In this document: one piece after another, positions 1-64,000 of the stretch | Numbering within the stretch: the stretch's first letter is position 1 | Layout of the letters: each line of letters opens with the position of its first letter | Source of the DNA: Candidatus Iainarchaeum sp. | GTDB lineage: Archaea > Iainarchaeota > Iainarchaeia > Iainarchaeales > Iainarchaeaceae | DNA: 64,000 nucleotides | Assembly: GCA_038895675.1 (NCBI GenBank) | Contig: JAWANB010000001.1 | Coordinates: 31,443 to 95,442, forward strand | Direction: 5' to 3' | Translations under genes and position numbers: made by a program | Notes under the pieces: generated by a model | What the model saw: the letters and a program-made list of their open reading frames with translations, nothing else | Databases searched by the model: none | What the model was told of the DNA's origin: nothing

Positions 1-301
1 CTTTTGGCATGCAATTCATTTCTATTACTGTCACAAGCTCATTTCCATAATCCATCATTTCAATTAAAGGTTTATTTTTTCTTTGAGAATTACTTAACTT
101 TTCTCCTACTACTCCATACTCAAGTATTTTGACTTCTCCAGTACGAGTAAATTTTACTGAAAAACCAATTTTGATAGGTTTTGACAAGTCAATGCCTTTT
201 AAATCAGTTGAGTCAAGCATGTCAGCCAGCAACTCTTCCAAAGCCTCAAAATCAATTTTTGCATCTTCATTACTTCTTTTTATCCAAACTGACATAACCA
301 T
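1..301 (-). CDS. Partial CDS running off the left edge; hypothetical protein. Its start overlaps the 3' end of rnhB in another frame.
   Basis: The minus-strand frame is open from Met codons at 293-301 down to nt 2 with no stop. Translation is ...MSVWIKRSNEDAKIDFEALEELLADMLDSTDLKGIDLSKPIKIGFSVKFTRTGEVKILEYGVVGEKLSNSQRKNKPLIEMMDYGNELVTV.... It is missing from the ORF track because it is truncated by the window edge. Confidence 0.35.
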   Translation of the reverse strand, partial: MVMSVWIKRSNEDAKIDFEALEELLADMLDSTDLKGIDLSKPIKIGFSVKFTRTGEVKILEYGVVGEKLSNSQRKNKPLIEMMDYGNELVTVIEMNCMPK

Positions 302-950
302 CCCAAATTTTTTTTTGAAATTTGTTTTCTTGCAGGAACTTTGAAGTTTGCCAAGACTTTCTAACAAAGTCAGGGAAATGATTATTCTTTAACAAATAAT
401 CATTTAAAAACTTAATCGTGATTTCATCATGACTATATCCAGAACCAAGGTCTCCAAATTTTTCAGAAATTTTTTTAATCTCCAAGTCTCTTTTAACTTT
501 TGCTATTATAGAAGCGGCTGAAACTATTGGATAATTTTTATCAGCTTTATGTTCTGAAACAATTTTGATATTGAATGGCAAATACTTTTTTATTCTTTTA
601 GCAAAATTGTCCATCACAACGTCAGGACTGTCAACATATACTATGCTTGGATTTTTACTGAGTTGAGAAATTAGTTTTGCAGCTTTCAACGCTTCTAACT
701 CATTCAACTTATTTTTTTCTACAAATTCATCTATTTCGCTCGGAGATACTATGATGAAGTTGTATTCCAACAAGTTTTTTTCAAGTATTGAATAAATTTT
801 TTCCCTTTCAATAGGCGTAAGCAACTTAGAATCTTTTACTCCAATTTCCAACAATTTATCTTCGTCTTTTTTTTCTATTACAGCAATTGCTAAAACCATT
901 GGCCCTATTACTGGCCCTCTTCCTGCTTCATCTATGCCTGCTATCAACAT
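270..950 (-). CDS. rnhB: Ribonuclease HII.
   Basis: N-terminal MLIAGIDEAGRGPVIGPMVLA is the canonical RNase HII catalytic motif (DEAGRG). The length is about 226 aa. The track ORF begins 7 codons earlier at 971; the conserved start is Met-8. Confidence 0.9.
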   Translation of the reverse strand: MLIAGIDEAGRGPVIGPMVLAIAVIEKKDEDKLLEIGVKDSKLLTPIEREKIYSILEKNLLEYNFIIVSPSEIDEFVEKNKLNELEALKAAKLISQLSKNPSIVYVDSPDVVMDNFAKRIKKYLPFNIKIVSEHKADKNYPIVSAASIIAKVKRDLEIKKISEKFGDLGSGYSHDEITIKFLNDYLLKNNHFPDFVRKSWQTSKFLQENKFQKKIWDGYVSLDKKK

Positions 951-989
951 AATATAAAGTAATAACAACAAGAAATAATAATAAGATTA

Positions 990-1472
990 TTAGTTTTGTT
1001 GTGATTTATTTTCAAGCGAAGTGCCAAAATACTCTTTAAATTTAGGTGTAGTAGTCAAAATAAAAGTTGTACCCTTTTTTTCTCTTTTAATAAAACCTTT
1101 TTCAAGCAAAGTAGAAATGTGGTCATAAGCCTTGTTATTTCTAAAATGAATTACTTCCGATTGCTTTACTGGTTGCTTATAAGCAATAAAAGCCAAAGTT
1201 TTTAACATTCCTTTATGCATTTCAGGTGCTGCTGCCAAATGGCTAACAAAATTCTCATAAAAAGGCTTGACAGCCATTTTTGCTCCTTCCTGGTTGTGTC
1301 TTATTTCAAGAGCTGTTTCTTTTGCATCATACTCATGAATAAGTTCGTTCAAAATTATTCTCGTTTCTGATATAGGCAGTGAAACTAACTTTGATAATTC
1401 TTCAATAGTCAAATAGTTTGGCGTAATAAACAAAGCAGCTTCAACAATCTTTTTTGCTTCCCTTTTATCCAT
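990..1472 (-). CDS. scpB: Segregation and condensation protein B (ScpB-like, winged helix).
   Basis: 160 aa. It starts MDKREAKKIVEAALFITPNYLTIEELSKL and has the second wHTH region KQPVKQSEVIHFRNNKAYDHISTLLEKGFI, which is typical ScpB architecture. Confidence 0.7.
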   Translation of the reverse strand: MDKREAKKIVEAALFITPNYLTIEELSKLVSLPISETRIILNELIHEYDAKETALEIRHNQEGAKMAVKPFYENFVSHLAAAPEMHKGMLKTLAFIAYKQPVKQSEVIHFRNNKAYDHISTLLEKGFIKREKKGTTFILTTTPKFKEYFGTSLENKSQQN

Positions 1473-1498
1473 AATCCAAAAACAAAAATGAAAAGAAA

Positions 1499-1906
1499 TT
1501 AAAACTCTTCTTTAAACTTTTGAAAATAACGCAAAGTCTCAGCCTTGACATTCTTATTGCAAACATGGTCATGGTGCCTGAAACCACCGCCAAAAGTCTT
1601 TGGAATATGCATTAACTCATGAACAATAGTTTCTATTTTTTCATTTTCACTTTGCTTGTCAAAGTTTTCTGAAATGAGTTCAATAACATAAAAGCTTTTT
1701 TGTTGATTCATACCTAACATTAAAACTTTGTTAATACAATGTATTCTCGCTATTGTTCTTCTTGCTTTGGAACCATAAGATCTAACTACTGAAAGTCTTT
1801 CAGGAATAATCCAATTATAATTGAGTTTTTCTGCAATTTCTTTTGCCTTTTCAGTCCATTGCTTGTCAAAAAAATACTTCATAAAAATCCAAAACACATG
1901 AAACAT
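1499..1906 (-). CDS. SprT/WLM-like zinc metallopeptidase domain protein.
   Basis: HExxH motif (IVHELMHIP) followed by a His/Cys-rich tail (GGGFRHHDHVCNKNV). About 135 aa. Confidence 0.5.
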   Translation of the reverse strand: MFHVFWIFMKYFFDKQWTEKAKEIAEKLNYNWIIPERLSVVRSYGSKARRTIARIHCINKVLMLGMNQQKSFYVIELISENFDKQSENEKIETIVHELMHIPKTFGGGFRHHDHVCNKNVKAETLRYFQKFKEEF

Positions 1907-1935
1907 TTAAATTATGTTCAACAATTAAAACCTTA

Positions 1936-2403
1936 ATGCCAATGAATAGAGGTTATAGAGGTCCAAGGGGAAGACTATTTAATACTCGAAAGCCACATTC
2001 ACAAAGAAAAAGAGAAGCACAAATAATATTAGAAAAATTTAAGAGAGCAATAAAATTGTTTAGTAGAACCCCTAAAAATGAAAATTTGGATATAATCCTA
2101 TTGGATATAATTTCTAAACAAGTATTAAGAAAAGCAAAAATAAACAAAAGAGAGGTGCTTGAATTTTTTGGTCAAAACTTAGCACTTACTTTTAGCATTT
2201 TAAATTCAATCAAGGCAAAGAAAAAAGAATTTACTCAGGGCCAAAACGAATTCTTAACTACTATGAAAAATGAAATCACTAACAGCAATTTAAGATTTTT
2301 TAAGGGTTTCTCTGAAACTGAACTAAATAATTTTTTAGTCAATTACTTTCAGTCAGTTTACGATTTAGAACAAGCTATTCAAAGATTAAGACAAGGTAAT
2401 TAA
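1936..2403 (+). CDS. Hypothetical protein with a basic disordered N-terminus.
   Basis: 155-aa ORF with an Arg/Lys-rich N-terminus (RGYRGPRGRLFNTRKPHSQRKRE). No recognisable domain. It is 2 nt upstream of the next gene. Confidence 0.4.
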   Translation: MPMNRGYRGPRGRLFNTRKPHSQRKREAQIILEKFKRAIKLFSRTPKNENLDIILLDIISKQVLRKAKINKREVLEFFGQNLALTFSILNSIKAKKKEFTQGQNEFLTTMKNEITNSNLRFFKGFSETELNNFLVNYFQSVYDLEQAIQRLRQGN

Positions 2404-2405
2404 AA

Positions 2406-2924
2406 ATGAAATTCAAACCATTATATTACATAGTTGTTGCATCAACCATCGATGGCTTTATTTCTTTTGATGAAGACTCTTTGCCTGATTGGACAAGCAA
2501 AGAAGACAAAAAGCACTTAAAGAAAATGGAAAACAAGGCTGACGTTTTACTCTTCTCAAGAAAAACCTACGAGCTTGCAAAAAAATTTGTTAAAAAAAAG
2601 AAGTGCATTGTTTTGACTTCTAAAGTCAAAAACTTTTTTGAAGAAAACAAATTTTTGACTTGGCTAAACCCAAAAGAGGCAAGTTTAGAGTCTTATGTTT
2701 CTTCTAAAGGTTATAAAAAAATTTGTGTTTTAGGAGGTCGAGGCGCTTACGACTTTGCAATTAAAAAAAACTTAGTTAAAGAAATTTATTTGACCATTGA
2801 ACCAATAATATTGGGCAAAGGAATAAGCATGTTTTCAACCTGCTTTAAAAAAAAATTCAAGTTAGTTTCCGTAAAAAAGTTGAATAACAAAGGTAGTATT
2901 TTATTGCACTATTCAAAATTATAA
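2406..2924 (+). CDS. Dihydrofolate reductase-like / RibD C-terminal domain family reductase.
   Basis: YYIVVASTIDGFISFDEDSLPDWTSKEDKKH...VLGGRGAYDFAIKKNLVKEIYLTIEPIILGKG matches the RibD_C/DHFR-like fold pattern. Confidence 0.5.
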   Translation: MKFKPLYYIVVASTIDGFISFDEDSLPDWTSKEDKKHLKKMENKADVLLFSRKTYELAKKFVKKKKCIVLTSKVKNFFEENKFLTWLNPKEASLESYVSSKGYKKICVLGGRGAYDFAIKKNLVKEIYLTIEPIILGKGISMFSTCFKKKFKLVSVKKLNNKGSILLHYSKL

Positions 2925-2929
2925 AAAGA

Positions 2930-3691
2930 TTATAAGCATCCAGCTGCTGCAAAGTCACGCGCTAGCACATTATAATTGTATTCAATATACCCCGTATTAC
3001 CAAAAGTTATTGTAAGCTTTAATTCACCAGGCCTATCACCTAAGAATATGAAAGGTGCAGAAGTTCTTGCAAGGTCTTTTTGGTATATTGAAGCAGTTTT
3101 ACCAGCTTTGGCTGAAAACTTGTAAGCGTTGTTAGTGCTTAAAGTATCAGTAGTATCTAATATTTGGGCTTTTATTGTGACAGGCTTTAAGTAACTGAAA
3201 TCAGTTTGACCAGTATTCTTAAAGTGTATTATTTTTATTCCAAGACCTCTTTTTCCTTCAAACTCTGGCGGACAAAAGAAAACTACTTCTTCTACTTTAA
3301 TATTATCTAACTTTGGTATTTTAGGTTCTTCAATTGGCTTTTGTTCACATTTACAAGATTTGCATACTTTATCATTACCGCAATCAGCATCAACTTCACA
3401 TTCTTCGTTAGCTTCTTTTACTTTATTCCCACACACTGGTGCTAATTCAACTTGAACCTTTTCTTCTGTATTTTCTGTAATTTCCTCACTACTAGTTTCA
3501 TTATTGCTAGTTTCACTATTGTTATTAACTACTTGAGCTTCATATATTGGTACAACTTGTTTATTTTCAACTACTTTATCATTAGTAAAAAATATTAAAA
3601 AACCAGTTATTGCAAGCACTCCCAAAAAAGCAAATACTAACAAAACTAACAATAAAGTTAATCCTATCAAAACAAGTTTGTCTCTATCCAT
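2930..3691 (-). CDS. Hypothetical membrane-anchored secreted protein with an acidic low-complexity segment and a Cys-rich module.
   Basis: N-terminal TM helix (LVLIGLTLLLVLLVFAFLGVLAITGFLIFF). Acidic Ser/Thr/Glu-rich linker. The Cys-rich block is CGNKVKEANEECEVDADCGNDKVCKSCKCE. Confidence 0.45.
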   Translation of the reverse strand: MDRDKLVLIGLTLLLVLLVFAFLGVLAITGFLIFFTNDKVVENKQVVPIYEAQVVNNNSETSNNETSSEEITENTEEKVQVELAPVCGNKVKEANEECEVDADCGNDKVCKSCKCEQKPIEEPKIPKLDNIKVEEVVFFCPPEFEGKRGLGIKIIHFKNTGQTDFSYLKPVTIKAQILDTTDTLSTNNAYKFSAKAGKTASIYQKDLARTSAPFIFLGDRPGELKLTITFGNTGYIEYNYNVLARDFAAAGCL

Positions 3692-3888
3692 GCTACTTAA
3701 AATTTACTTTGACTAAATATTTAAGGCTTTTTGTTTGTAAGGCTCTTTAAACTTCTTTTGTTTTTGACTTCAAAGTCTCTTTTAAGTCTTTTGTTTGTTT
3801 AAGCTCGCACCATACTCGTTTTAAAAGTCATTTTTAGGCTTTTAATTTTGCCATATTTTGTCATGCAAAAATTGCTTTTGTTCTAGTG

Positions 3889-4584
3889 TTAGCCGTATTT
3901 TTCAGTCTTTATCATTTCTTTAGGCACATTATTTTCAATTAATATTTTTTCAGTGTCTAAAACCATTGCTGGCGGGCCACATATAAAGTAATAACTTTCC
4001 TTGTTTTCTTCTACTATTTTTTTGATTAGTTTTGAATCTATTCTACCAAAGTAATACCCTTTCCTTTCTTCTCTACTCAGACAATACACTAATTTTATTC
4101 CTTTTATTTTTTTAGCAAATTCATCAAAATCATTTTTACAAATAATATCTTGCTCTGTTTTGTTCGAATAATACAAACTCACTTGAGTATCCAAGTTCTT
4201 GTCTAAAACGTATTGACAAAAACACCTAAAAGGTGCTATTCCAGAACCTGCAGCTAACAAAACTATTTTTTTCATTTTTTCAGGCTCAAACACAAAATGT
4301 CCCCAAGGACCATCCAACAAAAATTCTTCACCTAAAGGTGCAGTAGTCAATAGCTTTGACACATAACCTTCAGGCATTTGCTTTATCGTGAACTCTAAAA
4401 TACCTTTCCTTTCAGGAGAACTAGAACAAGAGTAAGACCTCTTTGGTATTTTTTCTTTTCTCAAGAATTCTATCATAAAAAATTGACCAGGCTTAAAATC
4501 AGGCCTTTCAGGACATTCAAAGGTTAAAGTGTAAGAGTCATGAGTCTCTTGTTTTACTTTCAAAAGCTTAGCCTTAAATTTCAT
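3889..4584 (-). CDS. FAD/NAD(P)-binding oxidoreductase, ferredoxin-NADP reductase-like (PyrK/HydG-like lacking a C-terminal Fe-S domain).
   Basis: FNR-like beta-barrel plus Rossmann fold. Motifs: RSYSCSS (the RxYS FAD motif), LLAAGSGIAPF (the GxGxxP NAD motif) and a C-terminal FICGPPAM. Confidence 0.65.
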   Translation of the reverse strand: MKFKAKLLKVKQETHDSYTLTFECPERPDFKPGQFFMIEFLRKEKIPKRSYSCSSSPERKGILEFTIKQMPEGYVSKLLTTAPLGEEFLLDGPWGHFVFEPEKMKKIVLLAAGSGIAPFRCFCQYVLDKNLDTQVSLYYSNKTEQDIICKNDFDEFAKKIKGIKLVYCLSREERKGYYFGRIDSKLIKKIVEENKESYYFICGPPAMVLDTEKILIENNVPKEMIKTEKYG

Positions 4585-4715
4585 GCAAAAGAAAAAAGTT
4601 AGACCTCTTTTTAATTTTATTTGTTAGCATTTAATTTTGAATTTTAACACGAGTTAATCGTTTTTAATAAGTATTATTATCCAATATTTATTTGGGATAA
4701 AAAGGAGGGAAAATT

Positions 4716-5321
4716 ATGCCATTTGCTTTACCAAAACTAAACTATGATTTTAATGCACTTGAACCATACATAGACGAACAAACAATGAGAATTCATTATG
4801 GAAAACACCATCAAGCTTACATTGACAAATTAAATGCCGCAATACTAAACACCAAATTTGAAAAAATGCCAATAGAAGACATACTAAAAGACTTAGAAAA
4901 AGTTCCTGCTGAAATAAGACAAACAATAAGAAACAATGGAGGAGGACACTACAACCATTCTCTCTTTTGGGAACTAATGAGTCCAAAAGGAGGAAAACTA
5001 ACTTCAACAATACAAAAAGCATTAGAGAACACTTTTGGCTCTTTCGAGTCCTTCAAAGAAAAATTCAAAAACGCAGGCCTAAATCAATTTGGATCAGGTT
5101 GGGCTTGGTTAGTAGTTTCAGACAAAAAACTTGAAATAATATCAACTCCAAATCAAGATAATCCTATTTCACAAAACAAAACACCAATATTAGGCGTTGA
5201 CGTTTGGGAACACGCATACTACCTAAAGTACCAAAACAGAAGAGCAGATTACTTAGAACAATTTTTCAACGTCATTAACTGGGAAAAAGTTGAAGAACTT
5301 TATAAAAAAGCACTCAAATAG
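4716..5321 (+). CDS. sodA: Fe/Mn superoxide dismutase.
   Basis: LPKLNYDFNALEPYIDEQTMRIHYGKHHQAYIDKLN...DVWEHAYYLKYQNRRADYL are classic Fe/Mn-SOD signatures. A strong RBS, AAGGAGGG, lies 8 nt upstream of the ATG. Confidence 0.95.
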   Translation: MPFALPKLNYDFNALEPYIDEQTMRIHYGKHHQAYIDKLNAAILNTKFEKMPIEDILKDLEKVPAEIRQTIRNNGGGHYNHSLFWELMSPKGGKLTSTIQKALENTFGSFESFKEKFKNAGLNQFGSGWAWLVVSDKKLEIISTPNQDNPISQNKTPILGVDVWEHAYYLKYQNRRADYLEQFFNVINWEKVEELYKKALK

Positions 5322-5370
5322 ATACCAAGATAAAAACCGCGCCTGAAATCCTCGAGCAACAGCAAATACT

Positions 5371-5411
5371 CAAACCAATTTTCCTCCTTTTAAAACATAT
5401 TCTTGGAACAT
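5371..5411 (-). repeat. Exact 41-nt copy of an internal coding segment of the gene at 5804..6754 (the segment at 6372..6412).
   Basis: On the minus strand this reads ATGTTCCAAGAATATGTTTTAAAAGGAGGAAAATTGGTTTG, encoding MFQEYVLKGGKLV and identical to codons 114-126 of the 316-aa gene. Here it sits in an intergenic position and runs into a TGA stop. Confidence 0.8.
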
Positions 5412-5446
5412 TTAAAGAATACAAAGACGCAAAAAAACCAGAAAAA

Positions 5447-5713
5447 TTGTATAAAACGTTCAAAATACAAGTCTTTGCAGAAAGCCTTTTAGTAAAAGAA
5501 TTGTTCAAATATTCTGTTCCATATGCGTTCATCAAATTCGAGCAGACAGGAGACCTTGTCAAAGTGAAAATCAAAGAAGAAGAATTATTGCAAGTAAGAG
5601 AAACAATTCAAAAAATAAATCAAATAATTCAAATAGAAATAATGCCAGACCCAACACCATTTATAAGGCGATGCAAAGATTGTGGTTATTTTAAGATTTG
5701 CAGAAGGGCATAA
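5447..5713 (+). pseudogene. Remnant ORF whose C-terminus has a Cas4/RecB-family nuclease-type CX2CX5C motif. Likely a degraded gene fragment.
   Basis: The frame is open from 5393 with no ATG, and the track uses a TTG start. The C-terminus is ...IMPDPTPFIRRCKDCGYFKICRRA. The C-x2-C-x5-C spacing is the Fe-S cluster motif that ends Cas4 and DUF83 nucleases. There is no room upstream for a nuclease core, because sodA ends 70 nt away. Confidence 0.3.
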
Positions 5714-5739
5714 ATTTGAAAGGAAAACTTTTGATTCTT

Positions 5740-5769
5740 ATGACTACGTTGGTTAGTCATGACTTTTTG
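5740..5769 (+). terminator. Hairpin followed by an oligo-T run.
   Basis: ATGACTA cgttggt TAGTCAT is a 7-bp perfect stem with a 7-nt loop, followed by GACTTTTTG. It lies just 3' of the 5447..5713 frame on the plus strand. Confidence 0.4.
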
Positions 5770-5803
5770 AAAAAAATAGTATAACTATTAAAAATTAAAG
5801 AAA

Positions 5804-6754
5804 TTATTTGTAAAGCATTCCATAATAAAGATTTTCAATTATGCCCCAATAAGTCTGTCTTTTTCCAGTTTCAGCATCAATAGGCATTTTATCACTAACT
5901 AAGTACTCTGGCGGGAAAGCATAATAAGCTACTCTGCCTCCAACTCCTGAAGTCACTATTATTGGAAAACTCTTTCCAAAATTTTGAGTTTTGCTTTCAA
6001 GCCAAGCATGATCTGCCTTTCCAACAAGATTAAAACCATAGTCAAGGTAAGCAGAAGACTTTTGATAAGCTAATTCATTTAAATTAACAATCGAAAAATC
6101 ACCATAAAGAGGCAATTTTTGGCTTAAACCATACGAAAGCTTATCACCAGAATCAACAAAATTTATATATCCTGCCAAGTCATTGCCTTTACATTCAGTT
6201 AATTCACACCTATTAGCAATAAATTGCACACCAAGTGTATAATCAAACGAAATTTGTTTTTCTCCTTCTTTTCTCGCCCAAGGCCCCAAATAAGCATCCT
6301 TTCCACCTTTTTTTCTTTCCGACTCAAGCAAAAGCTCTTCTTCTTTAGCAATAGTACCAGCATCACCTATCCAAACCAATTTTCCTCCTTTTAAAACATA
6401 TTCTTGGAACATGATCAACTCATCAACACTAATCTCTTTTGCTCTTTCTACTATGACTAATTGATACTCTTGCAACAAGGGCAAAGAAACAGATTCCAAG
6501 TCAATTAACTTGACCCTTGCAGAAATTCTCGGAGAACGCAAAACCTCGGCTAAAAAAAATGGATTTCCTAGACCTTCATCACCATACACTATTAACACTT
6601 TAGGTTTGCCACCTGCAACTATACTATAATAAACATCACAACCAAGCTCACTATAAAAACTACATGGCACTATGTTAAAATAAACGAGAGAAACACCAAG
6701 AACAATTAATAGTATTACCAAAACTACTAATTTTACTAACAAATTAGAGTTCAT
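5804..6754 (-). CDS. Membrane-anchored extracytoplasmic protein of a conserved paralogous family (see 59311..60258). Function unknown.
   Basis: N-terminal TM. Blocks shared with the paralogue: GCDVYYSIVAGGKPKVLIVYGDEGLG, YQLVIVERAKEIS...GGKLVWIGDAGT, LGPWARKEG...SFDYTLG, GVGGRVAYYAFP and a C-terminal LYYGMLYK. It is the last gene of the giant surface-protein operon. Confidence 0.6.
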   Translation of the reverse strand: MNSNLLVKLVVLVILLIVLGVSLVYFNIVPCSFYSELGCDVYYSIVAGGKPKVLIVYGDEGLGNPFFLAEVLRSPRISARVKLIDLESVSLPLLQEYQLVIVERAKEISVDELIMFQEYVLKGGKLVWIGDAGTIAKEEELLLESERKKGGKDAYLGPWARKEGEKQISFDYTLGVQFIANRCELTECKGNDLAGYINFVDSGDKLSYGLSQKLPLYGDFSIVNLNELAYQKSSAYLDYGFNLVGKADHAWLESKTQNFGKSFPIIVTSGVGGRVAYYAFPPEYLVSDKMPIDAETGKRQTYWGIIENLYYGMLYK

Positions 6755-6889
6755 ACTAAAACAACAGATTTAGACAATTAAAGCTTTTCTAATGTCGATA
6801 AGATTTGGAATCGTTGACAATTTTTAGCATAATTAGAGTGGTTGCAAATAATGTTTATTGATAATATGCTTAAAAAGTTCTAATTTCTT

Positions 6890-9800
6890 TCAATTATTAT
6901 AGCATTTATTCACTTCTATTCCTTCTATGTTGTTGATTTTAGTTCTCAAATCTTTCACTAACTTTGATTCATTCCACCATAAACCAGTTCCAATAGGTAT
7001 CAAAGTATTTCCCTGCCTGATGCTGCTGTTTGCTATGCATGCTCTTTCTTCTTGTATTTGTTCTATTGCTTCTGAAAAAGTTTTTACTGAGTTAGTAGGT
7101 ATTTCAAAAGTGTATTGGGAATTGTTTTTTATTTCAACAAAACCAATTATGTTTCCTCGTGAATCCAATTTAGCAAGATAAATTTTTCCTGCGCTCAAGC
7201 ATGCGTTCTTTAATATCAGTCCTTCTGAATTTGGGTAGAACATTGTTTCAAAAAGTATTGTGGCATTGCTTTGTCTTGCAAAACCATAAAGTTTTTGGAA
7301 AATGTTAGCTCTTTCAAAAGTACACCATGGCTCAGTTAAATTGCTTTCTCTTTCTCTATCAGTGCCAATGCTAATTGGCAAAACTGCTCTTGTTTCTGCA
7401 TCTTGGCATTGTGTTTGTGCATTTATTGGCTTGTATGCTGACTCAACTAATTTTGCAAGGTAAGCTCCTGTGTTTATGTTTCCTCTTGTTGTGTCAGATA
7501 TAGAATAAGAGACTGCTGTAAAACCAGTGTTTGGTTCTGGTTGAGCTAATAATACTGCCGGAAATGGTGTTGAAGGAGAAAAGTAAACTTCGTAAGTGTT
7601 TTCTTCGCCGTCTTTTTTTGTAATATTAAGCAAGTTTCCCGCAGTGTTTTTTTGAGTATCTATAAAATTTTTGCCAATAGTTATTTCAAGCCATGCTACT
7701 GGAGTACTTTCACTTTTTGTTTCACGTGTTTCTACTGAATGTGAAGCACTTTTACTACTTATTATTATTTTTTCTCCTTTAAATCCTAACCCATAGCCAT
7801 TTCTCAAATATTTTCCATCTTGTTGCAATCCTAATTCAGCATCGAAAGGTAACATGTACAAAATATTAGGTTCTAAGTCGTTTATTTTTTCAAGGTTTAT
7901 TGTGATTTGAGCTTTAGGGTTATTTAACGCATCAAAAAATTCCCAAGCACTCCCTCTAAACTCCATTATTATGTTGACACGATAAATTCCTGGCTCGTGA
8001 ACTTGTTTTCCAAGTTCAATATTATTGTTTTTGCTAAACCTTAAGTTTGTGGGATTAGAAAAATATTTTTTCCACTTTGTGTTATAACTTTGGTCTAATG
8101 TAAAAAACTTTTGTGAATAGTATTCATCCCAATCTCTCATAAATTCGTTTGAAAAGCCATCTTTCATTAGATACGCATTAAAAGAGGTTTTTGAATTGGC
8201 TTCTTCCAATTTGTTTTCAGAAGCAAGTTGTTCTATGTTTTGAAGTCTTTTCAGTAATGAAAGCATAAATTGAGTTGAATCACATACAATTGGATTATTA
8301 GGATTACTGCATGTTTGTTCAGTTATGTTGTTAGGTTGCCAGTCATACAAAACTTTTGGCATTGCTTCTCTTCCTGTTGTTGCAAAATTGTTTTGTTGGC
8401 CTCTTATAAGACTTCCTTCCAAATTTTTGCATAATCCGACGTTTGTTGAGTTAATTCCTATCATGAATCTTTCTTTGTCAATCCAAAATAATTTTAAGTC
8501 GAATTCTTTAATTGGTCTTGGATCGTTTTCAGTGTAAGCTGTTTTAGCATAAGCGTTAAATCCTTGGTTTCCTTGGGTTGTGTTCTGTACTACAAAGATT
8601 TCTGTTTTTCCTCCTGAAAAACTTTTAACAGGGCCTGGGTTGGTAAAGGTTCCTTCTGGGCTAGTTATAGTTATGTCTGTCATGGTGTATGTTATTGGGC
8701 TACTGCTATCTGGCGATTCTGAAAGTTGTGGCGAAAAAAATCCTAATGGTTTAGTGCCTTCAAATGCGTTTACCTTACTGGTTACTATTTGTTGTTGTGT
8801 TGAATTAACTATTCTTTGTGGACCTAAACTCATGTTAAGCACAGAATTTTCTGTTTTTAACAGTTGAGTCGTATTGTCAAATTCAGAGCTCAAGTTTACT
8901 CTAACAAAGTCACTTTTATAACTACCTTCAATACCAACAATTCCAAACACTTCATAATAATAGGTTTTTTGTCCAGCTCCTGAAACTGAAAATCTTGTCA
9001 AACCACCTTCAGAGTTAAGTAATCTTAATGCGTTGCTGTTAGTGCAATCACTTATAGAATGAAATCCAGCAGTGGCAACCAATGCGCCTGTTTCGTCAAA
9101 AATATTTGCTGTAAAAGCTGGTTGATCATACAACGAATTGTTTGGTGAATCCGTGCAAGTTTGGATCAAGTATTCTTTTCCTCCTTCAACGACAAATTCG
9201 CCTCTTTTTCTATAAGGGAATAGTGCAAAGGCGTGAGGTCTAAAAGAGACAGAGACATCAACCGGTTTTAGGCCGAAACTAAGGTCGTATTCTTTTTGGG
9301 TTATGTCAGTGAATTTAATATTCAAGCCGGCTTTAGTTGTTTCAGGAGAACTTCTCGGCAGTTTTGCAACAAATTTTTCAAGCAACAAATAACTTTTTCC
9401 GGCTTCTATTGTGATTTCGTTGTTCATTGCTTCAAAATCAGGGAAAGAACAATTTTGTTTCAAACCTTCAGCACATTGTGTATCATAAACTCCAATAATT
9501 TTTATGTCTAAAGGTCCTTTGTTTAATATTTCCCATCTCATGCTTTTTTCTGCTGAATTTTCTATCTCATAAACGTTTTTTTGAAGACCAAAAATAGACT
9601 TGTCAGGAGCTAAGACTTCAACGTCACTTGGACCAACAATCACATCAAATTCCTTGTACAAACCCCATTCACTAGCGTTAGTAGTTTTTTGGTATTCTAT
9701 TCTTAAAGTATAAATTCCTTTAGAGTTGAAAGTATAAGCGTCAAAAGACCTTTTGTCTCCAACAACAGCATTTCTAATTCCATCACATCTGCACACTTCA

Positions 9801-10165
9801 TAATTTTTTACTGAATAATTGCCAGAAGTCTCAACAAAACTATCGCTTTTTTTTTCAAGCACTCTTACTGCTAAAGGATTGTCTTTTGAAGCTCCATCAA
9901 TACAGTGCAAAGTATATTCATTTATATTCTCTAACCTTAGCTTAGTACCAGGACTAACAACATAAGTTTCTCTTTGAGAATTTTGAAGTGGAATAGCCGA
10001 TGGTGTGAAAGTCATTTGCATTGTTACAGATGGAATAGGTTCGTTGCCAGTATAAGGTTTTGTACCCCAATAATGGCAATGAGACCCACCACAAGTTTGA
10101 ACCCCGAAAGTCAAAGAAGAAAAAACAAAAACAATAATAAAAAAAACAAAGTAATAGGTTCTCAT
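6890..10165 (-). CDS. Giant secreted or surface protein (1091 aa), hypothetical.
   Basis: N-terminal signal/TM segment (MRTYYFVFFIIVFVFSSLTFG). Many N-x-S/T sequons. No C-terminal anchor. Its start overlaps the upstream gene by 4 nt (ATGA). Confidence 0.6.
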   Translation of the reverse strand: MRTYYFVFFIIVFVFSSLTFGVQTCGGSHCHYWGTKPYTGNEPIPSVTMQMTFTPSAIPLQNSQRETYVVSPGTKLRLENINEYTLHCIDGASKDNPLAVRVLEKKSDSFVETSGNYSVKNYEVCRCDGIRNAVVGDKRSFDAYTFNSKGIYTLRIEYQKTTNASEWGLYKEFDVIVGPSDVEVLAPDKSIFGLQKNVYEIENSAEKSMRWEILNKGPLDIKIIGVYDTQCAEGLKQNCSFPDFEAMNNEITIEAGKSYLLLEKFVAKLPRSSPETTKAGLNIKFTDITQKEYDLSFGLKPVDVSVSFRPHAFALFPYRKRGEFVVEGGKEYLIQTCTDSPNNSLYDQPAFTANIFDETGALVATAGFHSISDCTNSNALRLLNSEGGLTRFSVSGAGQKTYYYEVFGIVGIEGSYKSDFVRVNLSSEFDNTTQLLKTENSVLNMSLGPQRIVNSTQQQIVTSKVNAFEGTKPLGFFSPQLSESPDSSSPITYTMTDITITSPEGTFTNPGPVKSFSGGKTEIFVVQNTTQGNQGFNAYAKTAYTENDPRPIKEFDLKLFWIDKERFMIGINSTNVGLCKNLEGSLIRGQQNNFATTGREAMPKVLYDWQPNNITEQTCSNPNNPIVCDSTQFMLSLLKRLQNIEQLASENKLEEANSKTSFNAYLMKDGFSNEFMRDWDEYYSQKFFTLDQSYNTKWKKYFSNPTNLRFSKNNNIELGKQVHEPGIYRVNIIMEFRGSAWEFFDALNNPKAQITINLEKINDLEPNILYMLPFDAELGLQQDGKYLRNGYGLGFKGEKIIISSKSASHSVETRETKSESTPVAWLEITIGKNFIDTQKNTAGNLLNITKKDGEENTYEVYFSPSTPFPAVLLAQPEPNTGFTAVSYSISDTTRGNINTGAYLAKLVESAYKPINAQTQCQDAETRAVLPISIGTDRERESNLTEPWCTFERANIFQKLYGFARQSNATILFETMFYPNSEGLILKNACLSAGKIYLAKLDSRGNIIGFVEIKNNSQYTFEIPTNSVKTFSEAIEQIQEERACIANSSIRQGNTLIPIGTGLWWNESKLVKDLRTKINNIEGIEVNKCYNN

Positions 10166-11892
10166 TCAAACTCACCACTATAAGAATTTCTTTTTCTGAC
10201 TATTAAATAAACGCCTACAATAAAAATGCCTAACCCAATGGCTAAAATCATTAAAACAAAATTATTGTTTTGAACATCTTGCGATTTATCATTAACACTT
10301 ATTATTTTGCCTTCATTTTCGTTGCAAAAACCAAGACAGCACTTAGTGTTATTCACTTCAACGATTGTGCCAGAGCATTCAGCATTACATTCAACAGCAC
10401 CTAAAGCACTACAACTTTGCAGTACTTCTTTTTTTACTGAAATTTTTTCAGATATTTGTGTCCTATTTAAAAAGTCGTCAACTATGTACAAATAATCGCC
10501 TTCTAAAGCTCTCAAATATTCTTGCTTACATGAAACGCCTTCAACTTTAAATGCAGACAATTCAGAGCCAGTACTCAAATCTATTATAGTAAGTTTAGCA
10601 TTCAAATCTTGCTTTTCGTTTTTTTCGTTGAAACCGCATAATTCAAAAAACAATTTTTCGTCTATATCAGAATAGGTTGCCTTTACTTCTACTCTTCCTT
10701 TTGGTGATATGTTTTCTTTTATTGGTTTTACTTCATAACAATAATAATCGTAAATAACGGAATTTTTTTCTATTTTAGCACAAACCAAAAAGTTCTCAAT
10801 ATTTTTTGTAGAAACAAAGTCAAAGTCGAGACTTAAAAATTCGTCATAAAAACCAAGTTTTTCTATTTGTTTTTCTTTTGAAAAAATTTTTTCGGTGCCA
10901 ACAATGGCTTCGATTATTACTTTAAAATCTGAGAAATCAGGGTAAGTATAGTGGTCTGGGCTTGAGCCAATAAGGACTGATAAATAATTGCCTTTAAAAT
11001 CTAATTTCCAAATTCTTGCAGTACCACCCTTTACTATCAATCTGTTTCTGTATAGAGCCAAAAGGTTTCCTTTTTCGTTTTGAATCTCTATTCTAACAGC
11101 ATAAGCACTTGGAATTTCAGGGGCAATTAATTTTAGTTCTATAGATTTTTCAGAATTAGGGCTAATCGTAAATTCTGAATTTACTTCTGAAATAAACTTG
11201 TTTTGTGACAAACAAATTGTGTCATCCCAATCGCACAATTTCACCACAACAATGCCTTTTTGTTCTGACCTTGAAAAGTTTTTTACGAAAACAATACCTT
11301 TGACTTCTTCTTTTGGCATTACTGGAGCACCTATAGGCCCAGCAATTCCATTAAATGTTGTTTTTTCATAATCTATGCTTAAGTCTGGTTTGTTCCCTTT
11401 GCCTAACACTTCAAATTCTAAACTTTTAGGGCTACTAAAAATATGTACAATGCCAACAGCTGGAATTCTTCCATTTTTAAAGTAAGCATCAAGAGTATAA
11501 GTTCCTTTTTTTAAGTCTCTCGGCAAGTCAATTTCAAACTTCACATCGATAATAGCCTTAGGAGGTAAAGCTACTGGAAGTACTTTTTCATAAATTATTG
11601 TGCCTTCCCCGTCTTTTATAACAGAAAATTGCGAAGGATAACTCAAACTATTTTGATTGCCTTTTACGACCTCTAAAACTAAATAGCCGTCATAGAGTGC
11701 AAAATCTTCAAAATTAGTTATTTTTGCTGTTCCTTTCACTTTTTCATTTTCATTGAAAACGTTTTTCTCCAAACTTATTTGCATGTCTATGTTATAATTA
11801 TAAGATGCTAATGACAAATTTAAAAAAAATAATAACATAAAAGCAATTAACACTGGTTTGAAAAAATTTGTAACTCTACTTTTTGAAATCAT
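10162..11892 (-). CDS. Type-I membrane surface protein (576 aa) with a Cys-rich stalk and a C-terminal TM anchor.
   Basis: N-terminal signal sequence. Cys-rich segment CSALGAVECNAECSGTIVEVNNTKCCLGFC. C-terminal TM FVLMILAIGLGIFIVGVYLIVRKR. It overlaps both neighbouring genes. Confidence 0.6.
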   Translation of the reverse strand: MISKSRVTNFFKPVLIAFMLLFFLNLSLASYNYNIDMQISLEKNVFNENEKVKGTAKITNFEDFALYDGYLVLEVVKGNQNSLSYPSQFSVIKDGEGTIIYEKVLPVALPPKAIIDVKFEIDLPRDLKKGTYTLDAYFKNGRIPAVGIVHIFSSPKSLEFEVLGKGNKPDLSIDYEKTTFNGIAGPIGAPVMPKEEVKGIVFVKNFSRSEQKGIVVVKLCDWDDTICLSQNKFISEVNSEFTISPNSEKSIELKLIAPEIPSAYAVRIEIQNEKGNLLALYRNRLIVKGGTARIWKLDFKGNYLSVLIGSSPDHYTYPDFSDFKVIIEAIVGTEKIFSKEKQIEKLGFYDEFLSLDFDFVSTKNIENFLVCAKIEKNSVIYDYYCYEVKPIKENISPKGRVEVKATYSDIDEKLFFELCGFNEKNEKQDLNAKLTIIDLSTGSELSAFKVEGVSCKQEYLRALEGDYLYIVDDFLNRTQISEKISVKKEVLQSCSALGAVECNAECSGTIVEVNNTKCCLGFCNENEGKIISVNDKSQDVQNNNFVLMILAIGLGIFIVGVYLIVRKRNSYSGEFE

Positions 11893-14800
11893 TGACGCTC
11901 ACCAAGAAAAAATTATTTGAAACTCTTATAGGCCTAATATCATAAGTCTGTTCACTGTAAAAATTTTGTGGATTCTTAGTTTCGTTAGTCAAGGTAAAAT
12001 ACAATGATTGATTCAAGTTGTTAGATCCAAGGTCCACTTTCGGATTTTCGTTATCTGAAAAACCAGTATAACACTTGTTTATTACTTTTACAATTTCTTT
12101 TGACTCAGAAAAGTCAAGCAAAACTCTTTTCGTGTTAGTATTATTCACAACTCTTTCAAGGCTTAAGCACGAATTGTTTGTTGTTGCTATTGCAAGTACA
12201 AACCCCAAATAAAATTCTCTTTGATCTTTTTTTGCATTTAAAAATATTGGATGAACTCCCAATTGTTTACCTTGAGTAATGCTCACTACTTCGGTTGCGT
12301 TATTCGATAACGTGAAATTAGTTTTTGAAATACTTATATCGCTTTCAGCGGCTTTTGACAATTTTATTTCCACTTCAGACCCACAATTATCATTTTTTAT
12401 GGTTATATTAACAGGCGTAGCATTACAAGAAGTGCCATTACAATTTCTTGAATTAAGCTCTATTTCAGTATTGGAAGGACTTTGCTCATCAACTTTTATG
12501 CACTCTAAACTAGGTTGAGTTGGTAAAAGAACTTCTTGTTGTGTTACTCTTAATTCTTTTGTTGCGCTAACATAATTATCTTTAGATGCAACAACCTCAA
12601 AAGTAGTTGAAACAGCATAACTTTGTGGAAAAATTATAGTGAATTGTCCTTGGCTATTTGTTTGGCCACCAATATTTAGTTTTGTTTTACTTTCACCTTC
12701 TTTTTCGAATACTTCTATTAATGCACCTTGTAAGGCTCTATTAGCGTTGTCCTTTGTAGTGGCAATGACAATTTCATTAGGCTGTGGTTTTATTGTGTCT
12801 TTATCTAAAGTCAAAAACAACTGGTTTAATGCTGAAATACTAAACAACATTTCTGCTTCTTTTCCTCTTTCTTCAACATTTAAGCTCATTTTTAGTTTTA
12901 TTGAATTAACTGGTTTCAATGCTGTTAATGTTAAGTTTAAAGTAGCTGTTTGATTAGGCGAAAGTCTACCTATTGAACCACTATTTGGAGTTATTTGTAT
13001 TGGGTTAGGATTTATAGTAGGTTCAATAGTGAAAGACATTTGAAGGTTTTCAAAAATTTTTTTAGTAGAATTCAATACTTCTATTGCTATGTCATATTGT
13101 TCATTTTCTCTTAATTCAATAGTTCCTTCGAGTGCATCACGCCATTCTCTAATATGACCATTTTGAGAGGATTTTATTTTAGCACTAATCAAAAATCCAC
13201 AATTACTAGTGCAAAAAGAAGAATTCAAAAAAGTAGTCCACAAGTAAAGCGAATTCCTGTTAGGCTTGTATTCTTCGTTATCGCCTTTCTTGGTTTTAAT
13301 TCCATACCTTAATTCTACTTTAGTGTTATTTTCTTGAGTATCTTCAACTTCCTTTATGAAAACATTAGCAAACACTATGTAGACACCATCATCAGCCGAG
13401 TTCAAAGACAAAATAGCTTGTTTCGCATCATTGTCCGTTGGAGAACAATCCTCATAATTGTTTTGGGGATTAAAGCAAGATGAATAAATAACGTTTAGGT
13501 TTGGTGAATCTATTCTTTTTATAACCATTGTGGAATTGTTTGCATTCAATTGATTTTCTAAGCTCGTCCTAATAACTGCTTTTACGTCGCTTTTTTCCGC
13601 TCTATCTACTATAAGATTAAATTTGAAGACATAGTTTTTGTTATCTTCAAGTCTTGAAACTTCTCTTCCAGAAGTATCTAAAACTTTGTCAAGAAGTATT
13701 TCAGCAGGCTTGAATTGTTGATTTTCAGGAATTGCTTTTAAAACAATTTCTATTGATTGAGTCGCATTAGGCAAAATTCTTACACTAGGATGCCTAGTAG
13801 TATAATAACCTTGTTTGCTAACCACTATCATTGGACTTTTATCTGCTGAAAACTCTTTTTTTTGCGTCCTGCCTTGTGCATTAGTAGTTTCTCTGCCAAT
13901 TTCTCTATTGTTTTCAACAAAAGAAACTGAGGCACCTTGTACAGGCCTATTGCTTTCATCAACGACCTTCACTTCAATAAAGCCATTTGAAATTACCAAA
14001 ACTATTTCTAACTGAATTTCACTACCTTTAGACAAAGATTTTTCTCCTGAAAAATTAGAATGCTCTTTGCCATTAATTTCTTTCAATGCTTTTGCTTTAT
14101 AATTTCCAGGCGGCAAATTAATGAATTCTATTAAGCCGTCTTTGTCTGTAAGTCCATCAGCAATAGGAAAAGAAAAGGCAGAAGAATAAAGAAAAACAGA
14201 AGCGTTTTGAACTTTGTTGCCTCCGTATTCAGAAACTATTACTTTAGCTTTGCCTGAATTATTTGAAGTTACCTTGTCTAACTTTACTATAGTAGGTTGA
14301 TTATTATTTGCAAACTTCAAATTATTAATTACTTTTAGCACATAATTAGGATGCGAAGCTATTACTAAGTATGCTTTTTCTTCTAAGCTAAGATTCTGAA
14401 AGTTGACTATTCCATCATTGTTTGACCTCAAAGAAACACTCTGTCTATTATTGGCTATTAATTGTGCAAAAACATTACTAATAGGATTGTCATTGCTTGA
14501 ATCAACAAATTTGATTAAAATTTTTTTAGCACTGTCTGTTTTTTTCATTCTTATTTCAACAGTATAAGGTTGATTTGAAGAAAATTGAGCATCAGCAATA
14601 GTGAATTCGTCGCTATAAGCAATACCATAAGTACTTCCAGAAGGAGGTCTTGCTTCAATAACATAAGTGCCAGCACTTACGTTTTCTACTATTTTAGAAC
14701 CTGAGTTGTCCGTCGTCCCGCCTTGGAAAGCAATTACTTCTCCTTTCAAGAAAGTCAAGTAAACTCCACTAATTGGCTGAGAAGTATCATGGTCCTTTAC

Positions 14801-15601
14801 TAATACTCTTACATTAGCAAGCAAAATTTCTTTTCTCAAATTCACTATAACAGTCCCTTCAGTAATCGCTAAGTCTATTGTCTTTCTAGTCTCTTCAAAG
14901 CCGCTTGCCCTAACCAAAGCAACCAAAGTTCCGCAAGCAGATTGCACGCTTACCCTATGAATTGCTCCTTTAGAATTAATGTTTGCAGGAACATACTTTG
15001 AATCAGAACAAGAAAAACTAATCGAGACAGAAGTGTTAGAACTAATTAGGCCTTTTTCATCTCTTAACTCATAAACTATTTGCTTGAGTTTTGAACTAAC
15101 AGATTTTTCAAGAGTAATTTTGTATAACTTTCTTGGCTCTATTTTAATTTCTTCTTCAAATGGCTTAAAGCCACTTGCTTTGACAGAAACTTTTGCTTTG
15201 TCCCCAAACAATTTAATTTTTGCTTCACCAAAAGAGTTTGTAGTCATACTTTCCTTAGCACTACCAACTTCAACTATTATTTCAGCGTTTTGAATTGGAT
15301 TTTCAGAATTATCCATTACCACTATTTTTGCACTATTATCTCCTGACCAAAAAGAAAAAAGTGAGGCAATCAGAGACCAAATAGCTTTTGAAATAGGTTC
15401 AAGAGGCCCTCCTTGATTACCAAAAAAAAGCAAAAGAATGAAAAAAAAGAGCAGGAAAACAAAAATTAAAACTAATACAAAAGAAGGAAAAACTCGGTCT
15501 ATTGGGTCAATTATTCTATACACAGGTATTTTTTCGTTAATTTTATCAAGGAATTCGTAATAGCGATCCTCAAAAAAATAATAAAAATCCTTCAATTCCA
15601 T
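11876..15601 (-). CDS. Giant surface protein (1241 aa) with multiple CarboxypepD_reg/transthyretin-like (PEGA-like) beta-sandwich repeats and an N-terminal TM anchor.
   Basis: N-terminal TM (FVLVLIFVFLLFFFILLLFF). Repeated modules of the type AKIVVMDNSENPIQNAEIIVEVG...SFGEAKIKL, KVQNASVFLYSS...DGLTDKDGLIEFINLPPGNYKAKA and VKVVDESNRPVQGASVSFVENNREIGRETTNAQG. Sequons are abundant. Confidence 0.65.
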   Translation of the reverse strand: MELKDFYYFFEDRYYEFLDKINEKIPVYRIIDPIDRVFPSFVLVLIFVFLLFFFILLLFFGNQGGPLEPISKAIWSLIASLFSFWSGDNSAKIVVMDNSENPIQNAEIIVEVGSAKESMTTNSFGEAKIKLFGDKAKVSVKASGFKPFEEEIKIEPRKLYKITLEKSVSSKLKQIVYELRDEKGLISSNTSVSISFSCSDSKYVPANINSKGAIHRVSVQSACGTLVALVRASGFEETRKTIDLAITEGTVIVNLRKEILLANVRVLVKDHDTSQPISGVYLTFLKGEVIAFQGGTTDNSGSKIVENVSAGTYVIEARPPSGSTYGIAYSDEFTIADAQFSSNQPYTVEIRMKKTDSAKKILIKFVDSSNDNPISNVFAQLIANNRQSVSLRSNNDGIVNFQNLSLEEKAYLVIASHPNYVLKVINNLKFANNNQPTIVKLDKVTSNNSGKAKVIVSEYGGNKVQNASVFLYSSAFSFPIADGLTDKDGLIEFINLPPGNYKAKALKEINGKEHSNFSGEKSLSKGSEIQLEIVLVISNGFIEVKVVDESNRPVQGASVSFVENNREIGRETTNAQGRTQKKEFSADKSPMIVVSKQGYYTTRHPSVRILPNATQSIEIVLKAIPENQQFKPAEILLDKVLDTSGREVSRLEDNKNYVFKFNLIVDRAEKSDVKAVIRTSLENQLNANNSTMVIKRIDSPNLNVIYSSCFNPQNNYEDCSPTDNDAKQAILSLNSADDGVYIVFANVFIKEVEDTQENNTKVELRYGIKTKKGDNEEYKPNRNSLYLWTTFLNSSFCTSNCGFLISAKIKSSQNGHIREWRDALEGTIELRENEQYDIAIEVLNSTKKIFENLQMSFTIEPTINPNPIQITPNSGSIGRLSPNQTATLNLTLTALKPVNSIKLKMSLNVEERGKEAEMLFSISALNQLFLTLDKDTIKPQPNEIVIATTKDNANRALQGALIEVFEKEGESKTKLNIGGQTNSQGQFTIIFPQSYAVSTTFEVVASKDNYVSATKELRVTQQEVLLPTQPSLECIKVDEQSPSNTEIELNSRNCNGTSCNATPVNITIKNDNCGSEVEIKLSKAAESDISISKTNFTLSNNATEVVSITQGKQLGVHPIFLNAKKDQREFYLGFVLAIATTNNSCLSLERVVNNTNTKRVLLDFSESKEIVKVINKCYTGFSDNENPKVDLGSNNLNQSLYFTLTNETKNPQNFYSEQTYDIRPIRVSNNFFLVSVNDFKK

Positions 15602-15643
15602 AAAACCGCCAAAAGCTCTTTAATAACAAGCTTTTTTTTATTT

Positions 15644-16756
15644 TTAAATATTACTAACTTCCCAAACCAAAGACTCTAAAATTTTCTTTATACTCAACTT
15701 TCTGACAAATAAGCAAGAGTCTGACGCTCCACCAAACACTAACAACTCGTCACTCGAGCCTTGTAAAGCAGAAGTAGGAAAAACAACATTGCTTACAAAA
15801 CCAGTTTTTTCAAAAGCTTGTTTCGGAGTAAAAAGAGGCTTGTTTTCAGGAGACCTTGCTATTATTTTTTTCATTTTTTTGTCGAAGACAACAGCACCAG
15901 CACTATAAACCTTGTATTCTTCACCTTTTTTTCTAACTAATTTTACGCCATGATAAATTTCAAGCCAACCCTCTTTGATTCTTATTGGCACAGTTCCAGA
16001 CCCGATTCTTAAGCTATCCCAACCTTTTTTTCTAGGCCCCATTATGGGCCTTTCTTTTCCCCAAAAAATCAAGTCTTTAGAAAAAGAAATCCAAATACGG
16101 GGCTTGTCAAAAATCATAGTGCCCTCAGGCCTGTGCAAGGCAACGTAATAACCATTTATTTTTTCAGGCAAAATAACAACGTCCTTGTTTTGTTGCCTGA
16201 ATATTATGCCATGCCTTTTCCACGTCTCAAGGTTATGAGAAGTAGCAAGAGAAGTTGAAACACCAGAGCACATAGACACAGACACGTAAGTCATAACAAA
16301 TTTTTTTTCGTCTTTGAGAAAAGTAATGCGAGGATCTTCAACCCCAAAATCGCCATCATCTTTCAAACCAAAAAAATCTGGTTTTTGAGATATTGACAAA
16401 ACTTTTGTACCTGTTTCATCTAAAAGAATTTTTCTAAAATGAGAGATGGTAGGCAACCTTGCTTTTTCAGAATCAAAAATAAAATAGTTGTCTAAAGACT
16501 GAAATTTTCCTTTTTTTCTCGGCAAAGTTTCAACAATAATTTTCAATTCTTTATTTCCAACGAACCTTGGAGCCAAAAAATATTTTTCGCCATGCAAAGG
16601 CGTTTCGGCAATTCGTGCAAAAAGCAATATTTTGTTATCTTTTAGCCTAACCGCAGCAGGATTAAAAACACCCCTAACTCTAAAATTTTTTAACGTTGGA
16701 TTAATAGACGTAGGGCTTAAAATCAATGTAGATTTAGTCATGAAATGAAAACACAA
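15644..16756 (-). CDS. Glycoside hydrolase family 130 (beta-mannoside phosphorylase-like, DUF377).
   Basis: GVFNPAAV, FGVEDPRITFL, WLEIYHGVK and GFVSNVVFP are GH130 five-bladed beta-propeller signatures. Confidence 0.7.
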   Translation of the reverse strand: MCFHFMTKSTLILSPTSINPTLKNFRVRGVFNPAAVRLKDNKILLFARIAETPLHGEKYFLAPRFVGNKELKIIVETLPRKKGKFQSLDNYFIFDSEKARLPTISHFRKILLDETGTKVLSISQKPDFFGLKDDGDFGVEDPRITFLKDEKKFVMTYVSVSMCSGVSTSLATSHNLETWKRHGIIFRQQNKDVVILPEKINGYYVALHRPEGTMIFDKPRIWISFSKDLIFWGKERPIMGPRKKGWDSLRIGSGTVPIRIKEGWLEIYHGVKLVRKKGEEYKVYSAGAVVFDKKMKKIIARSPENKPLFTPKQAFEKTGFVSNVVFPTSALQGSSDELLVFGGASDSCLFVRKLSIKKILESLVWEVSNI

Positions 16757-16787
16757 AACCTAAATAAAAATCTAACGAAAATTTTTA

Positions 16788-18977
16788 TTACAAAATCTTA
16801 GAAATCATCATTCGAGCCAACAAATAAGTCACAGTTGCCTCTGCGCCTTCGTTAGCATTAACACCATTTTTTGTCAAACCGTCAAAACAACCGCCAGTAG
16901 CTTCATCATAAACCATGAGATTTGAAGTGTTTTTTCCTAAATACCAATCAAAAGAAGACCTTGCTTTAATTGCGTATTCTTTATTTCCAGTCTTCTGAAA
17001 AGCTCTAATATACGCGGTAGTCATTACACTAGCTTCTATTGGCTGCTGATCAAAATGAGACCTCTCTAAGTCTTTTACAAACCATTTTTCCTGTCCAATA
17101 GGAACTAACTTGCCACCTATAAACAAAGTCTTAGTCAAAAAGTTCAAAGATTCTTCAGCAACCTTTAAAGCTAAACCTGTTTTATCATAGTTATCTGCAA
17201 TAAATAAAGCCTCTGGAATGCTCCCATTTGCATAAGTCAAAGATTCCTCAAACCAGTTCCAGTCAACATTAGAAACTTCGTTGTACTTGCTAATCAAAGA
17301 CTCAACAAGTTTTTCTCTCATACCATTTCCAAACATGCCATTTACTTGTGACAATCCAATTAAAGAGTAAGCCTCAGCTCTAGTAGACTCTAACTCTAAC
17401 CCAAAATCAATAGTCTTTTCAAGCATATGCTTAGCCTTAAGCTTAAGTTCGTCAGGCAAATTAGAGTCAAGAACATGGCCTAAAGCCCAAATAGCTCTAC
17501 CTTGAGAATCTTCACTACCAACATCATCCAAAAATTCTCTATTTTCATCCACGAAATTATGAAACTTACCATCTTGCATTTGGCAATAATCTAAAAAATT
17601 TAAGAAAATATTTGAAAGCCTGAGCATCTTTTTTGAACCAAACTTAGAATAAGTGTCAGCAGCAACAACCAAAGCACGAGCATTGTCATCAAGAGTATAA
17701 CCACTATTTATGTCAGGCTCAGAATAATTACAAAATTGTATAATACCGAAGTCGTCAGTTAACTTGTAAAAATGCTTGAAATTCAATGGAGGAAGTCTTC
17801 CAAAAGAGCAATCCTCAATATTAGAAATTTCTTTCAACATGCCAAAATAAGAATTTGCAACATTAGGCCAAGTCATTTTTCTGCTAAACTCAAAAACGTT
17901 TTTTGAAAAATTTAAACTCATTTGCTGATTGTCCAAAAACTTACAAATAGCATTTGCAAAATAACCAGGTTTATTTTGCCTTACCACGATACCTCTATTT
18001 TCAGCCAACATTTCCTTATTATACCTAGTAAAAGAAGCAACTATTGGCTTTCCAGCACCCATTGCATAACTAACAGTCCCACTACAAATCTGATTTTTAT
18101 CTAATGCTGGGGCAACATAAACATCACAAAGTTCAAGAAATTCAATGATTTCATTCAAAGACAAAAACTTATCAATAAACTTTACTTTTCCAATAAGATT
18201 ATTTTCCTGAACCAAAGATTTCAAATAGTCTCTATATTCTTCTCCAAAAATCTTTCTTACTTTAGGATGAGTCTCGCCCAAAACCAAATAAATGGCATTT
18301 GGATGCTTTTCAAGTATTTTAGGCATGGCTAAAATTATGTTTTCAACCCCTTTACCTTTACTCAAAAGACCAAAAGTAAGCAAAACTTTTTTATCGGTCA
18401 AATCATACTTTCTTCTAAGTTTTTCCTTGTTTTGAAAAACCATAGAAGGGACTCCATGATAAATGACCTCTATTTTAGAGCCGTCTATTTTGTAGTTCTT
18501 TTCAAGCAACTCTTTAGCAGTGTTGGTCATGACAACTATTTTCTCACTATACTCAGATATGCCTCTCACAACTTGCTTCATTTCTGACTTTGGATTCTTA
18601 AGCACAGTGTGCATTGTAGTAATCATTTTTTTGTTTGTTAATTCCATGAATCTCAACAAATGGCTACCGAATTTGCCACCAAAAAGTCCGAATTCATGTT
18701 GAATATTAACTAAACCAATGTTTTGCATTTTGTTTATTTTCTTAGCTGCCTTTTCATAACTCTCCAATTCTTGTTCAACAAAACTACCAATGACTCTTTT
18801 ATCATAATCACGTAATATGTGAGAATCTTCGTTTATACAAAAAACCTTAGGAACTAAAATCATTCCAAATTTTTTTTGCAAAGCATCGCACAAATTTTTA
18901 GTAAAAGTAGCAATACCACATTCTCTTGGCGGATAACTTGAAACCATTAGTATTTTTTTAGGGTACTCACCCATCAA
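16788..18977 (-). CDS. Fusion protein: N-terminal GT4 glycosyltransferase plus a C-terminal six-hairpin (amylo-alpha-1,6-glucosidase/GDE_C-like) domain.
   Basis: N-terminal half has GT4 features (KILMVSSYPPRECGIATFTKNL...GETHPK...KFIDKFLSLNEIIEF...APALDKNQICSGTVSYAMGAGKPIV). C-terminal half (about 350 aa) has LDDNARALVVAAD...GRAIWALGHVL, like the WxRD-type (alpha/alpha)6 glycosidases. Confidence 0.6.
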   Translation of the reverse strand: MMGEYPKKILMVSSYPPRECGIATFTKNLCDALQKKFGMILVPKVFCINEDSHILRDYDKRVIGSFVEQELESYEKAAKKINKMQNIGLVNIQHEFGLFGGKFGSHLLRFMELTNKKMITTMHTVLKNPKSEMKQVVRGISEYSEKIVVMTNTAKELLEKNYKIDGSKIEVIYHGVPSMVFQNKEKLRRKYDLTDKKVLLTFGLLSKGKGVENIILAMPKILEKHPNAIYLVLGETHPKVRKIFGEEYRDYLKSLVQENNLIGKVKFIDKFLSLNEIIEFLELCDVYVAPALDKNQICSGTVSYAMGAGKPIVASFTRYNKEMLAENRGIVVRQNKPGYFANAICKFLDNQQMSLNFSKNVFEFSRKMTWPNVANSYFGMLKEISNIEDCSFGRLPPLNFKHFYKLTDDFGIIQFCNYSEPDINSGYTLDDNARALVVAADTYSKFGSKKMLRLSNIFLNFLDYCQMQDGKFHNFVDENREFLDDVGSEDSQGRAIWALGHVLDSNLPDELKLKAKHMLEKTIDFGLELESTRAEAYSLIGLSQVNGMFGNGMREKLVESLISKYNEVSNVDWNWFEESLTYANGSIPEALFIADNYDKTGLALKVAEESLNFLTKTLFIGGKLVPIGQEKWFVKDLERSHFDQQPIEASVMTTAYIRAFQKTGNKEYAIKARSSFDWYLGKNTSNLMVYDEATGGCFDGLTKNGVNANEGAEATVTYLLARMMISKIL

Positions 18978-19021
18978 TTCACCACAAAAAAAGACTATTA
19001 TATCTAAATTGCTGCAACTAA

Positions 19022-20605
19022 TTAATTAATGTTTCTTTTCCAAGCTTCACTATCCACTATGAAATTACAGTTTTTATGAAGTCTCAAAAAAGACGCAGGC
19101 ACTTTGTCAGAAATTTTTCCAAACAATGCTTTTTTCACAGCAAAAGATTTTTCTTTACCAGAAGCTAACAAAACAATTTTTTTAGCAGAAAGTATTGTTC
19201 CTATTCCCAAAGTAATAACTTTTCTTTTCTCTTTTCCAATAAAAGTAAAAGCAACTCTTGTCTTAGAATTTGCCTTTGAGCCAGGCTCGTTAAAAGCAAT
19301 ATGCCCATTTTTTCCTATGCCTAACAAAACAAAGTCTAAACCATGAGTTCTAACAAACTTTTCAACACTCTTAGCCTGACTTTTAGCCATGCTTAAATTA
19401 CCGCTGAAAAAAAATTCTTTCCGAAATTTTTTTGTGCCAACAAGTTGGTTCTTAATGAAAAACTTAAAAGAATCTTTTTCACTTTTTAAATCTAAATACT
19501 CGTCAAGTTGTATTATAGTAGATTTTGAAAAGTCAAGTTTAGAATCCTTAACCATATTATAAGCCAAGATTGGCGTGTTGCCAGCAGCAAAACAAAAAAC
19601 AGAATCTGGTTTTAAGGCTAATTGTAAAGCTATTTCTTCAAAAGCCACTTTTGACAGTTCTTGATAATCCTTACACAAAATTATATTAATTTTTTCAGTT
19701 TTTTTTAAAAACTTCAAAACTTTTCTTTCACTAATTTTTACTAAAGATATTCTTTGAGAAGCAACAAAATTACCTATTTTTAAACAAACTTTTTCATTGA
19801 AATCGTTTATAAGCCCATAAACAAAACCAGCATTAAAGAAGTCCCCAGCTCCTGTAGTGTTTATTGCCTTTACTTTATTAGCTTTTTCAAAAATTTTTTT
19901 TGAATTAGTAAAAAAAGCAGCACCTTTGCTACCTCTTTTCAAAATTACACGTTTAGCATCATTCTTAAGCAAAAATTTTATGCCTTGATGCAAGCTTTTA
20001 TTACCTGTAATTTTTTCGAATTCACGTTCGTCTAAAAAAAAGTAATCTACTAAACCAAGAAAAGATACGTCCCAAGTATTATACTCATCATAAGTAGCAT
20101 CGAAAGCAATTATTACACCTCTTTGTTTAAAATTTTTTAACAATTTTTTGAAATCTTTATGAAGACCTTTTAAATGATAATAACCGCCAAAAAAAATCCA
20201 GTCGCCTTTTTTTATTTTTTTACCGATTTTTTGCCAAACCATTTTTGAAGTCAGTTTTAACATACAGCCTTTGCTTGAAACTATTGCCCTTTCGCCATCA
20301 TTTCTAACAAAAATGTTTGATATGCCATTTTTTTCATTGAACACAAAAAAATTCTTTTTTATTTTTTTGTCGCTTAATTCTTTATCTATAAATTCTTTGA
20401 AAACGTCTTTTCCAATTGCACTAACCAATTCGACTTCTATGCCAAGAGAAGCCATGGCTACAGCAAAATTTGCTGCATTACCACCTATTGAAACTGAAAA
20501 ACTATTTGCTTTATGCTCTTCTCCAAAAACTAAATTTTTTGAATAATAAGTGAAAAAATCAACATTAGTATCTCCCACAACAAAAATTTTTTTCTTATGA
20601 CTCAT
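19022..20605 (-). CDS. Fusion protein: PfkB/ribokinase-family sugar kinase (N-terminal) plus glucosamine-6-phosphate deaminase/isomerase NagB-family domain (C-terminal).
   Basis: N-terminal: IFVVGDTNVDFF...GGNAANFAVAMASLG...TTGAGDFFNAGFVYGL (PfkB anion hole). C-terminal: FCFAAGNTPILAY...LDEYLDL...DFVLLGIGKNGHIAFNEPGS (NagB/6-phosphogluconolactonase fold). Confidence 0.7.
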   Translation of the reverse strand: MSHKKKIFVVGDTNVDFFTYYSKNLVFGEEHKANSFSVSIGGNAANFAVAMASLGIEVELVSAIGKDVFKEFIDKELSDKKIKKNFFVFNEKNGISNIFVRNDGERAIVSSKGCMLKLTSKMVWQKIGKKIKKGDWIFFGGYYHLKGLHKDFKKLLKNFKQRGVIIAFDATYDEYNTWDVSFLGLVDYFFLDEREFEKITGNKSLHQGIKFLLKNDAKRVILKRGSKGAAFFTNSKKIFEKANKVKAINTTGAGDFFNAGFVYGLINDFNEKVCLKIGNFVASQRISLVKISERKVLKFLKKTEKINIILCKDYQELSKVAFEEIALQLALKPDSVFCFAAGNTPILAYNMVKDSKLDFSKSTIIQLDEYLDLKSEKDSFKFFIKNQLVGTKKFRKEFFFSGNLSMAKSQAKSVEKFVRTHGLDFVLLGIGKNGHIAFNEPGSKANSKTRVAFTFIGKEKRKVITLGIGTILSAKKIVLLASGKEKSFAVKKALFGKISDKVPASFLRLHKNCNFIVDSEAWKRNIN

Positions 20606-20656
20606 GCTAAATAGTAGAGTGTATAATATTTAATTTTTGTCATTCAATATGACACT

Positions 20657-21235
20657 ATGGTAAAAGCCATTAGTATTGTTGCCCATCCTGATGATGAAAC
20701 TATTTGGATGGGTGGAAAAATTTTAAGAGAAAAAAATTGGAGTTGGGTAATATTGTCTCTATGTAGAAAGGACGATCCTGACAGAGCACCTAAGTTTTTT
20801 AGAGTATGCAAAGCTCTTAATGCCAAAGGATTTATTTCAGATTTGGATGACGAAAATCCAGAAAAAGATTTAAGTTTAGATGAAGTGGTAAAAAGAATAG
20901 AGCCAATAGTTCATGACAAAAAATTTGATTTTGTTTTTACTCATGGCAAAAATGGCGAGTATGGACATAAAAGGCACATAGAAGTTCACAATGCAGTTAT
21001 AGAAATGTATAAAAGTGGATTACTAAAATTAAAAAATTTGCTTTGCTTTAACTATAAAAGGAACGAAAATCCTTTTATGTGCCTTCCTAACGAAGATGCA
21101 CAAGAAAAGCTTGAACTTACTGATAGTGAATTTCGAGAAAAACAAAGGCTGGTTCATGAAGTTTATGGTTTTAGGAAAGATATTTTTGAGTACTTGAGTT
21201 GTTCTAAAACAGAAACTTTTCAGAAGGTAGTGTGA
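20657..21235 (+). CDS. PIG-L/LmbE-family N-acetylglucosaminyl deacetylase.
   Basis: AISIVAHPDDETIWMGG...VFTHGKNGEYGHKRH matches the PIG-L zinc-deacetylase motifs. The stop overlaps the next gene's start (ATGA). Confidence 0.75.
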   Translation: MVKAISIVAHPDDETIWMGGKILREKNWSWVILSLCRKDDPDRAPKFFRVCKALNAKGFISDLDDENPEKDLSLDEVVKRIEPIVHDKKFDFVFTHGKNGEYGHKRHIEVHNAVIEMYKSGLLKLKNLLCFNYKRNENPFMCLPNEDAQEKLELTDSEFREKQRLVHEVYGFRKDIFEYLSCSKTETFQKVV

Positions 21236-22389
21236 TGTCTAACTCGAAATTTTCGGCTGCAGTATTATACCCTTATCCTCTTGAAATGGACGGCGTAAGT
21301 CTCCAAGGTTATTATCTTGCAAAAGGTTTAGCACACCATGGTTATAAAGTATATCAAGCTAATAGGCGAGCTCGCTTTGAAAAAGAATTTATTTACAAAC
21401 ATTATAAACCGAATTTTGCTATAGGCATAGGTTTTTGGGGAGACTTACCGCAATTGTCAAGGTATACACAAAAATATGATATAACCTTGATACCTTGGCT
21501 TAATGCAGATGGATGGGTCGCGAATTATCATGAAACAATAGAATCATTACCTCTAGTTTTTACTACAAGCAATTGGGTAAAAGAAACTTATATTAGAGAT
21601 GGTTTATCAGGAAAAAACCTTGTTCCAATGCCAATAGGTATTGACACGGAAGAAATGAAACCAATACCTAAAGACGACCCAAGAGTAATTTCAATGAGAA
21701 AACTATTAGGAGTAAAAGAAGACGAAATAATGATATTGACGGCAGGCGGAGACGTTACAAGCAAAGGCTTTCAAGAAGTATTAAAAGCATTAGGAAAAAT
21801 AAATGGCAAGTACCCAAAATGGCGCTATGTAGGTAAAAGTTGGGAAAGTTATTATCCAACTTACCATTATCGTGATGAATTAGAAATAATAAAAAAATTT
21901 GGTTTTGAAAACAAAATAGAGTACATTGATGGTAATGTTTCTAGAGAAACATTCAACGTTCTTTTAAGCGCAGCAGATATTTATGCGGCACCAAGCAGGA
22001 TAGAAGGCTTTGGCATGATACAAGTAGAGGCAATGGCTTGCGGTATCCCAGTACTATCAATTGATGCAGGCGGTATAAAAGACACTATAATCCATAATAA
22101 AACAGGTTTTCTTGCTAAAGTTTCAGAGACAATAGACTTGGATCAAGAGTGGGTTTACCCTGAAATGGGTTTTGAAAAAAAGCAAATAATCAAGTTTGAC
22201 AAACCAAAAACATTTGCTTATAGAGCAGACGTAGATGAATTAGCAGAATATCTTCTAAAATTAATGGAAAACCCAGATTTAAGAAAAAAAATGGGTGAAA
22301 ATGGTAGAAAACACGCTGTAGAAAACTTTGATTACAAAGTAACTTCCTTAAAAATGGCAAAAATAATAGAAAAAACTTTTAACCTATAA
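21232..22389 (+). CDS. GT4-family glycosyltransferase (PIG-A/BshA-like retaining GT).
   Basis: C-terminal GT4 signature YAAPSRIEGFGMIQVEAMACGIPVLSIDAGGIKDTIIHNKTGFLA. Translationally coupled to the PIG-L gene. Confidence 0.75.
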   Translation: MMSNSKFSAAVLYPYPLEMDGVSLQGYYLAKGLAHHGYKVYQANRRARFEKEFIYKHYKPNFAIGIGFWGDLPQLSRYTQKYDITLIPWLNADGWVANYHETIESLPLVFTTSNWVKETYIRDGLSGKNLVPMPIGIDTEEMKPIPKDDPRVISMRKLLGVKEDEIMILTAGGDVTSKGFQEVLKALGKINGKYPKWRYVGKSWESYYPTYHYRDELEIIKKFGFENKIEYIDGNVSRETFNVLLSAADIYAAPSRIEGFGMIQVEAMACGIPVLSIDAGGIKDTIIHNKTGFLAKVSETIDLDQEWVYPEMGFEKKQIIKFDKPKTFAYRADVDELAEYLLKLMENPDLRKKMGENGRKHAVENFDYKVTSLKMAKIIEKTFNL

Positions 22390-22391
22390 AT

Positions 22392-23573
22392 TTACAAAAA
22401 TTCATATATTCCGACACTAGGCTTACTTGTCTTTGAAAGTCTTTTAACATACCTTGTTTCTTGTTTTTCTTTTTCAAACCTTACTTTTTTTCCAACCAAA
22501 ATTTTTTTACCACAAACATACAACGCGTTATTTTTTCCTAAAGCACAATAAAACTTGCCAATTTTAGGCTTGTATTTTACCATTTTTGAATTTTTTAAAA
22601 GCGCAATAACATTTTTTGCTACTACCTTTGATTGGTCAACAGCATTTTGAGCAGTTTTCTGAATGCTTTCATTTTCCACTATACAAGCACAATCACCTAA
22701 ACCAAAAATAAAAGGATAAGTAGTACATTGCATAAAACTATTTACTAATAAGCCACCTCCAGGAGCGCCTCTTTCACCAAGCATTCCAGAGTAAGGAAGC
22801 GAGCTCTCTATTATTAGATCGTGAGTCCTTATGCCTCCAGCCCAAATTAGCGTATCACAACTAAACTCACTTCCGTCTCTACTAATAACTTTCTTATTAA
22901 AAATTTTCTTTGTATAAAAATTGCATACTACATCAATACTTGCTTTACTTAAATAATCAAGGACTAAAGAAGAAGCCTTGTCTGGCAGATTTGGCAAAAT
23001 TCTATTTGGACCATGCAAAATAGTTACTCTAAAGTTTTTTCTATTAAATCCGTTTTTTGCACATACAATATCAAGATGATCTTTCAAAGTAGTTGCTAAT
23101 TCTATTCCAGTTAGACCTGCACCACAAACAACAAAGTCATGTGGCTCATTTTTTTCAACACAATTTGAAATTCTCTCAAAAAGCTTTTCAGCGTCTTCTT
23201 TACTTTTCAACGCAAAAGCCTTTTCTTTTCCTTCTATGCCTGAATAATTGGTCAAAGCTCCAATTGCTAAAATAAGTACATCAAAACTAATTTTTTCAGA
23301 ATTTTTGGTTATAACAAACTTTTCTTTTGGCAAAATTTTTTTTACGGAATCATGGTAATAAACTATCTTGTACTTTTTTAATAAAGAAGGAATTAATAGA
23401 CAAGTGTCAGCCTCTGAAAGTTCTCCTGCCGCAACTTCATAAAGCAAAGGCGAAAAAGTAAAGCAGTCATCATCACTAACTAAAATTATTTCATTTTTTG
23501 ACAAATATTGCCTAAGTCTTAGAGCTGTTTCTATACCAGCAAAGCCTCCTCCTAAAATCAATATTTTTTGCAT
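22392..23573 (-). CDS. FAD-dependent pyridine-nucleotide oxidoreductase, type-II NADH dehydrogenase (NDH-2)-like.
   Basis: Two dinucleotide-binding motifs (ILILGGGFAGIE and VVCGAGLTGIELA) and a C-terminal GLGDCA. About 393 aa. Confidence 0.65.
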   Translation of the reverse strand: MQKILILGGGFAGIETALRLRQYLSKNEIILVSDDDCFTFSPLLYEVAAGELSEADTCLLIPSLLKKYKIVYYHDSVKKILPKEKFVITKNSEKISFDVLILAIGALTNYSGIEGKEKAFALKSKEDAEKLFERISNCVEKNEPHDFVVCGAGLTGIELATTLKDHLDIVCAKNGFNRKNFRVTILHGPNRILPNLPDKASSLVLDYLSKASIDVVCNFYTKKIFNKKVISRDGSEFSCDTLIWAGGIRTHDLIIESSLPYSGMLGERGAPGGGLLVNSFMQCTTYPFIFGLGDCACIVENESIQKTAQNAVDQSKVVAKNVIALLKNSKMVKYKPKIGKFYCALGKNNALYVCGKKILVGKKVRFEKEKQETRYVKRLSKTSKPSVGIYEFL

Positions 23574-23634
23574 TATACTATAAACGAGTCAAGTTATTTT
23601 TATAGTTTTAGTAAAAAAATTCAAAGCTATAAAT

Positions 23635-23901
23635 TCAAGGCAAAACAAAAAGGTTATCATCATTTTTTCCGTCAAGCAAACCAATTCTAACTCCAGCGTC
23701 TATCCAAGCATGAGCATAACTATAAGCAGCTAATGCAGTTAATTTCAAACCCTTTTTTTCAAAATATTGCGCATCTTCATAATAAGCTTTAGCCATTTCC
23801 AAAAGCTTTTTCCCATATTCTTTTCTTATCTCTACTTTTTCAAGCGCTAATTTAGTTAATGACCTGTACTTTGCAAGTTTTTCTTCTAAATTTTCTTTCA
23901 T
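23635..23901 (-). CDS. Small helical hypothetical protein.
   Basis: 88 aa, AYSYAHAWIDAGVRIGLL. Overlaps the upstream diphthine synthase gene by 4 nt. Confidence 0.4.
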   Translation of the reverse strand: MKENLEEKLAKYRSLTKLALEKVEIRKEYGKKLLEMAKAYYEDAQYFEKKGLKLTALAAYSYAHAWIDAGVRIGLLDGKNDDNLFVLP

Positions 23902-24668
23902 TCAAGATCAGCCAATGTTTTTAAACCTTCAATTTCTTTTTCATTCAAATTGCCACAAACGATAAGAGATTGAGGAAAAGAAACAAAATCAAAATTCTTT
24001 ACTTTTTCAATAGGACCAGCAAAAATTTGTTCTCTATCACTGCCAAGACCTGCAAGACCAACTATAATACTTTCAGCAATAACATTTTTTTCTCGCCTTT
24101 CCTCAATTAACTCAAGCAAAGAAAGAGCTTGCCTAATACTCATTAACCTTGACTCTTCTTTCCTAATGTCTAACAAGCAAAAAGTATGCAAGCCTAAAGA
24201 CTTGTTTTTTATTATAACGTCATAAAAGCTTTCAGGCTCATAGTCTGGTTCATGAAAAACTATTGTCGTCGTCCTACCAAACTTGTATCTATCCAAGCCT
24301 GTAAAAGCCACGAATTCAAAGACACTAATCCCTGGAATAATTTTAACAGGAATACTTAATTTTTTACACTCAATCGCTAATTGAATATGAGTAGTGGCAT
24401 TCAAAGGGCTTCCTGGAACTGCCAAAGCCACATTGTAATTAAAAGGCAACAAAAATTTTTCTAAAAAATTTTCTTCTATTTCTTTCCTCTCTAAAGCAAT
24501 TATTTCTTTTCCAACTTCAGAACTCAATTTTGAAATATAACCTTCTGGCAATTGAGAAGTAAAACTATCTAAGTAAATTTTTTCACAACTTTTCAACGCA
24601 GAAATAGATTCTTTTGTAATATGTTTTGGAGCCAAACCAATGCCTACCAAGTAAAGCATTTTTATCAA
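23898..24668 (-). CDS. dphB: Diphthine synthase (diphthamide biosynthesis methyltransferase, tetrapyrrole-methylase fold).
   Basis: MLYLVGIGLAPKHITKESISALKSCEKIYLDSFTS...VALAVPGSPLNATTH...IPGISVFE matches Dph5-type class III MTases. Confidence 0.7.
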   Translation of the reverse strand: MIKMLYLVGIGLAPKHITKESISALKSCEKIYLDSFTSQLPEGYISKLSSEVGKEIIALERKEIEENFLEKFLLPFNYNVALAVPGSPLNATTHIQLAIECKKLSIPVKIIPGISVFEFVAFTGLDRYKFGRTTTIVFHEPDYEPESFYDVIIKNKSLGLHTFCLLDIRKEESRLMSIRQALSLLELIEERREKNVIAESIIVGLAGLGSDREQIFAGPIEKVKNFDFVSFPQSLIVCGNLNEKEIEGLKTLADLE

Positions 24669-24691
24669 TAAAATAATCGTCTAAAAAACTT

Positions 24692-25513
24692 TTAAATGCA
24701 AGTGCCAACTCCAATAGTCAAAAGATTCCTTAAGCCAGGAGCAAATCCTAAAACAATAATCCAAAATTTGACAAAATTCCTAAAATTTTCGTCCTCTATT
24801 TCTCTGTCAGCATAATAGACAATTAAACTAGCGATCAAAATTTTTACTAAAATAAATAGCCAAGGATTTATTGAAATAACAAAAGCACTAACTGGATGTT
24901 GTTCAGTACAATTCAAAGAAGTAGCTACCAAAGTTCCAAAACCATCCAAGGCTTGGCCAAAAATAACGAATAAATTCATTTTATCTGAAAGAATTTTTTT
25001 TAAAAGAAAAGAAAATGACAATACTTTTAGGATAAACAAAATGAAAATCATAGCAACTATTATCAATGCAACTTGATTCCAAGCAACAAAATTAATTATT
25101 TCAAAAACCAAAATAGGCAATGTTATTGCAGAACCCACTATCGGAACAAATTTTTTCCAATTCTTGCCAGACAAAACTATAGTGGCAAAAAGAATACCAC
25201 CTGTTAAAAACCAAATTCCAGGAGTAAAAGTATAAAAATTTGGATCCAAAGGATTGCAAGTCTTATAGAAAAAACCCATGTCATTTAGAACCCTTAAAGA
25301 AGATCCAAAAACTATGAACGGAAAAACAGCTAAAACAAAACCAAAATCAAATTTTATTTGTTTTTTTGCCAAAAACTTGTAAAGATAAAAAATCACCACA
25401 AATAAAATTAGAATATAAAAAATAGTGTTTACAAAATTGTAACCTCTTTCTGTTTTTCCCAAAATAGGGTCACAAAAATATTTACCAGTTAAGTCAAAAA
25501 TGATTTCAAACAT
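24692..25513 (-). CDS. Polytopic membrane protein, hypothetical.
   Basis: 273 aa with about 7 predicted hydrophobic helices. No soluble domain. Confidence 0.45.
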   Translation of the reverse strand: MFEIIFDLTGKYFCDPILGKTERGYNFVNTIFYILILFVVIFYLYKFLAKKQIKFDFGFVLAVFPFIVFGSSLRVLNDMGFFYKTCNPLDPNFYTFTPGIWFLTGGILFATIVLSGKNWKKFVPIVGSAITLPILVFEIINFVAWNQVALIIVAMIFILFILKVLSFSFLLKKILSDKMNLFVIFGQALDGFGTLVATSLNCTEQHPVSAFVISINPWLFILVKILIASLIVYYADREIEDENFRNFVKFWIIVLGFAPGLRNLLTIGVGTCI

Positions 25514-25548
25514 CTTTTTTATAATGAGACATTACTATTTAATATTTT

Positions 25549-26586
25549 ATGGAAGCGTTAGGAATAGAAATAGAAAAAAGTGAAGCAGAAAAAGTCAAAC
25601 AAATTTTATCTAAAAAAAGCCTATTAAATAATAGCCTTTTGCCTATAAGAAAAGGCAACAAAGTTATTTTTCCGATAAAAGAAAAGCCTATAGAAAATTT
25701 AGGAAAAATAGTCAAGACAAAGTTTAGTATGCGTGAAAAAAAACCTAAGAATATAAAAGAAGTTTTGTCAAAAAGCCTCTCAAAAGAAGAAATTGCGTTA
25801 TTGCCTTCATCATTTGACCTTTTAGGAGACTGCGCAATACTTGAATTAAATGAAAGAATAAAACACAAAGCTTTAGAAATAGCAGAAGCACTAATGCTTG
25901 TCAACAAGCAAGTAAAAAGTGTTTTTTTGAAAACAGGAGCACACCATGGAATTTTTAGAAACGAACCAGTTGTTTTTATAGCTGGAAAAAGAACAAACAA
26001 AGCCACTTACATTGAACATGGTTGCAAGTTTAAAATAACTCTTGGCCAAGTATTTTTCTCACCAAGACTTTCCTCTGAAAGAAAAAGAATTTCAAATCTG
26101 ATAAAAGAAGGAGAAAAAATAGCATGTCTTTTTGCAGGCGTTGGGCCATTTCCAATAGTTTTTGCAAAACACTCAAAAATGAGCATGGCAATAGCAATAG
26201 AACTTAATCCAATAGCTTATAATGACATGTTAGAAAATATTACTATTAACAAGCTACAAAACAAAATAATTCCTTTGTTAGGAGACGTAAAAGAGTTTGC
26301 TAAAATGCCAGAATACAAAGAAAAATTTGATAGAGTCATAATGCCATTGCCAAAAGGCGGTGAAAACTTTTTGGAAGACGCAATAAACTTTCTAAAAAAA
26401 GAAGGAATGATTCACTATTACCAATTTTCTGACTCAAAAAGTCCTTTTGAAGATCCGCACAAACAAATAGAAAATGCATGCAAAGATAAAAATGCGACTT
26501 TTGAAATAATCTTCGAAAAAAAAGTCAGAGATTATGCACCAAGCATAGTGCAAGTAGTAATAGATTTTTTTGTAAGGAAGAGATAA
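25549..26586 (+). CDS. trm5: tRNA (guanine37-N1)-methyltransferase Trm5/Taw2-like (Met-10+ class I SAM MTase).
   Basis: FSPRLSSERKRI, CLFAGVGPFPIVFA (SAM motif I) and ELNPIAYNDMLENITINKL...DRVIMPLP match the Trm5/TYW2 family. Confidence 0.7.
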   Translation: MEALGIEIEKSEAEKVKQILSKKSLLNNSLLPIRKGNKVIFPIKEKPIENLGKIVKTKFSMREKKPKNIKEVLSKSLSKEEIALLPSSFDLLGDCAILELNERIKHKALEIAEALMLVNKQVKSVFLKTGAHHGIFRNEPVVFIAGKRTNKATYIEHGCKFKITLGQVFFSPRLSSERKRISNLIKEGEKIACLFAGVGPFPIVFAKHSKMSMAIAIELNPIAYNDMLENITINKLQNKIIPLLGDVKEFAKMPEYKEKFDRVIMPLPKGGENFLEDAINFLKKEGMIHYYQFSDSKSPFEDPHKQIENACKDKNATFEIIFEKKVRDYAPSIVQVVIDFFVRKR

Positions 26587-26587
26587 A

Positions 26588-26953
26588 ATGAAAAAAAAAC
26601 TAAGCAAAGAACAAAGGCATGTGTGCTTTGAAAAAGGTACAGAAAAGCCTTTTACAGGAAAATTTCTTTACAACAAAAGAAAAGGGATTTATGTTTGCGT
26701 AGTTTGCGGCAACAAACTTTTTTCATCAGAAACAAAATTTGAGTCAGGAACAGGATGGCCAAGTTTTTTCGATGTAATAAACAAGAACGCAGTGTCTTTT
26801 GAAGCTGATTATAGTAATTTTATGTACAGAATAGAAGTAAAGTGCGCAAAATGTAAAGCACACTTGGGACACGTTTTTGATGATGGGCCAGAACCAACAA
26901 GAAAAAGGTATTGCATTAACTCAATTTCTTTAGATTTTATCCCAAAAAAGTAA
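26588..26953 (+). CDS. msrB: Peptide methionine sulfoxide reductase B.
   Basis: YVCVVCGNKLFSSETKFESGTGWPSF...CAKCKAHLGHVFDDGP gives two CxxC pairs plus the catalytic region of SelR/MsrB. Confidence 0.9.
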   Translation: MKKKLSKEQRHVCFEKGTEKPFTGKFLYNKRKGIYVCVVCGNKLFSSETKFESGTGWPSFFDVINKNAVSFEADYSNFMYRIEVKCAKCKAHLGHVFDDGPEPTRKRYCINSISLDFIPKK

Positions 26954-26962
26954 ATTAATAAG

Positions 26963-28081
26963 TTAAATTTTTAACAGATTTTTTTTGTTTTTCACACATT
27001 CAAAAGCTAATAAGTAAGAACCTGCACTCCAAGCCTGATGAAAGCCTCCTTGTGGCAATCCATTTACAGGGTTTATCCATTCGTTGAATTCCCACTCTTC
27101 TTTTTGTCCAATTCTGTTGGCTTCAACCAAAAGTTCAAGTTCTCTAATAGCTTCTTCATGCATTTTTAATTCTTCTAAAGCTGCAACATAAAAGCCACCT
27201 ATGAAAGGCCAAATTCCACCATTAAGGTATTGATTTGGTTGTCCAGCTAAAGAAGAATCAAAGTAATCTTTCCAATCATTCGAACCTTTTTTTATCGGAG
27301 GAAAAATAGCTCTCAAAGGATATGGCCTATCAACTTTTTTTTCCTTTATAAAAGAAATTATTTGCGTGGACTTTTCTTTGTCAGCAATACCAAAAACTAT
27401 TGCTAATAAATTACCAAGAGAATCAAACCATGTCCCTTTTTCAGAATATTCTCCATGATCTTTCCAATGCCAAGGCAAGTAATAACCTAATTTTTCATCC
27501 CACAAATACAAGTCAATGGCGCTCTTAATTTTTTTTAAGTTTTTTTCTTTAAGAGCCTTTAAAGAGGCAAAATAAAGAGCCTGAGTATTTATTGTATGAC
27601 CATAACGATGCGGAAAACAATCTTGCCAATCAGTAGTAGGTAATTGTTCAGGCAAAAAGTCTTCGCCAGCATCTTGGCAAGATACCCAATTAATTGCATT
27701 TCTAATCGAAGCATAAGATTTTTTCCACAAATCATCCCCAAACTTTTGTTTATAAAAATAATGCCCTAAAATATACCACAAGCTTGAATCAATAGTAGCA
27801 TAAGTAACCGGCTTCTCTATTGAACCAACGAAATCAACAGCATTAGGTATTTGACCATTTTTTGACTGTTTTGACTTGAGAGTCAATAGGCTTTTTTTAA
27901 AAATGCTCTTGAATGCAGAAGTGTGGAAAGAACAGCCTATCATTGAAATGCAAGAATCTCTAGCCCAAACTTGCGTATACCCGTTTTTGCCACCAGAAGC
28001 ATACAAACCGTAGTTCGTAGAACACTCTTTCAAAACAGAAACTGCTTTTTCACAACCCTTTTCTAAAATTTCTTGCATCAA
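26963..28081 (-). CDS. Six-hairpin glycoside hydrolase, amylo-alpha-1,6-glucosidase (GDE_C/GH63-like).
   Basis: YTQVWARDSCISMIG (WxRD), YLNGGIWPFIGGFYV and HQAWSAGSYLLA are typical (alpha/alpha)6 debranching-type motifs. Confidence 0.6.
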   Translation of the reverse strand: MMQEILEKGCEKAVSVLKECSTNYGLYASGGKNGYTQVWARDSCISMIGCSFHTSAFKSIFKKSLLTLKSKQSKNGQIPNAVDFVGSIEKPVTYATIDSSLWYILGHYFYKQKFGDDLWKKSYASIRNAINWVSCQDAGEDFLPEQLPTTDWQDCFPHRYGHTINTQALYFASLKALKEKNLKKIKSAIDLYLWDEKLGYYLPWHWKDHGEYSEKGTWFDSLGNLLAIVFGIADKEKSTQIISFIKEKKVDRPYPLRAIFPPIKKGSNDWKDYFDSSLAGQPNQYLNGGIWPFIGGFYVAALEELKMHEEAIRELELLVEANRIGQKEEWEFNEWINPVNGLPQGGFHQAWSAGSYLLAFECVKNKKNLLKI

Positions 28082-28120
28082 AACAAAAACAATTTTGAGC
28101 TATAAAAGAATTTTGTTTAC

Positions 28121-29416
28121 CTATCTCCAATTTATTTTCAAAAAATGTGAAGCACAACTAAAACAAGGGTCATAAGCTCTAATCAATCTCTCTAATTCCA
28201 ACCTAACTTTTTCCTTGCCTTGGTCAAGATAAAGCGGTATTAGTTCTTTCAAATCATGCTCCATGTTTATTTGGTTTTGTTGACTTGGCGTACATATTTC
28301 AGCGTGTTTAATTATTCCTTTCTCGTCAATTTCAACCATGTAATAAAGCAATCCTCTCGGAGCTTCTATTGCTCCAATTCCTTTTCCACCAATCTTTTTT
28401 GGCAAAGGCTTTTCTTCTTGCTTGAACTCTAACGATTCCAGTAAATCTATTGAACTATCAATGCAATGAACTATTTCAATCGCTTGAGCCAAATTATTGT
28501 GAAAGACATCGTGAGAAGGAAAACAAGACAAAAATTTTGAACAATCTTTTTTAGTCTTCTTATTCAAAGAACCTCTATTCAAATTAAGCCTACTCAACGC
28601 ACCAACCCTATACCTTTGTCCTTCAAACTTAAAACCAGTGCTTTGAGAATAAGGAAGTATTACCCTTTCAACGTGGTTCCAATAATGTTTTTCAGGAATA
28701 CAATAACCTTCACTACTAATTATTTCACCACTCAAAAAATCAAAGTCTTCAGAACCAAGACAAACATAGTTTGAAGGACTCTCAAAATTTAATTCTTTTT
28801 CATAAAAAAGCTCTACTAAGTCTATTACTTTATCTCTTACTTCCAACAATTTTTTAGAAACTTCTTTCATAGATGACTTTTCAGGTAATTTTGCATAACT
28901 GCCAATCATAGCAAACATTCCATGAACAGCCCTTCCTAAGACAAGAGTTGACAAAGAATTGCCACTTGCTTTAACATCAAAACAATCTTTAATCCATTTC
29001 TCATCTTTGCCTTCAAGCTCTAATATAGAGTCTTTACCAAAAAGGTCAGGCAAAGAAAAAAGGTACAAGTGCATTGCATGATCCCTAATATTTAAACCAT
29101 ACATGGTTAATTTTCGCAAAAGTATTGTTTGCTCACTAGGTTCAATGGCTAACGCATTTTCGAAAGCTTCAATCGAACAATTAAGATGCGCAATACTACA
29201 AGTACCACAAATTCTTGAAACTAATTGTGGGACAGAATTGTAATGCTTACCTCTTATTGCTTGAGTATAAAACCTCTTATTTTCGTTGACTTTAAGCTTT
29301 AAATCTTCTACCTTGCTATTTCTTACTTTTATGTCCAGTTCTGCATGGCCTTCTATCTTAGAAATAGGGTCTATTACTAAGTCAAAGTCATGGTCATGTT
29401 CAAGCGAGCCGTGCAT
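28121..29416 (-). CDS. [NiFe]-hydrogenase large subunit (group 3-like).
   Basis: N-terminal L1 motif RICGTCSIAH and C-terminal L2 motif DPCFSCASH, followed by a short extension (FLKINWR) for proteolytic maturation. The track ORF starts 20 codons upstream. A Met at 29414-29416 abuts the small-subunit stop. Confidence 0.85.
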   Translation of the reverse strand: MHGSLEHDHDFDLVIDPISKIEGHAELDIKVRNSKVEDLKLKVNENKRFYTQAIRGKHYNSVPQLVSRICGTCSIAHLNCSIEAFENALAIEPSEQTILLRKLTMYGLNIRDHAMHLYLFSLPDLFGKDSILELEGKDEKWIKDCFDVKASGNSLSTLVLGRAVHGMFAMIGSYAKLPEKSSMKEVSKKLLEVRDKVIDLVELFYEKELNFESPSNYVCLGSEDFDFLSGEIISSEGYCIPEKHYWNHVERVILPYSQSTGFKFEGQRYRVGALSRLNLNRGSLNKKTKKDCSKFLSCFPSHDVFHNNLAQAIEIVHCIDSSIDLLESLEFKQEEKPLPKKIGGKGIGAIEAPRGLLYYMVEIDEKGIIKHAEICTPSQQNQINMEHDLKELIPLYLDQGKEKVRLELERLIRAYDPCFSCASHFLKINWR

Positions 29417-29417
29417 T

Positions 29418-29897
29418 TTATTCCACTCCAAATTCTTTAAAATAATTTTCCATAATTTGAATAAACTTTTCCTCAATTATAGGACAACCTGGCACTTCAG
29501 CATCAACTTTAATGTACTTTCCAATAGGCTCTACAGAAGGCAAATGACTAAATCTTTCTAAAATAGGCTTTATTTCTTCTAACCTTTCCTTGTCAAAAAA
29601 GTTTCTATTATTGCTTGGGCTTCCGTTTATTGCACAACTTCCAATAGCAACAACTTTTTTTGCCTTATCCCTTATTTCTTGCAAAAGCTTCAATTCTTTG
29701 CTATTAGAAATAGCTCCTTCTACAAAAGCAACGTCAAGGTCATTCATAGTGTTGTTGGCTTTTAAAATTCTTGCATAAACAAAATCAACCTTGTCTTTCC
29801 AATCCTTTAGCTTGTAATTCAATATTTCAACAAAAGTAATTACACAACCTTCATCACCAGTAAAAGAAAAAATTCCAACACGCAATTTCTTGCCCAT
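29418..29897 (-). CDS. [NiFe]-hydrogenase small subunit, truncated group-3 delta-like, with the proximal-cluster domain only.
   Basis: 159 aa. KLRVGIFSFTGDEGCVI, DVAFVEGAISNS...KKVVAIGSCAINGS and KYIKVDAEVPGCPI align to the N-terminal flavodoxin-like half of group-3 small subunits. The C-terminal medial/distal cluster domain is absent. The first Cys of the CxGC motif is Asp. Confidence 0.7.
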   Translation of the reverse strand: MGKKLRVGIFSFTGDEGCVITFVEILNYKLKDWKDKVDFVYARILKANNTMNDLDVAFVEGAISNSKELKLLQEIRDKAKKVVAIGSCAINGSPSNNRNFFDKERLEEIKPILERFSHLPSVEPIGKYIKVDAEVPGCPIIEEKFIQIMENYFKEFGVE

Positions 29898-29928
29898 TAT
29901 AATAAAGTACTACTTTTAGTATATTAAT

Positions 29929-30312
29929 TTATTTTGACTCAAATTCTTCTAATATTTTTACTACACCAGCAAAAACTTCTTTTTCATTAGCTTTTCTTGG
30001 CACGCAAATCAATTTTACTGAGTCAATAAGATTTGCTTTTTTCAACAACTTTAAAGTAATTCCTAAGTCAAAGTCATGTAAAGAAAAAATCTTATTAGTC
30101 AAAATTTTGTCAAGGTCCTCTAACAAGACAACATCTTTAATGCCTTCAGCAGAATCAATTATGATAAGATTTTTTCCTTCTAATTGTAAATCCTCGCTTG
30201 GATCGATTTCTTTAAACTCTATTTTTGGAAATACTTTTTTCAATTTTGGCAAAATTCTCAATGGTAAAGAATCGTACTTTAGCAATGGATTTCCAACAAT
30301 GAGAACCTTCAT
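29929..30312 (-). CDS. Hydrogenase maturation endopeptidase (HycI/HybD family).
   Basis: VLIVGNPLLKYDSLPLRI, IIIDSAEG and SLHDFDLGITLKLL match the HycI-type protease motifs. Confidence 0.65.
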   Translation of the reverse strand: MKVLIVGNPLLKYDSLPLRILPKLKKVFPKIEFKEIDPSEDLQLEGKNLIIIDSAEGIKDVVLLEDLDKILTNKIFSLHDFDLGITLKLLKKANLIDSVKLICVPRKANEKEVFAGVVKILEEFESK

Positions 30313-30352
30313 AGAATAGTTTTTTATTATGAATTATTTTTAATAAAGTCAC

Positions 30353-31273
30353 ATGAAAACCAATACAGGTATAATATTAGTTTTATGCACTGCTCTTGTA
30401 AGTGGCGTGTCTGTTTTTTTGAATTCTTTTGCTGTCCAACAAATAGACCCGTTTAATTTGACTTTTATAAGAAATTCTTTAGTCGCAATAATGCTTTTTT
30501 CAATAATAATACTTATTAAAGAATACAAGCATTTAGAAAAACTTAATTTTGACCAATGGAAAATTCTGTTTGCCATAGGCTTAATAGGTGGGAGCATACC
30601 ATTTTTACTTTTCTTTTATGCATTAAAATCAATTAGCTCCACTTCGGCTGGTTTTATTCACAAAACTTTATTCATTTATGTTGCCATTTTAGCAATGGTA
30701 TTTCTCAAAGAAAAACTTTCATTAAAATTTTGGTTTGGCGCATTACTAATTTTCTTAGGAAACCTCTTGCTTTTTTCAGGAGACCTGAAAGCAGATTTTC
30801 CATTTTTGTTAGTTTTTGTAGCCACGATACTTTGGGCAATTGAAAATGTCATTTCGAAATATGCAATAAAAGAAAAAGAAATTAGTCCTAATATAGTCGC
30901 TTTTGGCAGAATGTTTTTCGGTAGCATTTTCATGCTAATAATTTTATCTTCAATTGGAGCTATAAAAACACCAACTTTTGAAATAACTCAATGGCTATGG
31001 TTATTAGCAACAACAGCATTGTTGTTCTTGTATGTATTAACATATTACAATAGCCTAAAATACATAGAAGTGTCAAAAGCTTCTGCGATAATAATGTTAG
31101 CACAACCAATAACAGCTTTACTTTCTCTTTTATTTTTAGGAAAAAATCTGACTTTGCAACAAGGAATAGGTCTTACACTAATGGTAATAGGAGTTATACT
31201 AATAATAGGATTTCAATTTATATTTCAAAACTTTTCTTATAGGGGATCAATAGTTGCACAAAAAAGAAATTGA
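30353..31273 (+). CDS. EamA/DMT-family transporter.
   Basis: 306 aa with 10 hydrophobic helices forming two EamA repeats. Confidence 0.6.
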   Translation: MKTNTGIILVLCTALVSGVSVFLNSFAVQQIDPFNLTFIRNSLVAIMLFSIIILIKEYKHLEKLNFDQWKILFAIGLIGGSIPFLLFFYALKSISSTSAGFIHKTLFIYVAILAMVFLKEKLSLKFWFGALLIFLGNLLLFSGDLKADFPFLLVFVATILWAIENVISKYAIKEKEISPNIVAFGRMFFGSIFMLIILSSIGAIKTPTFEITQWLWLLATTALLFLYVLTYYNSLKYIEVSKASAIIMLAQPITALLSLLFLGKNLTLQQGIGLTLMVIGVILIIGFQFIFQNFSYRGSIVAQKRN

Positions 31274-31979
31274 AGGATTAAAAATTTTGTGCAAGTATTC
31301 AAGCATACCAAACAGCTTAGGGTATTGTGGAAAAGAAAATAGTTATGTTCTTTTCAACTCATTTCTAAAGAAACCAACAAAAGAAAAAGGCAAAAAAATA
31401 AAAAAAATAATCAAAACTTTTGTAGGTTTATCACCTTATTTACGAATTATATCAGACTCAAATGGCTTAACAGAATTTGATGAAGAAGTTGCACAAGCTT
31501 ATTGGTTAGGTAATAAGTTGCTTGACAACATTGACAAAGAAGAACTCAAAAAAATGATATTAGAAGATTTTACAAAACCTGGCATGTTGCCTTATTATAT
31601 TGCAGAACAAAAAGCCAATAATTTGAAATCAAAAGTTTTTCCAAACCACTCATTTCACGTTCTTTATATAAACTTTGTAACAAAAAAAGTAAAGCCAATT
31701 TTAAGCAATTTAAATAATTGTTTAATAAAACCAGCGATCTATAAAGACAAAAATTTTTTTATAACAACAAAATTATCCTTAGTCAAAGACAAGCTTGACC
31801 TAAAAAAGACTATTAAAAAATTTGAAACACAAAAAAAATGTTTTTCTGAAAAAATTTTTTCAACACATTGGAATACTCTAGTTGATGAAATAACTAAAGA
31901 AGAGCAAAAAAATTTGGAAAAATACACTAACAAAAATTTGAATTTAGCTAATTCTTGCTTGCAATCTTCCAAGAGTTAA
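31254..31979 (+). CDS. Hypothetical Lys-rich protein.
   Basis: 241-aa ORF with no recognisable domain. Its 3' end overlaps hypC convergently by 32 nt. Confidence 0.35.
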   Translation: MHKKEIEGLKILCKYSSIPNSLGYCGKENSYVLFNSFLKKPTKEKGKKIKKIIKTFVGLSPYLRIISDSNGLTEFDEEVAQAYWLGNKLLDNIDKEELKKMILEDFTKPGMLPYYIAEQKANNLKSKVFPNHSFHVLYINFVTKKVKPILSNLNNCLIKPAIYKDKNFFITTKLSLVKDKLDLKKTIKKFETQKKCFSEKIFSTHWNTLVDEITKEEQKNLEKYTNKNLNLANSCLQSSKS

Positions 31980-32163
31980 AAGCATTTTCTGCTGTTTCGC
32001 TATCTATTTTTTCGACTACTGTTTTTTGTTGTATCAAAACCCAATCCCCTTTTTTAGCCTTTATTAAATTATAAGCACTAACAATTTTTTTTCCATAACC
32101 TATTACTGCTATTTTACCTTTTTCTCTCAAACTTACTACTTTTCCAGGAACAGCTAAACACAT
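31948..32163 (-). CDS. hypC: Hydrogenase assembly chaperone HypC/HupF.
   Basis: Starts MCLAVPGKVV, the invariant N-terminal Cys-2 motif of HypC. 71 aa with a beta-barrel-type sequence. Confidence 0.85.
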   Translation of the reverse strand: MCLAVPGKVVSLREKGKIAVIGYGKKIVSAYNLIKAKKGDWVLIQQKTVVEKIDSETAENAFNSWKIASKN

Positions 32164-32245
32164 GATACGATAATATTACTACAAAACTAAAAATCTTGTG
32201 CAAAAGCATTATTCTTTATTAATTCTTTTTCTTATGTGTTTTCTA

Positions 32246-32896
32246 ATGAACTTGATTCTTTTAGGACCGCCTGGAACTGGAAAGGGCACGATAGCCAAAT
32301 TTATAGAAAAAAGGTTTAATTGTACGCATATTTCCACTGGCGATTTGCTTAGAGAAGAAGTTGCTTCTCAAACAGAGTTAGGGAAAAAAATAGCCCCTAT
32401 AATGGCATCGGGAAAACTTGTTGAAGATGAGATAGTAGTAAAACTGGTTATTGAAAAAATTTCTAAATTGAAAAGAAATTTTGTATTGGACGGTTTCCCT
32501 AGAAACATTAATCAAGGTGAACACCTTGACTATCTCTTAAAAGAATTAGGAATCAGGGTTGATGCAGTTTTGGAAATAGATTCAAGCGAAGATGTTATAA
32601 TAAAAAGACTTGCAGCAAGACGACAATGTGTCAAATGTAAAAGGATTTATGGTCTTGACGTTCCTTCAAAAGAAGAAGGCAAATGTGATGATTGTCATTC
32701 TGAAACAATTTTAAGAGAAGACGATAAACCGGAAGTAGTAAAAAAAAGGTTAAAACTTTACAATGAAACAACAAAGCCTTTAATAGAATTTTATAAAAAC
32801 AAGAAAATTTTGATAAAAGTTGATGGAAATAGGCCATTACAACAAATATTTGAAGAAATTGAAAAAATTGTTTTAAAAATAGAGGAAAAAAAATGA
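32246..32896 (+). CDS. adk: Adenylate kinase with a zinc-binding LID.
   Basis: NLILLGPPGTGKGT P-loop, FPRN, and LID CVKCKRIYG...CDDCHSE. The track ORF starts 16 codons earlier. Confidence 0.9.
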   Translation: MNLILLGPPGTGKGTIAKFIEKRFNCTHISTGDLLREEVASQTELGKKIAPIMASGKLVEDEIVVKLVIEKISKLKRNFVLDGFPRNINQGEHLDYLLKELGIRVDAVLEIDSSEDVIIKRLAARRQCVKCKRIYGLDVPSKEEGKCDDCHSETILREDDKPEVVKKRLKLYNETTKPLIEFYKNKKILIKVDGNRPLQQIFEEIEKIVLKIEEKK

Positions 32897-33798
32897 CAAA
32901 AGTAATAGTTTTTGGAACTATAGCACTTGATGACATAAAAACGCCTTTTGGCAAAGTAACATCTGTTCCAGGCGGTTCAGCATTATACGCTTCAATAGCT
33001 TGTTCTTTTTTTTCAAACGTAGGAATTTTAAGTGCTGTTGGAAATGATTTTCCAGAAAAAGAAAAAAAGTTTTTACAAAATAAAAAAATAAGTTTAGATG
33101 GCTTAGAAAATTTTTCTGGTAAAACCTTTCATTGGGCTGGATACTATGACCTTGACATTAACAACGCCATAACCTTAAAAACAGACTTAAATATCATAAA
33201 AAAATATTATCCGAAAGTGCCTGACGAATATAAAAACACTGATTTTCTTTTTCTTGCAAATATGGATCCTGAACTACAACTTGAAGTACTAAAACAATTT
33301 AAGAAAAAACCAAAGTTTGTAGTGTCCGATACTATGAATCTTTGGATTTCAAAGAAAAGAAAAAAAGTTTTGGAAATAGTAAAAATTTCAGACATAGCTT
33401 TAATGAATGATAGCGAAGCAAGACAACTTTTCAAAACATCAAATTTGGCAGTAGCCGCTAAAGAAATTTTAAAATTAGATTCTAAAATAGCAATAATAAA
33501 AAAAGGCGAACATGGTTGTGTAGCTTTCACTAAAAAAACATTTTTTTCTTGTCCTGGCTATCCTTTAGAGAACATTGTTGATCCAACAGGTTCTGGAGAT
33601 TGTTTTGGTGGAGCACTTATAGGTTATCTTGCAAAAACTGAAGATTTTTCAGAAAAAAACATTAGAAAAGCAATAGTTTACGGTTCTTGCATAGCATCTT
33701 TTAATGCCGAAGCATTTTCAACAGAAAAACTGAAAAAAATAAGTTTGAAAGAAATAAATAAAAGGTACAAAGAGTTTTCAAATTTTGTAAAATTTTAA
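32893..33798 (+). CDS. PfkB/ribokinase-family carbohydrate or nucleoside kinase.
   Basis: VIVFGTIALDDIKTP...PGGSALYASIA and DPTGSGDCFGGALIGYL (anion-hole motif). Overlaps adk by 4 nt. Confidence 0.7.
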   Translation: MTKVIVFGTIALDDIKTPFGKVTSVPGGSALYASIACSFFSNVGILSAVGNDFPEKEKKFLQNKKISLDGLENFSGKTFHWAGYYDLDINNAITLKTDLNIIKKYYPKVPDEYKNTDFLFLANMDPELQLEVLKQFKKKPKFVVSDTMNLWISKKRKKVLEIVKISDIALMNDSEARQLFKTSNLAVAAKEILKLDSKIAIIKKGEHGCVAFTKKTFFSCPGYPLENIVDPTGSGDCFGGALIGYLAKTEDFSEKNIRKAIVYGSCIASFNAEAFSTEKLKKISLKEINKRYKEFSNFVKF

Positions 33799-33801
33799 GT
33801 T

Positions 33802-35049
33802 TCAAGTGCCTTCTTTCCAATTTGAAAGATAATTTTGTTGTTCTTTTGTTAGAGAGTCTATTCTTATTCCCATTGCTTTTAGTTGAAGCTTTGCAATTTC
33901 TTTGTCTATTTCTTTAGGTAAGACATGCAAACCTACATTTAATTTGTTTTTTACACCATATTCTACTGCCAAAGCTTGTCCACAAAAACTCAAAGCCATG
34001 ACAGTTGAAGGATGTCCTTCAGCAGAACCTAAATTAACTAACCTTCCTTCAGCACACAAATAAATTTTTTTGTTATTTTTTAAAGTGTATTCATCTAATT
34101 GCCATCTCATTCTCTTTTTTTGGACAGAAATTTCTTCTAAACCTTTAACGTCTATTTCTATATCAAAGTGCCCAGAATTTGCTAATATGACATTATTCTT
34201 CATTTTTTCAAAGTCTTGTTTCTTTATCACATGTTTATTTCCAGTAACAGTAATAAAAACATCACCAATAGGCAAAGAATCTTGCAACGGCATTACTTCA
34301 TAACCATCCATTTTAGCTTGTAAAGCTTTGATAGGATCTACCTCAATGACTATTACATTACTCCCTAATCCTCTTGCTCTTGTTGCAACCCCTTTACCAC
34401 AATTACCATAACCAATAACCACAACATTTTTTCCAGCAAACAAAATATTTGTTGACCTAATTATTCCATCTAAAGTGCTTTGTCCAGTACCATAATAATT
34501 ATCAAACAAATGCTTTGTTTCATTATCATTTACTGCTATTACAGGATACTTCAGGGCTTTTTCATTTTCCATTGCTCTAAGCCTTATTACTCCAGTCGTA
34601 GTTTCTTCTGTTCCTACTTTTATGTTTTTAAGCAGTTCTGGCCTTTTAGTGTGAATTTGTGTGACAAGGTCTAATCCATCATCTATAGTTATAGTAGGTT
34701 CAAAATCCAAAACTTTGTTTATGTACTTATAATATTCTTCTCTTGTTTCGCCTTTTTTTGCAAATACTTTTATACCTTCAGAAACTAGGGCAGCAGCCAC
34801 ATCGTCTTGAGTGCTCAAAGGATTACAACTTGTTATAGCTACTTTTGCGCCACCAGCAACCAAGGTTTTTACCAGCACTGCAGTTTCTTTAGTAACATGC
34901 AAAGCAATTCCTATTTTTTCGCCTTTCAAAGGCTTTTCCCGTTCAAACCTTTTTTTTATTTCTAACAAAGCACCCATTTGAGACTCGGCCCAAGCAATAT
35001 TCATTTTGCCTTGTTCTGCCAATTTAATGTCCTTAATTTCATAATCCAA
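33802..35049 (-). CDS. ahcY: S-adenosyl-L-homocysteine hydrolase.
   Basis: YEIKDIKLAEQGKMNIAWAESQMGALLEIKKRF...KGEKIGIALHVTKETAVL plus an NAD-binding GYGNCGKG, characteristic of AhcY. Confidence 0.9.
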   Translation of the reverse strand: MDYEIKDIKLAEQGKMNIAWAESQMGALLEIKKRFEREKPLKGEKIGIALHVTKETAVLVKTLVAGGAKVAITSCNPLSTQDDVAAALVSEGIKVFAKKGETREEYYKYINKVLDFEPTITIDDGLDLVTQIHTKRPELLKNIKVGTEETTTGVIRLRAMENEKALKYPVIAVNDNETKHLFDNYYGTGQSTLDGIIRSTNILFAGKNVVVIGYGNCGKGVATRARGLGSNVIVIEVDPIKALQAKMDGYEVMPLQDSLPIGDVFITVTGNKHVIKKQDFEKMKNNVILANSGHFDIEIDVKGLEEISVQKKRMRWQLDEYTLKNNKKIYLCAEGRLVNLGSAEGHPSTVMALSFCGQALAVEYGVKNKLNVGLHVLPKEIDKEIAKLQLKAMGIRIDSLTKEQQNYLSNWKEGT

Positions 35050-35101
35050 TTAAAACACCTTAAAACAAAACCCAGTTAACAAAATAAAAACATATAGTTA
35101 C

Positions 35102-35374
35102 TTACAACACCTTAAAACCATTTTCACCTTTTGGGTTCTTAATTTCACTTTTTATTTCTTCCACTCTTGCTAAAAAAGGCCCTTTATAAAGTTCTTTTAG
35201 GAGTTCTTCCAAAGCTTTGGAATTTCCTTCTGCTACTACTTCAACGTCACCGTTAGGCAAATTTTTGGCATAACCATTAATGCCTAATTGGGCGGCTTTC
35301 AATTTTACAAATAACCTATAGCCGACACCTTGCACTCTGCCCTTGACCATTGCTTCAAGTCTTTGCTTAGTCAT
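35102..35374 (-). CDS. acyP: Acylphosphatase.
   Basis: VKGRVQGVGYRLFV...GYAKNLPNGDVEVVAEG is the acylphosphatase signature. Confidence 0.85.
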   Translation of the reverse strand: MTKQRLEAMVKGRVQGVGYRLFVKLKAAQLGINGYAKNLPNGDVEVVAEGNSKALEELLKELYKGPFLARVEEIKSEIKNPKGENGFKVL

Positions 35375-35823
35375 TGAACATTAATAATAGCTTCCTTATT
35401 GAACTTAGTATCGTCTATTATTGTTTCAGCGACAATTACATAACTACCAGGCAAAATTTTTGATATTGGATTAATCACAAAAACTATTTCCCTTGAAGTG
35501 CCTTTTGATAAGTAATTAATTTTGCCTTCAAATTGCGAGTTCAAAGGAAAAATATCAAATTCTGTTTTTTCTTTAGCAAAAATTCTCAAAGGAACACTCT
35601 CAAGATCTTTATCAGTATTATTGGTTATTCTTACAATTACTTTAGAAGTTTCATTTGCCTTTATAGGATTTTTTTCAAACATTATTTCGATTGGATTTTT
35701 ATTATTACTAATTGACTGAAAAAGCATAAACAATAAAATTAACAGAATTAAGCCTAACAAAATCAGCCCAAAATACTTTTTTTTAATTTCATCCAAATCA
35801 AACCTATCTTCATATATGCTCAT
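35371..35823 (-). CDS. Hypothetical membrane-anchored protein.
   Basis: 150 aa with an N-terminal TM (FGLILLGLILLILLFMLF). No domain recognised. Overlaps acyP by 4 nt. Confidence 0.45.
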   Translation of the reverse strand: MSIYEDRFDLDEIKKKYFGLILLGLILLILLFMLFQSISNNKNPIEIMFEKNPIKANETSKVIVRITNNTDKDLESVPLRIFAKEKTEFDIFPLNSQFEGKINYLSKGTSREIVFVINPISKILPGSYVIVAETIIDDTKFNKEAIINVQ

Positions 35824-35953
35824 GAAAAAAATAGAATAACTAAATAATTTAAATTAATTGATTTTATAAAAAACACTAAAAAATAGTATTTAAACAAAAG
35901 CCAAAGCTCAAATAAGCATAAAAACAACTAACTCTAATTTATAAGTACCAATT

Positions 35954-36733
35954 ATGAAAGAACTAGAAAAAGATATTTTAGAGGAAACAATAGCTTTAGA
36001 AGAAACTTCTGTAGTGGAACTTCCAGAAAAAATAGATTTAGTAGATTTAATAGACCAGCCTGCTTGGAAAACAATACTAATAGAATTAGTAAAAAAAGAA
36101 AAAATGAATCCATGGGAAATAGACATTAACGAGTTAACAAAAAAATATTTGGAAAAAATCAATAGCCTTTCTTATCATAATTTGAAAATCCCTGCTAATG
36201 CGATACTTGCTTGTGCCCTTTTACTTAAATTTAAATCAAATTTTTTGCGCGTAAGCGAAATAAAGACAAAAGAAGACCTGGAAAAAGAAAAGAAAAAAAT
36301 GACTCCAGAAGAAATAAAAGAATTTGAAGCAATGTTGCCAGACCTAACTAATATAAGAAAAATCAGGGAAGGAAAAATTTCTTTGGATGAACTTGTTTCT
36401 GCTATAGAAAAGATGTTAAAACAAACAAAGAAAATTGAAGAAAAATCAAAAGAAAAAAAACAAAGAATAAAATTTGTTATTCCTTACCAAGACTTCAAGA
36501 TTGAAGAAGAAATGGAAAAAACCTTAAAAAGAATAAAAAGAAATGTCGACTCTCAAAACATTGTCGTATTTTCAAGAGTAATAAAAGACCCAACAAAAAT
36601 AGAAGACGTTGTAAAGACATTCATAGCCTGCCTTTTTTTGATGAATAAAGGCCAAATAATTATTTGGCAGAAAGAATTTTTCGGAGAAATATTCATAAGT
36701 TTATTAGAAAAAACAGAGAATCAAAATTCATAA
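35954..36733 (+). CDS. scpA: Segregation and condensation protein A (kleisin).
   Basis: NPWEIDINELTKKYLEKINSLSYHNLKIPANAILACALLLKFKS is the ScpA N-terminal motif. There is a C-terminal winged-helix region. Confidence 0.7.
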   Translation: MKELEKDILEETIALEETSVVELPEKIDLVDLIDQPAWKTILIELVKKEKMNPWEIDINELTKKYLEKINSLSYHNLKIPANAILACALLLKFKSNFLRVSEIKTKEDLEKEKKKMTPEEIKEFEAMLPDLTNIRKIREGKISLDELVSAIEKMLKQTKKIEEKSKEKKQRIKFVIPYQDFKIEEEMEKTLKRIKRNVDSQNIVVFSRVIKDPTKIEDVVKTFIACLFLMNKGQIIIWQKEFFGEIFISLLEKTENQNS

Positions 36734-36779
36734 TTACTTTGACATGTTATTTTTAAAATTAACTTACCAAATTCATGCT

Positions 36780-37208
36780 ATGAAAACAAAGTATGGAGTT
36801 ACTGCGGTAATATTTGACATAAAAGACAAAGAAACTTACTTTTTGTTAATGCATAGAATCCTAAATTGGAAAGGTTGGGAATTTGTTAAAGGAGGCATAG
36901 ATAAAAACGAAAGTCCAGAAGAAGCAGTACTTAGAGAAATAGAGGAAGAAACAGGACTTTTTAAGTTGAACATCATTTCAAGACTAAATAAAAAAATGGC
37001 ATGGGCCTCTCAAGGAATAAAGTACGAATACATTCCATTTCTCATAAAATCAGACATGAATGAGAAAATAAATTTAGAGCAAGAAATAGTAGAACATGAC
37101 GATTACGTCTGGGCAACAAAAGAAAAAGCAAGCGATTTATTAACGCATGAAGACAACAAAAAACTTTTGAAAGAAGCAATACAATTTTTAGAAAAACAAA
37201 TTCATTAA
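36780..37208 (+). CDS. NUDIX hydrolase.
   Basis: NUDIX box GGIDKNESPEEAVLREIEEETGL. The track ORF starts 12 codons earlier. Confidence 0.85.
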   Translation: MKTKYGVTAVIFDIKDKETYFLLMHRILNWKGWEFVKGGIDKNESPEEAVLREIEEETGLFKLNIISRLNKKMAWASQGIKYEYIPFLIKSDMNEKINLEQEIVEHDDYVWATKEKASDLLTHEDNKKLLKEAIQFLEKQIH

Positions 37209-37277
37209 GAAAAATCTTGACTTTTTAAGATTTTTAAAAACATTTTTAAGTCTTTATTCTGTCTCCAAAGAAAAAAA

Positions 37278-38165
37278 TTAATTTTTCAAACCGCATTTTT
37301 CAAGCAGGTTTTCATAATTAAGATTAGCTTGTCTTTGTATATGTTCTACTTGCTCTTCGCTTAAATGCTTAAACCTTTTTTGTAGTTCGAGATATTCCTT
37401 TACAGGCCTTGGATTTGAAGGATTAAAGTTTAGTTTGTACTTTCCATTTTCAACCTCGTATAAAAACCATAGCCTAGATTGAACCGCAAGTTTTGCAACT
37501 TTCATTGTTATTCCCCCATCAAAACCAGCGCCAAGACAACAAGGAGCATCAACAACAACAAACGATGGCCCTTTTACTTCTTTTGCTTTTCTTAATTTCA
37601 TTTGAAAGTCTGCATAATAAGCTATTGAAGCAGAAGCTGCATAACTTATACCATGAGCAGCAACTATTTCAACTATTGGCTTTCTCTCGGTCTCTTTTCC
37701 TTTATGCACTGCACCAACATTAGTAGTTGTTGTTGCCGCACCATAGGGAGTTGCACCAGATTTTTGAACACCAGTATTAGCATACAATTGATTGTCATAG
37801 CAAACATAAAGAACATTATCTCCTCTTTCAAGCATTCCGCTCAAAGCACCAAAGCCAATGTCATATGTTGCACCATCACCGGCTATAACAACTACTTTCG
37901 TATGATTATTTCCTTTTGCTTTCAAAGCTGCTGCTACTCCAGAAGCTACGGCTGGAGCGTTTTGGAAAAGAGAATGAATGTAAGGTACACGCCATGCACT
38001 CTCAGGATATTGTGAAGAAGTTATTTCCATGCACCCTGTTGCCTGAACAATTATAATATCTTTCCCTAAAGTATCACAAACTTGTATTAACGCATTGCTT
38101 GGACCACAGCCAGGACAACCACTATGGCCAGGAGAATAAAGGTGCATTTCAGATTGCATACTCAT
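37278..38165 (-). CDS. porB: Pyruvate/2-oxoacid:ferredoxin oxidoreductase beta subunit (TPP-binding).
   Basis: CPGCGP and GDGATYDIGFGALSG (TPP motif). Operon order is G-D-A-B. Confidence 0.9.
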   Translation of the reverse strand: MSMQSEMHLYSPGHSGCPGCGPSNALIQVCDTLGKDIIIVQATGCMEITSSQYPESAWRVPYIHSLFQNAPAVASGVAAALKAKGNNHTKVVVIAGDGATYDIGFGALSGMLERGDNVLYVCYDNQLYANTGVQKSGATPYGAATTTTNVGAVHKGKETERKPIVEIVAAHGISYAASASIAYYADFQMKLRKAKEVKGPSFVVVDAPCCLGAGFDGGITMKVAKLAVQSRLWFLYEVENGKYKLNFNPSNPRPVKEYLELQKRFKHLSEEQVEHIQRQANLNYENLLEKCGLKN

Positions 38166-38167
38166 AA

Positions 38168-39316
38168 TTATCCCTTCATAGTAGCCTTAGGAGGCTCTGT
38201 CGCGATCCACTTTCTAACAGGCTTGCCTTTTAATTGTTCAAACATATCTCTTATATGTTGCCTTTTTATTCCTCGTCCGCCCAAGCCGCCAAAAAAGCTT
38301 GAAACCTCTGAATTTCTACCAACAGCCTCAAAAACTTCAGAGTAAAGTGGAGCACAAGAACCTATGCTTAAACACCTGTCTATTACCCCGACTTTTTTTC
38401 CACTCAAAAACCTTACTAATTCCTCTCTTGGAAAAGGCCTCAAAACTCGCACATGCAAAGCACCTACTTTTTCTCCTTTTTCTCTTAGCTCATCAACAAC
38501 AATCATAACATTATCCATTACTGAACCCAAACCAACTATTACTCTTTCAGCGTCTTCTACTTTATAGGCATTCACAAGTCCATAAGTTCTGCCTGTTAAA
38601 GCACCCCACTTTTTTCCAGCTTCAACAATTAGTTCTTTTGCAATTTCCATGTCTTTAACAAGATCTTCTCTAAACATTTGATAATGAGTTGGGTTAGCAT
38701 AAACTCCCAAACTAACAGGGTTCTCTGGATCAAGTTCCAAAGGATACTTGTAAGGAGCCAAAAATTCTTGCACCTTATTTTCATCAGCAACGTCAACTTG
38801 TTCAACAGCATGTGTCAAGTAGTGACCATCAACACAAACCATAACTGGCAAAAGTATTTTTTCTGCAACATAAAAGGCTTGAGGAATAGCATCAACAGCC
38901 TCTTGATTATTTTTACAATAAATTTGAATCCAACCAGTATCCCTTTGACTTACAGAATCTTGTTCATCATTCCAAATGTTCAAAGGAGAACTAACAGCCC
39001 TATTACCAACAAGCATCACTATTGGCAACCTCATACCAGCTGCACTAAAAAGTGGTTCGTGCATGTAAAGCAAACCTTGGCCACCTGTAGTAGTAAAGGT
39101 TCTTGCACCAGCAGCGCTTGCGCCTATTAGTGCAGAAATAGCAGAAAATTCAGCCTCTACAGTAATGTATTCAGGAATCTTGCCATCAGCATAATACTTG
39201 TTTAGCTCTTCAGTTAAATGAGTAGTAGGGGTAATAGGGTAACAAGCAACCACTTGGGGTTTACAATTAACTACCATTTCGCCAATAACCCTAGCGCCTT
39301 CCTTAGTCTTAATCAT
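38168..39316 (-). CDS. porA: Pyruvate/2-oxoacid:ferredoxin oxidoreductase alpha subunit.
   Basis: VVACYPITPTTHLTEEL, GGQGLLYMHEP and the 382-aa length are typical of POR/VOR alpha. Confidence 0.9.
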   Translation of the reverse strand: MIKTKEGARVIGEMVVNCKPQVVACYPITPTTHLTEELNKYYADGKIPEYITVEAEFSAISALIGASAAGARTFTTTGGQGLLYMHEPLFSAAGMRLPIVMLVGNRAVSSPLNIWNDEQDSVSQRDTGWIQIYCKNNQEAVDAIPQAFYVAEKILLPVMVCVDGHYLTHAVEQVDVADENKVQEFLAPYKYPLELDPENPVSLGVYANPTHYQMFREDLVKDMEIAKELIVEAGKKWGALTGRTYGLVNAYKVEDAERVIVGLGSVMDNVMIVVDELREKGEKVGALHVRVLRPFPREELVRFLSGKKVGVIDRCLSIGSCAPLYSEVFEAVGRNSEVSSFFGGLGGRGIKRQHIRDMFEQLKGKPVRKWIATEPPKATMKG

Positions 39317-39570
39317 TGTTGATCATCCTCTACTCTAACCATTTCAATGCATTTTACAGGGCACTCATTAGCACAAATACTACAACCTTTGCAATACTCA
39401 TAATCTATTTCAGGTATTTTTTTTACAACACCCATTATTCCTTCAGGACAAAAATTTTGACAAATTCCACATTTAATACACTTATCGCCATTTACTAATG
39501 GCATGTAAGCTTTCCATTCTCCAGTTTTGTTTGAAGTACTAGAACCAGGTTTTGCATAAGGAATAATCAA
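39313..39570 (-). CDS. porD: Pyruvate:ferredoxin oxidoreductase delta subunit (2x[4Fe-4S] ferredoxin).
   Basis: CIKCGICQNFCP and CKGCSICANECP. Confidence 0.9.
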   Translation of the reverse strand: MIIPYAKPGSSTSNKTGEWKAYMPLVNGDKCIKCGICQNFCPEGIMGVVKKIPEIDYEYCKGCSICANECPVKCIEMVRVEDDQQ

Positions 39571-40136
39571 GCTTTCACCCCAACATTAACAACCTGCATC
39601 GTATCATAAACCTCTTGAATAGCATTAATGTTCGCTTCAACAACTTGTTGAGGAAACTTGTTTCCTAAAACTTCACGAATAGCCCTCTTTACAGATTCTA
39701 TTTTTACTATGCCTGTGACTTTACACAAAGCCCCTAACATAACCGTGTTCAAAATAAGTTTCTTAAAATGCTTTAACGCAACACTACTTGCGTCAACAGT
39801 AAAAACATTTTTAGCTTTTATATCCAATTCACTTGGTTTTTTATTAGTGTTCACAATAACAACTCCATTTTCTTTTAAACCAGCACAAACATCAACTTCA
39901 GACATGATGGAAGGATCAGCAACAACTACAATGTCTGGCTCTGCTATTTCTTCATGAATCTGAATAGGCTTATCATCTATTCTTACATAAGCTTCTACAG
40001 GAGGTCCTCGTTTTTCAGAACCAAAAAAAGGAAAAGCTTGACTAAATTTTCCCTCATAGTTAGCAGCTTGAGCAATTATGTCAGCACCAGTAACCATGCC
40101 ATGGCCTGCCCTTGCATGAAGCCTTATTTCTTTCAT
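39567..40136 (-). CDS. porG: Pyruvate:ferredoxin oxidoreductase gamma subunit.
   Basis: IRLHARAGHGMVTGADIIAQAA...FGSEKRGPPVEAYVRI is a POR gamma signature. Confidence 0.9.
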   Translation of the reverse strand: MKEIRLHARAGHGMVTGADIIAQAANYEGKFSQAFPFFGSEKRGPPVEAYVRIDDKPIQIHEEIAEPDIVVVADPSIMSEVDVCAGLKENGVVIVNTNKKPSELDIKAKNVFTVDASSVALKHFKKLILNTVMLGALCKVTGIVKIESVKRAIREVLGNKFPQQVVEANINAIQEVYDTMQVVNVGVKA

Positions 40137-40173
40137 CTACAAATAGAAAACCACATTAAATAAAAATATTTCG

Positions 40174-40203
40174 TTAAATGTCCCCTAAAAAATCGACATT
40201 TAA
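40174..40203. promoter_or_regulatory. Perfect 9-bp inverted repeat, TTAAATGTC-n12-GACATTTAA, between the cutA 3' end and the por operon start.
   Basis: Read directly from the sequence, 35-65 nt upstream of the porG ATG. It could be an operator or a bidirectional terminator. The lone palindrome is the only evidence. Confidence 0.3.
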
Positions 40204-40227
40204 CAAATTACGATTAACGTCTCTAAT

Positions 40228-40542
40228 TTACAATAGTGCTTTTTTAAGCCACAGATAATACTTTTCAGCACTTTTTACTTCATAAAACAAAACACAAGGC
40301 ACTTTGTAAGGATGAATATTTTCAAGAAACAAAACAGCCTCTTTCATTTTTTGCCTTGAGGTCTTCATAAAACAAATAATCTCCTTTTCTTTTACTACTC
40401 TATTTTCCCAAAAATAATTTGACTTAGACTCAAAAAAATTAGCACAAGCAATCAACTTCTTTTCTAAAAGCCTTAAAACACACTTCTCTGCTTCTTTCTT
40501 TGATGGAAAAGTAGAATAAATTAAGAATATTTTCTTCAACAA
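40228..40542 (-). CDS. cutA: Divalent-cation tolerance protein CutA1.
   Basis: LIACANFFESKSNYFWENRVVKEKEIICFMKT...HPYKVPCVLFYEV matches the CutA trimer family. Confidence 0.75.
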   Translation of the reverse strand: MLKKIFLIYSTFPSKKEAEKCVLRLLEKKLIACANFFESKSNYFWENRVVKEKEIICFMKTSRQKMKEAVLFLENIHPYKVPCVLFYEVKSAEKYYLWLKKALL

Positions 40543-40549
40543 AAAAACC

Positions 40550-40801
40550 TCACAACTTTGGAATAACTATTTCATAATAACTAAGCAAATAATATAACAA
40601 AAAAAGCAAAAATAAAATCAAAATAATAATCCCGAAAAAAGTTAATGCATTAAATAAATCACTTTCGCCTTTCCTAAACCTTGTTTCTTCTTCTTTCATA
40701 GAATCCAAAACAATTTGAGCACGCTTAGACTCTGAATCAATGTCAAGCTCTTTTTTATAATTTTTTTCTTCATCGTCAAAAATAACTTTGTCTTCATCCA
40801 T
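40550..40801 (-). CDS. Small membrane protein, hypothetical.
   Basis: 83 aa with an acidic N-terminus and one C-terminal TM. Confidence 0.35.
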   Translation of the reverse strand: MDEDKVIFDDEEKNYKKELDIDSESKRAQIVLDSMKEEETRFRKGESDLFNALTFFGIIILILFLLFLLYYLLSYYEIVIPKL

Positions 40802-40814
40802 AATTATTACCTTT

Positions 40815-41678
40815 TTACTTTAAACTATATAAATTTTGGTCTTGACACGCCTTAATAGTATTCTCTATCAAAGAAGCAATAGTCATTGGACCGACTCCTC
40901 CTGGAACCGGAGTAATCCAAGATGCCTTTTTTTTCACTTTTTCAAAATCTACATCACCACAAACTTTACCATTTTTATCCTTACTTATCCCAACGTCAAT
41001 AACAATCGCGTTTTTTTTAACCATGGACGCTTTAACTAATTTTGGCTTGCCAACTGCACTAACTATCAAATCAGCTTTTAGCAAATGACTTCTCAAATTT
41101 TTTGTTTTACTATGACAAATAGTAACAGTACAACCTGCATTCAAAAGCATTATAGCCAAAGGCTTTCCAACAATATGACTTCTACCAATGACCACAGCAT
41201 TAAGACCTTCAAGTTTTTGATTTGTTTCGTTCAAAAGCCTCATAATACCTTTAGGCGTTGCTGGCCTCAAAGCATCCAAATGAAGCAAATTCTTGCCTTG
41301 ATTTATAGGATGAAAACCATCCACATCCTTTTCGGGCAAAATAGCCTCAATTATTTTAGATTCTTTTATTTGCTTTGGCAAAGGCAATTGAACTAAAATA
41401 CCATGCACTTTTTGATCCTTATTTAAATCATTTATTTGATTCAAAAGTTCTTGCTCAGAAATTGATTCTGGCAACCTAATAACTTCTGAAATTATTCCAA
41501 CAGAAGCACAAGCGTCGTGTTTTTTTTGAGTATAAATGGTAGAAGCAGGATCAGAACCAACTTGAATCACTATAAGCTTAGGATTAATCCCATATTCTTT
41601 TAACTTGTTAACGTGGGATTTTGCAGTTTCAAAAACTTTTTTTGCAATAGCGTTTCCGTCCAAAATTTTTGCAACCAT
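40815..41678 (-). CDS. folD: Bifunctional methylene-THF dehydrogenase/cyclohydrolase.
   Basis: AKILDGNAIAKK...VQLPLPKQI...VIGRSHIVGKPLAIMLL...TPVPGGVGPMT. Confidence 0.9.
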   Translation of the reverse strand: MVAKILDGNAIAKKVFETAKSHVNKLKEYGINPKLIVIQVGSDPASTIYTQKKHDACASVGIISEVIRLPESISEQELLNQINDLNKDQKVHGILVQLPLPKQIKESKIIEAILPEKDVDGFHPINQGKNLLHLDALRPATPKGIMRLLNETNQKLEGLNAVVIGRSHIVGKPLAIMLLNAGCTVTICHSKTKNLRSHLLKADLIVSAVGKPKLVKASMVKKNAIVIDVGISKDKNGKVCGDVDFEKVKKKASWITPVPGGVGPMTIASLIENTIKACQDQNLYSLK

Positions 41679-41684
41679 GAATTT

Positions 41685-43040
41685 TCACCTATGCAAAGGA
41701 AACTTTTTACACAAACCTAAAACTTCTTCCCTAACCTCTAAAATTTCTTTATCCTCAAAAATACCTTTTTTAGCTTTCTCTATTGCTTTTTCTCTTAAAC
41801 TCTTTTCATCGGGGAAATCAAAAACACAAGAACGCTTAACGACTTTTGCAATAAGCCTACCAATTATTTCCATTTCTTTTTCTTTCAAACCTCTAGTAGT
41901 AATAGCAGGCGTACCTAATCTAATTCCACTTGGATAAAAAGGACTGCTAGGGTCAAAAGGAATAGTGTTCTTGTTAACAGTTATCCCTGCCCTCTCAAGC
42001 CCCAATTGAGCATAAAAACCCTTTCCTTTTCCAAACATTGTTAAATCAATCAAAAGCAAATGATTGTCAGAACCATCAGTAACAAGCTTTAAACCATTTT
42101 CAATAAGAGTTTTAGCCAAAGCCTTAGAATTTTTTACTATTTGTAAAGCATAATCTCTAAACTCTGGCTTTAACGCCTCACCTAAAGCAACAGCAATGGC
42201 TGCTGTCTGGTGATCATGAGGACCGCCTTGCAAACCAGGAAAAACGGCCTTGTCAATTTTAGAAGGCAACTCAGGATCCTTTTCAAGACCTTTCTTTGTA
42301 ACCATTATGAGAGCACCACGAGGACCTCTCAAAGTCTTATGAGTAGTAGTAGTTACTATATGAACATAAGGCACAGGACTTTCATGAGCTTTTCCAGCCA
42401 CTAAACCAGAAATATGGGAAATGTCAGCAGCCAAGTAAGAACCAACTTCATCAGCAATAACACTAAATTCTTTGAAAGGTAAAGCACGAGGATAAGCAGT
42501 AGCACCAACCCAAATAAGTTTAGGTTTATGCTCAAGTGCAAGTTGCCTTACATTTTCAAGATCAATATAGCCATTAGGCAAAACATTGTATTGAATGCTT
42601 CTATAAATTTTACCTGAAAAATTTACATTCCAACCATGAGTCAAATGACCGCCAGCAGTAAGACTTTGACCAAGCACAACATCGTTAGGATTCAACAAAG
42701 CAAAATAAACAGCATGATTAGCAGGGCTTCCTGAATAAGGCTGAACATTTACATGCTCAACACCAAAAAGTTTTTTCGCCCTCTCAATAGCCAAATTCTC
42801 GACTTTATCAACAAACTCTTGACCACCATAATACCTTTTCCCAGGATAGCCCTCAGAATACTTGTCAGTAAAAACAGAACCTAAAGCTTCACGAACAGCA
42901 ACACTACAATTGTTTTCAGAAGGAATCATTTCAAGGCCATTTTCCTGCCTCTCACTTTCAGCCTTAATCAAATCAAAAACAATTTTATCAGAATCCTTTA
43001 AAGACTTTCCAACCAAAGCAAAAACCCCAAATATTAGCAA
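41685..43040 (-). CDS. glyA: Serine hydroxymethyltransferase.
   Basis: LEMIPSENNCSVAVREALGSVFTDKYSEGYPGKRYYGG, plus the PLP-lysine region VTTTTHKTLRGPRG. Confidence 0.9.
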   Translation of the reverse strand: MLIFGVFALVGKSLKDSDKIVFDLIKAESERQENGLEMIPSENNCSVAVREALGSVFTDKYSEGYPGKRYYGGQEFVDKVENLAIERAKKLFGVEHVNVQPYSGSPANHAVYFALLNPNDVVLGQSLTAGGHLTHGWNVNFSGKIYRSIQYNVLPNGYIDLENVRQLALEHKPKLIWVGATAYPRALPFKEFSVIADEVGSYLAADISHISGLVAGKAHESPVPYVHIVTTTTHKTLRGPRGALIMVTKKGLEKDPELPSKIDKAVFPGLQGGPHDHQTAAIAVALGEALKPEFRDYALQIVKNSKALAKTLIENGLKLVTDGSDNHLLLIDLTMFGKGKGFYAQLGLERAGITVNKNTIPFDPSSPFYPSGIRLGTPAITTRGLKEKEMEIIGRLIAKVVKRSCVFDFPDEKSLREKAIEKAKKGIFEDKEILEVREEVLGLCKKFPLHR

Positions 43041-43084
43041 ACTTAATTCAATTTAAAAAATCAACTATAAAAGTAAAAAAAAAG

Positions 43085-43867
43085 CTAATGTCTTATAGTA
43101 GGCCTCTTAGGATACCCCAAACCTTTTCCTTTTACAAAATTAGCAACATGATCTGCTATCTCTCTACTAGGAAAAGTTCCCTTAGGACCTCTTACTTTAT
43201 CTCTTACTTTCCTTGGTCTATAACCACCTCTTTCTATCTTGAACCCTAATTTATTAACTAGAGCAGCAATTCTTTGCCTAATAGTCTCAACATTAACATG
43301 CACAGGTTTAAAACCAACTTTCCTTAATTTTGAATATATTTCATCACTAAATCTTGTAATTTCACCACTATTTATAACAGGTTTAAAACCACGGGGTACT
43401 TTAGAAAAACACTTATCTTTATTCATTTCCAAATAAAATCTGAACATACTAAATATCATTGGCCAAGGATAAAAATAACCTGAAACTCTATTTTCCCTTA
43501 TCAGATTACCTAACTTTTCTAACTTAGAATCCATTTGTTTCTCGTTTTCAAAAACAAACAAACATTTTTCGTGAAAGTCACTAACAAAACCAAGAAGCGA
43601 TTGCTCATTAAATTGAAGTTCAATATTTTTAATTTTTTCAATCTTGTTTCGCAAAACTTTTGTAGCAACCCCGGCAAAACTACATTCGTCATAATGCATC
43701 AATAAATAAAAAAGAGCCGCTTCTAAAAATGGTTTGTAACTACCAAACGAATATTTAATATCATCTCCAATTTTTTCTCTAATATAATCATCCAATTCTC
43801 TTTCATTATTGAAACTTAACTCTAAATTTCCTTCAAAAACAAGTCGAGGTTTTTTAAGTGTTTCCAT
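43085..43867 (-). CDS. Hypothetical protein with a basic C-terminus.
   Basis: 260 aa with no recognisable domain. C-terminal RGGYRPRKVRDKVRGPKGTFPSREI. Confidence 0.35.
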   Translation of the reverse strand: METLKKPRLVFEGNLELSFNNERELDDYIREKIGDDIKYSFGSYKPFLEAALFYLLMHYDECSFAGVATKVLRNKIEKIKNIELQFNEQSLLGFVSDFHEKCLFVFENEKQMDSKLEKLGNLIRENRVSGYFYPWPMIFSMFRFYLEMNKDKCFSKVPRGFKPVINSGEITRFSDEIYSKLRKVGFKPVHVNVETIRQRIAALVNKLGFKIERGGYRPRKVRDKVRGPKGTFPSREIADHVANFVKGKGLGYPKRPTIRH

Positions 43868-43883
43868 TTAAAACCACTAAAAC

Positions 43884-44855
43884 TCATTTTTGCGTACTTT
43901 TCTCAAGGAATGAAACATACTCATGCATTACTTCTTCAAGCTTTGGAACCTTAAACCTTTTTTCACCAATCCATTCGTTGCATACACTTGCGTACATGTT
44001 TGAAACAATCTTCACTAATTCCTCTGGGAGTTTAGGTGGCACAGGCCAAACTCCTTTTTCAAGTTTTTTTGCCTTAGCTTCTTCTAATTGCTTATACCAA
44101 TCCAGTTTTTTGTAATAATCCCTACAAACTTGCTTGCTTACATGAATGTTATTCCACAAAAACCTATTTTCATCCAACGTTCCGCAAACATCAACAAGCA
44201 TTATTTCGTTTTTAGGAGTTATAGCAAATTCTACTTTACCATCAGCATGTTCAAGTCCTAAAGAGTTTGCTTTTTCTGTTATAAAATCATTTATGTTCAA
44301 AACGGCTTCTTTGATTTCGTACATTTGATCTTCGGTTATCTTAGAAATTTCTAAAGCCTCATCCCAAGAAAGATACCTGTCTGTAGGTTCAAGTTTTGTG
44401 CTAACATCAATAAAAGCCTTTTCAAATTTATGCCCGGGCTTTGGCTCTTCTGTCAAACCAAGGTCATCTAAAGTCAATTCACCATTTTGAAGCCTTTTAA
44501 AAACTGAACTTCCTTCAGGCAAAGTATTTCTAAAAATTATTTCAAGAGGAACAAGGTAATTAGTTGTTTCTTCATAAATTTTATGAATTGATGGATTAAG
44601 AACTCTTACAAGATTTACTTCCATTTTAGTTCCAGAAATCATTTTTCTAAAATGTGTTTTTATTCCAAACTTTGATTCTATTTGCTTAAAATTATAAGAC
44701 GCCTGTCTACACAAAGACTCGCCTTTATAAGGTATTTTGTCTGGCATTTTACCATAATCAAAAACGCTATAATCATCAGTAAACTCAAAAACGCCAACAC
44801 CCATTTTGTCTTCGGTTGGCTCTTTTTCAACTATCAAATTTTTGACAGAACCCAT
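43884..44855 (-). CDS. purC: SAICAR synthetase (long form).
   Basis: VGVFEFTDDYSVFDYGKMPDKIPYKGESLCRQASYNFKQIESKFGIKTHF and LVPLEIIFRN are PurC ATP-grasp-like signatures. Confidence 0.7.
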   Translation of the reverse strand: MGSVKNLIVEKEPTEDKMGVGVFEFTDDYSVFDYGKMPDKIPYKGESLCRQASYNFKQIESKFGIKTHFRKMISGTKMEVNLVRVLNPSIHKIYEETTNYLVPLEIIFRNTLPEGSSVFKRLQNGELTLDDLGLTEEPKPGHKFEKAFIDVSTKLEPTDRYLSWDEALEISKITEDQMYEIKEAVLNINDFITEKANSLGLEHADGKVEFAITPKNEIMLVDVCGTLDENRFLWNNIHVSKQVCRDYYKKLDWYKQLEEAKAKKLEKGVWPVPPKLPEELVKIVSNMYASVCNEWIGEKRFKVPKLEEVMHEYVSFLEKSTQK

Positions 44856-44981
44856 TTAATCACCTAAAAAATTAAATGACATTTATTTAAAAATCTCACA
44901 CTATTTAAATGCAATTTTTGCAACTTAAACATTTTTACAATTAAGTTTAAAATTGCCTTGCTATTTTATGGTTTTGGTCTT

Positions 44982-46247
44982 ATGACAGGAATAGTAATAG
45001 TAGGTTCACAATTTGGAGATGAAGGCAAAGGAAAAGTAACAGACTTTTATGCTGGGAAAGCTGATTGTGTAGTGCGTTATCAAGGTGGAAACAATGCAGG
45101 TCATACAGTAGTAGTTGGTAATAAAACTCTAAAATTTCATTTGTTGCCTAGTGGAGCAATGCAAAACAAAAGAATATTAATAGGAGCAGGCGTAGTCTTA
45201 GATCCAAGAGTTCTTAAAAAAGAATTAGAAGAACTAGAAAAAGCAGGAATAAAAATTAATTTAGGAATAGATCCAAGAACGCACATTATAATGCCATGGC
45301 ACAATTTGTTAGACGAAGGTAGAGAAGAGTCAAGAAACAAAACAAAAATAGGTACGACTAAAAGAGGCATAGGCCCATGCTATGCTGACAAGGCAGAAAG
45401 GTTAGGGATAAGGTTTGAAGAATTAATAGATGAAAAAAATCTGAAAGATAGAGTATTAGAAGTTTTTCCTATAAAAAAAGCTATTCTTGAAAAAGTTTAT
45501 AACATAAAAGTTAACTTTAATGCCGAAGAAATTATTAAAGAGTATTCAGAGTTAGGTAAAGAACTAAAGACTTTTTTGAGCGACGTGAGCCTAGAAGTCT
45601 TTGAAAGTCTTGAAAAAAACGAAGAAATTATTTTTGAAGGAGCACAAGGAACTTTTTTAGATAACGACTTTGGCACTTACCCTTTTGTAACAAGCTCGCA
45701 CCCATTATCAAGTGGAGCACCAACAGGAGTAGGAATACCGTTCTCAAAAATAACAAAAATAATAGGAGTCGTAAAAGCATACACTACAAGAGTAGGATTT
45801 GGCCCTTTTCTCACCGAGTTAGTAGACAAAACAGGAGAACATTTGATTAGTAAAGGAAACGAATTTGGAACTACTACAGGTAGAAAAAGAAGAGTAGGGT
45901 GGCTAGACTTACCAATGCTAAGAACATCAATGCGCCTAAATGGTTTTACAGAATTAGCTATTACAAAGCTTGATGTATTAAGTGGACTAAAGACCATTAA
46001 AGTATGTACAAGCTACAAGATTAATGAAAAAAAAGTAAATTACTTTCCTTATAGCAACAAAGGAATTGAAAAAGCAGAGCCTATCTATAAAGACTTTGAA
46101 GGATTTAACATAATTGGAACAGAAAAAAAGTTTGAAGAATTAGACAAAAACGCAAGAATTTATTTAGAATACATAGAAAAAGAACTTAAAACACCAATAA
46201 AGTTTATTTCAATAGGAGCTGAAAGAGGACAAACGATCTTAAAATAA
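44982..46247 (+). CDS. purA: Adenylosuccinate synthetase.
   Basis: VIVGSQFGDEGKGKVTDFY...YQGGNNAGHTVV and GTTKRGIGPCY. The track ORF starts 8 codons earlier. Confidence 0.92.
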   Translation: MTGIVIVGSQFGDEGKGKVTDFYAGKADCVVRYQGGNNAGHTVVVGNKTLKFHLLPSGAMQNKRILIGAGVVLDPRVLKKELEELEKAGIKINLGIDPRTHIIMPWHNLLDEGREESRNKTKIGTTKRGIGPCYADKAERLGIRFEELIDEKNLKDRVLEVFPIKKAILEKVYNIKVNFNAEEIIKEYSELGKELKTFLSDVSLEVFESLEKNEEIIFEGAQGTFLDNDFGTYPFVTSSHPLSSGAPTGVGIPFSKITKIIGVVKAYTTRVGFGPFLTELVDKTGEHLISKGNEFGTTTGRKRRVGWLDLPMLRTSMRLNGFTELAITKLDVLSGLKTIKVCTSYKINEKKVNYFPYSNKGIEKAEPIYKDFEGFNIIGTEKKFEELDKNARIYLEYIEKELKTPIKFISIGAERGQTILK

Positions 46248-46316
46248 AAAAAACATAAAAAAAATTAATGCGTTTAAATTAAAAAAATTTGCAATTTTAA
46301 TTAATAAGGTGATAGT

Positions 46317-47129
46317 TTGGCAGATGTTTTTGTTGTTTTTGGGTCTCAAACAGACGAAAAAACATACAATCTACTAAATGAAAAACTAAAAAAAAGTGGG
46401 ATTTCATTAGATTTTAGAGTATTGAGTGCACATAAAACACCAAAAGAACTTGAATACGAATTGAACGATACAAATGCAGAACTTTTTGTTGCAGGAGCTG
46501 GGCTTTCAGCAGCATTGCCAGGAGTAATAGCCTCTAAAAAAATTAAACCAGTAATAGGTTTACCTTGCGATAGTGCCTTTTCAGGAATAGACGCTTTTCT
46601 TTCTTGTGCACAAATGCCTTCAGGAGTTCCAGTAATAACTGTCGGTGTCAATAAAATAGAAAAAGTATTAAAGTTATGCGGTAATTTTTTGCACGGCTTT
46701 ACAGAAATAGTCTTAGTAAAAAAGACATCAAACATAGAAAAAAATTATTATGAAAAATGTAAAGAATTTCTACAATCAAACAAAATACCTTTTTCAGAGA
46801 CAACTAACATAGGAAAATTTGACCATTCAAAAGTATTTATTGACTTTTTGAAATTAGGAAAAAAGCCAAAACAAACAGACAACATAGTTATTACTTGCGC
46901 AGTAGCAGACAAAGCAAAAAAAAATGATGCAATAAAATTTTTTGACTCAATGCAAAACACTTATTGTGTTGGTTTAAACAACTACAAAAACGCAGCAATA
47001 GCTGCCATACAACTCACAAACTTGAAAGGCACTTACTCTAATTTACTTTTAGAGCTAAGAAGAAAAGAAGCCGAAAAAGTCATCAATAGCAACAAATACG
47101 CTTCTTTAATCTCAAGGTCTGCTGAATAA
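46317..47129 (+). CDS. purE: N5-CAIR mutase PurE with an approximately 100-aa C-terminal extension.
   Basis: VFVVFGSQTDEK...VLSAHKTP...AGAGLSAALPGVIAS...PVIGLP...MPSGVPVITVG is the PurE core. It is followed by an extra segment ending in a PurE-like tail, NAAIAAIQLTNL. TTG start. Confidence 0.7.
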   Translation: MADVFVVFGSQTDEKTYNLLNEKLKKSGISLDFRVLSAHKTPKELEYELNDTNAELFVAGAGLSAALPGVIASKKIKPVIGLPCDSAFSGIDAFLSCAQMPSGVPVITVGVNKIEKVLKLCGNFLHGFTEIVLVKKTSNIEKNYYEKCKEFLQSNKIPFSETTNIGKFDHSKVFIDFLKLGKKPKQTDNIVITCAVADKAKKNDAIKFFDSMQNTYCVGLNNYKNAAIAAIQLTNLKGTYSNLLLELRRKEAEKVINSNKYASLISRSAE

Positions 47130-47216
47130 CAATAATAACTGAACCACACCAAAACCAAATAACAAAACTAAAAAAACTAACAACAACAATTCAAATAAAC
47201 AAATCAAGACAAAAAA

Positions 47217-48764
47217 CTAATGCCTGAAATGTCTTTCGTTAGTAAAATACAACGAAATTTTTCTCCTTTCTGCTTCTTCTATTACTTGATTATCATTAAT
47301 GCTTCCGCCTGGCTCAACCACAGCAATAATCCCAGCATCAGAAGCTATAGTTATACTATCCTTAAAAGGAAAAAACGCATCAGAGGCAAGCACAGCATTA
47401 GTACAATTAAAACCTGCTTTTTTTATTGCCAACTCAACAGCATCAATACGCGAAGAAAGACCACCACCAATACCAATAGTAGCCAAATCTTTTGCAATTA
47501 CTATTGCATTACTTTTAACATTTTTTACAACACGCCAAGCAAATTCCAAGTCTCTAAGTTCATTACTATTAGCTTTTCTAGAAGTCTTCAAATCAAAAGT
47601 AATTTTTTTCAAATTGTCTTTTTCTTGGCAAAGCATTCCGCCATCTATTTGTCTAAACTCAAATTTTTCACTTTGAACTGAAAACTCTAACTGTAAAACT
47701 CTCAAATTAGGTTTTTTCAAAAGTAGTTTAAAAGCATCTTCAGAATAAGAAGGAGCAACAACAGCCTCATTAAAAAAAGAAACTATTTGTTCAGCACAAC
47801 TAACATCACATTCCCTATTCAAAGCGATTATCCCGCCAAAAGCACTCAAAGAATCAGACTTATAAGCACGAGAAAAAGCAGAGGAAATATTATTACTTAT
47901 AGCTACTCCACAAGGATTGCCATGCTTAACAATTGCAACACATGGCTCAGAAAACTCTTTAACTATTTGCAAAGCAGCATCAAGATCTAAATAGTTATTA
48001 TAAGAAAGTTCCTTCCCATTCAATTGCTTTGCATTTACTAGTTGGGAATTAAAAGTAAAGGGAAACTTGTACAAAGCACCTGCCTGGTGTGGATTTTCAC
48101 CATACCTTAACTCACTAATTTGTCTTAATGCGATTGTTTTTTCACGAGCAAAAAAAGGCAAACCAAATTTTTGTTGAAAAAAATTAGAAATAATAGAATC
48201 ATAAAAAGCAGTATGAGAAAAAGCTTCTACCATCAACTCCTTTCTTAACTCAGAACTCAACCTAAAATCATTCTTTGAAAGTTCGTTCATCACTTTTTTG
48301 TATTGAAGAGGCGAAGTAACAACTCCAACATACTCAAAATTCTTTGCAGCACCTCTTATCAACGATGGACCACCAATATCAATATTTTCAATCAAGTCTT
48401 CCAACAAAAGAGACTTCAACGCCACTTCCTCAAAAGGATAAAGATTAACAACGACTAAGTCAATAGTAGAAATACCATGTTTCTCAAGTTCTTCCAAATG
48501 CTTTTTTTCTCTTTTAGCAAGTATTCCTGCATGAATTTTTGGATGCAATGTTTTTACTCTCCCCTCAAGCATTTCTGGAAAATTTGTTATGTCTTCAACT
48601 TTTTCAGATTTAATACCTGCTAAAAGTAAAGCATTATAAGTGCCCCCTGAAGAAATCAGTTTGACACCATTATCAGAAAGAAATTTTGCAAATTCTGCTA
48701 AATTAGTCTTATCATAAACTGATAAAAGTGCAGTCTTAACTTTATGCATGTACATGCTAAGCAC
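47217..48764 (-). CDS. purH: Bifunctional AICAR transformylase/IMP cyclohydrolase.
   Basis: KTALLSVYDKTNLAEFAKFLSDNGVKLISSGGT (MGS-like domain) and a C-terminal AICARFT domain. Confidence 0.9.
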   Translation of the reverse strand: MLSMYMHKVKTALLSVYDKTNLAEFAKFLSDNGVKLISSGGTYNALLLAGIKSEKVEDITNFPEMLEGRVKTLHPKIHAGILAKREKKHLEELEKHGISTIDLVVVNLYPFEEVALKSLLLEDLIENIDIGGPSLIRGAAKNFEYVGVVTSPLQYKKVMNELSKNDFRLSSELRKELMVEAFSHTAFYDSIISNFFQQKFGLPFFAREKTIALRQISELRYGENPHQAGALYKFPFTFNSQLVNAKQLNGKELSYNNYLDLDAALQIVKEFSEPCVAIVKHGNPCGVAISNNISSAFSRAYKSDSLSAFGGIIALNRECDVSCAEQIVSFFNEAVVAPSYSEDAFKLLLKKPNLRVLQLEFSVQSEKFEFRQIDGGMLCQEKDNLKKITFDLKTSRKANSNELRDLEFAWRVVKNVKSNAIVIAKDLATIGIGGGLSSRIDAVELAIKKAGFNCTNAVLASDAFFPFKDSITIASDAGIIAVVEPGGSINDNQVIEEAERRKISLYFTNERHFRH

Positions 48765-49380
48765 CCAAAACTATTTTGCCATCAATAACCATTTTAAGAG
48801 CTTCTAAAAGGCATTCTTGTTCAGCCTTTTGTACCTTTTTTTTTAAAGTCTCAACATTATCATTCTTTTCAACAATAACTTTTTTTTGAAGAATTATTTT
48901 ACCACCATCAACTATTTCATTAACTTCATGCAAAGTACAACCTGTTTCTTTATCTCTGTTCTTCAAAACCATTTCATAAACATTCAAATTCATAGCACCA
49001 GCATATTTAGGCAACAAACTCGGATGAACATTCCAAATTCGTCCTTTGAAAGACTGAACAAAAAAAGGCGATAGTATTTTCATAAAACCTATGAGTAAAA
49101 TCAAATCAACATTTTTTTTCTTTAACTCTGAAACGATAACTTCCTCTGCATCTTTTCTTTCAGGAAAACTAGAATAGTCAACAAAAATAGTATTAATATT
49201 GTTGAGTTTGGCGCGTTCAAGAATATAAGCGTCTTTTTTATCAGAAACAACCAAACAAATTTCGCAATTCAATTGTCCATTATTAATAGCATCTATTATA
49301 GCCTGCAAGTCAGTACCACGCGTCGAACCCAAAACACCCAATTTTAATTTTTTTTCTTTATAACTTCCCCAAGCACCCAA
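48757..49380 (-). CDS. purN: Phosphoribosylglycinamide formyltransferase.
   Basis: KLGVLGSTRGTDLQAIIDA...NVHPSLLPKYAG. The true start may be a downstream TTG, which would remove the 37-nt overlap with purM. Confidence 0.85.
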   Translation of the reverse strand: MGAWGSYKEKKLKLGVLGSTRGTDLQAIIDAINNGQLNCEICLVVSDKKDAYILERAKLNNINTIFVDYSSFPERKDAEEVIVSELKKKNVDLILLIGFMKILSPFFVQSFKGRIWNVHPSLLPKYAGAMNLNVYEMVLKNRDKETGCTLHEVNEIVDGGKIILQKKVIVEKNDNVETLKKKVQKAEQECLLEALKMVIDGKIVLGA

Positions 49381-50357
49381 GCTGATTCACCTTTAGAAGA
49401 CAAAAAAGAAATAGTTTTAGGAACGTCTTTTTTACTTACTATCAAAACCAATCCAACACCCATGTTGAAAGTCCTAAACATTTCGTTATCACTTATTTTA
49501 CCTTTTTCTTGAATAAGCCTAAAAATAGAAGGTATTTTTACTGAATCAAAATCATATTTTGCATCCAAATTTTCAGGAATTATCCGAGGCAAGTTTTCTA
49601 TAATGCCACCACCAGTAATGTGAGCAACCCCGTGAACTTTAACTTTTTCTAATAAAGACAAAACAACATTACTATAACTTTTATGAACACTAAGCAAAGC
49701 ATCACCTAAAGTAGTTCCTAAAACCTCAATATGGTCAGTCACTTTAAAACCAGCTTCTTCCAACAAAACTTTTCTCGCCAAACTAAAGCCATTAGTATGC
49801 AAACCATTGGAAGCCAAGGCAATTAAAACATCGCCTTCTGAAACTTTAGAAGAATCTAAAAAGTTCTTCTTTTCAACAATGCCCACCATAAAACCAACTA
49901 TGTCATGTTCGCCTTCCAAATAAACACCAGGCATTTCGGCAGTCTCGCCACCAATCAATGGGCAATTCAAAGACTTACAAGCAATAGCCATTCCACTAAC
50001 TATTTCAGCCACGATTTCTGGTTTCATCTTTGAAGAGGCAATATAGTCCATAAAAAACAAAGGTTTCGCACCCATACAAAGAATATCGTTAGAACAATGA
50101 TTTACTATGTCAGCACCAACAGAATCCCACTTATTCATTAGAGCAGCAACTTTAAGTTTAGTTCCAACACCATCAACAGTAGAAACCAAAAAAAAATCTT
50201 TAGTATTACCTATCCTTTTCAAAGAAACAACAGCACCAAAAGAACCAACACCAGAAATGACGTTTTTATTATAAGTGCCTTTAACTATATTGCCAATCAA
50301 GTCTTCAGCCAAATTACCAGCATCAATGTCAACACCGGCTTTTTTATAATCAGTCAT
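49344..50357 (-). CDS. purM: AIR synthetase.
   Basis: DYKKAGVDIDAGNLAEDLI...SGVGSFGA...DGVGTK. Confidence 0.9.
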   Translation of the reverse strand: MTDYKKAGVDIDAGNLAEDLIGNIVKGTYNKNVISGVGSFGAVVSLKRIGNTKDFFLVSTVDGVGTKLKVAALMNKWDSVGADIVNHCSNDILCMGAKPLFFMDYIASSKMKPEIVAEIVSGMAIACKSLNCPLIGGETAEMPGVYLEGEHDIVGFMVGIVEKKNFLDSSKVSEGDVLIALASNGLHTNGFSLARKVLLEEAGFKVTDHIEVLGTTLGDALLSVHKSYSNVVLSLLEKVKVHGVAHITGGGIIENLPRIIPENLDAKYDFDSVKIPSIFRLIQEKGKISDNEMFRTFNMGVGLVLIVSKKDVPKTISFLSSKGESAWVLGEVIKKKN

Positions 50358-51741
50358 TTAAAAGCCTCTTTTTCCAATACTTACAAACGAGCTCTGTTTT
50401 CTTTGAAGAAAGACCGACATAATTAACAGGATTTTTTACAATATTCTTCTCTTTCTCAGAAAACTTTTCCCAAAAAGACTTTACAACAGAATTAGACAAA
50501 GCAACTTCTAAAAACTTTTTATTATTTTTTTCAGCCTCTAAAGTAATTTCCCTAACCAACTCATGAGCATTACTATGACCATACTTTGCCAACAAAATAT
50601 ATAATGGCTCAGCACCCAACTTACTTTCTGAAATAGAAAAGTTTTTTTTCATAGAAGACTTATCAATTACCAAATTAGAAGAAACCCTTTCAAGTCTATC
50701 AACACAAACAGCCAAAGCCAAAAATAATTCAGGTATGAAACGAGCACTAGCACTATTAGTCAAATCACGCTGATGCTCAGAAATAGCATCCAAGTTATAA
50801 GTAATCAAGCGAGGTAAAAAAGCTTTCCACATGCTTTTAACATTCTCAAAATTAATCGGATTTCTCTTATGTGGCATCGTACTAGAACCCACTTGTTTTT
50901 CTCCAAAACTTTCCATGACCTCAGAAATTTCACTCCTTTGTAAATGCCTCATGTCATCACTAAAATTAGCAAGCACATTAAAACACTCCATTAAAGCGTT
51001 AAGAAGCCTTAACATAGTCTCAGGATTAACTATTTGTGTAGAATGACGAGCACATTTCAAACCAAGCAAAGTAAGCACATCAGACTCAAATTTTAAAGGA
51101 TCCTTTACAATTAACGAAGAAGCGTTGTAAGAACCTACAGCACCAGAAAATTTGCCCTCTAAAGAATCAGCACAATTTTGAATATTTTCAATGGACATAC
51201 CAAGTCTATTCACATAAGAAGACATTGTAAAACCAAAAGTAATAGGCTCTGCATGCTGCCCATGAGTCCTGCCTATTTGTAATGTGTCTTTCTCTCTCAA
51301 AGCAATTGCAATCCAAACATTGAGCAAAGACTTCAACTTAGGCAACAAAAACAATTTAGCTGTTTCTTTATAGCGCAAAGCAGAAGCAGTATCTACAATA
51401 TCATAAGAAGTAGCAGAAAAATGCACAAATCTTTTAGCATCATCAGAAACCTTAGACCTAATAACATTTGCAAGAGCTCTAACGTCATGCTTGATTTTTT
51501 TTTCTTCAGCATAAACCTCTTCAGCACTAACAGACTCACAAGCAACAGATATTTCGTCTGCAATTTTTTTAGAACAAACACCATGCAAAGCCAAAACTCT
51601 CACAAGAGCAGCCTCAACTTTTGCCTGATACCTTATCCTTGCATTTTCAGAAAGAAATTTTTCAGCCTCAATCTTTAATTGCCCATCAACATACCTATAA
51701 TCAAAAGGCGAAAAAAAATCAAACTTATCCAAAAATAACAC
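50350..51741 (-). CDS. purB: Adenylosuccinate lyase.
   Basis: Fumarase/ASL-family signature SSTMPHKRNP and an N-terminal SPFDYRY. Confidence 0.9.
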   Translation of the reverse strand: MLFLDKFDFFSPFDYRYVDGQLKIEAEKFLSENARIRYQAKVEAALVRVLALHGVCSKKIADEISVACESVSAEEVYAEEKKIKHDVRALANVIRSKVSDDAKRFVHFSATSYDIVDTASALRYKETAKLFLLPKLKSLLNVWIAIALREKDTLQIGRTHGQHAEPITFGFTMSSYVNRLGMSIENIQNCADSLEGKFSGAVGSYNASSLIVKDPLKFESDVLTLLGLKCARHSTQIVNPETMLRLLNALMECFNVLANFSDDMRHLQRSEISEVMESFGEKQVGSSTMPHKRNPINFENVKSMWKAFLPRLITYNLDAISEHQRDLTNSASARFIPELFLALAVCVDRLERVSSNLVIDKSSMKKNFSISESKLGAEPLYILLAKYGHSNAHELVREITLEAEKNNKKFLEVALSNSVVKSFWEKFSEKEKNIVKNPVNYVGLSSKKTELVCKYWKKRLLND

Positions 51742-51786
51742 CTAATAAATTCAACTTAATATAAATTTAAAATAGAATCTAAAAAC

Positions 51787-52374
51787 CTAAACCCATAAAG
51801 AAAAACTTATTTTTCCTGTAAAAACAAAAATACAAAAAATAAAAAAAAGCAACACAGAAAGAACATAAAAAACAGAAATTATCAAAGACTTAAAATGTGA
51901 AATAACAAAAAAATTTGCGAAAAGTTCATTCAAAAGAAAAAGATAAAGACCAAGGCCAAGCAAAAAGAAAATCAAACCAGCAAAATCCGCAAAAGGAACA
52001 GAAGAAACCAAAAAAACTAAAGAAACGGCAGAAAGTAAATAATAATTTAATCCAAGTAAAGAAACAAAATCTCCATTTTTAGAAAAAAGTCTTGAAACAA
52101 TAAAAGCAAAGAAACAACCAACAAAAGCTTGTAATAAAAAAAACATGAAAACACCAAAAAAAGTAATACCAGAATTAAAAAAAATGTCTTGGCTCAAAGA
52201 CCTTGAAGCAATAATTACAAGGCTAGAAGAAAAAATCCAATAAAATAATAAAATCTTGAATATTTTTGCCACACCATCAAAAACAGTATGCTTTTCTTTA
52301 GCAATTAACCTAACAGGCTTATAAAAAGTAATAACATCAAACAAATCTTGTAATTCATTAGGCAACTTAACCAC
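51787..52374 (-). CDS. Polytopic membrane protein, hypothetical.
   Basis: 195 aa with about 5 TM helices. Confidence 0.4.
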   Translation of the reverse strand: MVKLPNELQDLFDVITFYKPVRLIAKEKHTVFDGVAKIFKILLFYWIFSSSLVIIASRSLSQDIFFNSGITFFGVFMFFLLQAFVGCFFAFIVSRLFSKNGDFVSLLGLNYYLLSAVSLVFLVSSVPFADFAGLIFFLLGLGLYLFLLNELFANFFVISHFKSLIISVFYVLSVLLFFIFCIFVFTGKISFSLWV

Positions 52375-52690
52375 TCTTTGGCTCTAACCTTATAGAAAGA
52401 TTGTTATTAGTAGGTACAATAACATTTTCCAAAACAGAAGAAAAATAACCGTCCTTGACAACAACAACAGTATAATTGCCAGCAGCAATCATTGAAACTA
52501 AATTACCATAAGAATCAGTATAACCAACTATAGATAAAGCATTATCAGACTCCGGGGAAAAAGAAACCCTTGCATTTTCTATAGGATAACCATAAGAATC
52601 AGTAACAACAACATTTACTGGATAATCCTTCTCAGAAACACAACCGAAAAAAAAAACTAAAAAAAACAAAGACAAATATAAAGTTCTCAT
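52367..52690 (-). CDS. Small secreted protein with a CarboxypepD_reg-like domain.
   Basis: Signal peptide, then NVVVTDSYGYPIENARVSF...GNYTVVVVKDGYFS. Confidence 0.45.
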   Translation of the reverse strand: MRTLYLSLFFLVFFFGCVSEKDYPVNVVVTDSYGYPIENARVSFSPESDNALSIVGYTDSYGNLVSMIAAGNYTVVVVKDGYFSSVLENVIVPTNNNLSIRLEPKSG

Positions 52691-52738
52691 AATTAAAAGA
52701 GTGAAAATATTATATTTAAAGGTTGCTATATTAATACT

Positions 52739-53950
52739 ATGCCAAACTTTTCCAATATTGCACCAATCATAGGCTTAATAACCATAGCCATAATTGTTTC
52801 AACCATATACTATGGAGACTTTTTAGGTGTAAAAAATGTTTTTCAAATAACTGCATTTATTACCGCTAATTTTTCAAGCACTCCAAGCACTTTTTACCCA
52901 ACTATTTCACCAATAACTTTACAAAGCATAAGCATAAGCCGTTCTACTACCACTAGCCCAACCACAACAACACAACCAACACAAACCACAACACCAAACC
53001 CAACCACAACAACACAACCAACACAAACCACAACACCAAACCCAACCACAACAACACAACCAACACAAACCACAACACCAAACCCAACCACAACAACACA
53101 ACCAACACAAACCACAACACCAAGAATAAATAATAAACCAATAATAGTGATAGTAGATCCAACCTATAATTCCGTTTATACTGAAACAGATAAAATAACA
53201 GTTCAAACAGAAGTATTTGACTTTGAAAACAATGTAAGCTTTGTTGAATTCTTCTTAAATGATCAACTTATCTCAAAAGATGAAACATCGCCATATTCAA
53301 TTACATTAGAAAATTTGAAAGAAGGGATTTATGAAATAAGTGCAATAGCAACAGATCAACTAGGGTTAAATAGCAAGTCAAACATAGTTAAAATAGAAAT
53401 ACAAAAACAAAGAAGAACAACACAAAGTCCAAGACCAACAACAAGTACACCACAACCAACACAAAGCGTTCAACGAAAAACATGGGAAAGAGAATCTAAT
53501 AACAAATTATCTCCAGACAAACCATTAGTAATAATTACTAAACCAGATGCAGGACAAAAATTTTTTATTAACCAAACTTTTGAGTTTGAAGCCGAACTAA
53601 GACCAAAAGACTTCAACATAGAAAAAATGGAATTTTACATTAATGAAAAACTAATAAACACAGACTATGAGGCTCCATATTCAATAGAATATTCTGAAGA
53701 CAAATTAGGAGTATATACGTTAAGGGCGGTAGCAGTCTATGAAAAAACCCAAACTGCTTTTTCAAAACCAACGTGGATAACAATAACAAATCCAGAACAG
53801 CAAAAGCAAACAAAATCAATTTTAGAAATACCATTTATTGAAAATGGAAAAAAACAAGAAGAAAAGCAAGAACAAAATATTGTTAAAGAAGAAAAAAAAT
53901 ACAATTCTATACTTGACTTTATAATAGACTACTTACTAAAACTAATTTAA
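52739..53950 (+). CDS. Surface protein with a mucin-like Thr/Pro/Gln tandem-repeat linker and two Ig-like domains.
   Basis: N-terminal TM. About four 14-aa repeats (TTTTQPTQTTTPNP). Two homologous roughly 90-aa domains (…SPYSITLENLKEGIYEISAIATD… and …APYSIEYSEDKLGVYTLRAVAVY…). Confidence 0.6.
   Translation: MPNFSNIAPIIGLITIAIIVSTIYYGDFLGVKNVFQITAFITANFSSTPSTFYPTISPITLQSISISRSTTTSPTTTTQPTQTTTPNPTTTTQPTQTTTPNPTTTTQPTQTTTPNPTTTTQPTQTTTPRINNKPIIVIVDPTYNSVYTETDKITVQTEVFDFENNVSFVEFFLNDQLISKDETSPYSITLENLKEGIYEISAIATDQLGLNSKSNIVKIEIQKQRRTTQSPRPTTSTPQPTQSVQRKTWERESNNKLSPDKPLVIITKPDAGQKFFINQTFEFEAELRPKDFNIEKMEFYINEKLINTDYEAPYSIEYSEDKLGVYTLRAVAVYEKTQTAFSKPTWITITNPEQQKQTKSILEIPFIENGKKQEEKQEQNIVKEEKKYNSILDFIIDYLLKLI
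52957..53124 (+). repeat. 4 x 42-nt perfect tandem repeat encoding TTTTQPTQTTTPNP, inside the CDS.
   Basis: The unit cccaaccacaacaacacaaccaacacaaaccacaacaccaaa is repeated head-to-tail. Confidence 0.85.
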
Positions 53951-53954
53951 AATT

Positions 53955-55817
53955 TCATAAATTTCTATTGAAAATAGTAAAAATAATGAAAGTAATAGCA
54001 GGAACTATCAATTTCAAAATCTCTTCCACTAAATTGAAAATACTTGTTCCTTTTACCATTACCTCTATCAATAAATTCACTCCTAAATTTAGAGGCATTA
54101 TACTTCCTAAGGACTGAATAGGTTTGCTCATTAATTCAATAGGAATAATTATTCCGCTTATAAAAATCATAGGAACGACTAACAACAAGCCAGTCAAAAT
54201 AGTAGTTGATTGAGTCTTAGTATAATTAGTTATTAGCAAGCCAAGAGAAATAAAAGATACGGAAATTACTGAAATAGCAATGAAAATTTCCAAAAAACTA
54301 GAAGCTAAATTGACACCGAAAAAATAGACTGAAATAGCTAATATTAAAGCCGCTTCTAAAAGAGAAAAAAACAATTGGCCAAGCACTTTTCCTGTGAACA
54401 AAGTTGCTTTGTTAGTTCTTGAAAGAACTAAACGAGAAAATGCACCTTCGTTTCTTTCAACAACAAAAGATACACCAGTAAGAAGAATAGTTGTAAGCAT
54501 TAAAACTATCGCCATCGCCATTGGAGACAATATATCCAACTTTGAAACCTTATACAAACTTATTTTGTTTATTATTATCGGATTGGCCAAAAATTGTGGA
54601 TTCAAAGATTTTAATTCGTCAAGCTTTGAAACAAAATTAGAAAGCATCGCCAAACTCGAATTCAAATCACTGCTAACTCTTTGCTTTGTAATTAATGATT
54701 CGTCAATTAAATTATTCACTTTATCTATGGTTTTACTCAAATTATCCAAGTTAGAGTTAAAATAATCTAAATTGTTTTTAGACGCCTCTATTCTATTTGA
54801 AATGTCCAAAAGCTCAGAATCTATTTCAGCCAAATCAGTTGATACCCTGCCCAACTCATTCTCTAAAGAAGTTAACTCGTTATAAGCGCTATCCAAATCA
54901 ACTTCAGCGTTAGCCAAAGTATTATATGCAGAACTAATTTTTGAACAAACATTATAAGTATCAGTTCCAGAATTAATGCAAAATTGTCTTGCAACTTCTA
55001 ATGAATTCTTTGCTTCGGTTATTTTAGCTTTATAATTTAAAACTTTTCTTTTAGATTCTGCTATTTTTTCAACTTTTTCATTTCTCAATTCCTTAAATTT
55101 AGCTATTTTTTCCCTGAACAAAGACAACTTAGGGCCACTTTCCTCAACAAACTTTTTTTGCTCATCAAGATTTTTTCGCATTTCTTTGATATCAATAGCT
55201 TCAACAGACTTTCTTAACTCTATGAGTTCTTTTTCACTTTCATCTAACTGCAAAATAAACTGCTTTACTTTCATGACCTCTTGCCCTATTTCTCTTCTCA
55301 TTAAGTCAAGGCTTGACCAAATCTGAGAAAGCATTTTTCTGGACGTTTCAAAACCTACGGCCCTTATAGAATCATTAGCGGCCTGGAAGAACAAAGTAGA
55401 AGCAATAAATTCTGTATTATTATTAATGACATCAACGACAAACCTTCCTTGAGTAACCTCTACTTCTCTAACAATTATGCCAAGCTTAACTTTTTTCTTA
55501 TCAACACTTTTCAACAACTCATCTTCACTATTAAAAATAATTATTTTCACAAGATTTGATTTTTCAAGGTTTGAAACAAAGTCTTGGACGTCAAAAGACT
55601 TTATTTCGGAAGAAACATAAAAACCAACATTAATAGCGCCTATAGAAGCAGTGCCTGAATATGCAAGACCTAAAGTGACTATTACAATTATAGGGTAAAG
55701 CAAAATCAATGCAATAGCTATTTTTTGAGTTTTAATCAAGTCTATTTCTTTAGCAGCTATCGCAAACAAAGAAAAGAAAGGCAATTTCTCAATCAAAAAC
55801 CTTAATTTCTTAATCAC
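53955..55817 (-). CDS. ABC-2 family permease (YhgE/Pip-like) with a large extracytoplasmic coiled-coil domain.
   Basis: TM1, then about 350 aa of helical/coiled-coil sequence, then 5 C-terminal TMs. Overlaps the upstream ATPase gene by 4 nt. Confidence 0.6.
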   Translation of the reverse strand: MIKKLRFLIEKLPFFSLFAIAAKEIDLIKTQKIAIALILLYPIIVIVTLGLAYSGTASIGAINVGFYVSSEIKSFDVQDFVSNLEKSNLVKIIIFNSEDELLKSVDKKKVKLGIIVREVEVTQGRFVVDVINNNTEFIASTLFFQAANDSIRAVGFETSRKMLSQIWSSLDLMRREIGQEVMKVKQFILQLDESEKELIELRKSVEAIDIKEMRKNLDEQKKFVEESGPKLSLFREKIAKFKELRNEKVEKIAESKRKVLNYKAKITEAKNSLEVARQFCINSGTDTYNVCSKISSAYNTLANAEVDLDSAYNELTSLENELGRVSTDLAEIDSELLDISNRIEASKNNLDYFNSNLDNLSKTIDKVNNLIDESLITKQRVSSDLNSSLAMLSNFVSKLDELKSLNPQFLANPIIINKISLYKVSKLDILSPMAMAIVLMLTTILLTGVSFVVERNEGAFSRLVLSRTNKATLFTGKVLGQLFFSLLEAALILAISVYFFGVNLASSFLEIFIAISVISVSFISLGLLITNYTKTQSTTILTGLLLVVPMIFISGIIIPIELMSKPIQSLGSIMPLNLGVNLLIEVMVKGTSIFNLVEEILKLIVPAITFIIFTIFNRNL

Positions 55818-56770
55818 TCTTTCATCCTCTCGCCAGTAAGATTAAGAAAAACGTCTTCAAGCTCGGGTTCTTTTATTATAGAACTTATTACCTCATAACC
55901 TTGATTTTCAAGCCATTGAGTAAGCAATGAAATTTTTTCAATAGAATGTTCCTGCGAAAAAGAAATTATTATAGTGGAACCTTGAACTTCAACTTGAGAA
56001 TCTTCAAAAGAATTTTTTATGGCTTCAGCATGGTCTTGCATTATAATATGAGATAATTTCATAACCAAAATTCTTACGCCGCCATATTTTTTTATTAGTT
56101 CAAAAGGCTCTCCTACAACAATAAGTTTGCCATTCACCAACAAGCCAACTCTATTACAAAGAGACTGAGCCTCGTCCAAGTAATGCGTAGTAATACAAAT
56201 CGTTTTACCTTGTTCTTTCAATTCATAAATTTTTTTCCAAAGTAAACGCCTCATAGTAGGGTCAAGGCCAACAGTAGGCTCGTCCAAAAAAACTATTTTT
56301 GGATCATGAACAAGAGAACAAGCAATATTTAGCAAACGCTTATAACCACCACTAAGCTCGTTAACAGGCCTGCCAGAAAAATCACTTAATTGAAACCAGT
56401 CAAGCAAATATTTTGTTCTTTCCTCAAGCTTTTCAGCTTTTATACCATACATTAAACCAAAAAAACGAATGTTTTGCTCAACTGAAAAACCATGATAACA
56501 ACTAATTTCCTGAGGCACTACGGCAAACAATTTTTTTATTTCTTCTTTCTTTTCATCCAAGTTAAGGCCAAAATAAGCAACATTACCTTTATCAGCCTCA
56601 AGCAAACTAGTCATGATTTTTATCAAAGTGCTTTTTCCAGCACCATTACTACCAAGCAAACCAAAAATTTCTTTCTCATAAAGCTCAAGCGAAACATTGT
56701 CTAAAGCCAAGTAATCGCCATAAAATTTTGTAATATTCTCAACTAAACAAACCGGAGTTGACATAAACAC
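55814..56770 (-). CDS. ABC transporter ATP-binding protein.
   Basis: Walker A GSNGAGKST, signature LSGGYKRLL, Walker B IVFLDEP. Confidence 0.9.
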   Translation of the reverse strand: MFMSTPVCLVENITKFYGDYLALDNVSLELYEKEIFGLLGSNGAGKSTLIKIMTSLLEADKGNVAYFGLNLDEKKEEIKKLFAVVPQEISCYHGFSVEQNIRFFGLMYGIKAEKLEERTKYLLDWFQLSDFSGRPVNELSGGYKRLLNIACSLVHDPKIVFLDEPTVGLDPTMRRLLWKKIYELKEQGKTICITTHYLDEAQSLCNRVGLLVNGKLIVVGEPFELIKKYGGVRILVMKLSHIIMQDHAEAIKNSFEDSQVEVQGSTIIISFSQEHSIEKISLLTQWLENQGYEVISSIIKEPELEDVFLNLTGERMKE

Positions 56771-56928
56771 AAATATAAAATTAATTTATATTTAAAACTT
56801 GAGGCATGAAAAAAAGTGTAGAAATCGTCAGTTTAAATCTTTTTTTTTAAGTTTTTTGTCTGCTTATAACAAAACATAAAAAATAGCAATATTTATAAAG
56901 ACAAAGAAGAAAGAATAAATAGATTGAA

Positions 56929-57753
56929 ATGTCAGGTGTCCTGTTTTTAGTTATTTTTTTGATTTTAGCAGTCATAACAGCCATTTCAATTCTAAGCCCG
57001 CCATTGTTTTTTTTCATGCTTTTTATAGATACAATTTTTCTCTTAAGCTCAATTAGAATTTTTTATGAGTATGAAAGAGGCATACTATTCACCTTAGGAA
57101 AATATTCAAAGAACCTTCAACCAGGACTAAATTTTATAGTGCCAATAATACAATGGACCAACAAAGTAGACCTAAGACTTTATGTCGCAAACGTCCCGCC
57201 ACAATCCCCAATAACAAAAGATAATGTTTCAATAACAGTAGACGCAGTAATATATTACAAAGTAATGGAAGACCAACCAGAAAAATCCGTGATAAAAGTA
57301 GAAAACTTTCATTACGCAATAAACCAACTAGCACAAACAACATTGAGAAATGTAATAGGAGAAATGACATTAAACCAAGTCTTGTCAAACAGAGACGAAG
57401 TCTCTTTAAGAATAAGACAAATAGTAGACGAAGCATCTGATCCATGGGGAATCAAAGTCATTTCAGTCGAACTAAAAAGAATAGAATTACCAGAACAAAT
57501 GAAAATAGTAATGGCAAAAGCAGCAGCCGCGGAAAGAATCAAAAGAGCAGTAATAATAAAAACCAAAGGAGAAGCAGAAGCAGCAAAAATAGTTAAAGAA
57601 GCAGCAAGCATAATAAGTTCAGTAGAAGGCGGACTTAACTTAAGGACATTACAAAGTTTAGGCAGCATAGCATCAGACCCATCAAACGAAGTAGTGTTTT
57701 TCGTACCATTAGACACAATACAACCACTATACGGTTATAAGGTGAAAAAATGA
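56929..57753 (+). CDS. SPFH/band-7 (stomatin-like) protein.
   Basis: N-terminal TM. RIFYEYERGILFTLGKY...PGLNFIVP...ITKDNVSITVDAVIYYKV. Confidence 0.85.
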   Translation: MSGVLFLVIFLILAVITAISILSPPLFFFMLFIDTIFLLSSIRIFYEYERGILFTLGKYSKNLQPGLNFIVPIIQWTNKVDLRLYVANVPPQSPITKDNVSITVDAVIYYKVMEDQPEKSVIKVENFHYAINQLAQTTLRNVIGEMTLNQVLSNRDEVSLRIRQIVDEASDPWGIKVISVELKRIELPEQMKIVMAKAAAAERIKRAVIIKTKGEAEAAKIVKEAASIISSVEGGLNLRTLQSLGSIASDPSNEVVFFVPLDTIQPLYGYKVKK

Positions 57754-58541
57754 TAGAAATAATAGCAGGCATAATAGCAGTTTTTGCTTTCATAGCCGTT
57801 CCACTAATCATAATTTTACTTGCTCTTTCAATAAAAATAATTAGCGAATATGAACGAGGAGTAAAATTCACTTTAGGCAGATATGATGGAGTAATGAACC
57901 CAGGCTTAAATATAGTCATACCAATAATACAATCATGGCAAAAAGTAGACATTAGAACCAAAGTAGTTGACGTGCCAAAACAAGACATAATGACAAAAGA
58001 CAATATTTCAGCAATAATAAACGCAGTAGTTTATTTTAGAGTAAGCCACGCAGAAAGAGCAGTTTTAGAAGTATTTGATTATTATTATTCGGTAAGTCAA
58101 TTAGCACAAACAAGCATGAGAGAAGTCATAGGAGAAATAAATTTGGATGAATTACTCTCAAAAAGAGACATAACAGCACAAAAAATTAGAGAAATAGTTA
58201 ACAATAAAACAGATGTATGGGGAATAACAATAGAATCAGTAGAATTGAAAGAAATAATATTACCTGATGAATTAGTGAGAGTAATATCACAAGAAGCAGA
58301 AGCAGAAAGAGAAAAACAAGCAATAATTTTAAGAGCACAAGGAGAATTAGAATCAGCAAAAAATTTGAAAGACGCAGCAAAAGATTTAACGAGCGTACCA
58401 GGCGGAATACACTTAAGGACTTTACAAACAATACAATCATTAGGAACTGAGAAAAGCAAAACAGTAATCTACGCAGTACCAAGCGAAATACTAAAACAAG
58501 TAGATATAAAATTAAGCTTAGATAAATTGCTTAAAAAATAA
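57750..58541 (+). CDS. SPFH/band-7 (stomatin-like) protein, tandem paralogue.
   Basis: IISEYERGVKFTLGRY...PGLNIVIP...MTKDNISAIINAVVYFRV. Overlaps the upstream gene by 4 nt. Confidence 0.85.
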   Translation: MIEIIAGIIAVFAFIAVPLIIILLALSIKIISEYERGVKFTLGRYDGVMNPGLNIVIPIIQSWQKVDIRTKVVDVPKQDIMTKDNISAIINAVVYFRVSHAERAVLEVFDYYYSVSQLAQTSMREVIGEINLDELLSKRDITAQKIREIVNNKTDVWGITIESVELKEIILPDELVRVISQEAEAEREKQAIILRAQGELESAKNLKDAAKDLTSVPGGIHLRTLQTIQSLGTEKSKTVIYAVPSEILKQVDIKLSLDKLLKK

Positions 58542-58544
58542 AAT

Positions 58545-59306
58545 TCACCTCATTCTATTTCTATTAAACCTATTGCTCAATGATGTAAGAGAAAATCTAC
58601 GTAATCTTTTTGGAACAGATTTTAATTTTTCCACAACAAATTTTCTAAAATCAATAACATCAGAAACTCGAGTAATTTCTTCTAATTGTCTCCTTTCATC
58701 TTTTACAAGCGGCGCTCTAGCCTTAAACAATATTTTAGACAAAAACAATTGTCTTTTTTTTGGTATAAGATAATTTAAAGCTCTTTCTAATCCATAACCA
58801 TGCAACAAAGACAACCATTTTTTATTATTTACTAAAATAGGATTCAAAACAAAAAATTTTATTGCTCTTTGTCCAGAAAATTCAGGAATTAAAGAATTGT
58901 TACCTTCTACAACAGAGCCTACACACATATAATAGTTGCTATTGATGAGTTTATTTACCATAAAATCAATACTTTCAGTTTTTAAATCATACAAATCAGC
59001 ATCTAAAGTAACTAAAACATCAGGCTCATTTTTAGCCAAATGCTTCACTCCAGTAATAAAAGCCTCGGCTTTGCCAACATTCCTGCCAAGAGGCGAAGAA
59101 TCAATGACCTCAAGAAAATCAAATTCTTCCAATAATTCTTTAGTTCTGTCAGTGCTACCATCATTAACAACTAAAATTCTTCTATTCGAATAATCTTGCT
59201 CCTTCCATTTTTTTAAACGCTTGACTAAATCAACTATATTATCTTCTTCATTATAAGCAGGCACCAAAACACAAACTTTGACATTTTGTACATTCATCCA
59301 AACCAC
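58545..59306 (-). CDS. GT2 glycosyltransferase (dolichyl-phosphate sugar transferase-like).
   Basis: VLVPAYNEEDNI...ILVVNDGSTDRT...VTLDADL gives GT-A DxD motifs. Confidence 0.75.
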   Translation of the reverse strand: MVWMNVQNVKVCVLVPAYNEEDNIVDLVKRLKKWKEQDYSNRRILVVNDGSTDRTKELLEEFDFLEVIDSSPLGRNVGKAEAFITGVKHLAKNEPDVLVTLDADLYDLKTESIDFMVNKLINSNYYMCVGSVVEGNNSLIPEFSGQRAIKFFVLNPILVNNKKWLSLLHGYGLERALNYLIPKKRQLFLSKILFKARAPLVKDERRQLEEITRVSDVIDFRKFVVEKLKSVPKRLRRFSLTSLSNRFNRNRMR

Positions 59307-59310
59307 TTAA

Positions 59311-60258
59311 TCATTTATAAAGCATCCCATAGTATAATTGCTCTATCAAAGCTTTATACCTTAGATCGCCATTATAATAAAAAGACTCTATCGGAGCAGC
59401 ATAATAAGCAACCCTTTCACCAACACCATTAGTAACTATCAAAGGAAGCTTTTTTCCAACATCATACTTTTTACCTTTCTCTATCCAAGGCTTATTATCA
59501 GATGAAACTAAAACATCAGACAAATTATCAATAACAGCAACAATTTTTACGTTAGAAGACTTTTTTGACCTAACTAAAGCATAATCTCCTTTAAATTCAA
59601 GAGTAGGACTTAAACCATAAACTAATTTATGCTCAGAATCCAAAACTTCTAAATAGCCCGAAAAAGAATTTTTAGAACAATCGTTAAACTCACAATAATT
59701 TCCAACATAATCCAAACCTAAAGTCTCGTCAAAAGACAATTGCCTACCAAAATCTTCCCTAGCCCAAGGACCCAAAGGAAATTCCTTACCGCCTTCAATT
59801 CTTTGGTTTTCTAAAAGCAACCTGTCATTTTCACAAAGTTCCGTGCCCGCATCCCCAGTCCAAACAAGACGACCACCTATACTCAAATAATATTGGAAAA
59901 GACGCAATTTGTCAGAACAAATTTTTTTTGCACGCTCCACGATTATCAAATCATAATTACTAATAGTCCCATAAGTCAACAAACTAATATCAATACTTGA
60001 AACCTTAGACCCTAAAAAATCCCGATCAGACAAAAGCTCTTCAAGCTTATTAGGATCACCCAAACCATAATCAGAATAAGCGATCAAAACTTTTGGAGCT
60101 CTACCTTTAACAACCTGATAATATACTTCACAGCCGCCAGGCAAAAAATCACAACTAACCAAACCAGTATAAACAAGAACCCACAACAAAACCAAAAGCA
60201 AAACAAACAAAACCAAAAACCTGAAAACCAAATTGTTAGAAGACATTATCAAAAACAA
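59311..60258 (-). CDS. Membrane-anchored extracytoplasmic protein, diverged paralogue of 5804..6754.
   Basis: Same conserved blocks as its partner: GCEVYYQVVKGRAPKVLIAYSDYGLG, YDLIIVERAKKI...GGRLVWTGDAGT, LGPWAREDF...SFDETLG, GVGERVAYYAAP and a C-terminal LYYGMLYK. Confidence 0.6.
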   Translation of the reverse strand: MFLIMSSNNLVFRFLVLFVLLLVLLWVLVYTGLVSCDFLPGGCEVYYQVVKGRAPKVLIAYSDYGLGDPNKLEELLSDRDFLGSKVSSIDISLLTYGTISNYDLIIVERAKKICSDKLRLFQYYLSIGGRLVWTGDAGTELCENDRLLLENQRIEGGKEFPLGPWAREDFGRQLSFDETLGLDYVGNYCEFNDCSKNSFSGYLEVLDSEHKLVYGLSPTLEFKGDYALVRSKKSSNVKIVAVIDNLSDVLVSSDNKPWIEKGKKYDVGKKLPLIVTNGVGERVAYYAAPIESFYYNGDLRYKALIEQLYYGMLYK

Positions 60259-60304
60259 CTACTTTCACATTTTAATTATTTACTTTTGAAAAAAACTTGC
60301 AAAA

Positions 60305-60390
60305 TGCAGGAGGGAGGATTCGAACCTCCGAAGGCACTAAGCCACTGGCACCTCAAGCCAGCCCAATTGACCGGACTATGGGACTCCTGC
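60305..60390 (-). tRNA. tRNA-Leu (anticodon GAG), type II with a long variable arm. CCA is not encoded.
   Basis: The reverse complement folds as follows. Acceptor GCAGGAG/CTCCTGC. 3-bp D stem. Anticodon stem CTGGC/GCCAG with loop TTGAGGT. Long variable arm. T arm GGAGG-TTCGAAT-CCTCC. Discriminator A. Confidence 0.85.
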
Positions 60391-60667
60391 ACTTAAATAA
60401 AATAATTCATCAAACACCTTTTTATAAAGTTTGCAAAAAACCGCTTGCAAAAATTCAAACGACTTTTTATTTATTTTTATTTAATTAGTCCAAAAAATAA
60501 GTAAAAACAAAAGCAAAAAAAGGAGTAAGCCAGGGATCTGCAAACTCAAAACAAAAATTTGAGCCGCCCACCAAAGGCAAAGCAGTATAGCTTACCCCCT
60601 TAACTCCCAATACACCAAAATAATTACTAACTTAAAGTTTTTATATTTTAGCGCTTTCAGTTTCTAA

Positions 60668-61318
60668 ATGGATAAAATAGTTGCTTCAGTTTTAGACGCC
60701 GATTTTTCAAATTGGAAAACTTGGCTGAAAGCCATAGAAAACTCAGGAATAAAAAGAATACAATGGGACATAATGGACAACAAGTTTGTAGAAAATAATG
60801 GCGTAGATAAAAAATACATTCAAATACTAAGACCAAAAACAAAACTCTTTTTTGAATCGCACTTAATGGTAAATTACCCAGAAAATTACATAAACGAATT
60901 TGCCGAAAATGGAACACAATTACTCATATTTCACTTAGAATCAACTAAGAACCCATTAAACCTAATAGAAAAAATTGAAGATCATGGACTAAAAGTAGGA
61001 ATGGCAATAGACATAAACACAGACCAAAAAAAAATTTACCCCTTCTTAGATAAAATAGACTTGGCTTTAGTCATGAGCGTAAAAGCAGGAAAAGGAGGCC
61101 AAAAATTCCAAGAAAAAGTCTTGACAAAAATCAAAGAATTAAAAAAAGAAATACAAAACAACGAACTACAATGCGAAATAGAAGTAGACGGAGGAATTAA
61201 GCCAGAAACAGCAAAAAAATGCCTAAATGCTGGAGCAAACCTTTTAGTAGTTGGAAGCTACATATTCAAAAACCCAATAGGAATAAATGCAGCATTAGAA
61301 GAATTGAAAAAAATTTAA
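60668..61318 (+). CDS. rpe: Ribulose-phosphate 3-epimerase.
   Basis: IVASVLDADFSNW...HLMV...MAIDI...DGGI are the RPE TIM-barrel motifs. Confidence 0.85.
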   Translation: MDKIVASVLDADFSNWKTWLKAIENSGIKRIQWDIMDNKFVENNGVDKKYIQILRPKTKLFFESHLMVNYPENYINEFAENGTQLLIFHLESTKNPLNLIEKIEDHGLKVGMAIDINTDQKKIYPFLDKIDLALVMSVKAGKGGQKFQEKVLTKIKELKKEIQNNELQCEIEVDGGIKPETAKKCLNAGANLLVVGSYIFKNPIGINAALEELKKI

Positions 61319-62571
61319 CTCAAAACAGCTTGTTTAATAACATTACTTCTTCTCAAAATAAAAAATATTTCAAAACTGCTCAAAATAATAGTACCCAAAA
61401 TAACCACATAAACAATAGACGCAATATCACTAGCAAAAGGAATATTATCTAAAATAAGTATTTGAGCAATTGCAGCAGCAGCCAAACCCCTCGCAAAAAC
61501 AGCTCTAATAATTTTAGAATCAAAATCCAAAATATCTTTAGGCATTATCAAAAAACCAGTCTTTCTAGCTAAAAACAAAATACAAGACAAAGCTATTCCA
61601 ATCAACAAAAACCTGACCTCTGAGAAATTTATTAAAGAACCAACATATACGAAAAAGAAAGTCTTTAATATAAAAGACAACTGATTGTAAAAAAATTCTT
61701 CTTCTGCTGTTGTAATAGAAATACCTTTTTCAGTTAAAGGTCTATCAAAATTATTAGTACTTATTCGATAAACAATTTCAGACAAAGAACTTGAATTACG
61801 CAAAACCAATCCAAAAGAAAGAGAAGCTATTGCACCATTTCCACCAAAATAATCTGCAAAAAAATAAGTCAACATCAAACACGCAATAGTTAGCATGTAA
61901 GGCTTATTTTTGTTGAAAAATTTAACTACAATTACAATCCACCCCCAGGCAAACAAGGTTCCAACAAAAGCCCCAACAGCGAAAAGGCTAACTATTTGAC
62001 TTAAAGCAAATTGAAATTCCAAAGTTTCCAAAGTTATTAACTTAGCAACAGCTATAGCAGAAACTATGCATAAAACATCAGTAAACGCGGATTCTAAAGT
62101 CAAAACAGAATAAGTTTCCGAAGAAACTTTTAATTGCTTTACAATAGGAACAACAAAAGCTGAAGAAATACCACCAAGAGTAAAACCAACCAACAAACTA
62201 GTCAAAATAGGATAACCAATCAAAGTCATAAAACCAGTTACTAAAAAACAAGAAACCAAGAAAAAGTAAAAAGTAACGCCAATGCTTTTCTTGATACTTT
62301 TAGACAAAGATTGCAAATCAATATTAAAAGCCCCATCATATAACAAAAAAAGCAAAGTAAAAGTAGTAAAGACAGGAGAAATGATAACAAAATCAGACGG
62401 TTTTATTATACCTAAACCAAATTCGCCCAAAATAATTCCAAAGAACAATAAAAAAAGAATATCAGGCAAACCAGTACGCTTAAATAAGAACTCTGCAAAA
62501 ATACCAAAAAACATTATTGAACTTAAAGCAAGTAAAATATAACTAACATCATTCATCAATAAATTAATCAA
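61315..62571 (-). CDS. Cation:proton antiporter (CPA1/NhaP-like).
   Basis: About 12 TMs. LFLLFFGIILGEFGLG and ESAFTDVLCIV resemble NhaP-type motifs. Confidence 0.55.
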   Translation of the reverse strand: MINLLMNDVSYILLALSSIMFFGIFAEFLFKRTGLPDILFLLFFGIILGEFGLGIIKPSDFVIISPVFTTFTLLFLLYDGAFNIDLQSLSKSIKKSIGVTFYFFLVSCFLVTGFMTLIGYPILTSLLVGFTLGGISSAFVVPIVKQLKVSSETYSVLTLESAFTDVLCIVSAIAVAKLITLETLEFQFALSQIVSLFAVGAFVGTLFAWGWIVIVVKFFNKNKPYMLTIACLMLTYFFADYFGGNGAIASLSFGLVLRNSSSLSEIVYRISTNNFDRPLTEKGISITTAEEEFFYNQLSFILKTFFFVYVGSLINFSEVRFLLIGIALSCILFLARKTGFLIMPKDILDFDSKIIRAVFARGLAAAAIAQILILDNIPFASDIASIVYVVILGTIILSSFEIFFILRRSNVIKQAVLS

Positions 62572-62647
62572 ACCTAAATTTAAAAAATTAATTTAAATAT
62601 AAAAAAAAGCAAAAAAATAACAAGTTTAAAAAAATGAAAAAAATATT

Positions 62648-62797
62648 TTATTTTCCAGCTAACTTTTTAGACTTTACATAAGCCCAAAGCTTTTTAGTCA
62701 TCTCTGAAGGAGAAATTCTTTCAGAACCAAAAACAGACTCCAAAGTATCATTACAACCCTTAAAACTTATAGAATACCCACCAAAACTCTTCGGCAT
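62648..62797 (-). CDS. Small unannotated ORF (49 aa) with a SWIB/MDM2-like motif.
   Basis: MPKSFGGYSISFKGCNDTLESVFGSERISPSEMTKKLWAYVKSKKLAGK. The stretch RISPSEMTKKLWAYVK resembles the SWIB helix (SRTEVVKKLWEYIK). It is too short for the track's 60-aa cutoff. Confidence 0.3.
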   Translation of the reverse strand: MPKSFGGYSISFKGCNDTLESVFGSERISPSEMTKKLWAYVKSKKLAGK

Positions 62798-62873
62798 TTA
62801 ACCACCCCACAGAAAAATAAAGACTAAATAAGTCAAAAAAACTATTTAAAGTTAAGCATAGTAATTTTGTTAT

Positions 62874-63287
62874 ATGCAAGAATGCATATTTTGCCAAATA
62901 GCACAAAAAAAATCTACTGCATTCATAGTTTACGAAAATGAAGAAACTATGGCATTTTTAGACATATTCCCATCAAACAAAGGCCATACCCTAATAATAC
63001 CAAAAAAACACTACGAAAACATAGAAGAAATACCAGAAAAACAACTAATTGAAATAGCAAAAACTACAAAAAAAGTTAGCCAAGCAATAAAAGAAGCAAC
63101 CGACGCACAAGGATTTAACATAATACTAAACAACGGAAAAACAGCAGGCCAACTCATAATGCATTTACACTTTCACATAGTGCCAAGATTCGAAAACGAC
63201 AATCTCAAATTAGCATTCAAATCAAACAAAGCTGAAAAAGAAGAATTAGAAGAAACCCTAAAAAAAATAAAACAAAAAATAAAATAA
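62874..63287 (+). CDS. HIT-family (histidine triad) nucleotide hydrolase.
   Basis: CIFCQI...HLHFHIVPR is the HxHxHxx triad. Confidence 0.9.
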   Translation: MQECIFCQIAQKKSTAFIVYENEETMAFLDIFPSNKGHTLIIPKKHYENIEEIPEKQLIEIAKTTKKVSQAIKEATDAQGFNIILNNGKTAGQLIMHLHFHIVPRFENDNLKLAFKSNKAEKEELEETLKKIKQKIK

Positions 63288-63289
63288 AG

Positions 63290-63373
63290 CGCGGAGGGCG
63301 AGATTCGAACTCGCGCTCCCTTTCGGGAACCTGGTCTCAAGCCAGGCGCATTTGACCACTCTGCCACCTCCGC
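63290..63373 (-). tRNA. tRNA-Ser (anticodon TGA), type II. CCA is not encoded.
   Basis: The reverse complement folds as follows. Acceptor GCGGAGG/CCTCCGC. 3-bp D stem. Anticodon stem CCTGG/CCAGG with loop CTTGAGA. Long variable arm. T arm GCGAG-TTCGAAT-CTCGC. Discriminator G. Confidence 0.85.
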
Positions 63374-63413
63374 AATAATGAAATTACAATTAAACATTAT
63401 TAAAATAACAGCA

Positions 63414-64000
63414 TCACTTTTTCTCAATGAAAAGACCTATTAAAAAAGCAAACAATAAATTTGAAAAAATATGAATAAAAGAAAAAGGCCAAACCAAAAT
63501 AGCCCCATCAGGAATATTAACAATTATTTCAAAAATTAAAGTACCTAAAACAGAATAATAAACTAAATCTTGAGAGCTAACAAAATTTTTAAAACCAGCA
63601 ATAGCACCAGCAATAGCACCACCTAAACTCTGCAAAATAGACCAAACACCAAAAAGCCCACCTTCAAGAAAAATATTTGACAAAGGATAAGCCAACAGAC
63701 CTATTAAAATCGCCCCATCAGAACCATAAACCAAACCAACATAAACAGCAATAGGAATTATAGGCTCAACAGAAACAAAAACTGGAAACTCTTTTAACAA
63801 AAGACGCCCAAAAACAGCAATACCTAAAAGCATTAAAAATTTAGTCTCGCTTAACTTTCTTTTAGTAAAAACTTTTTCAACTTTACCACTTTTTGCTTCC
63901 TCACTACCATGAGAAGAATGCTCAGCATGCTTGCTATGCTCGCCATGACTTTCATGATTAACATGTTCAGCATGACTCTCACTATGTTCCTCATGAGACT
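63414..64000 (-). CDS. Membrane protein with a His-rich N-terminal extension (putative metal-binding). The 5' end is outside the window.
   Basis: The frame stays open upstream of the track's Met at 63833 to the window edge. It encodes ...SHEEHSESHAEHVNHESHGEHSKHAEHSSHGSEEAKSGKVEKVF... ahead of 4-5 TM helices. Confidence 0.5.
   Translation of the reverse strand, partial: SHEEHSESHAEHVNHESHGEHSKHAEHSSHGSEEAKSGKVEKVFTKRKLSETKFLMLLGIAVFGRLLLKEFPVFVSVEPIIPIAVYVGLVYGSDGAILIGLLAYPLSNIFLEGGLFGVWSILQSLGGAIAGAIAGFKNFVSSQDLVYYSVLGTLIFEIIVNIPDGAILVWPFSFIHIFSNLLFAFLIGLFIEKK

Follow-up and report, generated by a model that had tools for sequence, protein, structure and literature searches.

Proteins of the Cas4 family have a RecB-type nuclease core, with motifs I, II and III, together with four Fe-S cysteines. 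To our knowledge, templated patches have been documented mainly in eukaryotes and in experimental systems, and not in DPANN archaea. Templated insertions at repair or template-switch junctions are the class of events with which the locus described here is compared (PMC12019639; PMC8421209). Microhomology-mediated end joining (MMEJ) has been experimentally documented in archaea (PMC12281630), and the primase PriSL of Sulfolobus type anneals microhomologies and carries synthesis across templates that are discontinuous (PMC12019639).

The locus lies in a window of 64,000 nucleotides, by which we mean the whole stretch of DNA that was analysed, and is centred on a 41-nt sequence present both just after sodA and inside a gene encoding a 316-aa protein (p316). 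The genome is that of a Candidatus Diapherotrites archaeon, which belongs to the DPANN archaea. With a probability of roughly three in four, the copy next to sodA (copy 1) is a scar left at a rearrangement that truncated a cas4 gene, and later recombined with the copy inside p316 (copy 2) in a sister strain, giving a deletion of 1001 bp. The features of the locus are listed below.

4716-5321, plus strand: sodA, Fe/Mn superoxide dismutase of 201 aa (Pfam Sod_Fe_N, E 9e-30; Sod_Fe_C, E 2.7e-43), the left neighbour
5322-5370, no strand: spacer A, from the sodA stop to copy 1; a hot spot of mutations separating the long and short forms occupies its right half (5346-5370)
5371-5411, no strand: repeat copy 1, derived and ectopic, at the rearrangement junction
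5412-5415: TTAA, junction filler; 4 nt between the repeat and the first Cas4-homologous base, matching neither source
5416-5713, plus strand: 3' two-thirds of a cas4-family gene (PF01930), from the ExK motif to the stop; probable pseudogene remnant
5412-6412, no strand: unit of 1001 bp absent from the short form, made of the cas4 remnant, the 3' 60% of p316 and one repeat copy
5804-6754, minus strand: p316, ORF for a membrane-anchored protein of 316 aa whose family is related to DUF4350 / ABC_transp_aux; source of the repeat
6372-6412, minus strand: repeat copy 2, native, encoding M115-V127 (MFQEYVLKGGKLV) of p316 in the best conserved block of the family

Comparison within the window sequence indicated that 5371-5411 and 6372-6412 are identical at 41 of 41 positions (CAAACCAATTTTCCTCCTTTTAAAACATATTCTTGGAACAT), with a start-to-start spacing of 1001. 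These are the only two sites for the 41-mer in the 64 kb, even when up to 3 mismatches are allowed, and a match to it was found in 0 of 100 dinucleotide-preserving shuffles. In a repeat search of the whole window, this pair was the sole exact repeat that is both long and dispersed, and one further strong repeat was returned, a coding tandem array near 53 kb. The latter (52957-53123) is a perfect tandem repeat of 42 nt in 4 copies (100% matches), CCA/ACA-rich, which probably codes for a low-complexity linker. Read on the minus strand, copy 1 carries the same 13 codons as copy 2, contains AAGGAGGAA, and runs into a TGA at 5372-5370, two bases of which belong to the repeat and one to the flank. 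The original prediction had described an exact base-for-base copy of 41 nt, made of 13 codons followed by TGA and containing GGAGG, with the remainder of the 316-aa gene unduplicated; each of these points was found again, the left flanks of the two copies matching at just 8 of 14 bases, which is marginal. The recurrence check that had been proposed for the 41-mer gave no further copy in the window and 0 exact matches in the JGI metagenome contigs or the IMG/VR viral collections.

A total of 111 homologues of p316, of about 300-340 aa and mostly annotated as Diapherotrites or 'archaeon', were recovered from a large protein collection. In an alignment of twelve homologues, the segment encoded by the repeat falls in the best conserved block, MF.EY...GG+LVW.GDAGT. 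Residues G123, G124, W128 and D131-T134 are invariant in this alignment, F116, Y119 and L126 are nearly so, and the C-terminus (..YYGMLYK) is also conserved. Since the repeat segment sits in the conserved core of a full-length family, copy 2 is the native coding source and copy 1 a derived, ectopic copy. The GGAGG of the repeat is the codon pair for Gly-Gly.

The p316 protein search sampled no relative between 58% and 100% identity. In the nearest relatives (56-58% identical), a homologue of a 253-aa protein (p253), and not cas4/sodA, lies at the 3' side of p316, and synteny with these relatives is kept on the side of the 1091-aa and 558-aa genes and lost exactly at the 3' end of p316. When positions 2930-6754 of the window were set against two such contigs (L009, 5001-6822; L010, 5001-7940), the p253 homologue was located at or near the 3' end of p316, in convergent orientation. 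In the window, the 253-aa gene (2930-3691) is inverted, with fnr231, sodA and the cas4 remnant lying between it and p316. This difference in the placement of p253 suggests an older rearrangement with a breakpoint at the same 3' boundary of p316. A single inversion accounting for both the orientation of p253 and the truncation of cas4 was ruled out, because the segment to be inverted would include the truncated end of cas4, which is turned towards sodA.

Copy 1 had been assigned to the intergenic region 3' of sodA. This location is correct, but the region is not plainly intergenic, as 5416-5713 corresponds to the 3' part of a Cas4-family gene. The frame ending at TAA 5711-5713 is open back to the sodA stop, and from residue 30 it matches PF01930 (Cas_Cas4) with 36.5 bits against a gathering score of 22.7 (E 6.4e-9), the match covering profile positions 66-158 of 160 only. 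Cas4-domain proteins, with 63-84% identity, are its nearest matches in the large protein collection, and one of these bears the name 'Dna2/Cas4 domain-containing protein [Candidatus Diapherotrites archaeon]'. In an alignment with eight relatives, protein homology starts at EYKD, the ExK motif of the PD-(D/E)xK core, and the conserved block that precedes it in the homologues (..NFRTVLDCLIIDKxKNEAFPI) is replaced in the window by the translation of the repeat. In nucleotide sequence, blastn places the start of homology with the closest relative (L015, 80% identity) at base 5416, and four cas4 homologues read ..GCTTTCCCAAT(A/T)GAATA.. where the window reads ..GGAACATTTAAAGAATA... In comparison with the full-length relative (split in L016 as 71 + 120 aa), the window lacks ~90 further residues in addition to the cysteine of the N-terminal YCERL.

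The remnant is thus devoid of the N-terminal Cys, of motif I and of the Asp of motif II (the D of the ..IDK.. block), and keeps the part from ExK onward with three C-terminal Cys. No ATG or Shine-Dalgarno sequence was found for it, in contrast with sodA, which has AAAGGAGGG seven bases before its ATG. The 99 codons of the remnant contain no stop and no frameshift, and public annotations give it an ATT or ATA start inside or upstream of the repeat, leading to proteins of 104 or 131 aa. Judged from its sequence, 5416-5713 is a probable 5'-truncated cas4 pseudogene remnant. As the right end of copy 1 adjoins the truncation point, 4 nt from the start of the Cas4 homology, copy 1 marks a rearrangement breakpoint.

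No other cas gene was detected in the window by tblastn with the Cas12f-like, Cas1 and Cas2 proteins of L016, no CRISPR array was detected there by tandem and dispersed repeat searches, and no viral relative of the cas4 fragment was recovered from IMG/VR. The nearest cas4, 84% identical, is on a 1-kb contig in a different context, and none of the contexts examined had a cas4 homologue adjoining sodA or p316. The best relatives of sodA in GTDB species genomes are 69-70% identical, with an unrelated downstream context. A 65%-identical cas4 relative (L016) sits in a Cas12f1-like/cas1/cas2/cas4 locus. Genes of the same cas4 subfamily were repeatedly observed to be 5'-shortened or split (L097, 3479-3811; L098, 910-1242; L099, 921-1253; L016, 5774-6363). 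Some of these homologues are 110-aa ORFs that start with TTG; codons for DCL can be recognised ahead of this start, where only ~80 nt are available. The L016 gene, within its Cas12f1-like_TNB/cas1/cas2/cas4 locus, is split into 71 + 120 aa. A 7-nt inverted repeat (TATTCTT/AAGAATA) spans the junction between copy 1 and cas4 (5398-5421); its fold energy is no better than that of shuffled sequences and it may be due to chance.

By exact-protein look-up, the locus was recovered under two forms from several MAGs that belong to a single NCBI series. The long form, with two repeat copies, is that of the window and of GCA_038889715, GCA_038894155, GCA_038890465 and GCA_038891495. Over up to 12.7 kb, these four MAGs share 99.88-100% identity with the window, with a few SNPs elsewhere and 0 differences within 5322-5415, and both novel junctions are present in at least 5 independent assemblies. 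The short form, with one copy, was found on two independent contigs, from GCA_038884735 (L006) and GCA_038884555 (L008), and its background divergence from the window is ~0.5%. Its alignment with the window stops at 5411 and resumes at 6368, and the two aligned parts share 45 nt. The short form is exactly 1001 bp shorter and contains a single repeat, with the left flank of copy 1 and the right flank of copy 2, in collinear order. It is without the cas4 remnant, and p316 is cut to a 149-aa ORF which runs through the repeat into the sodA flank. This ORF is confined to the short form, whereas full-length homologues of 300-340 aa with a conserved C-terminus span the Diapherotrites.

Within the spacer that precedes copy 1, positions 5346-5370 show 11 differing columns between the long and short forms, for a background of ~0.5% (about one per 200 bases). 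The differences consist of two 2-nt indels, two substitutions and a CT/TC swap, in a stretch that is invariant among the long-form strains. A search for a template of the 27 nt left of copy 1 returned only chance 8-11-mers. The cluster may reflect repair-associated mutagenesis at the second event, that is, the deletion.

Several other differences were observed among these genomes. Positions 1900-2100 of the window show 64 differing columns with GCA_038884735 (L006), again for a background of ~0.5%, in the N-terminal part of a hypothetical gene of 155 aa (165 aa in L006). In GCA_038884555 (L008, 3745-3887), the last ~140 nt of the contig (window 6645 onward) diverge completely and encode a different, frameshifted N-terminal hydrophobic segment, corresponding either to a further rearrangement of the p316 remnant or to a chimeric contig end. 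GCA_038889715 (L001) has a run of 10 N (a scaffold gap) at window 4461-4471, inside the FNR-like oxidoreductase gene; this gap accounts for a gene call of 189 aa in that MAG, against 231 aa elsewhere. In GCA_038891495 (L007, contig JAWAEF010000063), A>C changes at window 6104 and 6108 lead to L216R and to a stop at Y217 in p316, which is called as 216 + 50 aa; this represents a second, independent loss-of-function allele. A 43%-identical paralogue of p316 (311 aa, P0028) is present elsewhere in the same MAGs.

The original prediction read the copy as the local scar of an illegitimate recombination or deletion. Our data are in agreement with this reading, as copy 1 ends within 4 nt of the cas4 truncation and its source lies in the conserved core of p316; the cas4 remnant itself and the natural deletion allele between the two copies are additions to that picture. 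In the proposed course of events, a rearrangement would have removed the 5' part of cas4 and whatever lay between cas4 and sodA, and a short duplicate of the conserved core of p316 would have been deposited at that junction. The resulting direct repeat of 41-45 bp, 1 kb from its source, would then have become a substrate for recombination. In the sister strain, the two copies may have recombined, by homologous recombination, single-strand annealing or slippage, generating the exact deletion of 1001 bp that would have eliminated the cas4 remnant and truncated p316 to the 149-aa ORF. What recombination between repeats predicts was found in the short form, namely one repeat kept, one repeat period lost and collinear flanks.

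The full-length p316 gene is the ancestral state, and its conservation throughout the family makes the short form a derived loss-of-function allele. The junction between spacer A and the repeat is also common to the short and long forms. The junction between the repeat and cas4 could not be derived from a short form mixed or recombined with a form without copy 1, which suggests that the long form precedes the short one. The simplest order of events would accordingly run from the ancestor to the long form and from the long form to the short form. No function of its own could be detected for copy 1, which we regard as a real but ordinary genome scar.

With regard to the origin of copy 1, we prefer a templated patch, because a single event suffices: DNA lying nearby would have been copied in the course of template switching or of microhomology-mediated break repair. 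By this one-step route, the DNA from sodA to mid-cas4 would have been lost, and 41-45 nt would have been copied from a template 1 kb away before the ends were rejoined. Junction microhomology is weak and ambiguous: the 4 bases left of the repeat are TATC in the short form, as left of copy 2, and TACT in the window, the flanks match at 8 of 14 bases as indicated above, and the right junction has 4 unmatched bases. The TATC of the short form could represent either microhomology or a longer original patch. The available outgroups (p316 at 58%, sodA at 70%, cas4 at 84% in a different context) are too distant to provide the pre-event allele.

The same structure might also have been produced in two steps. 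A tandem duplication would first have taken in the segment that starts in mid-cas4 and ends with the repeat; a later deletion, with one breakpoint just after sodA and the other 41-45 nt ahead of the duplication junction, would then have removed the first copy. This route is a serious but rather unlikely competitor. Its product matches the long form exactly, p316 being intact and cas4 5'-truncated, it invokes two common types of events, and the length of the repeat would simply be the distance between two breakpoints. However, it requires two independent events with breakpoints no more than 45 nt apart, no intermediate allele was seen among at least 7 contigs, and the 4 filler bases between the repeat and cas4 are still left to explain.

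Returning to the single-event patch, a more elaborate account would see in the locus the natural record of PriSL/MMEJ-type repair as a horizontally acquired type V-like CRISPR-Cas adaptation module (cas12f-like/cas1/cas2/cas4) was deleted, perhaps after self-targeting, with nothing but the 3' end of cas4 surviving and with error-prone synthesis in the second repair giving rise to the cluster of mutations in the sister strain. We consider this account speculative and distinctly improbable.

That copy 1 was kept because it is useful, for instance by ending sodA transcripts at a T-rich archaeal terminator or by giving the remnant a TATA-like promoter, seems very unlikely from what can be read in the DNA. 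The plus strand of the repeat does have TTTT..TTTT just after sodA, a TTTTAAAA box is located ~25 nt before the cas4-homologous part, and the 99 codons of the remnant are free of stops and frameshifts. Nevertheless, what the box would drive lacks an ATG, a Shine-Dalgarno sequence, the catalytic motif II and the first Fe-S cysteine, and the sister strain has lost the remnant altogether. The zero divergence over 41 nt is as predicted at a strain divergence of 0.5% and gives no evidence of selection.

Another possibility is that the repeats are the att sites of a 1-kb insertion, the short form being the empty site and the long form resulting from integration of a repeat-bearing circle by a single crossover. 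In favour of such a scenario, the segment carried by one strain and missing from the other is bordered by direct repeats and amounts to exactly one repeat period. Still, we find it most improbable, as the segment has no integrase, recombinase or replication function and holds a dead cas4 fragment and the 3' 60% of p316; moreover, full-length p316, including this 3' part, is conserved across the family, so that the occupied state is ancestral and the 149-aa ORF derived.

We give hardly any credit to an assembly artefact, in which the two-copy form would be a mis-traversed graph loop or the one-copy form a collapsed repeat. At small k, a de Bruijn graph forms a loop where a 41-nt repeat occurs, and some assemblers use 41 as a k-mer size. 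However, at least 5 contigs, which come from different MAGs and have SNPs elsewhere, carry the long form identically, base for base, over the two junctions, and the short form occurs in 2 further MAGs with a distinct background, ~0.5% diverged. Any assembler output of the junctions of the repeat with spacer A and with cas4 requires the corresponding k-mers in the reads, and the loop reading would need a free 1-kb circle without a replication gene. Mis-assembly of this junction had been named as what would overturn the scar reading; argued from the assemblies, it is not supported, the junction being reproduced in at least 5 that are independent.

Scarcely more credible is the alternative left by the original prediction, a mobile promoter/RBS cassette or, more generally, a short dispersed or mobile element (MITE-like repeat, regulatory motif) with two copies here: although AAGGAGG on the minus strand resembles the sodA ribosome-binding site and TTTTAAAA is TATA-like on the plus strand, the element would have only the two copies reported above in the 64 kb, one of which is ordinary conserved coding sequence with a GGAGG encoding Gly-Gly, and the minus strand downstream of copy 1 holds only the convergent end of sodA and hence no gene for the GGAGG to serve. 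The 41-mer has no terminal inverted repeats, fold energies were no better than those of shuffles (z 0.48, -0.20, 0.34), and no Rfam match was found in 5250-5850 at E <= 1. An RNA element was rejected on the last of these results, and a CRISPR repeat because the two copies are 1001 bp apart and the window was found to hold neither an array nor a further cas gene.

On its own, the locus is of little consequence, being a new instance of well-known kinds of events. It provides a clean, dated two-stage example in an uncultivated DPANN archaeon, in which a repair scar would have created a short ectopic repeat and the latter a second deletion that segregates between strains. It also bears on annotation, as the public 'Dna2/Cas4 domain-containing protein' of 104-131 aa would be a 5'-truncated remnant fused to 14 unrelated codons, and the 149-aa ORF of the sister strain a truncated p316. 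The two independent loss-of-function alleles of p316 show that this gene is dispensable in the population. The value of these observations is modest and lies in annotation and in documenting strain-level structural variation in a DPANN archaeon.

When compared with the Cas4 proteins (PF01930) of CRISPR adaptation modules, the 99 codons of the remnant retain the ExK motif, a QxxxF/Y-like helix and the C-terminal CX2CX5C. In contrast to these proteins, the remnant is without the N-terminal Cys, motif I, the motif II Asp and a proper start, and neither other cas genes nor a CRISPR array accompany it in the window. Because a defining part of the nuclease core is absent, the ORF adjacent to copy 1 is best regarded as a remnant of the Cas4 family and not as a functional member.

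The resemblance to templated insertions, or filler DNA, of the MMEJ, MMBIR/FoSTeS or PriSL type resides in a patch of 41-45 nt with its template 1 kb away, positioned exactly at a breakpoint, with a few unmatched bases at one junction and a possible microhomology of 4 nt at the other. The less likely two-step origin would set the locus apart from this class. With regard to the deletions between short direct repeats of prokaryotes, the locus differs in that its repeat pair would be the by-product of an earlier rearrangement, and not an old paralogous or IS repeat, and in that a cluster of small mutations lies beside the retained repeat in the deletion allele. The two agree in the following: identical repeats flank the segment in one allele, and the other allele keeps one of them, minus 1001 bp, in collinear sequence. 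The short allele thus has every structural characteristic of a direct-repeat-mediated deletion.

Follow-up and report, generated by a model that had tools for sequence, protein, structure and literature searches.

In Cas4, the Fe-S cluster serves as a structural staple and requires four cysteines, of which one is N-terminal (PMC3466216), and the full catalytic set is described for all members of the family (PMC5704561). Solo-Cas4 genes are likewise full length, displaying all nuclease motifs and the four cysteines (Hudaiberdiev et al. 2017, PMC5704561).

In this work, we analyzed a stretch of DNA of 64,000 nucleotides (hereafter the window, 64 kb) from a Candidatus Diapherotrites archaeon, a member of the DPANN group, in which one short open reading frame had been read from the letters alone as the 3' fragment of a lost Cas4-like or viral nuclease gene. 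Our results indicate that positions 5417-5713 very probably correspond to a 5'-truncated and non-functional remnant of a CRISPR-associated cas4 gene, that is, to a scar left by CRISPR DNA that was either lost or imported, located between two housekeeping genes of this tiny archaeon. The features of the locus are collected in Table 1.

Table 1. Features of the cas4 remnant and its surroundings (positions in the window; aa, amino acids).
Feature	Position	Strand	Basis
Fe/Mn superoxide dismutase (SOD) gene, 201 aa, intact; left flank	4716-5321	+	ORF
49-nt spacer after the SOD stop; no T5 tract	5322-5370	+	sequence, T-tract scan
41-nt patch identical to part of the coding sequence of the 316-aa gene; left edge of the junction	5371-5411	.	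repeat family D6, DNA comparison
5-nt junction TTAAA, from the patch to the first recognisable cas4 codon	5412-5416	.	DNA comparison, eight relatives
3' remnant of cas4, 98 codons + TAA	5417-5713	+	tblastn, Pfam, TIGRFAM, alignment
AU-rich hairpin 5738-5762, then T5 5764-5768	5738-5768	+	fold, T-tract scan
T7 tract downstream of the convergent 316-aa gene	5770-5776	-	T-tract scan
316-aa gene, intact, convergent; right flank	5804-6754	-	ORFs
Source of the 41-nt patch within the 316-aa gene (codons 115-128)	6372-6412	-	

Retained and missing parts of the cas4 gene

On the forward strand, the frame that ends at TAA 5711-5713 is open from 5309 in the translation of the window, and reads ...ILGTFKEYKDAKKPEKLYKTFKIQVFAESLL...IMPDPTPFIRRCKDCGYFKICRRA. 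The mechanical ORF within it comprises 88 aa from TTG 5447 and, as the original prediction had stated, lacks an ATG start, the only in-frame ATG being found at 5642. The candidate starts that precede this ATG in frame are limited to TTG, GTG and ATT/ATA/ATC codons, with neither an ATG nor a GTG start near the 5' end of the remnant. An earlier start at 5393 had also been proposed; this position is in frame, but it constitutes an arbitrary coordinate, since the frame is open from 5309. The NCBI gene calls on identical DNA begin at ATT 5399 (104 aa) or ATA 5318 (131 aa), both non-canonical, and the exact protein is deposited from MAGs of Candidatus Diapherotrites archaeon under the label "Dna2/Cas4 domain-containing protein", with the truncation unflagged.

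The C-terminus, ...IMPDPTPFIRRCKDCGYFKICRRA, displays the exact C-x2-C-x5-C spacing typical of Cas4 that had first drawn attention to the frame, and comparison with Cas4 profiles extended the similarity well beyond the cysteines. Pfam PF01930 (Cas_Cas4) matched with 36.5 bits (E 6.6e-9; cut-off 22.7) over profile positions 66-158 of 160, and TIGR00372 (cas4) with 58.7 bits (E 6.4e-16) over positions 86-179 of 180, this last score falling under its cut-off of 65 because half of the profile is matched. In tblastn searches of the window with full-length relatives, residues 84-181 aligned to 5417-5710 with 65-68% identity (E 1e-34 to 1e-38), and no other region of the 64 kb was aligned. Over the retained half, the identity to full-length Cas4 relatives ranges from 59 to 84%.

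An alignment of the fragment with 15 full-length members of the clade (alignment A2) was used to establish which motifs are present. Those retained are motif III, an ExK occurring as EYK at 5417-5425 with the invariant K86 conserved; the Q motif KIQVFAESLL, with the invariant Q101 conserved; and the C-terminal CX2CX5C, occurring as CKDCGYFKIC, whose C169, C172 and C178 are invariant in the alignment. The motif II Asp (D69, within LDCLxID in the clade) is absent from the fragment, whose alignment begins at column 86, and the N-terminal Cys (Y2/C3 region) falls in the missing part, no further Cys being found in the fragment beyond the triad. The earlier reading had pointed out that no space is left upstream for a nuclease core. 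There is indeed no room for the N-terminal half, as the SOD gene ends at 5321, but the ExK and Q core motifs persist. Judged from its sequence, the remnant cannot be a Cas4 nuclease, because the catalytic Asp motif and the fourth, N-terminal cysteine are missing.

Junction, flanking genes and terminator

The left flank of the remnant is the SOD gene, and matches to Pfam Sod_Fe_N and Sod_Fe_C were obtained on the identical gene of another MAG contig (L001). Right after the SOD stop, at 5336-5362, lies a GC-rich patch, CCGCGCCTGAAATCCTCGAGCAACAGC, in a genome of ~30% G+C. By eye this patch is similar to the 37-nt repeats of CRISPR arrays in relatives; as a CRISPR-repeat relic it was discarded, for an HMM built from ten repeat consensus sequences of relatives was silent on it even at E<1000.

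The exact 41-nt repeat that had been noticed upstream of the ORF was recovered, and ends 35 nt before TTG 5447. Rather than a neighbouring feature, it looks like the junction itself, a rearrangement junction with a templated patch copied from the adjacent gene. The homology to cas4 starts at 5417, only 5 nt past the end of the 41-mer at 5411; at the junction position eight relatives read ...TT(T/C)CC(A/C)AT(A/T) GAATA..., whereas here position 5411 is followed by TTAAA and then by GAATAC.... To the left of the patch, the match to the donor falls to 8 of 14 nt, and further out there is none. The donor stretch encodes MFQEYVLKGGKLV, a motif that is conserved in the homologues of the 316-aa protein; therefore, the 316-aa gene is the donor, and 5371-5411 the derived copy. 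If SOD transcription reads through the site, the resulting 3' tail would include a 41-nt stretch (5371-5411, forward strand) able to pair without mismatch with the mRNA of the 316-aa gene, which we designate accidental trans-antisense pairing.

Other readings of the repeat were discarded. As att sites of an integrated element, the two copies would delimit a 1-kb segment in which only the remnant and two thirds of an intact host gene are found; to the left of the first copy the 316-aa gene is not continued, and neither an integrase nor a tRNA is found nearby. Ectopic spacer integration was set aside as well, the 41-mer being devoid of a flanking duplication. The footprint of an integrated element that the original prediction had contemplated thus lost its ground, as nothing around the fragment resembles such an element.

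The 316-aa gene closes an operon of four genes conserved in Diapherotrites archaea (1241, 576, 1091 and 316 aa; 5804-15601, reverse strand), whose proteins are almost without Pfam matches. The gene order is kept in the nearest relatives found for the flanking operon, the Diapherotrites MAG contigs L011 and L012, with homologues 54-58% identical, and 111 homologues of the 316-aa protein were found. A paralogue of this gene is located at 59314-60246 on the reverse strand (311 aa, 43% identical), and does not contain the 41-mer. Elsewhere in the window, a perfect tandem repeat of four 42-nt units at 52957-53123 encodes a Thr/Pro-rich linker, PTTTTQPTQTTTPN, inside a 403-aa ORF (52739-53950) whose product is probably a surface protein.

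Transcription termination in archaea mainly needs a T tract. The ORF had been described as followed by a clean hairpin plus a T5 terminator; both elements are present, but the hairpin is AU-rich and has one bulge among its 10 pairs (3 G-C and one G-U; fold z-score -1.5), and a consensus terminator scan made no call at 5738-5768. This element is probably the own terminator of the cas4 gene, and its T5 (5764-5768) is the first such tract downstream of SOD. On the reverse strand, T7 and T5 tracts facing the cas4 terminator serve the convergent operon, and together with the forward T5 constitute a two-way termination zone.

The remaining parts of a CRISPR-Cas system were searched for throughout the window. 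With the proteins of relatives as tblastn queries, the best match for cas1 and cas2 in the 64 kb had an E-value of 0.9, and no match was obtained in it for a Cas12f-like effector or for the N-terminal half of cas4. A protein search with this N-terminal half yielded 5 matches, none of them from this organism, a weak negative given its clearly low recall. Neither TRF nor an 18-mer spacing scan detected a CRISPR array in the window, and the best match of the repeat HMM (E 1.8) was elsewhere in it. The syntenic position was explored in related genomes for an intact nuclease, cas genes or an array, and none was found: a scan of genome contigs with the 316-aa protein was negative, and the synteny with L011 and L012 ends downstream of the conserved operon, where they contain no cas genes.

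Intact and truncated relatives

Relatives of the fragment were surveyed in representative genomes and metagenomes, with searches anchored on C-terminal peptides. The full-length forms, of ~185-199 aa, outnumber the short ones and are consistently the last gene of cas1-cas2-cas4 modules in other DPANN archaea, this order being found in L003, L013-L017, L021-L025, L027, L028, L030, L031 and L036. Arrays with 37-nt repeats are located directly upstream of cas1 in nine of these (L014-L017, L021, L022, L025, L027 and L028), and the module adjoins Cas12f-like effectors in L003, L027, L032, L035 and L037. The effector of L003 matched NCBIfam Cas12f2 with an E-value of 2e-53, below the cut-off of that model, and showed PDB matches to Cas12f and TnpB. 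Since no relatives were found in viral contigs (IMG/VR) and the nearest relatives are CRISPR-linked, a viral origin was discarded; of the two ancestries considered in the original prediction, Cas4 is the one supported by the profiles, the tblastn alignments and the CRISPR-linked relatives.

Some of these modules display particularities. L003 is the only relative with effector, cas1, cas2 and cas4 together within ~10 kb; a frameshift divides its cas4 (7774-8363) into two ORFs, of 71 and 120 aa, and no CRISPR array was detected within the 10.4 kb examined. The MAG to which L012 belongs carries its cas module (L014) on a separate contig. In L014, from a Candidatus Iainarchaeum MAG, a type III-like restriction-modification pair, consisting of an N6/N4 methylase and a ResIII helicase, is placed between the array and cas1-cas2-cas4 (742-4691).

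Short ORFs of 104-139 aa, with non-ATG starts and unrelated upstream genes, were also identified among the relatives. Their 5' breakpoints are located at about codon 28 (L026), codon 43 (L009) and codon 68 (L005/L006/L007 and L033/L034), as compared with codon 84 in the window. A conserved small protein of this length in relatives had been named as the finding that would speak for a genuine small Fe-S or zinc-ribbon protein; with at least four different 5' breakpoints and differing neighbours, no such family is observed. One case is that of L005, cut at codon 68, and L024 (1-2394), which contains an intact cas1-cas2-cas4 next to a convergent 256-aa gene. From the breakpoint on, both sequences are 99.8% identical, and the same 256-aa neighbour is present in L005, so that on this comparison the two loci are a direct before-and-after pair.

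Upstream of the break, L005 (1-3856) carries a 171-aa gene and a DUF7557/VapB-like gene, and its left junction recurs in L006/L007 and L033/L034 with different right-hand sequences; L033/L034 show a second break after about codon 136. The comparison of these five loci with L024 points to recombination, through homology in cas4, of a variable or mobile segment. L026 (690-1270) and L009 (1-690) are 99.7% identical from cas4 codon 43 on, their upstream DNA being unrelated, and L026 keeps cas4 from about codon 28, beside an M24-peptidase-like gene; either stepwise erosion or a chimeric contig would account for this pattern. L020, a contig placed in a bacterial (Ignavibacteriales) bin, contains at 7941-8252 codons 20-91 of a Micrarchaeota cas4 (L019/L004) within unrelated sequence; chimerism of the contig or mis-binning is the probable cause. 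Because the searches were anchored on C-terminal peptides, ascertainment bias accounts for at least part of the apparent excess of 3' over 5' remnants, and L020 does provide a piece from the N-terminal side.

The dN/dS between the remnant and its nearest relative is 0.06, a value uninformative on function because dS is saturated between all lineages, so that it reflects their history as intact genes. With this low ratio and the frame still open, no sign of decay since truncation is perceived, which fits a recent event and equally continued selection.

Origin of the remnant and comparison with known systems

According to the reading that we prefer, the intact ancestor would have been a gene of ~185-199 codons, the last in an array-cas1-cas2-cas4 module, often adjoining a Cas12f-like effector, and a full CRISPR-Cas locus would formerly have occupied this site. 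A single rearrangement may have removed the rest of cas4 and whatever lay upstream, leaving the codons from ~84 to the end and the T-rich terminator of the gene joined to the 3' flank of SOD. This event would have been either a deletion repaired with a template switch or the capture of a DNA fragment, with the 41-nt patch copied from 1 kb away. The remnant is most likely inactive as a protein, and would just be transcribed as a 3' untranslated tail of the SOD mRNA down to 5764-5768. Such a read-through to the old cas4 terminator is probable because there is no T5 before 5764, and the use of this terminator by SOD would provide a simple, passive reason for a deletion endpoint located upstream of it. 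Against this explanation count the 98-codon frame, which is still open, the dN/dS of 0.06 with its lack of signs of decay, and the annotation of a protein on the frame by NCBI. Moreover, between SOD and the 316-aa gene no intact CRISPR-Cas locus is seen in any sufficiently close relative, L011 and L012 being non-syntenic downstream of the operon, so that a former in situ locus is no more than putative.

The latter point leaves room for a different history, possible although rather unlikely, in which the repair of a break involved the capture, between SOD and the operon, of a foreign piece of ~390 nt made up of the 3' end of a relative's cas4 and its terminator. The fragment would be equally dead under this possible but doubtful course of events, the 41-nt patch having been copied in the same event, and no CRISPR-Cas locus would ever have been resident at this site. 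The lack of cas or array relics anywhere in the 64 kb is in line with it, as are the housekeeping flanks, the short SOD-operon spacing that results when the fragment is subtracted, the different, cas-free sequence that follows the operon in L011 and L012, and the position of the L014 module on another contig of the L012 MAG. Against the capture, the site displays no anomaly in G+C or skew, the low G+C of the fragment being that of its surroundings; cas4 is terminal in the module, and a locus deletion that stops before the next needed gene would naturally leave exactly such a piece; and the L024/L005 pair indicates that truncation in situ does happen in the clade. We also weighed whether the junction could be an assembly artefact, with contigs mis-joined at the shared 41-mer, since a repeat of 41 nt is within the range of de Bruijn k-mers and chimeric contigs such as L020 occur in this data space. 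This is extremely improbable: the same junction with both repeat copies in the same order is present in two other MAG contigs (L002, 100% identical, and L001, with 3 SNPs and a scaffold gap), and five NCBI MAG accessions list the truncated protein; therefore, it is no one-off misassembly. In addition, traversing the repeat along its only other path would break up the conserved 316-aa gene, and the truncation of cas4 is independent of the repeat, its N-terminal half being nowhere in the window.

The open frame raises the question of whether a small protein is still functional here, with a C-terminal mini-domain of Cas4 binding a metal through its three cysteines and another ligand. We regard this as very unlikely; its possible roles, for instance as a decoy, as a dominant-negative partner for Cas1 or in the binding of DNA ends, are just as hard to credit. 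The intact frame, the dN/dS of ~0.06 between lineages, the NCBI protein call and the recurrence of truncated open ORFs in L005, L006, L007, L009 and L026 are consistent with such a protein. Nevertheless, the 5' breakpoints number at least four (about codons 28, 43, 68 and 84), none of the ORFs has an ATG start, and all upstream genes differ; dS is saturated, and divergence between still intact genes accounts for the low dN/dS; the coding part of L005 is identical to that of the intact allele L024; the fragment lacks both the catalytic Asp and the fourth ligand of the cluster (PMC3466216); and the recurrence of 3' remnants owes part of its weight to ascertainment. It is scarcely credible that the remnant is retained for a use, either as expressed mini-proteins that interfere with Cas4-Cas1-Cas2 or partly substitute for it, or as an antisense SOD tail coupling SOD to the operon, the support for both versions being limited to the open frame and the geometry.

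With the integration of these findings, the truncated cas4 gene is best regarded as an ordinary pseudogene relic with a tidy junction anatomy, and as a further instance of a known phenomenon. It marks past contact between this Diapherotrites lineage and a CRISPR adaptation module of the type that adjoins Cas12f-like effectors in DPANN archaea; along with the remnants in relatives, it points to modules repeatedly lost or broken in small genomes, with the 3' end of cas4 left as the scar. It also calls for caution regarding automated counts of "solo Cas4", in which half genes could be included.

When compared with the DPANN remnants of L005/L006/L007, L033/L034, L009 and L026, the fragment in the window is likewise 5'-truncated, with its 3' end intact and no cas1 or cas2 upstream, differing from them in the breakpoint and in the upstream genes. 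Templated insertions are known at deletion junctions, where they arise through template switching or microhomology-mediated repair. The patch described here resembles them in being an exact short copy from a source 1 kb off, in the same orientation and precisely at the breakpoint, whereas its edges are without clearly readable microhomology. To our knowledge, the repair pathways of DPANN archaea are uncharacterised. With the array-cas1-cas2-cas4 modules (PF01930/TIGR00372), the locus shares the ExK, the Q motif and the C-terminal Cys triad, as well as the position of the stop codon and T-rich terminator at the module end; in contrast to them, the window holds codons ~84 to the end only, devoid of the N-terminal Cys and motif II Asp, and no cas1, cas2, effector or array is nearby. 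Finally, as in the solo-Cas4 and MGE-Cas4 genes (PMC5704561), a sequence of the Cas4 family is found outside any CRISPR-cas locus, although in this case it corresponds to half a gene, and its nearest relatives are CRISPR-linked rather than viral.

Follow-up and report, generated by a model that had tools for sequence, protein, structure and literature searches.

The window that we analyzed, a 64,000-nucleotide stretch of a Candidatus Iainarchaeum genome, carries four consecutive minus-strand genes, here named A to D, that span 9,798 bp in all by open reading frame (ORF) analysis (Table 1). A sequence-only reading of this DNA had described about 9.8 kb of minus-strand coding in four translationally overlapping genes. 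The four ORFs are present at the sizes it gave, but only A and B (17 bp) and B and C (4 bp, ATGA) overlap, and 135 bp separates C from D. All four products are predicted to be membrane anchored or exported. The host is a DPANN archaeon; one identical protein and every relative that has a name carry the annotation Candidatus Diapherotrites or Iainarchaeum.

Table 1. Features of the A-D cluster and of the unlinked D paralogue (positions are those of the window; res, residues).
Feature	Coordinates	Strand	Description
Gene A	11876..15601	(-)	1241 aa; ORF; predicted stalk half of split giant, N-terminally anchored
A cytoplasmic N-terminal motif, res 1-39	15485..15601	(-)	Directly ahead of signal anchor
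A signal anchor, res ~40-62	15416..15484	(-)	Kyte-Doolittle peak 3.57 over res 33-67
A transthyretin-like/CarboxypepD_reg beta-sandwich array, res ~89-623	13733..15337	(-)	Pfam and jackhmmer
A C-terminal half, res 624-1241	11879..13732	(-)	No Pfam family above threshold
Gene B	10162..11892	(-)	576 aa; ORF; type I membrane protein between predicted split halves
B 6-Cys block, res 494-523	10324..10413	(-)	Conserved C494, 502, 506, 518, 519, 523
B TM, res 542-567	10192..10269	(-)	Hydropathy
Gene C	6890..10165	(-)	1091 aa; ORF; exported, anchorless, predicted distal half
C N-terminal half, res 22-584	8414..10102	(-)	Beta-rich
C-domain, C res ~585-1091	6893..8413	(-)	~480-500-aa module; profile search and domain mapping
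Gene D (D1)	5804..6754	(-)	316 aa; N-terminal TM and GATase1-like domain
D2, second D-family copy, unlinked	59311..60258		Paralogue in same window
BRE/TATA-like element aaaaaaagcttgttattaaa	15619..15638	(-)	A/T-rich; ~-18..-37 from A start codon; putative, from sequence
BRE/TATA-like element AAAGCTTTAATT	6776..6787	(-)	-33..-22 from D start codon; putative, from sequence
GGTGA Shine-Dalgarno-like motif of B	11899..11903	(-)	6 nt upstream of B start, within A's end
GGTGA Shine-Dalgarno-like motif of C	10172..10176	(-)	6 nt upstream of C start

The GGTGA motifs ahead of B and C recur at identical spacing ahead of several other internal genes in the window, and A, B, and C make up one unit whose three genes are coupled in translation. 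The element aaaaaaagcttgttattaaa sits in the 42-bp spacer between a GH130 gene and A; no GGTGA lies ahead of A, which suggests a leaderless transcript start. The C-D spacer holds the TATA-like element AAAGCTTTAATT and has no GGTGA ahead of the D start, and when all upstream regions in the window were compared, TATA-like hexamers were found at -25 to -34 for many first genes. Gene D had been taken to close the operon, yet this spacer with its own TATA-like element precedes it, and the unit is probably a three-gene operon, A-B-C, with a fourth gene under its own promoter. At three other loci (L003, L007, and L008), unlike in the window, the D orthologue abuts or overlaps C.

The four gene products

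Protein A begins with a 39-residue cytoplasmic segment followed by one N-terminal transmembrane segment (TM). No Pfam model covers these first 39 residues, whose consensus (Y...EDkyY..lD.....iPvyk..DpIDkvvPSF) is invariant in 3 orthologues, is conserved at 50 to 80% or more across 52 of the single-chain relatives described below as fused giants, and matches them as a separate stretch (E, 1e-16 to 1e-23). Local jackhmmer repeat detection placed the beta-sandwich modules at residues ~93-175, 266-354, 361-436, 452-535, and 541-623, and a sixth CarboxypepD_reg-like module lies at 951-1023. In Pfam, A matches CarboxypepD_reg (PF13620) in 4 stretches with 114.1 bits (gathering threshold, 32.3; E, 3.8e-33); SpaA, Big_1, bMG3, CarbopepD_reg_2, and SdrD_B also exceed their thresholds, and there are further matches to Ig_DR_A0283-like and PEGA-type beta-sandwich families. 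CarboxypepD_reg repeats are absent from B and C by the same search. The C-terminal half of A is conserved in orthologues and, in fused giants, up to profile position ~1,200. Upstream of B, orthologues of 1226 to 1350 aa are found in L001, L003, L007, L008, L012, L013, L016, and L017.

Hydropathy gives B a signal peptide (residues 1-29) and a C-terminal TM with a short basic tail, on either side of a beta-rich ectodomain of ~460 aa. Its 12 Cys are mostly conserved. B has no Pfam or PDB sequence match, with at most a weak hit to Mannosidase_ig (E, 0.0055), and is unrelated by sequence to A, to C, and to the middle region of the giants. It always lies between A and C in A-B-C loci; stand-alone homologues occur elsewhere (L019-L021), with no C neighbor there.

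Protein C has a signal peptide (residues 1-21) and no anchor. Of its 17 Cys, most are conserved, and 14 are invariant across six orthologues. Searches of Pfam, NCBIfam, and PDB sequences returned no match for C, nor did Pfam and PDB for the C-domain searched alone. An exhaustive profile search found 491 relatives at E ≤ 1e-3 (clusters at 50% identity), most of which match profile positions ~585 to 1080 only, that is, the C-domain. In other secreted Iainarchaeota proteins this domain is combined with dockerin/CBM4_9, Peptidase_C25, Peptidase_C1 plus PEGA, or PKD. Its invariant residues are Cys, Gly, Pro, Trp, Asp, Arg, and Asn; the Ser/His/Glu pattern typical of hydrolases is absent among them.

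Protein D has a single TM near its N terminus (residues ~3-27) and an extracytoplasmic domain (residues ~46-316). Its AlphaFold2 (AF2) model (pLDDT, 94) has a GATase1-like (GldG/DUF4350/GIFT-like) fold with no catalytic triad; the flavodoxin-like/GATase1-like exo-domain resembles the GH42 trimerization domain. Profile scores are below cutoff, at 18.9 bits for PF09822 (GldG/ABC_transp_aux; cutoff, 34.7; E, 9.4e-4; residues 51-136 only) and 12.1 bits for TIGR03521 (cutoff, 389.85), and among 58 D-family members, 8 have weak ABC_transp_aux matches and none matches DUF4350. A catalytic class I glutamine amidotransferase was considered and rejected, as the Cys-His-Glu triad is missing across the 58 members: none of their His is invariant or nearly so, and the sole invariant Cys, C39, is juxtamembrane and ahead of the domain. 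Strand 125-129 is followed by a turn with the sequence G130-D131-A132-G133. The D copies linked to the cluster group in a single clade whose sister consists of the unlinked paralogues from those genomes, and the cluster D is a recent, lineage-specific paralogue within a phylum-wide GldG/DUF4350-like family. It follows A-B-C in 7 of 10 loci, is missing from 3 of 10, and is convergent in one. The families of B and D both also occur unlinked elsewhere in the phylum.

These results bear out much of the sequence-only reading: an N-anchored 1241-aa protein of CarboxypepD_reg/transthyretin-like modules, on which hydropathy and Pfam agree; a 576-aa type I protein with a Cys-rich stalk, in the C-terminal TM and conserved 6-Cys block; a 1091-aa protein with an N-terminal signal only; and an N-anchored 316-aa protein. 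The last had been assigned to an uncharacterized family, which no longer holds now that a GldG/DUF4350-like, GATase1-like domain is recognized in it. The description of three giant proteins rich in N-glycosylation sequons stands for A and C, which rank first and second of the 59 window ORFs (23 sequons, 1.85 per 100 aa, and 17, 1.56 per 100 aa; ~4 times the window background of 0.43), but not for B, which is no giant and has 5 (0.87 per 100 aa). The excess is no higher than in shuffles of the same composition (z, 1.45, 0.44, and 1.07), and composition accounts for the sequon density of A and C; sequon positions are poorly conserved in orthologues. The ectodomains are acidic (pI, 5.0 to 5.4). 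Many conserved Cys together with an N-terminal anchor are atypical of characterized archaeal S-layer proteins.

Conservation and single-chain relatives

At least nine Iainarchaeota (Diapherotrites) loci keep the genes in the order A-B-C without exception (the window, L001/L011, L003, L007/L014, L008/L018, L012, L013, L016, and L017; partial in L002 and L015). Across them the proteins are only 29 to 64% identical, yet gene content and order are unchanged. Two outcomes that would have spoken against a conserved surface locus, fragmented pseudogenes and unrelated genes at this place in close relatives, had been named in advance. The genes are intact, have full-length, collinear counterparts in several further assemblies, and are under purifying selection in all four cases (dN/dS against the closest relative, 0.12 to 0.24), and relatives keep the same order. 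The block had also been called lineage specific, but its families are phylum-wide, as the 491 clusters of the C family illustrate. Cluster GC (0.31 to 0.34) equals that of the remainder of the window, and alignments of A, B, and C contain no hypervariable region; the cluster is conserved and not a variable island. Flanking genes differ between loci (SOD, GH130, and others). Glycan-metabolism genes adjoin the cluster (GH130, GT4, PfkB/GlcN6P-isomerase-like, and PIG-L), with GH130 and GT4 in some loci only, and no vWA, MoxR, or other AAA+ gene lies in or beside it. A truncated Cas4/DUF83 fragment is found just downstream, at 5447..5713.

Dozens of C relatives are single chains of 2,200 to 2,990 aa. 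The first ~1,150 to 1,200 residues of these giants match the A family end to end (E down to 1e-153), and their last ~480 residues match the C-domain; by local domain mapping, ~60 of the 150 best C-family matches combine A[~3-1200] and C[~585-1080] in one chain. An uninterrupted ORF of 2,240 codons in L010 confirms a fused giant. Examples of such giants, all uncharacterized, are MFH1255884.1 (2,236 aa), MBI2530172.1 (2,823 aa; its annotation is “carboxypeptidase regulatory-like domain-containing protein”), MCX6802905.1 (2,991 aa), and HLC79114.1 (2,333 aa). The giants are stand-alone genes beside proteasome, Cdc6, PolD, fibrillarin, and aaRS genes, with no B or D neighbor at the loci examined. 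Their middle 450 to 1,200 residues show no detectable likeness to either B or C's N-terminal half (hhalign probability, 0.1%), so the correspondence between A/C and the giants holds at the level of domains, not end to end. In 8 of 18 fused giants examined, this middle region carries a DxSxS MIDAS-like motif, which is seen only there; Pfam finds no VWA match in A, B, or C. The relationship of A and C as two ends of one giant had been missed in the earlier reading.

In the window, the C-domain lies on a separate gene with B in between, which departs from the canonical fused architecture. Judged by sequence, the locus encodes in split form a giant surface protein, anchored at its N terminus, that occurs across the phylum, with B inserted between the halves. 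The C proteins of split clusters fall into a single clade nested within the fused ones, which argues that the split is probably derived, by fission, a direction read from a rough neighbor-joining tree that is midpoint rooted and carries no support values.

A proposed surface assembly and its alternatives

We consider it reasonably likely that the region is a conserved, Iainarchaeota-specific cell-surface module, a split giant in which A and C dock to build an envelope fiber for coat formation or attachment. Protein A would use its signal anchor and the conserved cytoplasmic motif to insert N-in and would project a rod of at least six transthyretin-like beta-sandwich modules plus ~600 further residues. 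C would be exported by Sec and, once its signal peptide is removed, be left without an anchor; the fused A-C giants predict, as a Rosetta stone, that it docks on A, presumably non-covalently and at the outer end, which would restore the layout of the giant, its C-domain at the far end. B, which presumably has a disulfide-knotted stalk and shares a transcript with A and C, probably serves as a second membrane leg or an adaptor of the non-covalent complex, and D1, a membrane-tethered non-catalytic GldG-like domain, probably aids assembly or organization at the membrane surface. Its presence in further secreted Iainarchaeota proteins (proteases, dockerin/CBM, and PKD proteins) suggests that the C-domain may be a shared docking or oligomerization module. 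Most likely the assembled object would be a long, disulfide-stabilized, possibly N-glycosylated fiber of the envelope that acts as outer coat or in attachment. We infer the physical interactions of A with C, and those of B and D, from fusion and gene neighborhood only, and the envelope or attachment function would follow from the same reasoning.

The earlier proposal of an S-layer or attachment apparatus gained no direct confirmation: the Cys-rich proteins match no solved S-layer or adhesin structure by sequence, and the AF2 model of C (pLDDT, 36.8) is unusable, so that no structural comparison with S-layer proteins is possible from it. The Sulfolobales SlaA/SlaB S-layer pairs a large anchorless exported protein with a smaller membrane-anchored one that has a C-terminal TM, encoded side by side. 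That C is the lattice canopy and B the stalk of such a two-component layer, with A a separate surface protein, is unlikely in our judgment, even though C is exported and anchorless, B joins a signal peptide and beta-rich ectodomain to a C-terminal TM, the two are encoded together and translationally coupled through the ATGA overlap, the ectodomains are acidic, and C is dense in sequons. A Micrarchaeota preprint discusses stalk-anchored S-layer proteins as a possible DPANN arrangement (10.1101/2021.04.28.441871), which favors this reading, but it also describes S-layer proteins as typically near-devoid of sulfur amino acids, against the mostly conserved 17 Cys of C and 12 of B. No S-layer Pfam family matches A, B, or C, and none of these or the C-domain has a significant match among all PDB sequences (phmmer and profile searches). 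Moreover, most relatives have the C-domain in one covalent chain with A and not with B, proteases and dockerin proteins carry it too, and stand-alone B homologues have no C neighbor.

Neighborhoods of arCOG01314 (DUF4350, GldG-like) were predicted to encode a novel archaeal secretion or membrane-remodeling complex (Makarova, Galperin, and Koonin, 2015; PMC5898192), in which the arCOG01314 protein carries a signal peptide together with one TM at its C terminus and is accompanied by vWA proteins, a MoxR AAA+ ATPase, and Ig-like or S-layer-like proteins (PMC5898192). A derived complex of this type, with D as the core and A, B, and C as substrates or structural partners, would fit the fold class of D and its weak profile matches (GldG/ABC_transp_aux, Glyco_hydro_42M, and ThuA), its large membrane or secreted beta-sandwich neighbors, the MIDAS-like motif of the giants, and the position of D2 a few kilobases from a vWA-protein cluster just past the window end (L004). 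We hold it to be distinctly improbable: the cluster has no MoxR or vWA gene and A, B, and C no Pfam vWA domain, the lone N-terminal anchor of D reverses the arCOG01314 topology, D is below the Pfam gathering threshold, 3 of 10 loci do without it, and no D gene neighbors the fused giants. Very unlikely, too, is an extracellular enzyme or nutrient-capture complex, in which uncharacterized parts of A, B, C, or the C-domain hydrolyze or bind polymers at the surface. Fusions of the C-domain to papain-like and C25 peptidases, CBM4_9, and dockerin and the adjoining glycan-metabolism genes point that way; the invariant residues of the C-domain, without a hydrolase-type pattern, the lack of any catalytic Pfam domain in A, B, and C, and the presence of GH130 and GT4 in some loci only point against it. 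Largely refuted, and scarcely credible now, is the reading of the cluster as a variable island, acquired laterally, for adhesion or self/non-self recognition, like the Thermococcales Ig modules or the host-attachment genes that are specific to strains of episymbionts. The encoding of large beta-sandwich proteins for the surface by a DPANN genome, the Cas4/DUF83 fragment, and the varying flanks would suit it, but content and order do not change across divergent loci, selection is purifying, GC matches the window, the alignments have no hypervariable region, and the families are phylum-wide, with the fused form among core housekeeping genes. In the Thermococcales modules (PMC8416519), the large Ig protein is hypervariable and the gene sets downstream of it vary as well, whereas A-B-C keeps one order in at least nine loci, with alignable full lengths and the low dN/dS given above.

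A bolder version of the split-giant reading, improbable as we see it, would make the C-domain a phylum-specific surface-display or lattice module and the A-to-C giant (split here, with B and D) the principal Iainarchaeota envelope scaffold, into which secreted proteins bearing the C-domain plug. If so, a DPANN cell would carry a cellulosome-like, self-assembling exo-proteome, and in D archaea would have put the GIFT fold, that of eukaryotic OST48 and IFT52, to a new use.

In the literature searched, we found no cultured Iainarchaeota (Diapherotrites). The locus probably picks out the main large surface protein of the phylum, a 2,200- to 2,990-aa N-anchored chain in most lineages. As a natural Rosetta stone, its split form would say which parts interact (A with C) and nominates as partners B and D, which are unlinked and hence invisible in other genomes. 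Three families have no current Pfam or solved-structure sequence match (B, the N-terminal half of C, and the C-domain, which recurs on many secreted enzymes) and are targets for deep-alignment structure prediction, metaproteomics, and cryo-electron tomography of DPANN-host interfaces. Nothing is overturned; organisms of this kind are expected to have large surface proteins built of beta-sandwiches.

Comparison with known systems

Among the systems closest to the GIFT-like D are the GIFT-domain proteins, namely, bacterial GldG, eukaryotic IFT52, and OST48/Wbp1 of oligosaccharyltransferase. In OST48/Wbp1, the lumenal domain has the GIFT fold and belongs to a type I membrane protein that associates with STT3/AglB. 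With arCOG01314, D shares a membrane-tethered GldG/GH42M-like flavodoxin-type exo-domain encoded beside large Ig-like membrane or secreted proteins; D differs in its N-terminal TM anchor, its scores below Pfam thresholds, the absence of vWA and MoxR partners, and a facultative link to the cluster. SlaA/SlaB and the pair of C and B have the same paired topology, encoded together, and both are probably glycosylated. There is, however, no sequence similarity between them, B has a Cys knot and not a coiled-coil stalk, A, B, and C are Cys rich, and the cluster adds a third, N-anchored 1241-aa partner that is evolutionarily tied to C.

Bacterial giant adhesins of the SdrD/SpaA/Big type resemble A in building a stalk from tandem prealbumin/transthyretin-like modules with a distinct distal domain, whereas the cluster is archaeal, uses an N-terminal signal anchor instead of a sortase or T1SS, is split over genes, and has an unrelated distal domain. 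The fused giants of the same phylum have in common with A the cytoplasmic motif, TM, beta-sandwich array, and C-terminal half to position ~1,200, and with C the ~480-aa C-domain, which they carry at the far end; they are single polypeptides from stand-alone genes, whereas in the window this form is split over separate genes.

Gene layout and conservation of the locus

The ORF listing recovered exactly the four minus-strand ORFs that the sequence-only reading had proposed, here called A, B, C, and D (or D1, to set it apart from D2, a paralogue elsewhere in the window). The membrane topologies claimed for them agree with hydropathy: A has one transmembrane segment (TM; residues ~40 to 62), preceded by 39 N-terminal residues, B combines a signal at its N terminus with a C-terminal TM (residues 542 to 567), C has an N-terminal signal and no other membrane segment, and the sole membrane segment of D is an N-terminal TM. 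That reading had described four translationally overlapping genes, which holds for A, B, and C (overlaps of 17 bp for A/B and 4 bp, ATGA, for B/C) but not for D, which follows C after a 135-bp spacer. When upstream regions were compared, many first genes in the window had a TATA-like hexamer ~25 to 34 nt before the start codon and no Shine-Dalgarno sequence, and internal genes had GGTGA ~6 nt before the start. Because A and D show the first-gene pattern and B and C the internal one, the likely transcription units in this genome are A-B-C, plus D from its own promoter.

Features of the locus and its surroundings (window coordinates unless a locus is named)
Feature	Coordinates	Strand	Description
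A	11876..15601	-	1241 aa
B	10162..11892	-	576 aa
C	6890..10165	-	1091 aa
D (D1)	5804..6754	-	316 aa
AAAGCTT-TATA-like element before A	15619..15638		First-gene pattern
AAAGCTT-TATA-like element before D	6776..6787		First-gene pattern
GGTGA before B	11899..11903		Internal-gene pattern
GGTGA before C	10172..10176		Internal-gene pattern
Cas4/DUF83-matching ORF	5447..5713	+	88 aa
Glycan-metabolism genes	15644..22389		GH130 (370 aa); GT4 (729 aa, with ~370-aa Pfam-less C-terminal extension); second GT4; PfkB kinase fused to glucosamine-6-P-isomerase/6PGL-like domain (527 aa); PIG-L deacetylase
ABC2_membrane	53955..55817		ABC-2 pair near D2
ABC_tran	55814..56770		ABC-2 pair near D2
D2	59311..60258	-	315 aa
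tRNA-Leu(GAG)	60304..60391	-	88 nt; called by ARAGORN
tRNA-Ser	63290..63373		Rfam tRNA model
Surface-protein cluster	L004 1..5804		1018 aa (partial); 260 aa; 704 aa (faint fn3_5/NPCBM_assoc/FixG_C); 905 aa (VWA domain)
D-family gene divergent to Sec61-beta gene	L005 9684..10975
D-family gene divergent to Sec61-beta gene	L006 9742..10933
IS605 OrfB/TnpB-type genes	L023 959..2173; 3556..4770		Cas12f1-like_TNB

Synteny was assessed on homologue-encoding contigs, on scanned GTDB species genomes, and on metagenomes searched with the B profile; local HMMs for each of the four families served to annotate the loci. The order A-B-C is constant in the window and in L001/L011 (L001 being the closest relative), L003, L007/L014, L008/L018, L012, L013, L016, and L017, and L002 and L015 show part of it. 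Among the 10 loci at which the position of D was assessed, D lies directly behind C in L003, L007, and L008, 135 to 672 bp after C in the window, L013, and L016, and convergently in L002; it is missing in L001, L012, and L015 (3/10). GH130 and GT4 genes stand beside A in some loci only: in the window, within a set of glycan-metabolism genes directly upstream of A, and again in L001 and L007/L014, not in the other loci. The 480-bp D-SOD gap holds an 88-aa ORF that overlaps an antisense 86-aa ORF, matches the C-terminal third of Cas4/DUF83 only (PF01930 positions 100 to 158 of 160, E 7e-8), and looks like a truncated nuclease remnant.

Measured against L001 (58 to 64% identity), A and C give dN/dS ratios of 0.13 and 0.12 and B one of 0.24; dS is close to saturation. 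The GC content of the cluster (0.31 to 0.34) is the same as that of the remaining window, and the A, B, and C alignments are conserved over their full length; thus, the genes are neither pseudogenes nor compositionally foreign. Purifying selection and full-length collinear relatives reject a pseudogene reading, and GC content, purifying selection, and conserved gene order reject a laterally acquired island. In keeping with the sequence-only reading, relatives retain A-B-C in order rather than broken or unrelated genes. A protein identical to C is annotated in a MAG assigned to Candidatus Diapherotrites, and among species-representative genomes, those with the cluster bear the titles Candidatus Iainarchaeum, “archaeon,” or “uncultured archaeon.” Iainarchaeota are placed in the DPANN kingdom Nanobdellati, and to read the cluster as a putative surface apparatus of a DPANN archaeon is reasonable.

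A and C as two ends of a giant protein

The carboxypeptidase-regulatory/transthyretin-like modules ascribed to A were found by Pfam (CarboxypepD_reg, E 3.8e-33, in four stretches of residues ~89 to 623, with related prealbumin-like domains), and a local repeat search delimited six beta-sandwich modules, one of them at residues 951 to 1023. B and C have no significant Pfam match. Profiles of A, B, C, and the C-domain (C residues ~585 to 1091), the last built from 18 sequences, returned nothing from PDB sequences, Pfam, and NCBIfam except A's beta-sandwich domains. Alignments show 14 invariant Cys in C and a six-Cys block in B (residues 494 to 523). An AF2 model of C from a three-sequence alignment reached a pLDDT of 36.8. 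A, B, and C were compared as possible mutual paralogues, which they are not. B was also considered as a class II fusogen (fusexin-like), which its type I topology, beta-rich character, and Cys-rich stem would fit; searches of PDB sequences gave this reading no sequence support.

The proteins had been described as rich in N-glycosylation sequons. Relative to their neighbors, this is true of A (23 N-x-S/T sequons, 1.85 per 100 aa) and C (17; 1.56), which rank first and second in density among the 59 window ORFs (background 0.43); B has 5 (0.87), and none occur in D. Shuffled sequences of the same composition as each protein, however, contain nearly as many (z 1.45, 0.44, and 1.07), so enrichment above composition is rejected (z ≤ 1.45), and the richness of A and C reflects their Asn/Ser/Thr-rich composition. 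Few sequon positions are conserved among orthologues.

With the C-family profile, exhaustive HMMER searching retrieved 491 cluster representatives at E ≤ 1e-3 (432 at E ≤ 1e-10), whereas a word-indexed search had returned three relatives of C, with both a single sequence and a six-sequence profile. The “only three homologues” result was therefore an index artefact; the word-indexed search also missed orthologues in public assemblies, among them those of L003, L007, and L008, and badly undercounts divergent families of this sort. About 12 of the 491 are full-length C orthologues, and most others cover only profile positions ~585 to 1080. When the A, B, and C profiles were mapped onto the best 150 of these matches, ~60 proved to be single proteins of 2,200 to 2,990 aa, of which the first ~1,150 to 1,200 residues match the A profile nearly end to end (E down to 1e-153), including its cytoplasmic N-terminal motif and TM, and the last ~480 residues match C[585-1080]. 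The motif, Y...EDkyY..lD.....iPvyk..DpIDkvvPSF followed by the TM, is conserved in 52 giants. The giant of L010 is one uninterrupted 2,240-codon ORF, and all named examples are from Candidatus Diapherotrites/Iainarchaeum or “archaeon.” It is thus well supported that, across most of the phylum, a single giant has A at one end and the C-terminal domain of C at the other, and by gene-fusion (“Rosetta stone”) logic, A and C would physically cooperate here.

Compared by hhalign with the middle 450 to 1,200 residues of the giants, B and the N-terminal half of C each gave a probability of 0.1%, so no similarity is detectable. B has stand-alone homologues (29 to 36% identity) on other archaeal contigs, without A or C alongside. 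Three giants examined in context stand alone among proteasome, Cdc6, PolD, SepF, fibrillarin/Nop, and aaRS genes, and nothing B- or D-like adjoins them. In a rough NJ tree of the C-domain, which carries no support values, proteins from split clusters group in a single clade that lies within the fused forms, a placement that favors fission as the derived state.

Invariant positions of the C-domain hold Cys, Gly, Pro, Trp, Asp, Arg, and Asn, a set in which no hydrolase signature is obvious. The domain also occurs at the N- or C-terminal end of other Iainarchaeota proteins (P0195, P0247, P0156, and P0151), with dockerin+CBM4_9, Peptidase_C25, papain-like Peptidase_C1+PEGA, or PKD+dockerin as partners. 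That exported proteins of many kinds share it suggests a general role in docking or oligomerization.

Eight of 18 fused giants (P0209, P0150, P0164, P0211, P0139, P0205, P0136, and P0176) have a MIDAS-like D-x-S-x-S-M after a hydrophobic strand in their middle regions, ~180 columns ahead of the C-domain. The motif could mark a divergent vWA insert; Pfam reported no VWA in P0136, the one scanned. Near the fused giant of L023, from a Diapherotrites genome, are two IS605 OrfB/TnpB-type genes.

Protein D and its paralogue

Homologues of D fall into 111 clusters: one carries a Candidatus Woesearchaeota annotation, and almost all come from Diapherotrites MAGs or from unclassified “archaeon” MAGs. 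Its AF2 model, from a 58-sequence alignment, reached a pLDDT of 94.2 and a pTM of 0.91. That alignment has no invariant His and no invariant Cys within the domain, which excludes a glutamine-amidotransferase triad. Pfam gave a weak, below-threshold match to GldG-type ABC_transp_aux (E 9.4e-4); GldG is an auxiliary subunit of an ABC-2-type transporter in Bacteroidota. D2 is identical or nearly so to P0031. In an NJ tree, cluster-linked D copies form one clade, sister to unlinked paralogues of the same genomes; on this topology and the unlinked relatives, we infer that D1 arose by a lineage-specific duplication and was recruited to the split cluster. More distant members adjoin a Sec61-beta gene with no giant nearby. 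In L005 and L006, from two remote Diapherotrites lineages, the D-family gene is divergently adjacent to the Sec61-beta gene, and this, together with similarity of the modelled fold to OST48/Wbp1, hints at a possible role connected with the translocon or with glycosylation.

D2 adjoins a tRNA-Leu gene and lies ~2.5 kb from an ABC-2 transporter pair. The Rfam tRNA model at gathering threshold detected the tRNA-Ser only, and the tRNA-Leu(GAG) call may be atypical or intron-bearing. On L004, from the same or a near-identical genome, another surface-protein cluster lies ~0.4 to 6 kb past the window's right end and ~4 kb from D2; it is similar to arCOG01314 DUF4350-vWA neighborhoods.

A putative split envelope protein and its alternatives

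We consider it fairly probable, overall, that the locus encodes a split giant forming a putative envelope or attachment structure, a function that is plausible for the cluster. A would be inserted N-in and project a ~130-kDa rod. C (~120 kDa), exported by Sec and anchorless, would dock onto the distal part of A, rebuilding the giant with the C-domain outermost. B, co-translated between them, would contribute a ~58-kDa ectodomain, a disulfide-knotted stalk, and a C-terminal TM, probably as a second membrane attachment or adaptor for the non-covalent A-C complex, and D1 would help at the membrane surface. Such an assembly would form a long envelope fiber or coat element, disulfide-stabilized and possibly glycosylated.

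A SlaA/SlaB-like S-layer would suit the topology of B and C, yet we regard it as unlikely: no homology was found, the evolutionary link is of A with C and not of B with C, and the cluster proteins are Cys-rich, whereas S-layer proteins usually are not (10.1101/2021.04.28.441871). A secretion complex of the arCOG01314 type is quite improbable, as its defining vWA and MoxR genes and its defining topology are absent. A surface enzyme complex, for which the proteins lack a catalytic signature, seems more doubtful again, and we give least credence to a variable adhesin or recognition island, which invariant synteny and purifying selection contradict.

The locus is thus a split version, in four parts, of a giant surface protein system found throughout the phylum, whose component families lie outside Pfam and PDB. 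Among described systems, D comes nearest to the arCOG01314 (DUF4350/GldG-like) neighborhood, a predicted secretion or membrane-remodelling complex (PMC5898192, section 3.2), from which it differs in topology and in having no vWA or MoxR partners. Large beta-sandwich surface proteins are an already known kind; the split, four-part form is what is new here.

Follow-up and report, generated by a model that had tools for sequence, protein, structure and literature searches.

A PfkB Kinase-NagB Deaminase Fusion in a Conserved Glycan Gene Module of Diapherotrites Archaea and Its Possible Role in Amino-sugar Entry into Glycolysis

Which reactions are joined when a PfkB-type sugar kinase and a NagB-type deaminase are made as one polypeptide, and what pathway do they serve? 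The window, which is the whole 64,000-nucleotide stretch of archaeal DNA analyzed here, raises this question with a single open reading frame on the minus strand (19022..20605) that begins with ATG and encodes 527 residues. Its product is identical to a deposited protein from a Candidatus Diapherotrites metagenome-assembled genome (P0001), and the source group is the Diapherotrites of the DPANN archaea. The original prediction of one 527-residue chain bearing both domains is confirmed by the reading frame and by Pfam. The kinase domain, whose subfamily is termed K1 below (aa 5–286; 19748..20593, minus strand), matches PF00294 over its full length (E = 4e-46; 158.1 bits versus a cut-off of 25.8), and the NagB-type domain (aa 307–522; 19040..19687, minus strand), which is of the monomeric Bacillus subtilis type, matches PF01182 (Glucosamine_iso) over aa 330–508 (E = 1.5e-17; 64.7 bits versus a cut-off of 27). 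The linker between them (aa 287–306; 19688..19747, minus strand) includes a helix at residues 293–303 in the AF2 model (pLDDT 81–95), and the model of the whole fusion has a pLDDT of 92.8 and a pTM of 0.80. A Foldseek search with this model found no PDB chain covering both halves. The architecture is one of two domains, with catalytic residues intact in both.

The fusion was also predicted to be unusual, and a search of other genomes bears this out. Assemblies from NCBI, JGI, ENA, and Logan yield 41 clusters (90% identity) in which one frame encodes both domains; because several assembly sources share the single frame, an assembly artifact is excluded. Where organism labels are given, they read Diapherotrites or “archaeon.” The PfkB-NagB fusion is genuine though rare, and no paper on it or on its gene module emerged from a literature search.

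The C-terminal half had been read as NagB, with 6-phosphogluconolactonase (6PGL) as the family it might be mistaken for, and this reading holds. The NCBIfam NagB models NF001684 and TIGR00502 score 152.5 and 133.7 bits (cut-offs 326 and 236.9) against 53 bits for the 6PGL model, and in the PDB comparison NagB 2bkv is matched at E = 1.4e-35 against 2.5e-9 for 6PGL; profile and PDB scores so much better for NagB rule out a 6PGL identity. In the AF2 model this half superposes on the monomeric NagB structures 2ri0 and 2bkv with TM scores of 0.83–0.87 (Foldseek). It has the fold of the monomeric, non-allosteric enzymes of B. subtilis (2bkv/2bkx) and Streptococcus mutans (2ri0/2ri1), is 32–35% identical to them, and has their GxTP loop, catalytic Asp, His/Glu pair, and phosphate-binding Lys; like B. 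subtilis NagB, it has Asn at the position of Escherichia coli Asp141. The phosphate-binding loop AAGNTP (aa 340–345; 19571..19588) aligns with B. subtilis ATGGTP, LDEY (aa 367–370; 19496..19507) contains catalytic Asp368, GHIAFNEP (aa 434–441; 19283..19306) contains His435 and Glu440, and SGKEK (aa 482–486; 19148..19162) ends in phosphate-binding Lys486, all on the minus strand. We take Asp368, His435, Glu440, and Lys486 to be the equivalents of E. coli Asp72, His143, Glu148, and Lys208. These four residues are invariant in a set of 36 fused proteins that includes the window copy, as are Gly342, Thr344, Tyr370, Asn439, and Pro441.

The fusion's NagB differs from the monomeric enzymes in its position behind a kinase, in its NCBIfam scores below cut-off, and in its active-site lid. 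The shortened lid (aa 447–467; 19205..19267, minus strand) lacks the TxxANxR(Y/F)F motif. The spacer from NEP to VITLG is 21 residues long in the window copy, compared with 31–33 in 33 of 37 fused relatives and 34–35 in reference NagBs; about 12–13 lid residues are lost, including the equivalent of the phosphate-binding Arg172. The same deletion and loss of Arg occur in one other fused protein (P0002), and the remaining fused family keeps the Arg172 equivalent only variably.

The N-terminal half superposes on ribokinases with TM scores of 0.83–0.89 (Foldseek, AF2 model), as expected of a ribokinase-like alpha/beta fold with a beta-sheet lid, and structures such as RbsK (1rkd), Brucella ribokinase (9zpu), and E. 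coli YdjH (3in1) share this fold. The PfkB family motifs are present on the minus strand. The GG dipeptide of the sugar-binding and lid hinge lies in GGNAAN (aa 41–46; 20468..20485), of which Gly41, Gly42, Asn43, and Asn46 are invariant among the 36 fused proteins. The NxxE-type Mg/phosphate motif reads DERE (aa 192–195; 20021..20032), with Asp in place of Asn; position 192 is Asn in at least 90% of relatives, and Glu195 is invariant. The GAGD anion hole, for which the original prediction had advised a check, is found in TGAGD (aa 251–255; 19841..19855), which aligns with ribokinase AAGD and its Asp255; Thr251, Ala253, Gly254, and catalytic Asp255 do not vary among the fused proteins. Equivalents of ribokinase Asn14 and Asp16 are also present.

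Despite this fold, K1 is a distinct subfamily with its own invariant residues. Its PDB and Foldseek neighbors are generic ribokinases of only 20–26% identity. Lys43 and Glu143 are ribose ligands of ribokinase; in K1, Asn43 replaces the Lys, and a K1-specific GGYYH insertion (aa 140–144; 20174..20188, minus strand), identified by alignment with ribokinases and the K2 kinases described below, takes the place of the Glu143 region, with Gly140 and His144 invariant in the fused set. The best NCBIfam equivalog is ribokinase TIGR02152, at 135 bits versus a cut-off of 299.65, and PRK11142 scores 87 versus 341, which together with the replaced ligands places K1 outside ribokinase proper. The 1-phosphofructokinase/hexose kinase models fare no better (TIGR03828, 90 versus 292 bits; TIGR03168, 83 versus 216 bits), and the fructokinase model, at 75 bits, scores below ribokinase. 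A weak ketohexokinase Pfam match is present, as are a GDxxxD motif near the N terminus and a GER motif, both of which are fructokinase-like. Because every NCBIfam kinase equivalog falls far below its cut-off, the substrate specificity of K1 is not assignable by homology. The pocket-frame residues are acidic or polar (Asp12, Glu30, Asn43, Asp169, and Asp173), which from sequence would be a weak hint of a glucosamine kinase. The window holds a second PfkB gene at 32893..33798.

Gene context supplies further evidence. The fusion belongs to a conserved module that comprises a GH100/GDE_C-like hydrolase, a GT4 glycosyltransferase, a PIG-L protein, PfkB, NagB, a second GT4 with an extra C-terminal domain, and a GH130 enzyme. 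Neither this module nor the lid loss had featured in the original prediction. An AT-rich spacer of 51 bp (20606..20656), presumed to be a bidirectional promoter region, separates the fusion from a divergent PIG-L family de-N-acetylase of 192 residues (20657..21235, plus strand; PF02585, E = 3.5e-11) with an AHPDDE motif. PIG-L orthologues are 42–64% identical, and nearly every module locus keeps the gene in this neighboring position; no sequence match was detected between the window PIG-L and solved PIG-L proteins. The stop codon of the PIG-L gene overlaps by 4 bp a GT4 gene, GT4a (21232..22389, plus strand; 385 aa; Pfam Glycos_transf_1), which is 47–67% identical across loci and has only weak PDB neighbors, with the sucrose-phosphate synthase (SPS) Tll1590 at the top, accompanied by PimB', MshA, and BshA. 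This head-to-head PIG-L and GT4 pair lies beside K1 in all K1 loci examined.

The remaining module members lie on the minus strand. The GH100/GDE_C/MGH1-like (alpha/alpha)6 glycoside hydrolase (26963..28081; 372 aa), assigned by Pfam on an identical gene in another locus (L014), has orthologues of 45–62% identity in more than 80 loci, and its PDB sequence matches are weak and limited to invertases (Anabaena). Directly downstream of the fusion, GT4b (16788..18977; 729 aa) joins a GT4 domain, matched by Pfam on its N-terminal half, to a 340-aa C-terminal domain with no Pfam match, and orthologues are 36–64% identical. Beyond it is a GH130 beta-mannoside phosphorylase-like gene (15644..16756; 370 aa; Pfam GH130, E = 7e-44) whose closest PDB entry is the beta-1,2-mannobiose phosphorylase Lin0857 (5e-44). 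The idea that this enzyme is a Man-GlcNAc (N-glycan core) phosphorylase supplying GlcNAc is unsupported, as its closest relatives are beta-1,2-mannoside phosphorylases.

We favor the reading, at a probability of about 0.42, that the bifunctional enzyme joins an amino-sugar glycoside module to glycolysis at fructose-6-phosphate by way of a deacetylase, a hexosamine kinase, and a deaminase. The neighboring PIG-L protein would deacetylate GlcNAc or a glycoside of it, and free glucosamine would be set loose, probably by the GH100-like hydrolase. The PfkB domain would then use ATP to convert glucosamine to GlcN-6-P, and the fused NagB would isomerize and deaminate GlcN-6-P to yield fructose-6-phosphate and ammonium. 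We infer the kinase substrate, the direction of the NagB reaction, the order of the steps, and any channeling between the domains.

Several lines of evidence argue for this route. Both domains are intact with catalytic residues that do not vary across the fused family, the C-terminal half is NagB rather than 6PGL, and a PIG-L gene diverges from the kinase gene of every K1 locus. Deacetylase, kinase, and deaminase together complete a route that can do without NagA, as does the Thermococcus chitin pathway. In related loci, NagB either shares a chain with the GH100-like hydrolase or comes immediately after PIG-L, which ties it to the steps that would produce glucosamine. K1 also keeps company with the module in a lineage that has neither glycolytic genes nor a ROK kinase in the neighborhood.

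One functional parallel is the archaeal chitin/GlcNAc route of Thermococcus kodakarensis, which employs the PIG-L-type deacetylase Dac, an ADP-dependent glucosamine kinase, and the deaminase GlmD. The proposed order is the same, with deacetylation followed by phosphorylation and deamination to fructose-6-phosphate, and here the PIG-L gene is adjacent. The catalysts differ: the kinase is an ATP-type PfkB protein in place of an ADP-dependent glucokinase, a NagB-type deaminase stands where T. kodakarensis has a GlmS-like one, the two are fused, and the window cluster contains GT4 transferases but neither chitinase nor GlmA. A second parallel is provided by bacterial NagB-ROK fusions of ∼530 aa on Clostridia-like contigs, which also combine a kinase and NagB in one chain in an amino-sugar catabolic context. 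Their kinase family is unrelated, their NagB is N-terminal, and they adjoin a NagA-like amidohydrolase, indicating the classical kinase/NagA/NagB route, where kinase and NagB do not catalyze successive steps; they are bacterial and are rejected as the same system. Nevertheless, these fusions beside NagA show that linking NagB with a free-sugar kinase is a solution that recurs. Bacteroidota, in turn, have 633-aa PIG-L plus NagB proteins (NF002557, “glucosamine-6-phosphate deaminase-like”) whose NagB half is 34–37% identical to that of the fusion; the partner in these bacterial proteins is a PIG-L domain rather than a kinase.

The two activities could also operate in the opposite order, with NagB making fructose-6-phosphate and the PfkB domain acting as an ATP-dependent phosphofructokinase (PFK) that yields fructose-1,6-bisphosphate, GlcN-6-P having been phosphorylated elsewhere. 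We consider this unlikely, although the deaminase and PFK reactions are consecutive and a PfkB-type ATP-PFK is known from Aeropyrum pernix. In the Pacearchaeota-type archaea, the module sits within a glycolysis supercluster, and NagB is a separate gene. There a different PfkB protein of the same fold, K2, heads an aldolase-TIM operon and is the only PFK candidate of the supercluster; of 24 loci, 20 have a class-I aldolase, usually with TIM, after K2, and in three of the remaining four the contig stops shortly past K2. K1 occupies the genomic slot of K2, divergent from PIG-L and GT4a, and no locus has both, which speaks for the PFK reading. K1 is nevertheless not orthologous to K2. The two are only 25–31% identical, whereas other module proteins are 42–53% identical between the same loci, and in a tree K2 is no nearer to K1 than ribokinase is, with no specific sister relationship between K1 and K2. 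Their pocket-frame residues differ at most positions, with the extra basic residues of K2 missing from K1. Among the loci compared, K1 never adjoins aldolase or TIM, and in two loci (L008 and L015) a standalone K1 accompanies the GH100-like gene, PIG-L, and GT4 with no NagB or glycolytic gene nearby. The second PfkB gene of the window could be a nucleoside kinase or itself a PFK. By its subthreshold 1-phosphofructokinase/hexose kinase scores and by orthology, K1 does not group with PfkB-type PFKs. One PfkB protein beside aldolase and TIM (L009) was considered as an unfused K1 orthologue and rejected, being 28% identical and without tree support. Where the best 120 K2 matches carry an organism label, it is Pacearchaeota or Nanobdellota, and none is labeled Diapherotrites. 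K2 loci also carry a PMI-like cupin gene.

Other readings change the direction of the pathway or the substrate of one domain. In an anabolic branch, the kinase would be a fructokinase or hexokinase giving fructose-6-phosphate, for example from fructose released by an invertase-like GH100 enzyme, and NagB would run in reverse with ammonium to make GlcN-6-P and thus UDP-GlcNAc for GT4, whose product PIG-L would deacetylate. In the mycothiol, bacillithiol, and GPI pathways, a GT4 enzyme paired with PIG-L serves biosynthesis, and the pairing here, despite weak NCBIfam and PDB similarity, is consistent with such a role, as are the invertase-only matches of the hydrolase, the SPS match of GT4a, and the fructokinase-like motifs and ketohexokinase match of K1. 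We regard this branch as quite improbable, given that the NagB equilibrium favors deamination, that K1 scores higher with ribokinase than with fructokinase, and that NagB in K2-type loci shares orientation and close spacing with the two glycoside-cleaving enzymes and PGK rather than with GT4a and PIG-L. Alternatively, one domain of the window copy may have another substrate or be non-catalytic: the kinase might act on an aglycone, mannose, inositol, or GalN/ManN, or the lid-less NagB domain might be weakened, regulatory, or specific for another sugar phosphate. The lid deletion with loss of Arg in the window copy and P0002, the NagB and kinase scores all under curated cut-offs, and the mannose-related enzymes (GH130 and, in K2 loci, the PMI-like cupin) point this way. 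The invariance of the Asp72, His143, Glu148, and Lys208 equivalents and the GxTP loop, a C-terminal domain that models confidently as NagB, and the much weaker similarity to 6PGL make this, too, a doubtful account.

Overall, the original prediction envisaged both channeling schemes, and each is possible; context favors kinase followed by deaminase over deaminase followed by PFK but does not prove it. The favored route from glucosamine to fructose-6-phosphate faces several difficulties of its own. No glucosamine kinase of the PfkB family is known to us or came up in a literature search; homology does not assign the specificity of K1; and K1 sits in the exact slot of a PFK candidate. The window NagB has lost much of its lid including the Arg172 equivalent, standalone K1 occurs with the module where NagB is not nearby, and the GH130 enzyme does not resemble a Man-GlcNAc enzyme. 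The two GT4 genes suggest that the module has an anabolic side as well. These genes bear on the proposal that the fusion serves to scavenge amino sugars from host glycans, which PIG-L and the glycoside-cleaving enzymes make plausible. Because the module has two GT4s and a GH130 of the beta-1,2-mannoside type, the cell might equally well make and recycle a glycoside of its own.

A broader proposal, which we put forward as speculative and rather unlikely in its entirety, is that an undescribed DPANN pathway, with the fusion at its catabolic end, builds a glucosamine glycoside or polymer with GT4a and PIG-L and re-mobilizes it with the GH100-like hydrolase, K1, and NagB. Such a compound might be a carbon and nitrogen reserve or a compatible solute wired into glycolysis. 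A more extreme version would be a counterpart of the sucrose cycle for amino sugars, with an SPS-like GT4, an invertase-like GH100 enzyme, and a PfkB kinase.

DPANN genomes are tiny, and sugar acquisition and processing are central to the question of their dependence on hosts. The presence of the fusion in a conserved six-gene glycan module, which in sister lineages lies inside a glycolysis cluster, points to a dedicated entry of amino sugars into central metabolism. As a single recombinant protein, the fusion offers a simple biochemical handle on the whole module. If K1 acts on glucosamine, it would represent a new specificity in the PfkB family and the first glucosamine kinase there, and it would provide a second archaeal solution to the use of GlcNAc.

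The open reading frame at 19022..20605 (-) runs in one frame from an ATG start and encodes 527 residues, and both Pfam domains of the original prediction score above their gathering thresholds: PfkB at residues 5-286 (E = 4e-46) and Glucosamine_iso at residues 330-508 (E = 1.5e-17). An identical protein, deposited from a Candidatus Diapherotrites metagenome-assembled genome, bears the generic name "PfkB family carbohydrate kinase". The N-terminal half shares 20-26% identity with ribokinase-family structures and retains conserved kinase motifs, namely GG (41-42), DERE (192-195, corresponding to the NxxE motif), and TGAGD (251-255), the last containing the GAGD anion hole on which the kinase assignment had been made to depend. 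The C-terminal half is NagB rather than 6-phosphogluconolactonase, the alternative originally considered, as evidenced by NCBIfam scores of 152 and 134 bits for NagB models versus 53 bits for the lactonase; its best PDB relatives are the monomeric NagB of Bacillus subtilis (1.4e-35) and that of Streptococcus mutans, with the top lactonase at 2.5e-9. Residues D368, H435, E440, and K486, the equivalents of Escherichia coli Asp72, His143, Glu148, and Lys208, are invariant throughout the fused family. A confident AF2 model (pLDDT 92.8, pTM 0.80), built with 36 fused homologues as input, superposes on ribokinases with TM scores up to 0.89 and on NagB with 0.83-0.87, and structure comparison of this model found no solved chain spanning both halves. 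Both domains are members of well-known families.

The deaminase domain departs from reference NagBs at its active-site lid (19205..19267 (-), residues 447-467, by alignment to those proteins). About 12-13 residues are missing relative to B. subtilis NagB, precisely at the lid motif TxxANARYF, and with them the Arg that binds phosphate (E. coli Arg172). Between NEP and (V/A)xTxG, reference NagBs have a spacer of 34-35 residues; the window protein has 21, its closest relative P0002 has 16, three other fused proteins (P0024, P0008, and P0015) have 21-29, and 33 of 37 fused proteins have 31-33. Shortened lids occur only in these four and the window protein. The Arg position is variable in the fused family even where the lid is full-length, and every NagB NCBIfam score of the fusion falls below its curated cut-off. 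The domain is therefore classed as NagB-like, with an eroded lid, rather than as a certified equivalog of NagB.

A word-indexed search found both domains together in 38 clusters at 90% identity, 34-59% identical to the query, and three more came from an exhaustive HMMER search of 1.84 billion representatives, which bears out the expectation that the architecture is unusual. At the 50% level, only about seven representatives are full-length fusions. Sources that give an organism label it Candidatus Diapherotrites or "archaeon". The kinase's PfkB subfamily, designated K1, also has standalone members (38-48% identical). NagB is a promiscuous fusion partner elsewhere: Clostridia-like bacteria join it to ROK kinases beside a NagA-like gene (L011-L013; P0059, P0062), Bacteroidota join it to PIG-L in proteins of 633 residues, and other archaea join it to a GH100/GDE_C-like hydrolase. 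Public data also hold numerous proteins of 440-1220 residues with NagB at one end (P0135-P0256). A literature search returned no mention of the PfkB-NagB architecture or of the conserved gene module described below. The fusion is a rare, lineage-restricted, uncharacterised architecture already in databases under generic names.

Opposite the fusion, across a 51-bp AT-rich spacer, lies a divergent PIG-L de-N-acetylase gene (20657..21235) that overlaps by 4 bp the gene for the GT4 glycosyltransferase GT4a (21232..22389). GT4b, a second GT4 enzyme (16788..18977), lies downstream on the fusion's strand, as does a phosphorylase-like GH130 gene (15644..16756), and 26963..28081 holds the gene for a GH100/GDE_C/MGH1-like hydrolase. 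Judged by sequence comparison, these partners are all remote from characterised enzymes. GT4a is equally near to SPS, PimB', MshA, and BshA; the GH100-like protein matches invertases weakly; and PIG-L has no match among PDB sequences. The nearest relatives of the GH130 protein are beta-1,2-mannobiose/oligomannan phosphorylases and a "mannoside synthase" (PDB 5b0p, 9erg, 9fj8), not Man-GlcNAc phosphorylase, which hints at beta-1,2-mannoside metabolism alongside an amino-sugar branch. Behind its GT4 domain, GT4b carries 340 residues (16791..17807) with no Pfam match and with 49 invariant columns across 17 orthologues (e.g. DQQP, TGGCxDG, NxNQGAE); weak GH88/C5-epimerase-like matches from one orthologue suggest an (alpha/alpha)6 fold.

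The window (30-34% GC) also holds archaeal-type genes for PFOR, NiFe hydrogenase, purine biosynthesis, and SHMT, together with two tRNAs, and derives from a comparatively self-sufficient DPANN genome. The NiFe-hydrogenase large and small subunit genes (28121..29897) adjoin the GH100-like gene, as does a methionine sulfoxide reductase B (SelR) gene (26588..26953), the latter likewise in L001 and L003, two loci carrying homologues; the purine cluster (43884..51741) is nearly complete. A Pyr_redox_2 oxidoreductase gene (22392..23573) abuts GT4a; redox genes are recurrent companions of the module. Directly downstream of GH130, the region 6890..15601 (-) encodes a 1241-residue protein with Ig-like/CarboxypepD_reg repeats and two large open reading frames (576 and 1091 residues) without Pfam matches. 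In L001, L003, and L006 the module is likewise flanked by giant Ig-repeat proteins; such proteins are possible glycosylated surface proteins. A second, standalone PfkB (32893..33798 (+)) follows adenylate kinase and converges with S-adenosylhomocysteine hydrolase (region 32198..35049), and L001 and L003 show this pairing of PfkB and hydrolase as well. The kinase probably acts on adenosine or another nucleoside and is a possible alternative phosphofructokinase (PFK) candidate.

The window's gene set recurs around fused homologues merely 39-44% identical (L001, L003, L005) and around standalone K1 genes (L008, L015). L015, a contig labelled Candidatus Falkowbacteria (CPR; JAFCBY010000005.1), carries GH100-like, GT4a, PIG-L, and a divergent standalone K1 at 5769..9870, 39-61% identical to the window proteins and adjoining a TrbC/VirB2-type pilin gene; this reflects either DPANN-CPR gene transfer or mis-binning. 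The module, which comprises the GH100-like hydrolase, GT4a, PIG-L, a PfkB kinase, NagB, GT4b, and GH130 (window 15644..28081), was also seen in L009, L106, L107, L119, L123, L128, L163, L168, and others. A search with the GH100-like protein brought in another 80 metagenome loci, and mapping by tblastn reveals two locus types. In 11 loci, including the window, the GH100-like gene is followed by GT4a and PIG-L and these by a divergent K1, which is fused in frame to NagB in eight, stands alone in two, and is cut off by the contig end in one. Neither these 11 loci nor, even at a relaxed threshold, the 64-kb window contains a detectable aldolase, TIM, GAPDH, PGK, or ROK gene. Another 24 loci, for which the named matches listed are Pacearchaeota/Nanobdellota, and one of which (L009) bears archaeal ribosomal proteins S24e/S27e and Spt4, begin with GAPDH-(Pyr_redox)-PGK-NagB-(GH130)-GH100-like, followed by divergent GT4a-PIG-L and then by a different PfkB (K2)-class-I aldolase-TIM-PMI-like cupin-ROK. 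Aldolase follows K2 in 20 of the 24, and three of the remaining four contigs end right after K2. NagB is here a separate gene, mostly 0-12 nt past PGK, except that L009 has it joined to the GH100-like hydrolase. In a third group, NagB immediately follows PIG-L on the same strand. The module is conserved in DPANN and, in Pacearchaeota-type archaea, is embedded in an upper-glycolysis supercluster.

Sequence does not reveal the substrate of the fusion's kinase, since all kinase equivalog models score far below their cut-offs. The original prediction, which had an amino sugar pass from kinase to deaminase or from deaminase to PFK, holds in outline but is undecided between the two orders. The operon makes K2 an obvious PFK candidate, and K1 occupies the slot that K2 holds, which speaks for the second order, with K1 itself a phosphofructokinase acting after the deaminase. 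That K1 has this activity is nevertheless unlikely. K1 and K2 are merely 25-31% identical, whereas in the same locus pairs GT4a, PIG-L, and GH100-like proteins are 42-53% and NagB 34-44% identical. A PfkB tree of 135 sequences joins the K1 and K2 clades by a negligible branch and puts K1 at about the same distance from K2 (0.87) and from ribokinases (0.85). Their pocket-frame positions differ almost everywhere, K1 having D12, N14, E30, N43, a GGYYH insertion, D169, D173, and K223, and K2 having S12, V14, a lid Lys, G/A43, D102, N166, and K/R225. Moreover, aldolase or TIM never accompanies K1, which is the sole kinase kept with the module where all glycolytic genes, including the free-sugar kinase ROK, have left the neighbourhood, and standalone K1 genes keep PIG-L, GT4a, and the GH100-like gene as neighbours.

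Taken with the tight linkage to PIG-L, this evidence is read most economically if K1 is a free-sugar kinase specific to the module, with glucosamine as the best candidate substrate (probability roughly 0.4); K1 would then phosphorylate glucosamine and pass the product to the fused deaminase. The Thermococcus chitin pathway follows a parallel logic with unrelated enzymes. Channelling between the two domains would be pure inference. Other substrates or a weakened deaminase are about as improbable as the PFK assignment, and an anabolic arrangement, with K1 as a fructokinase and NagB running in reverse, is less probable still. With two GT4 genes, the module may both make and break down its glycoside, so that scavenging of host glycans, as first proposed, is one possibility rather than a conclusion.

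The fusion itself is of less interest than the glycan module, which is conserved in DPANN and physically integrated with genes of glycolysis; the PfkB-NagB protein offers a convenient experimental entry point into this system.
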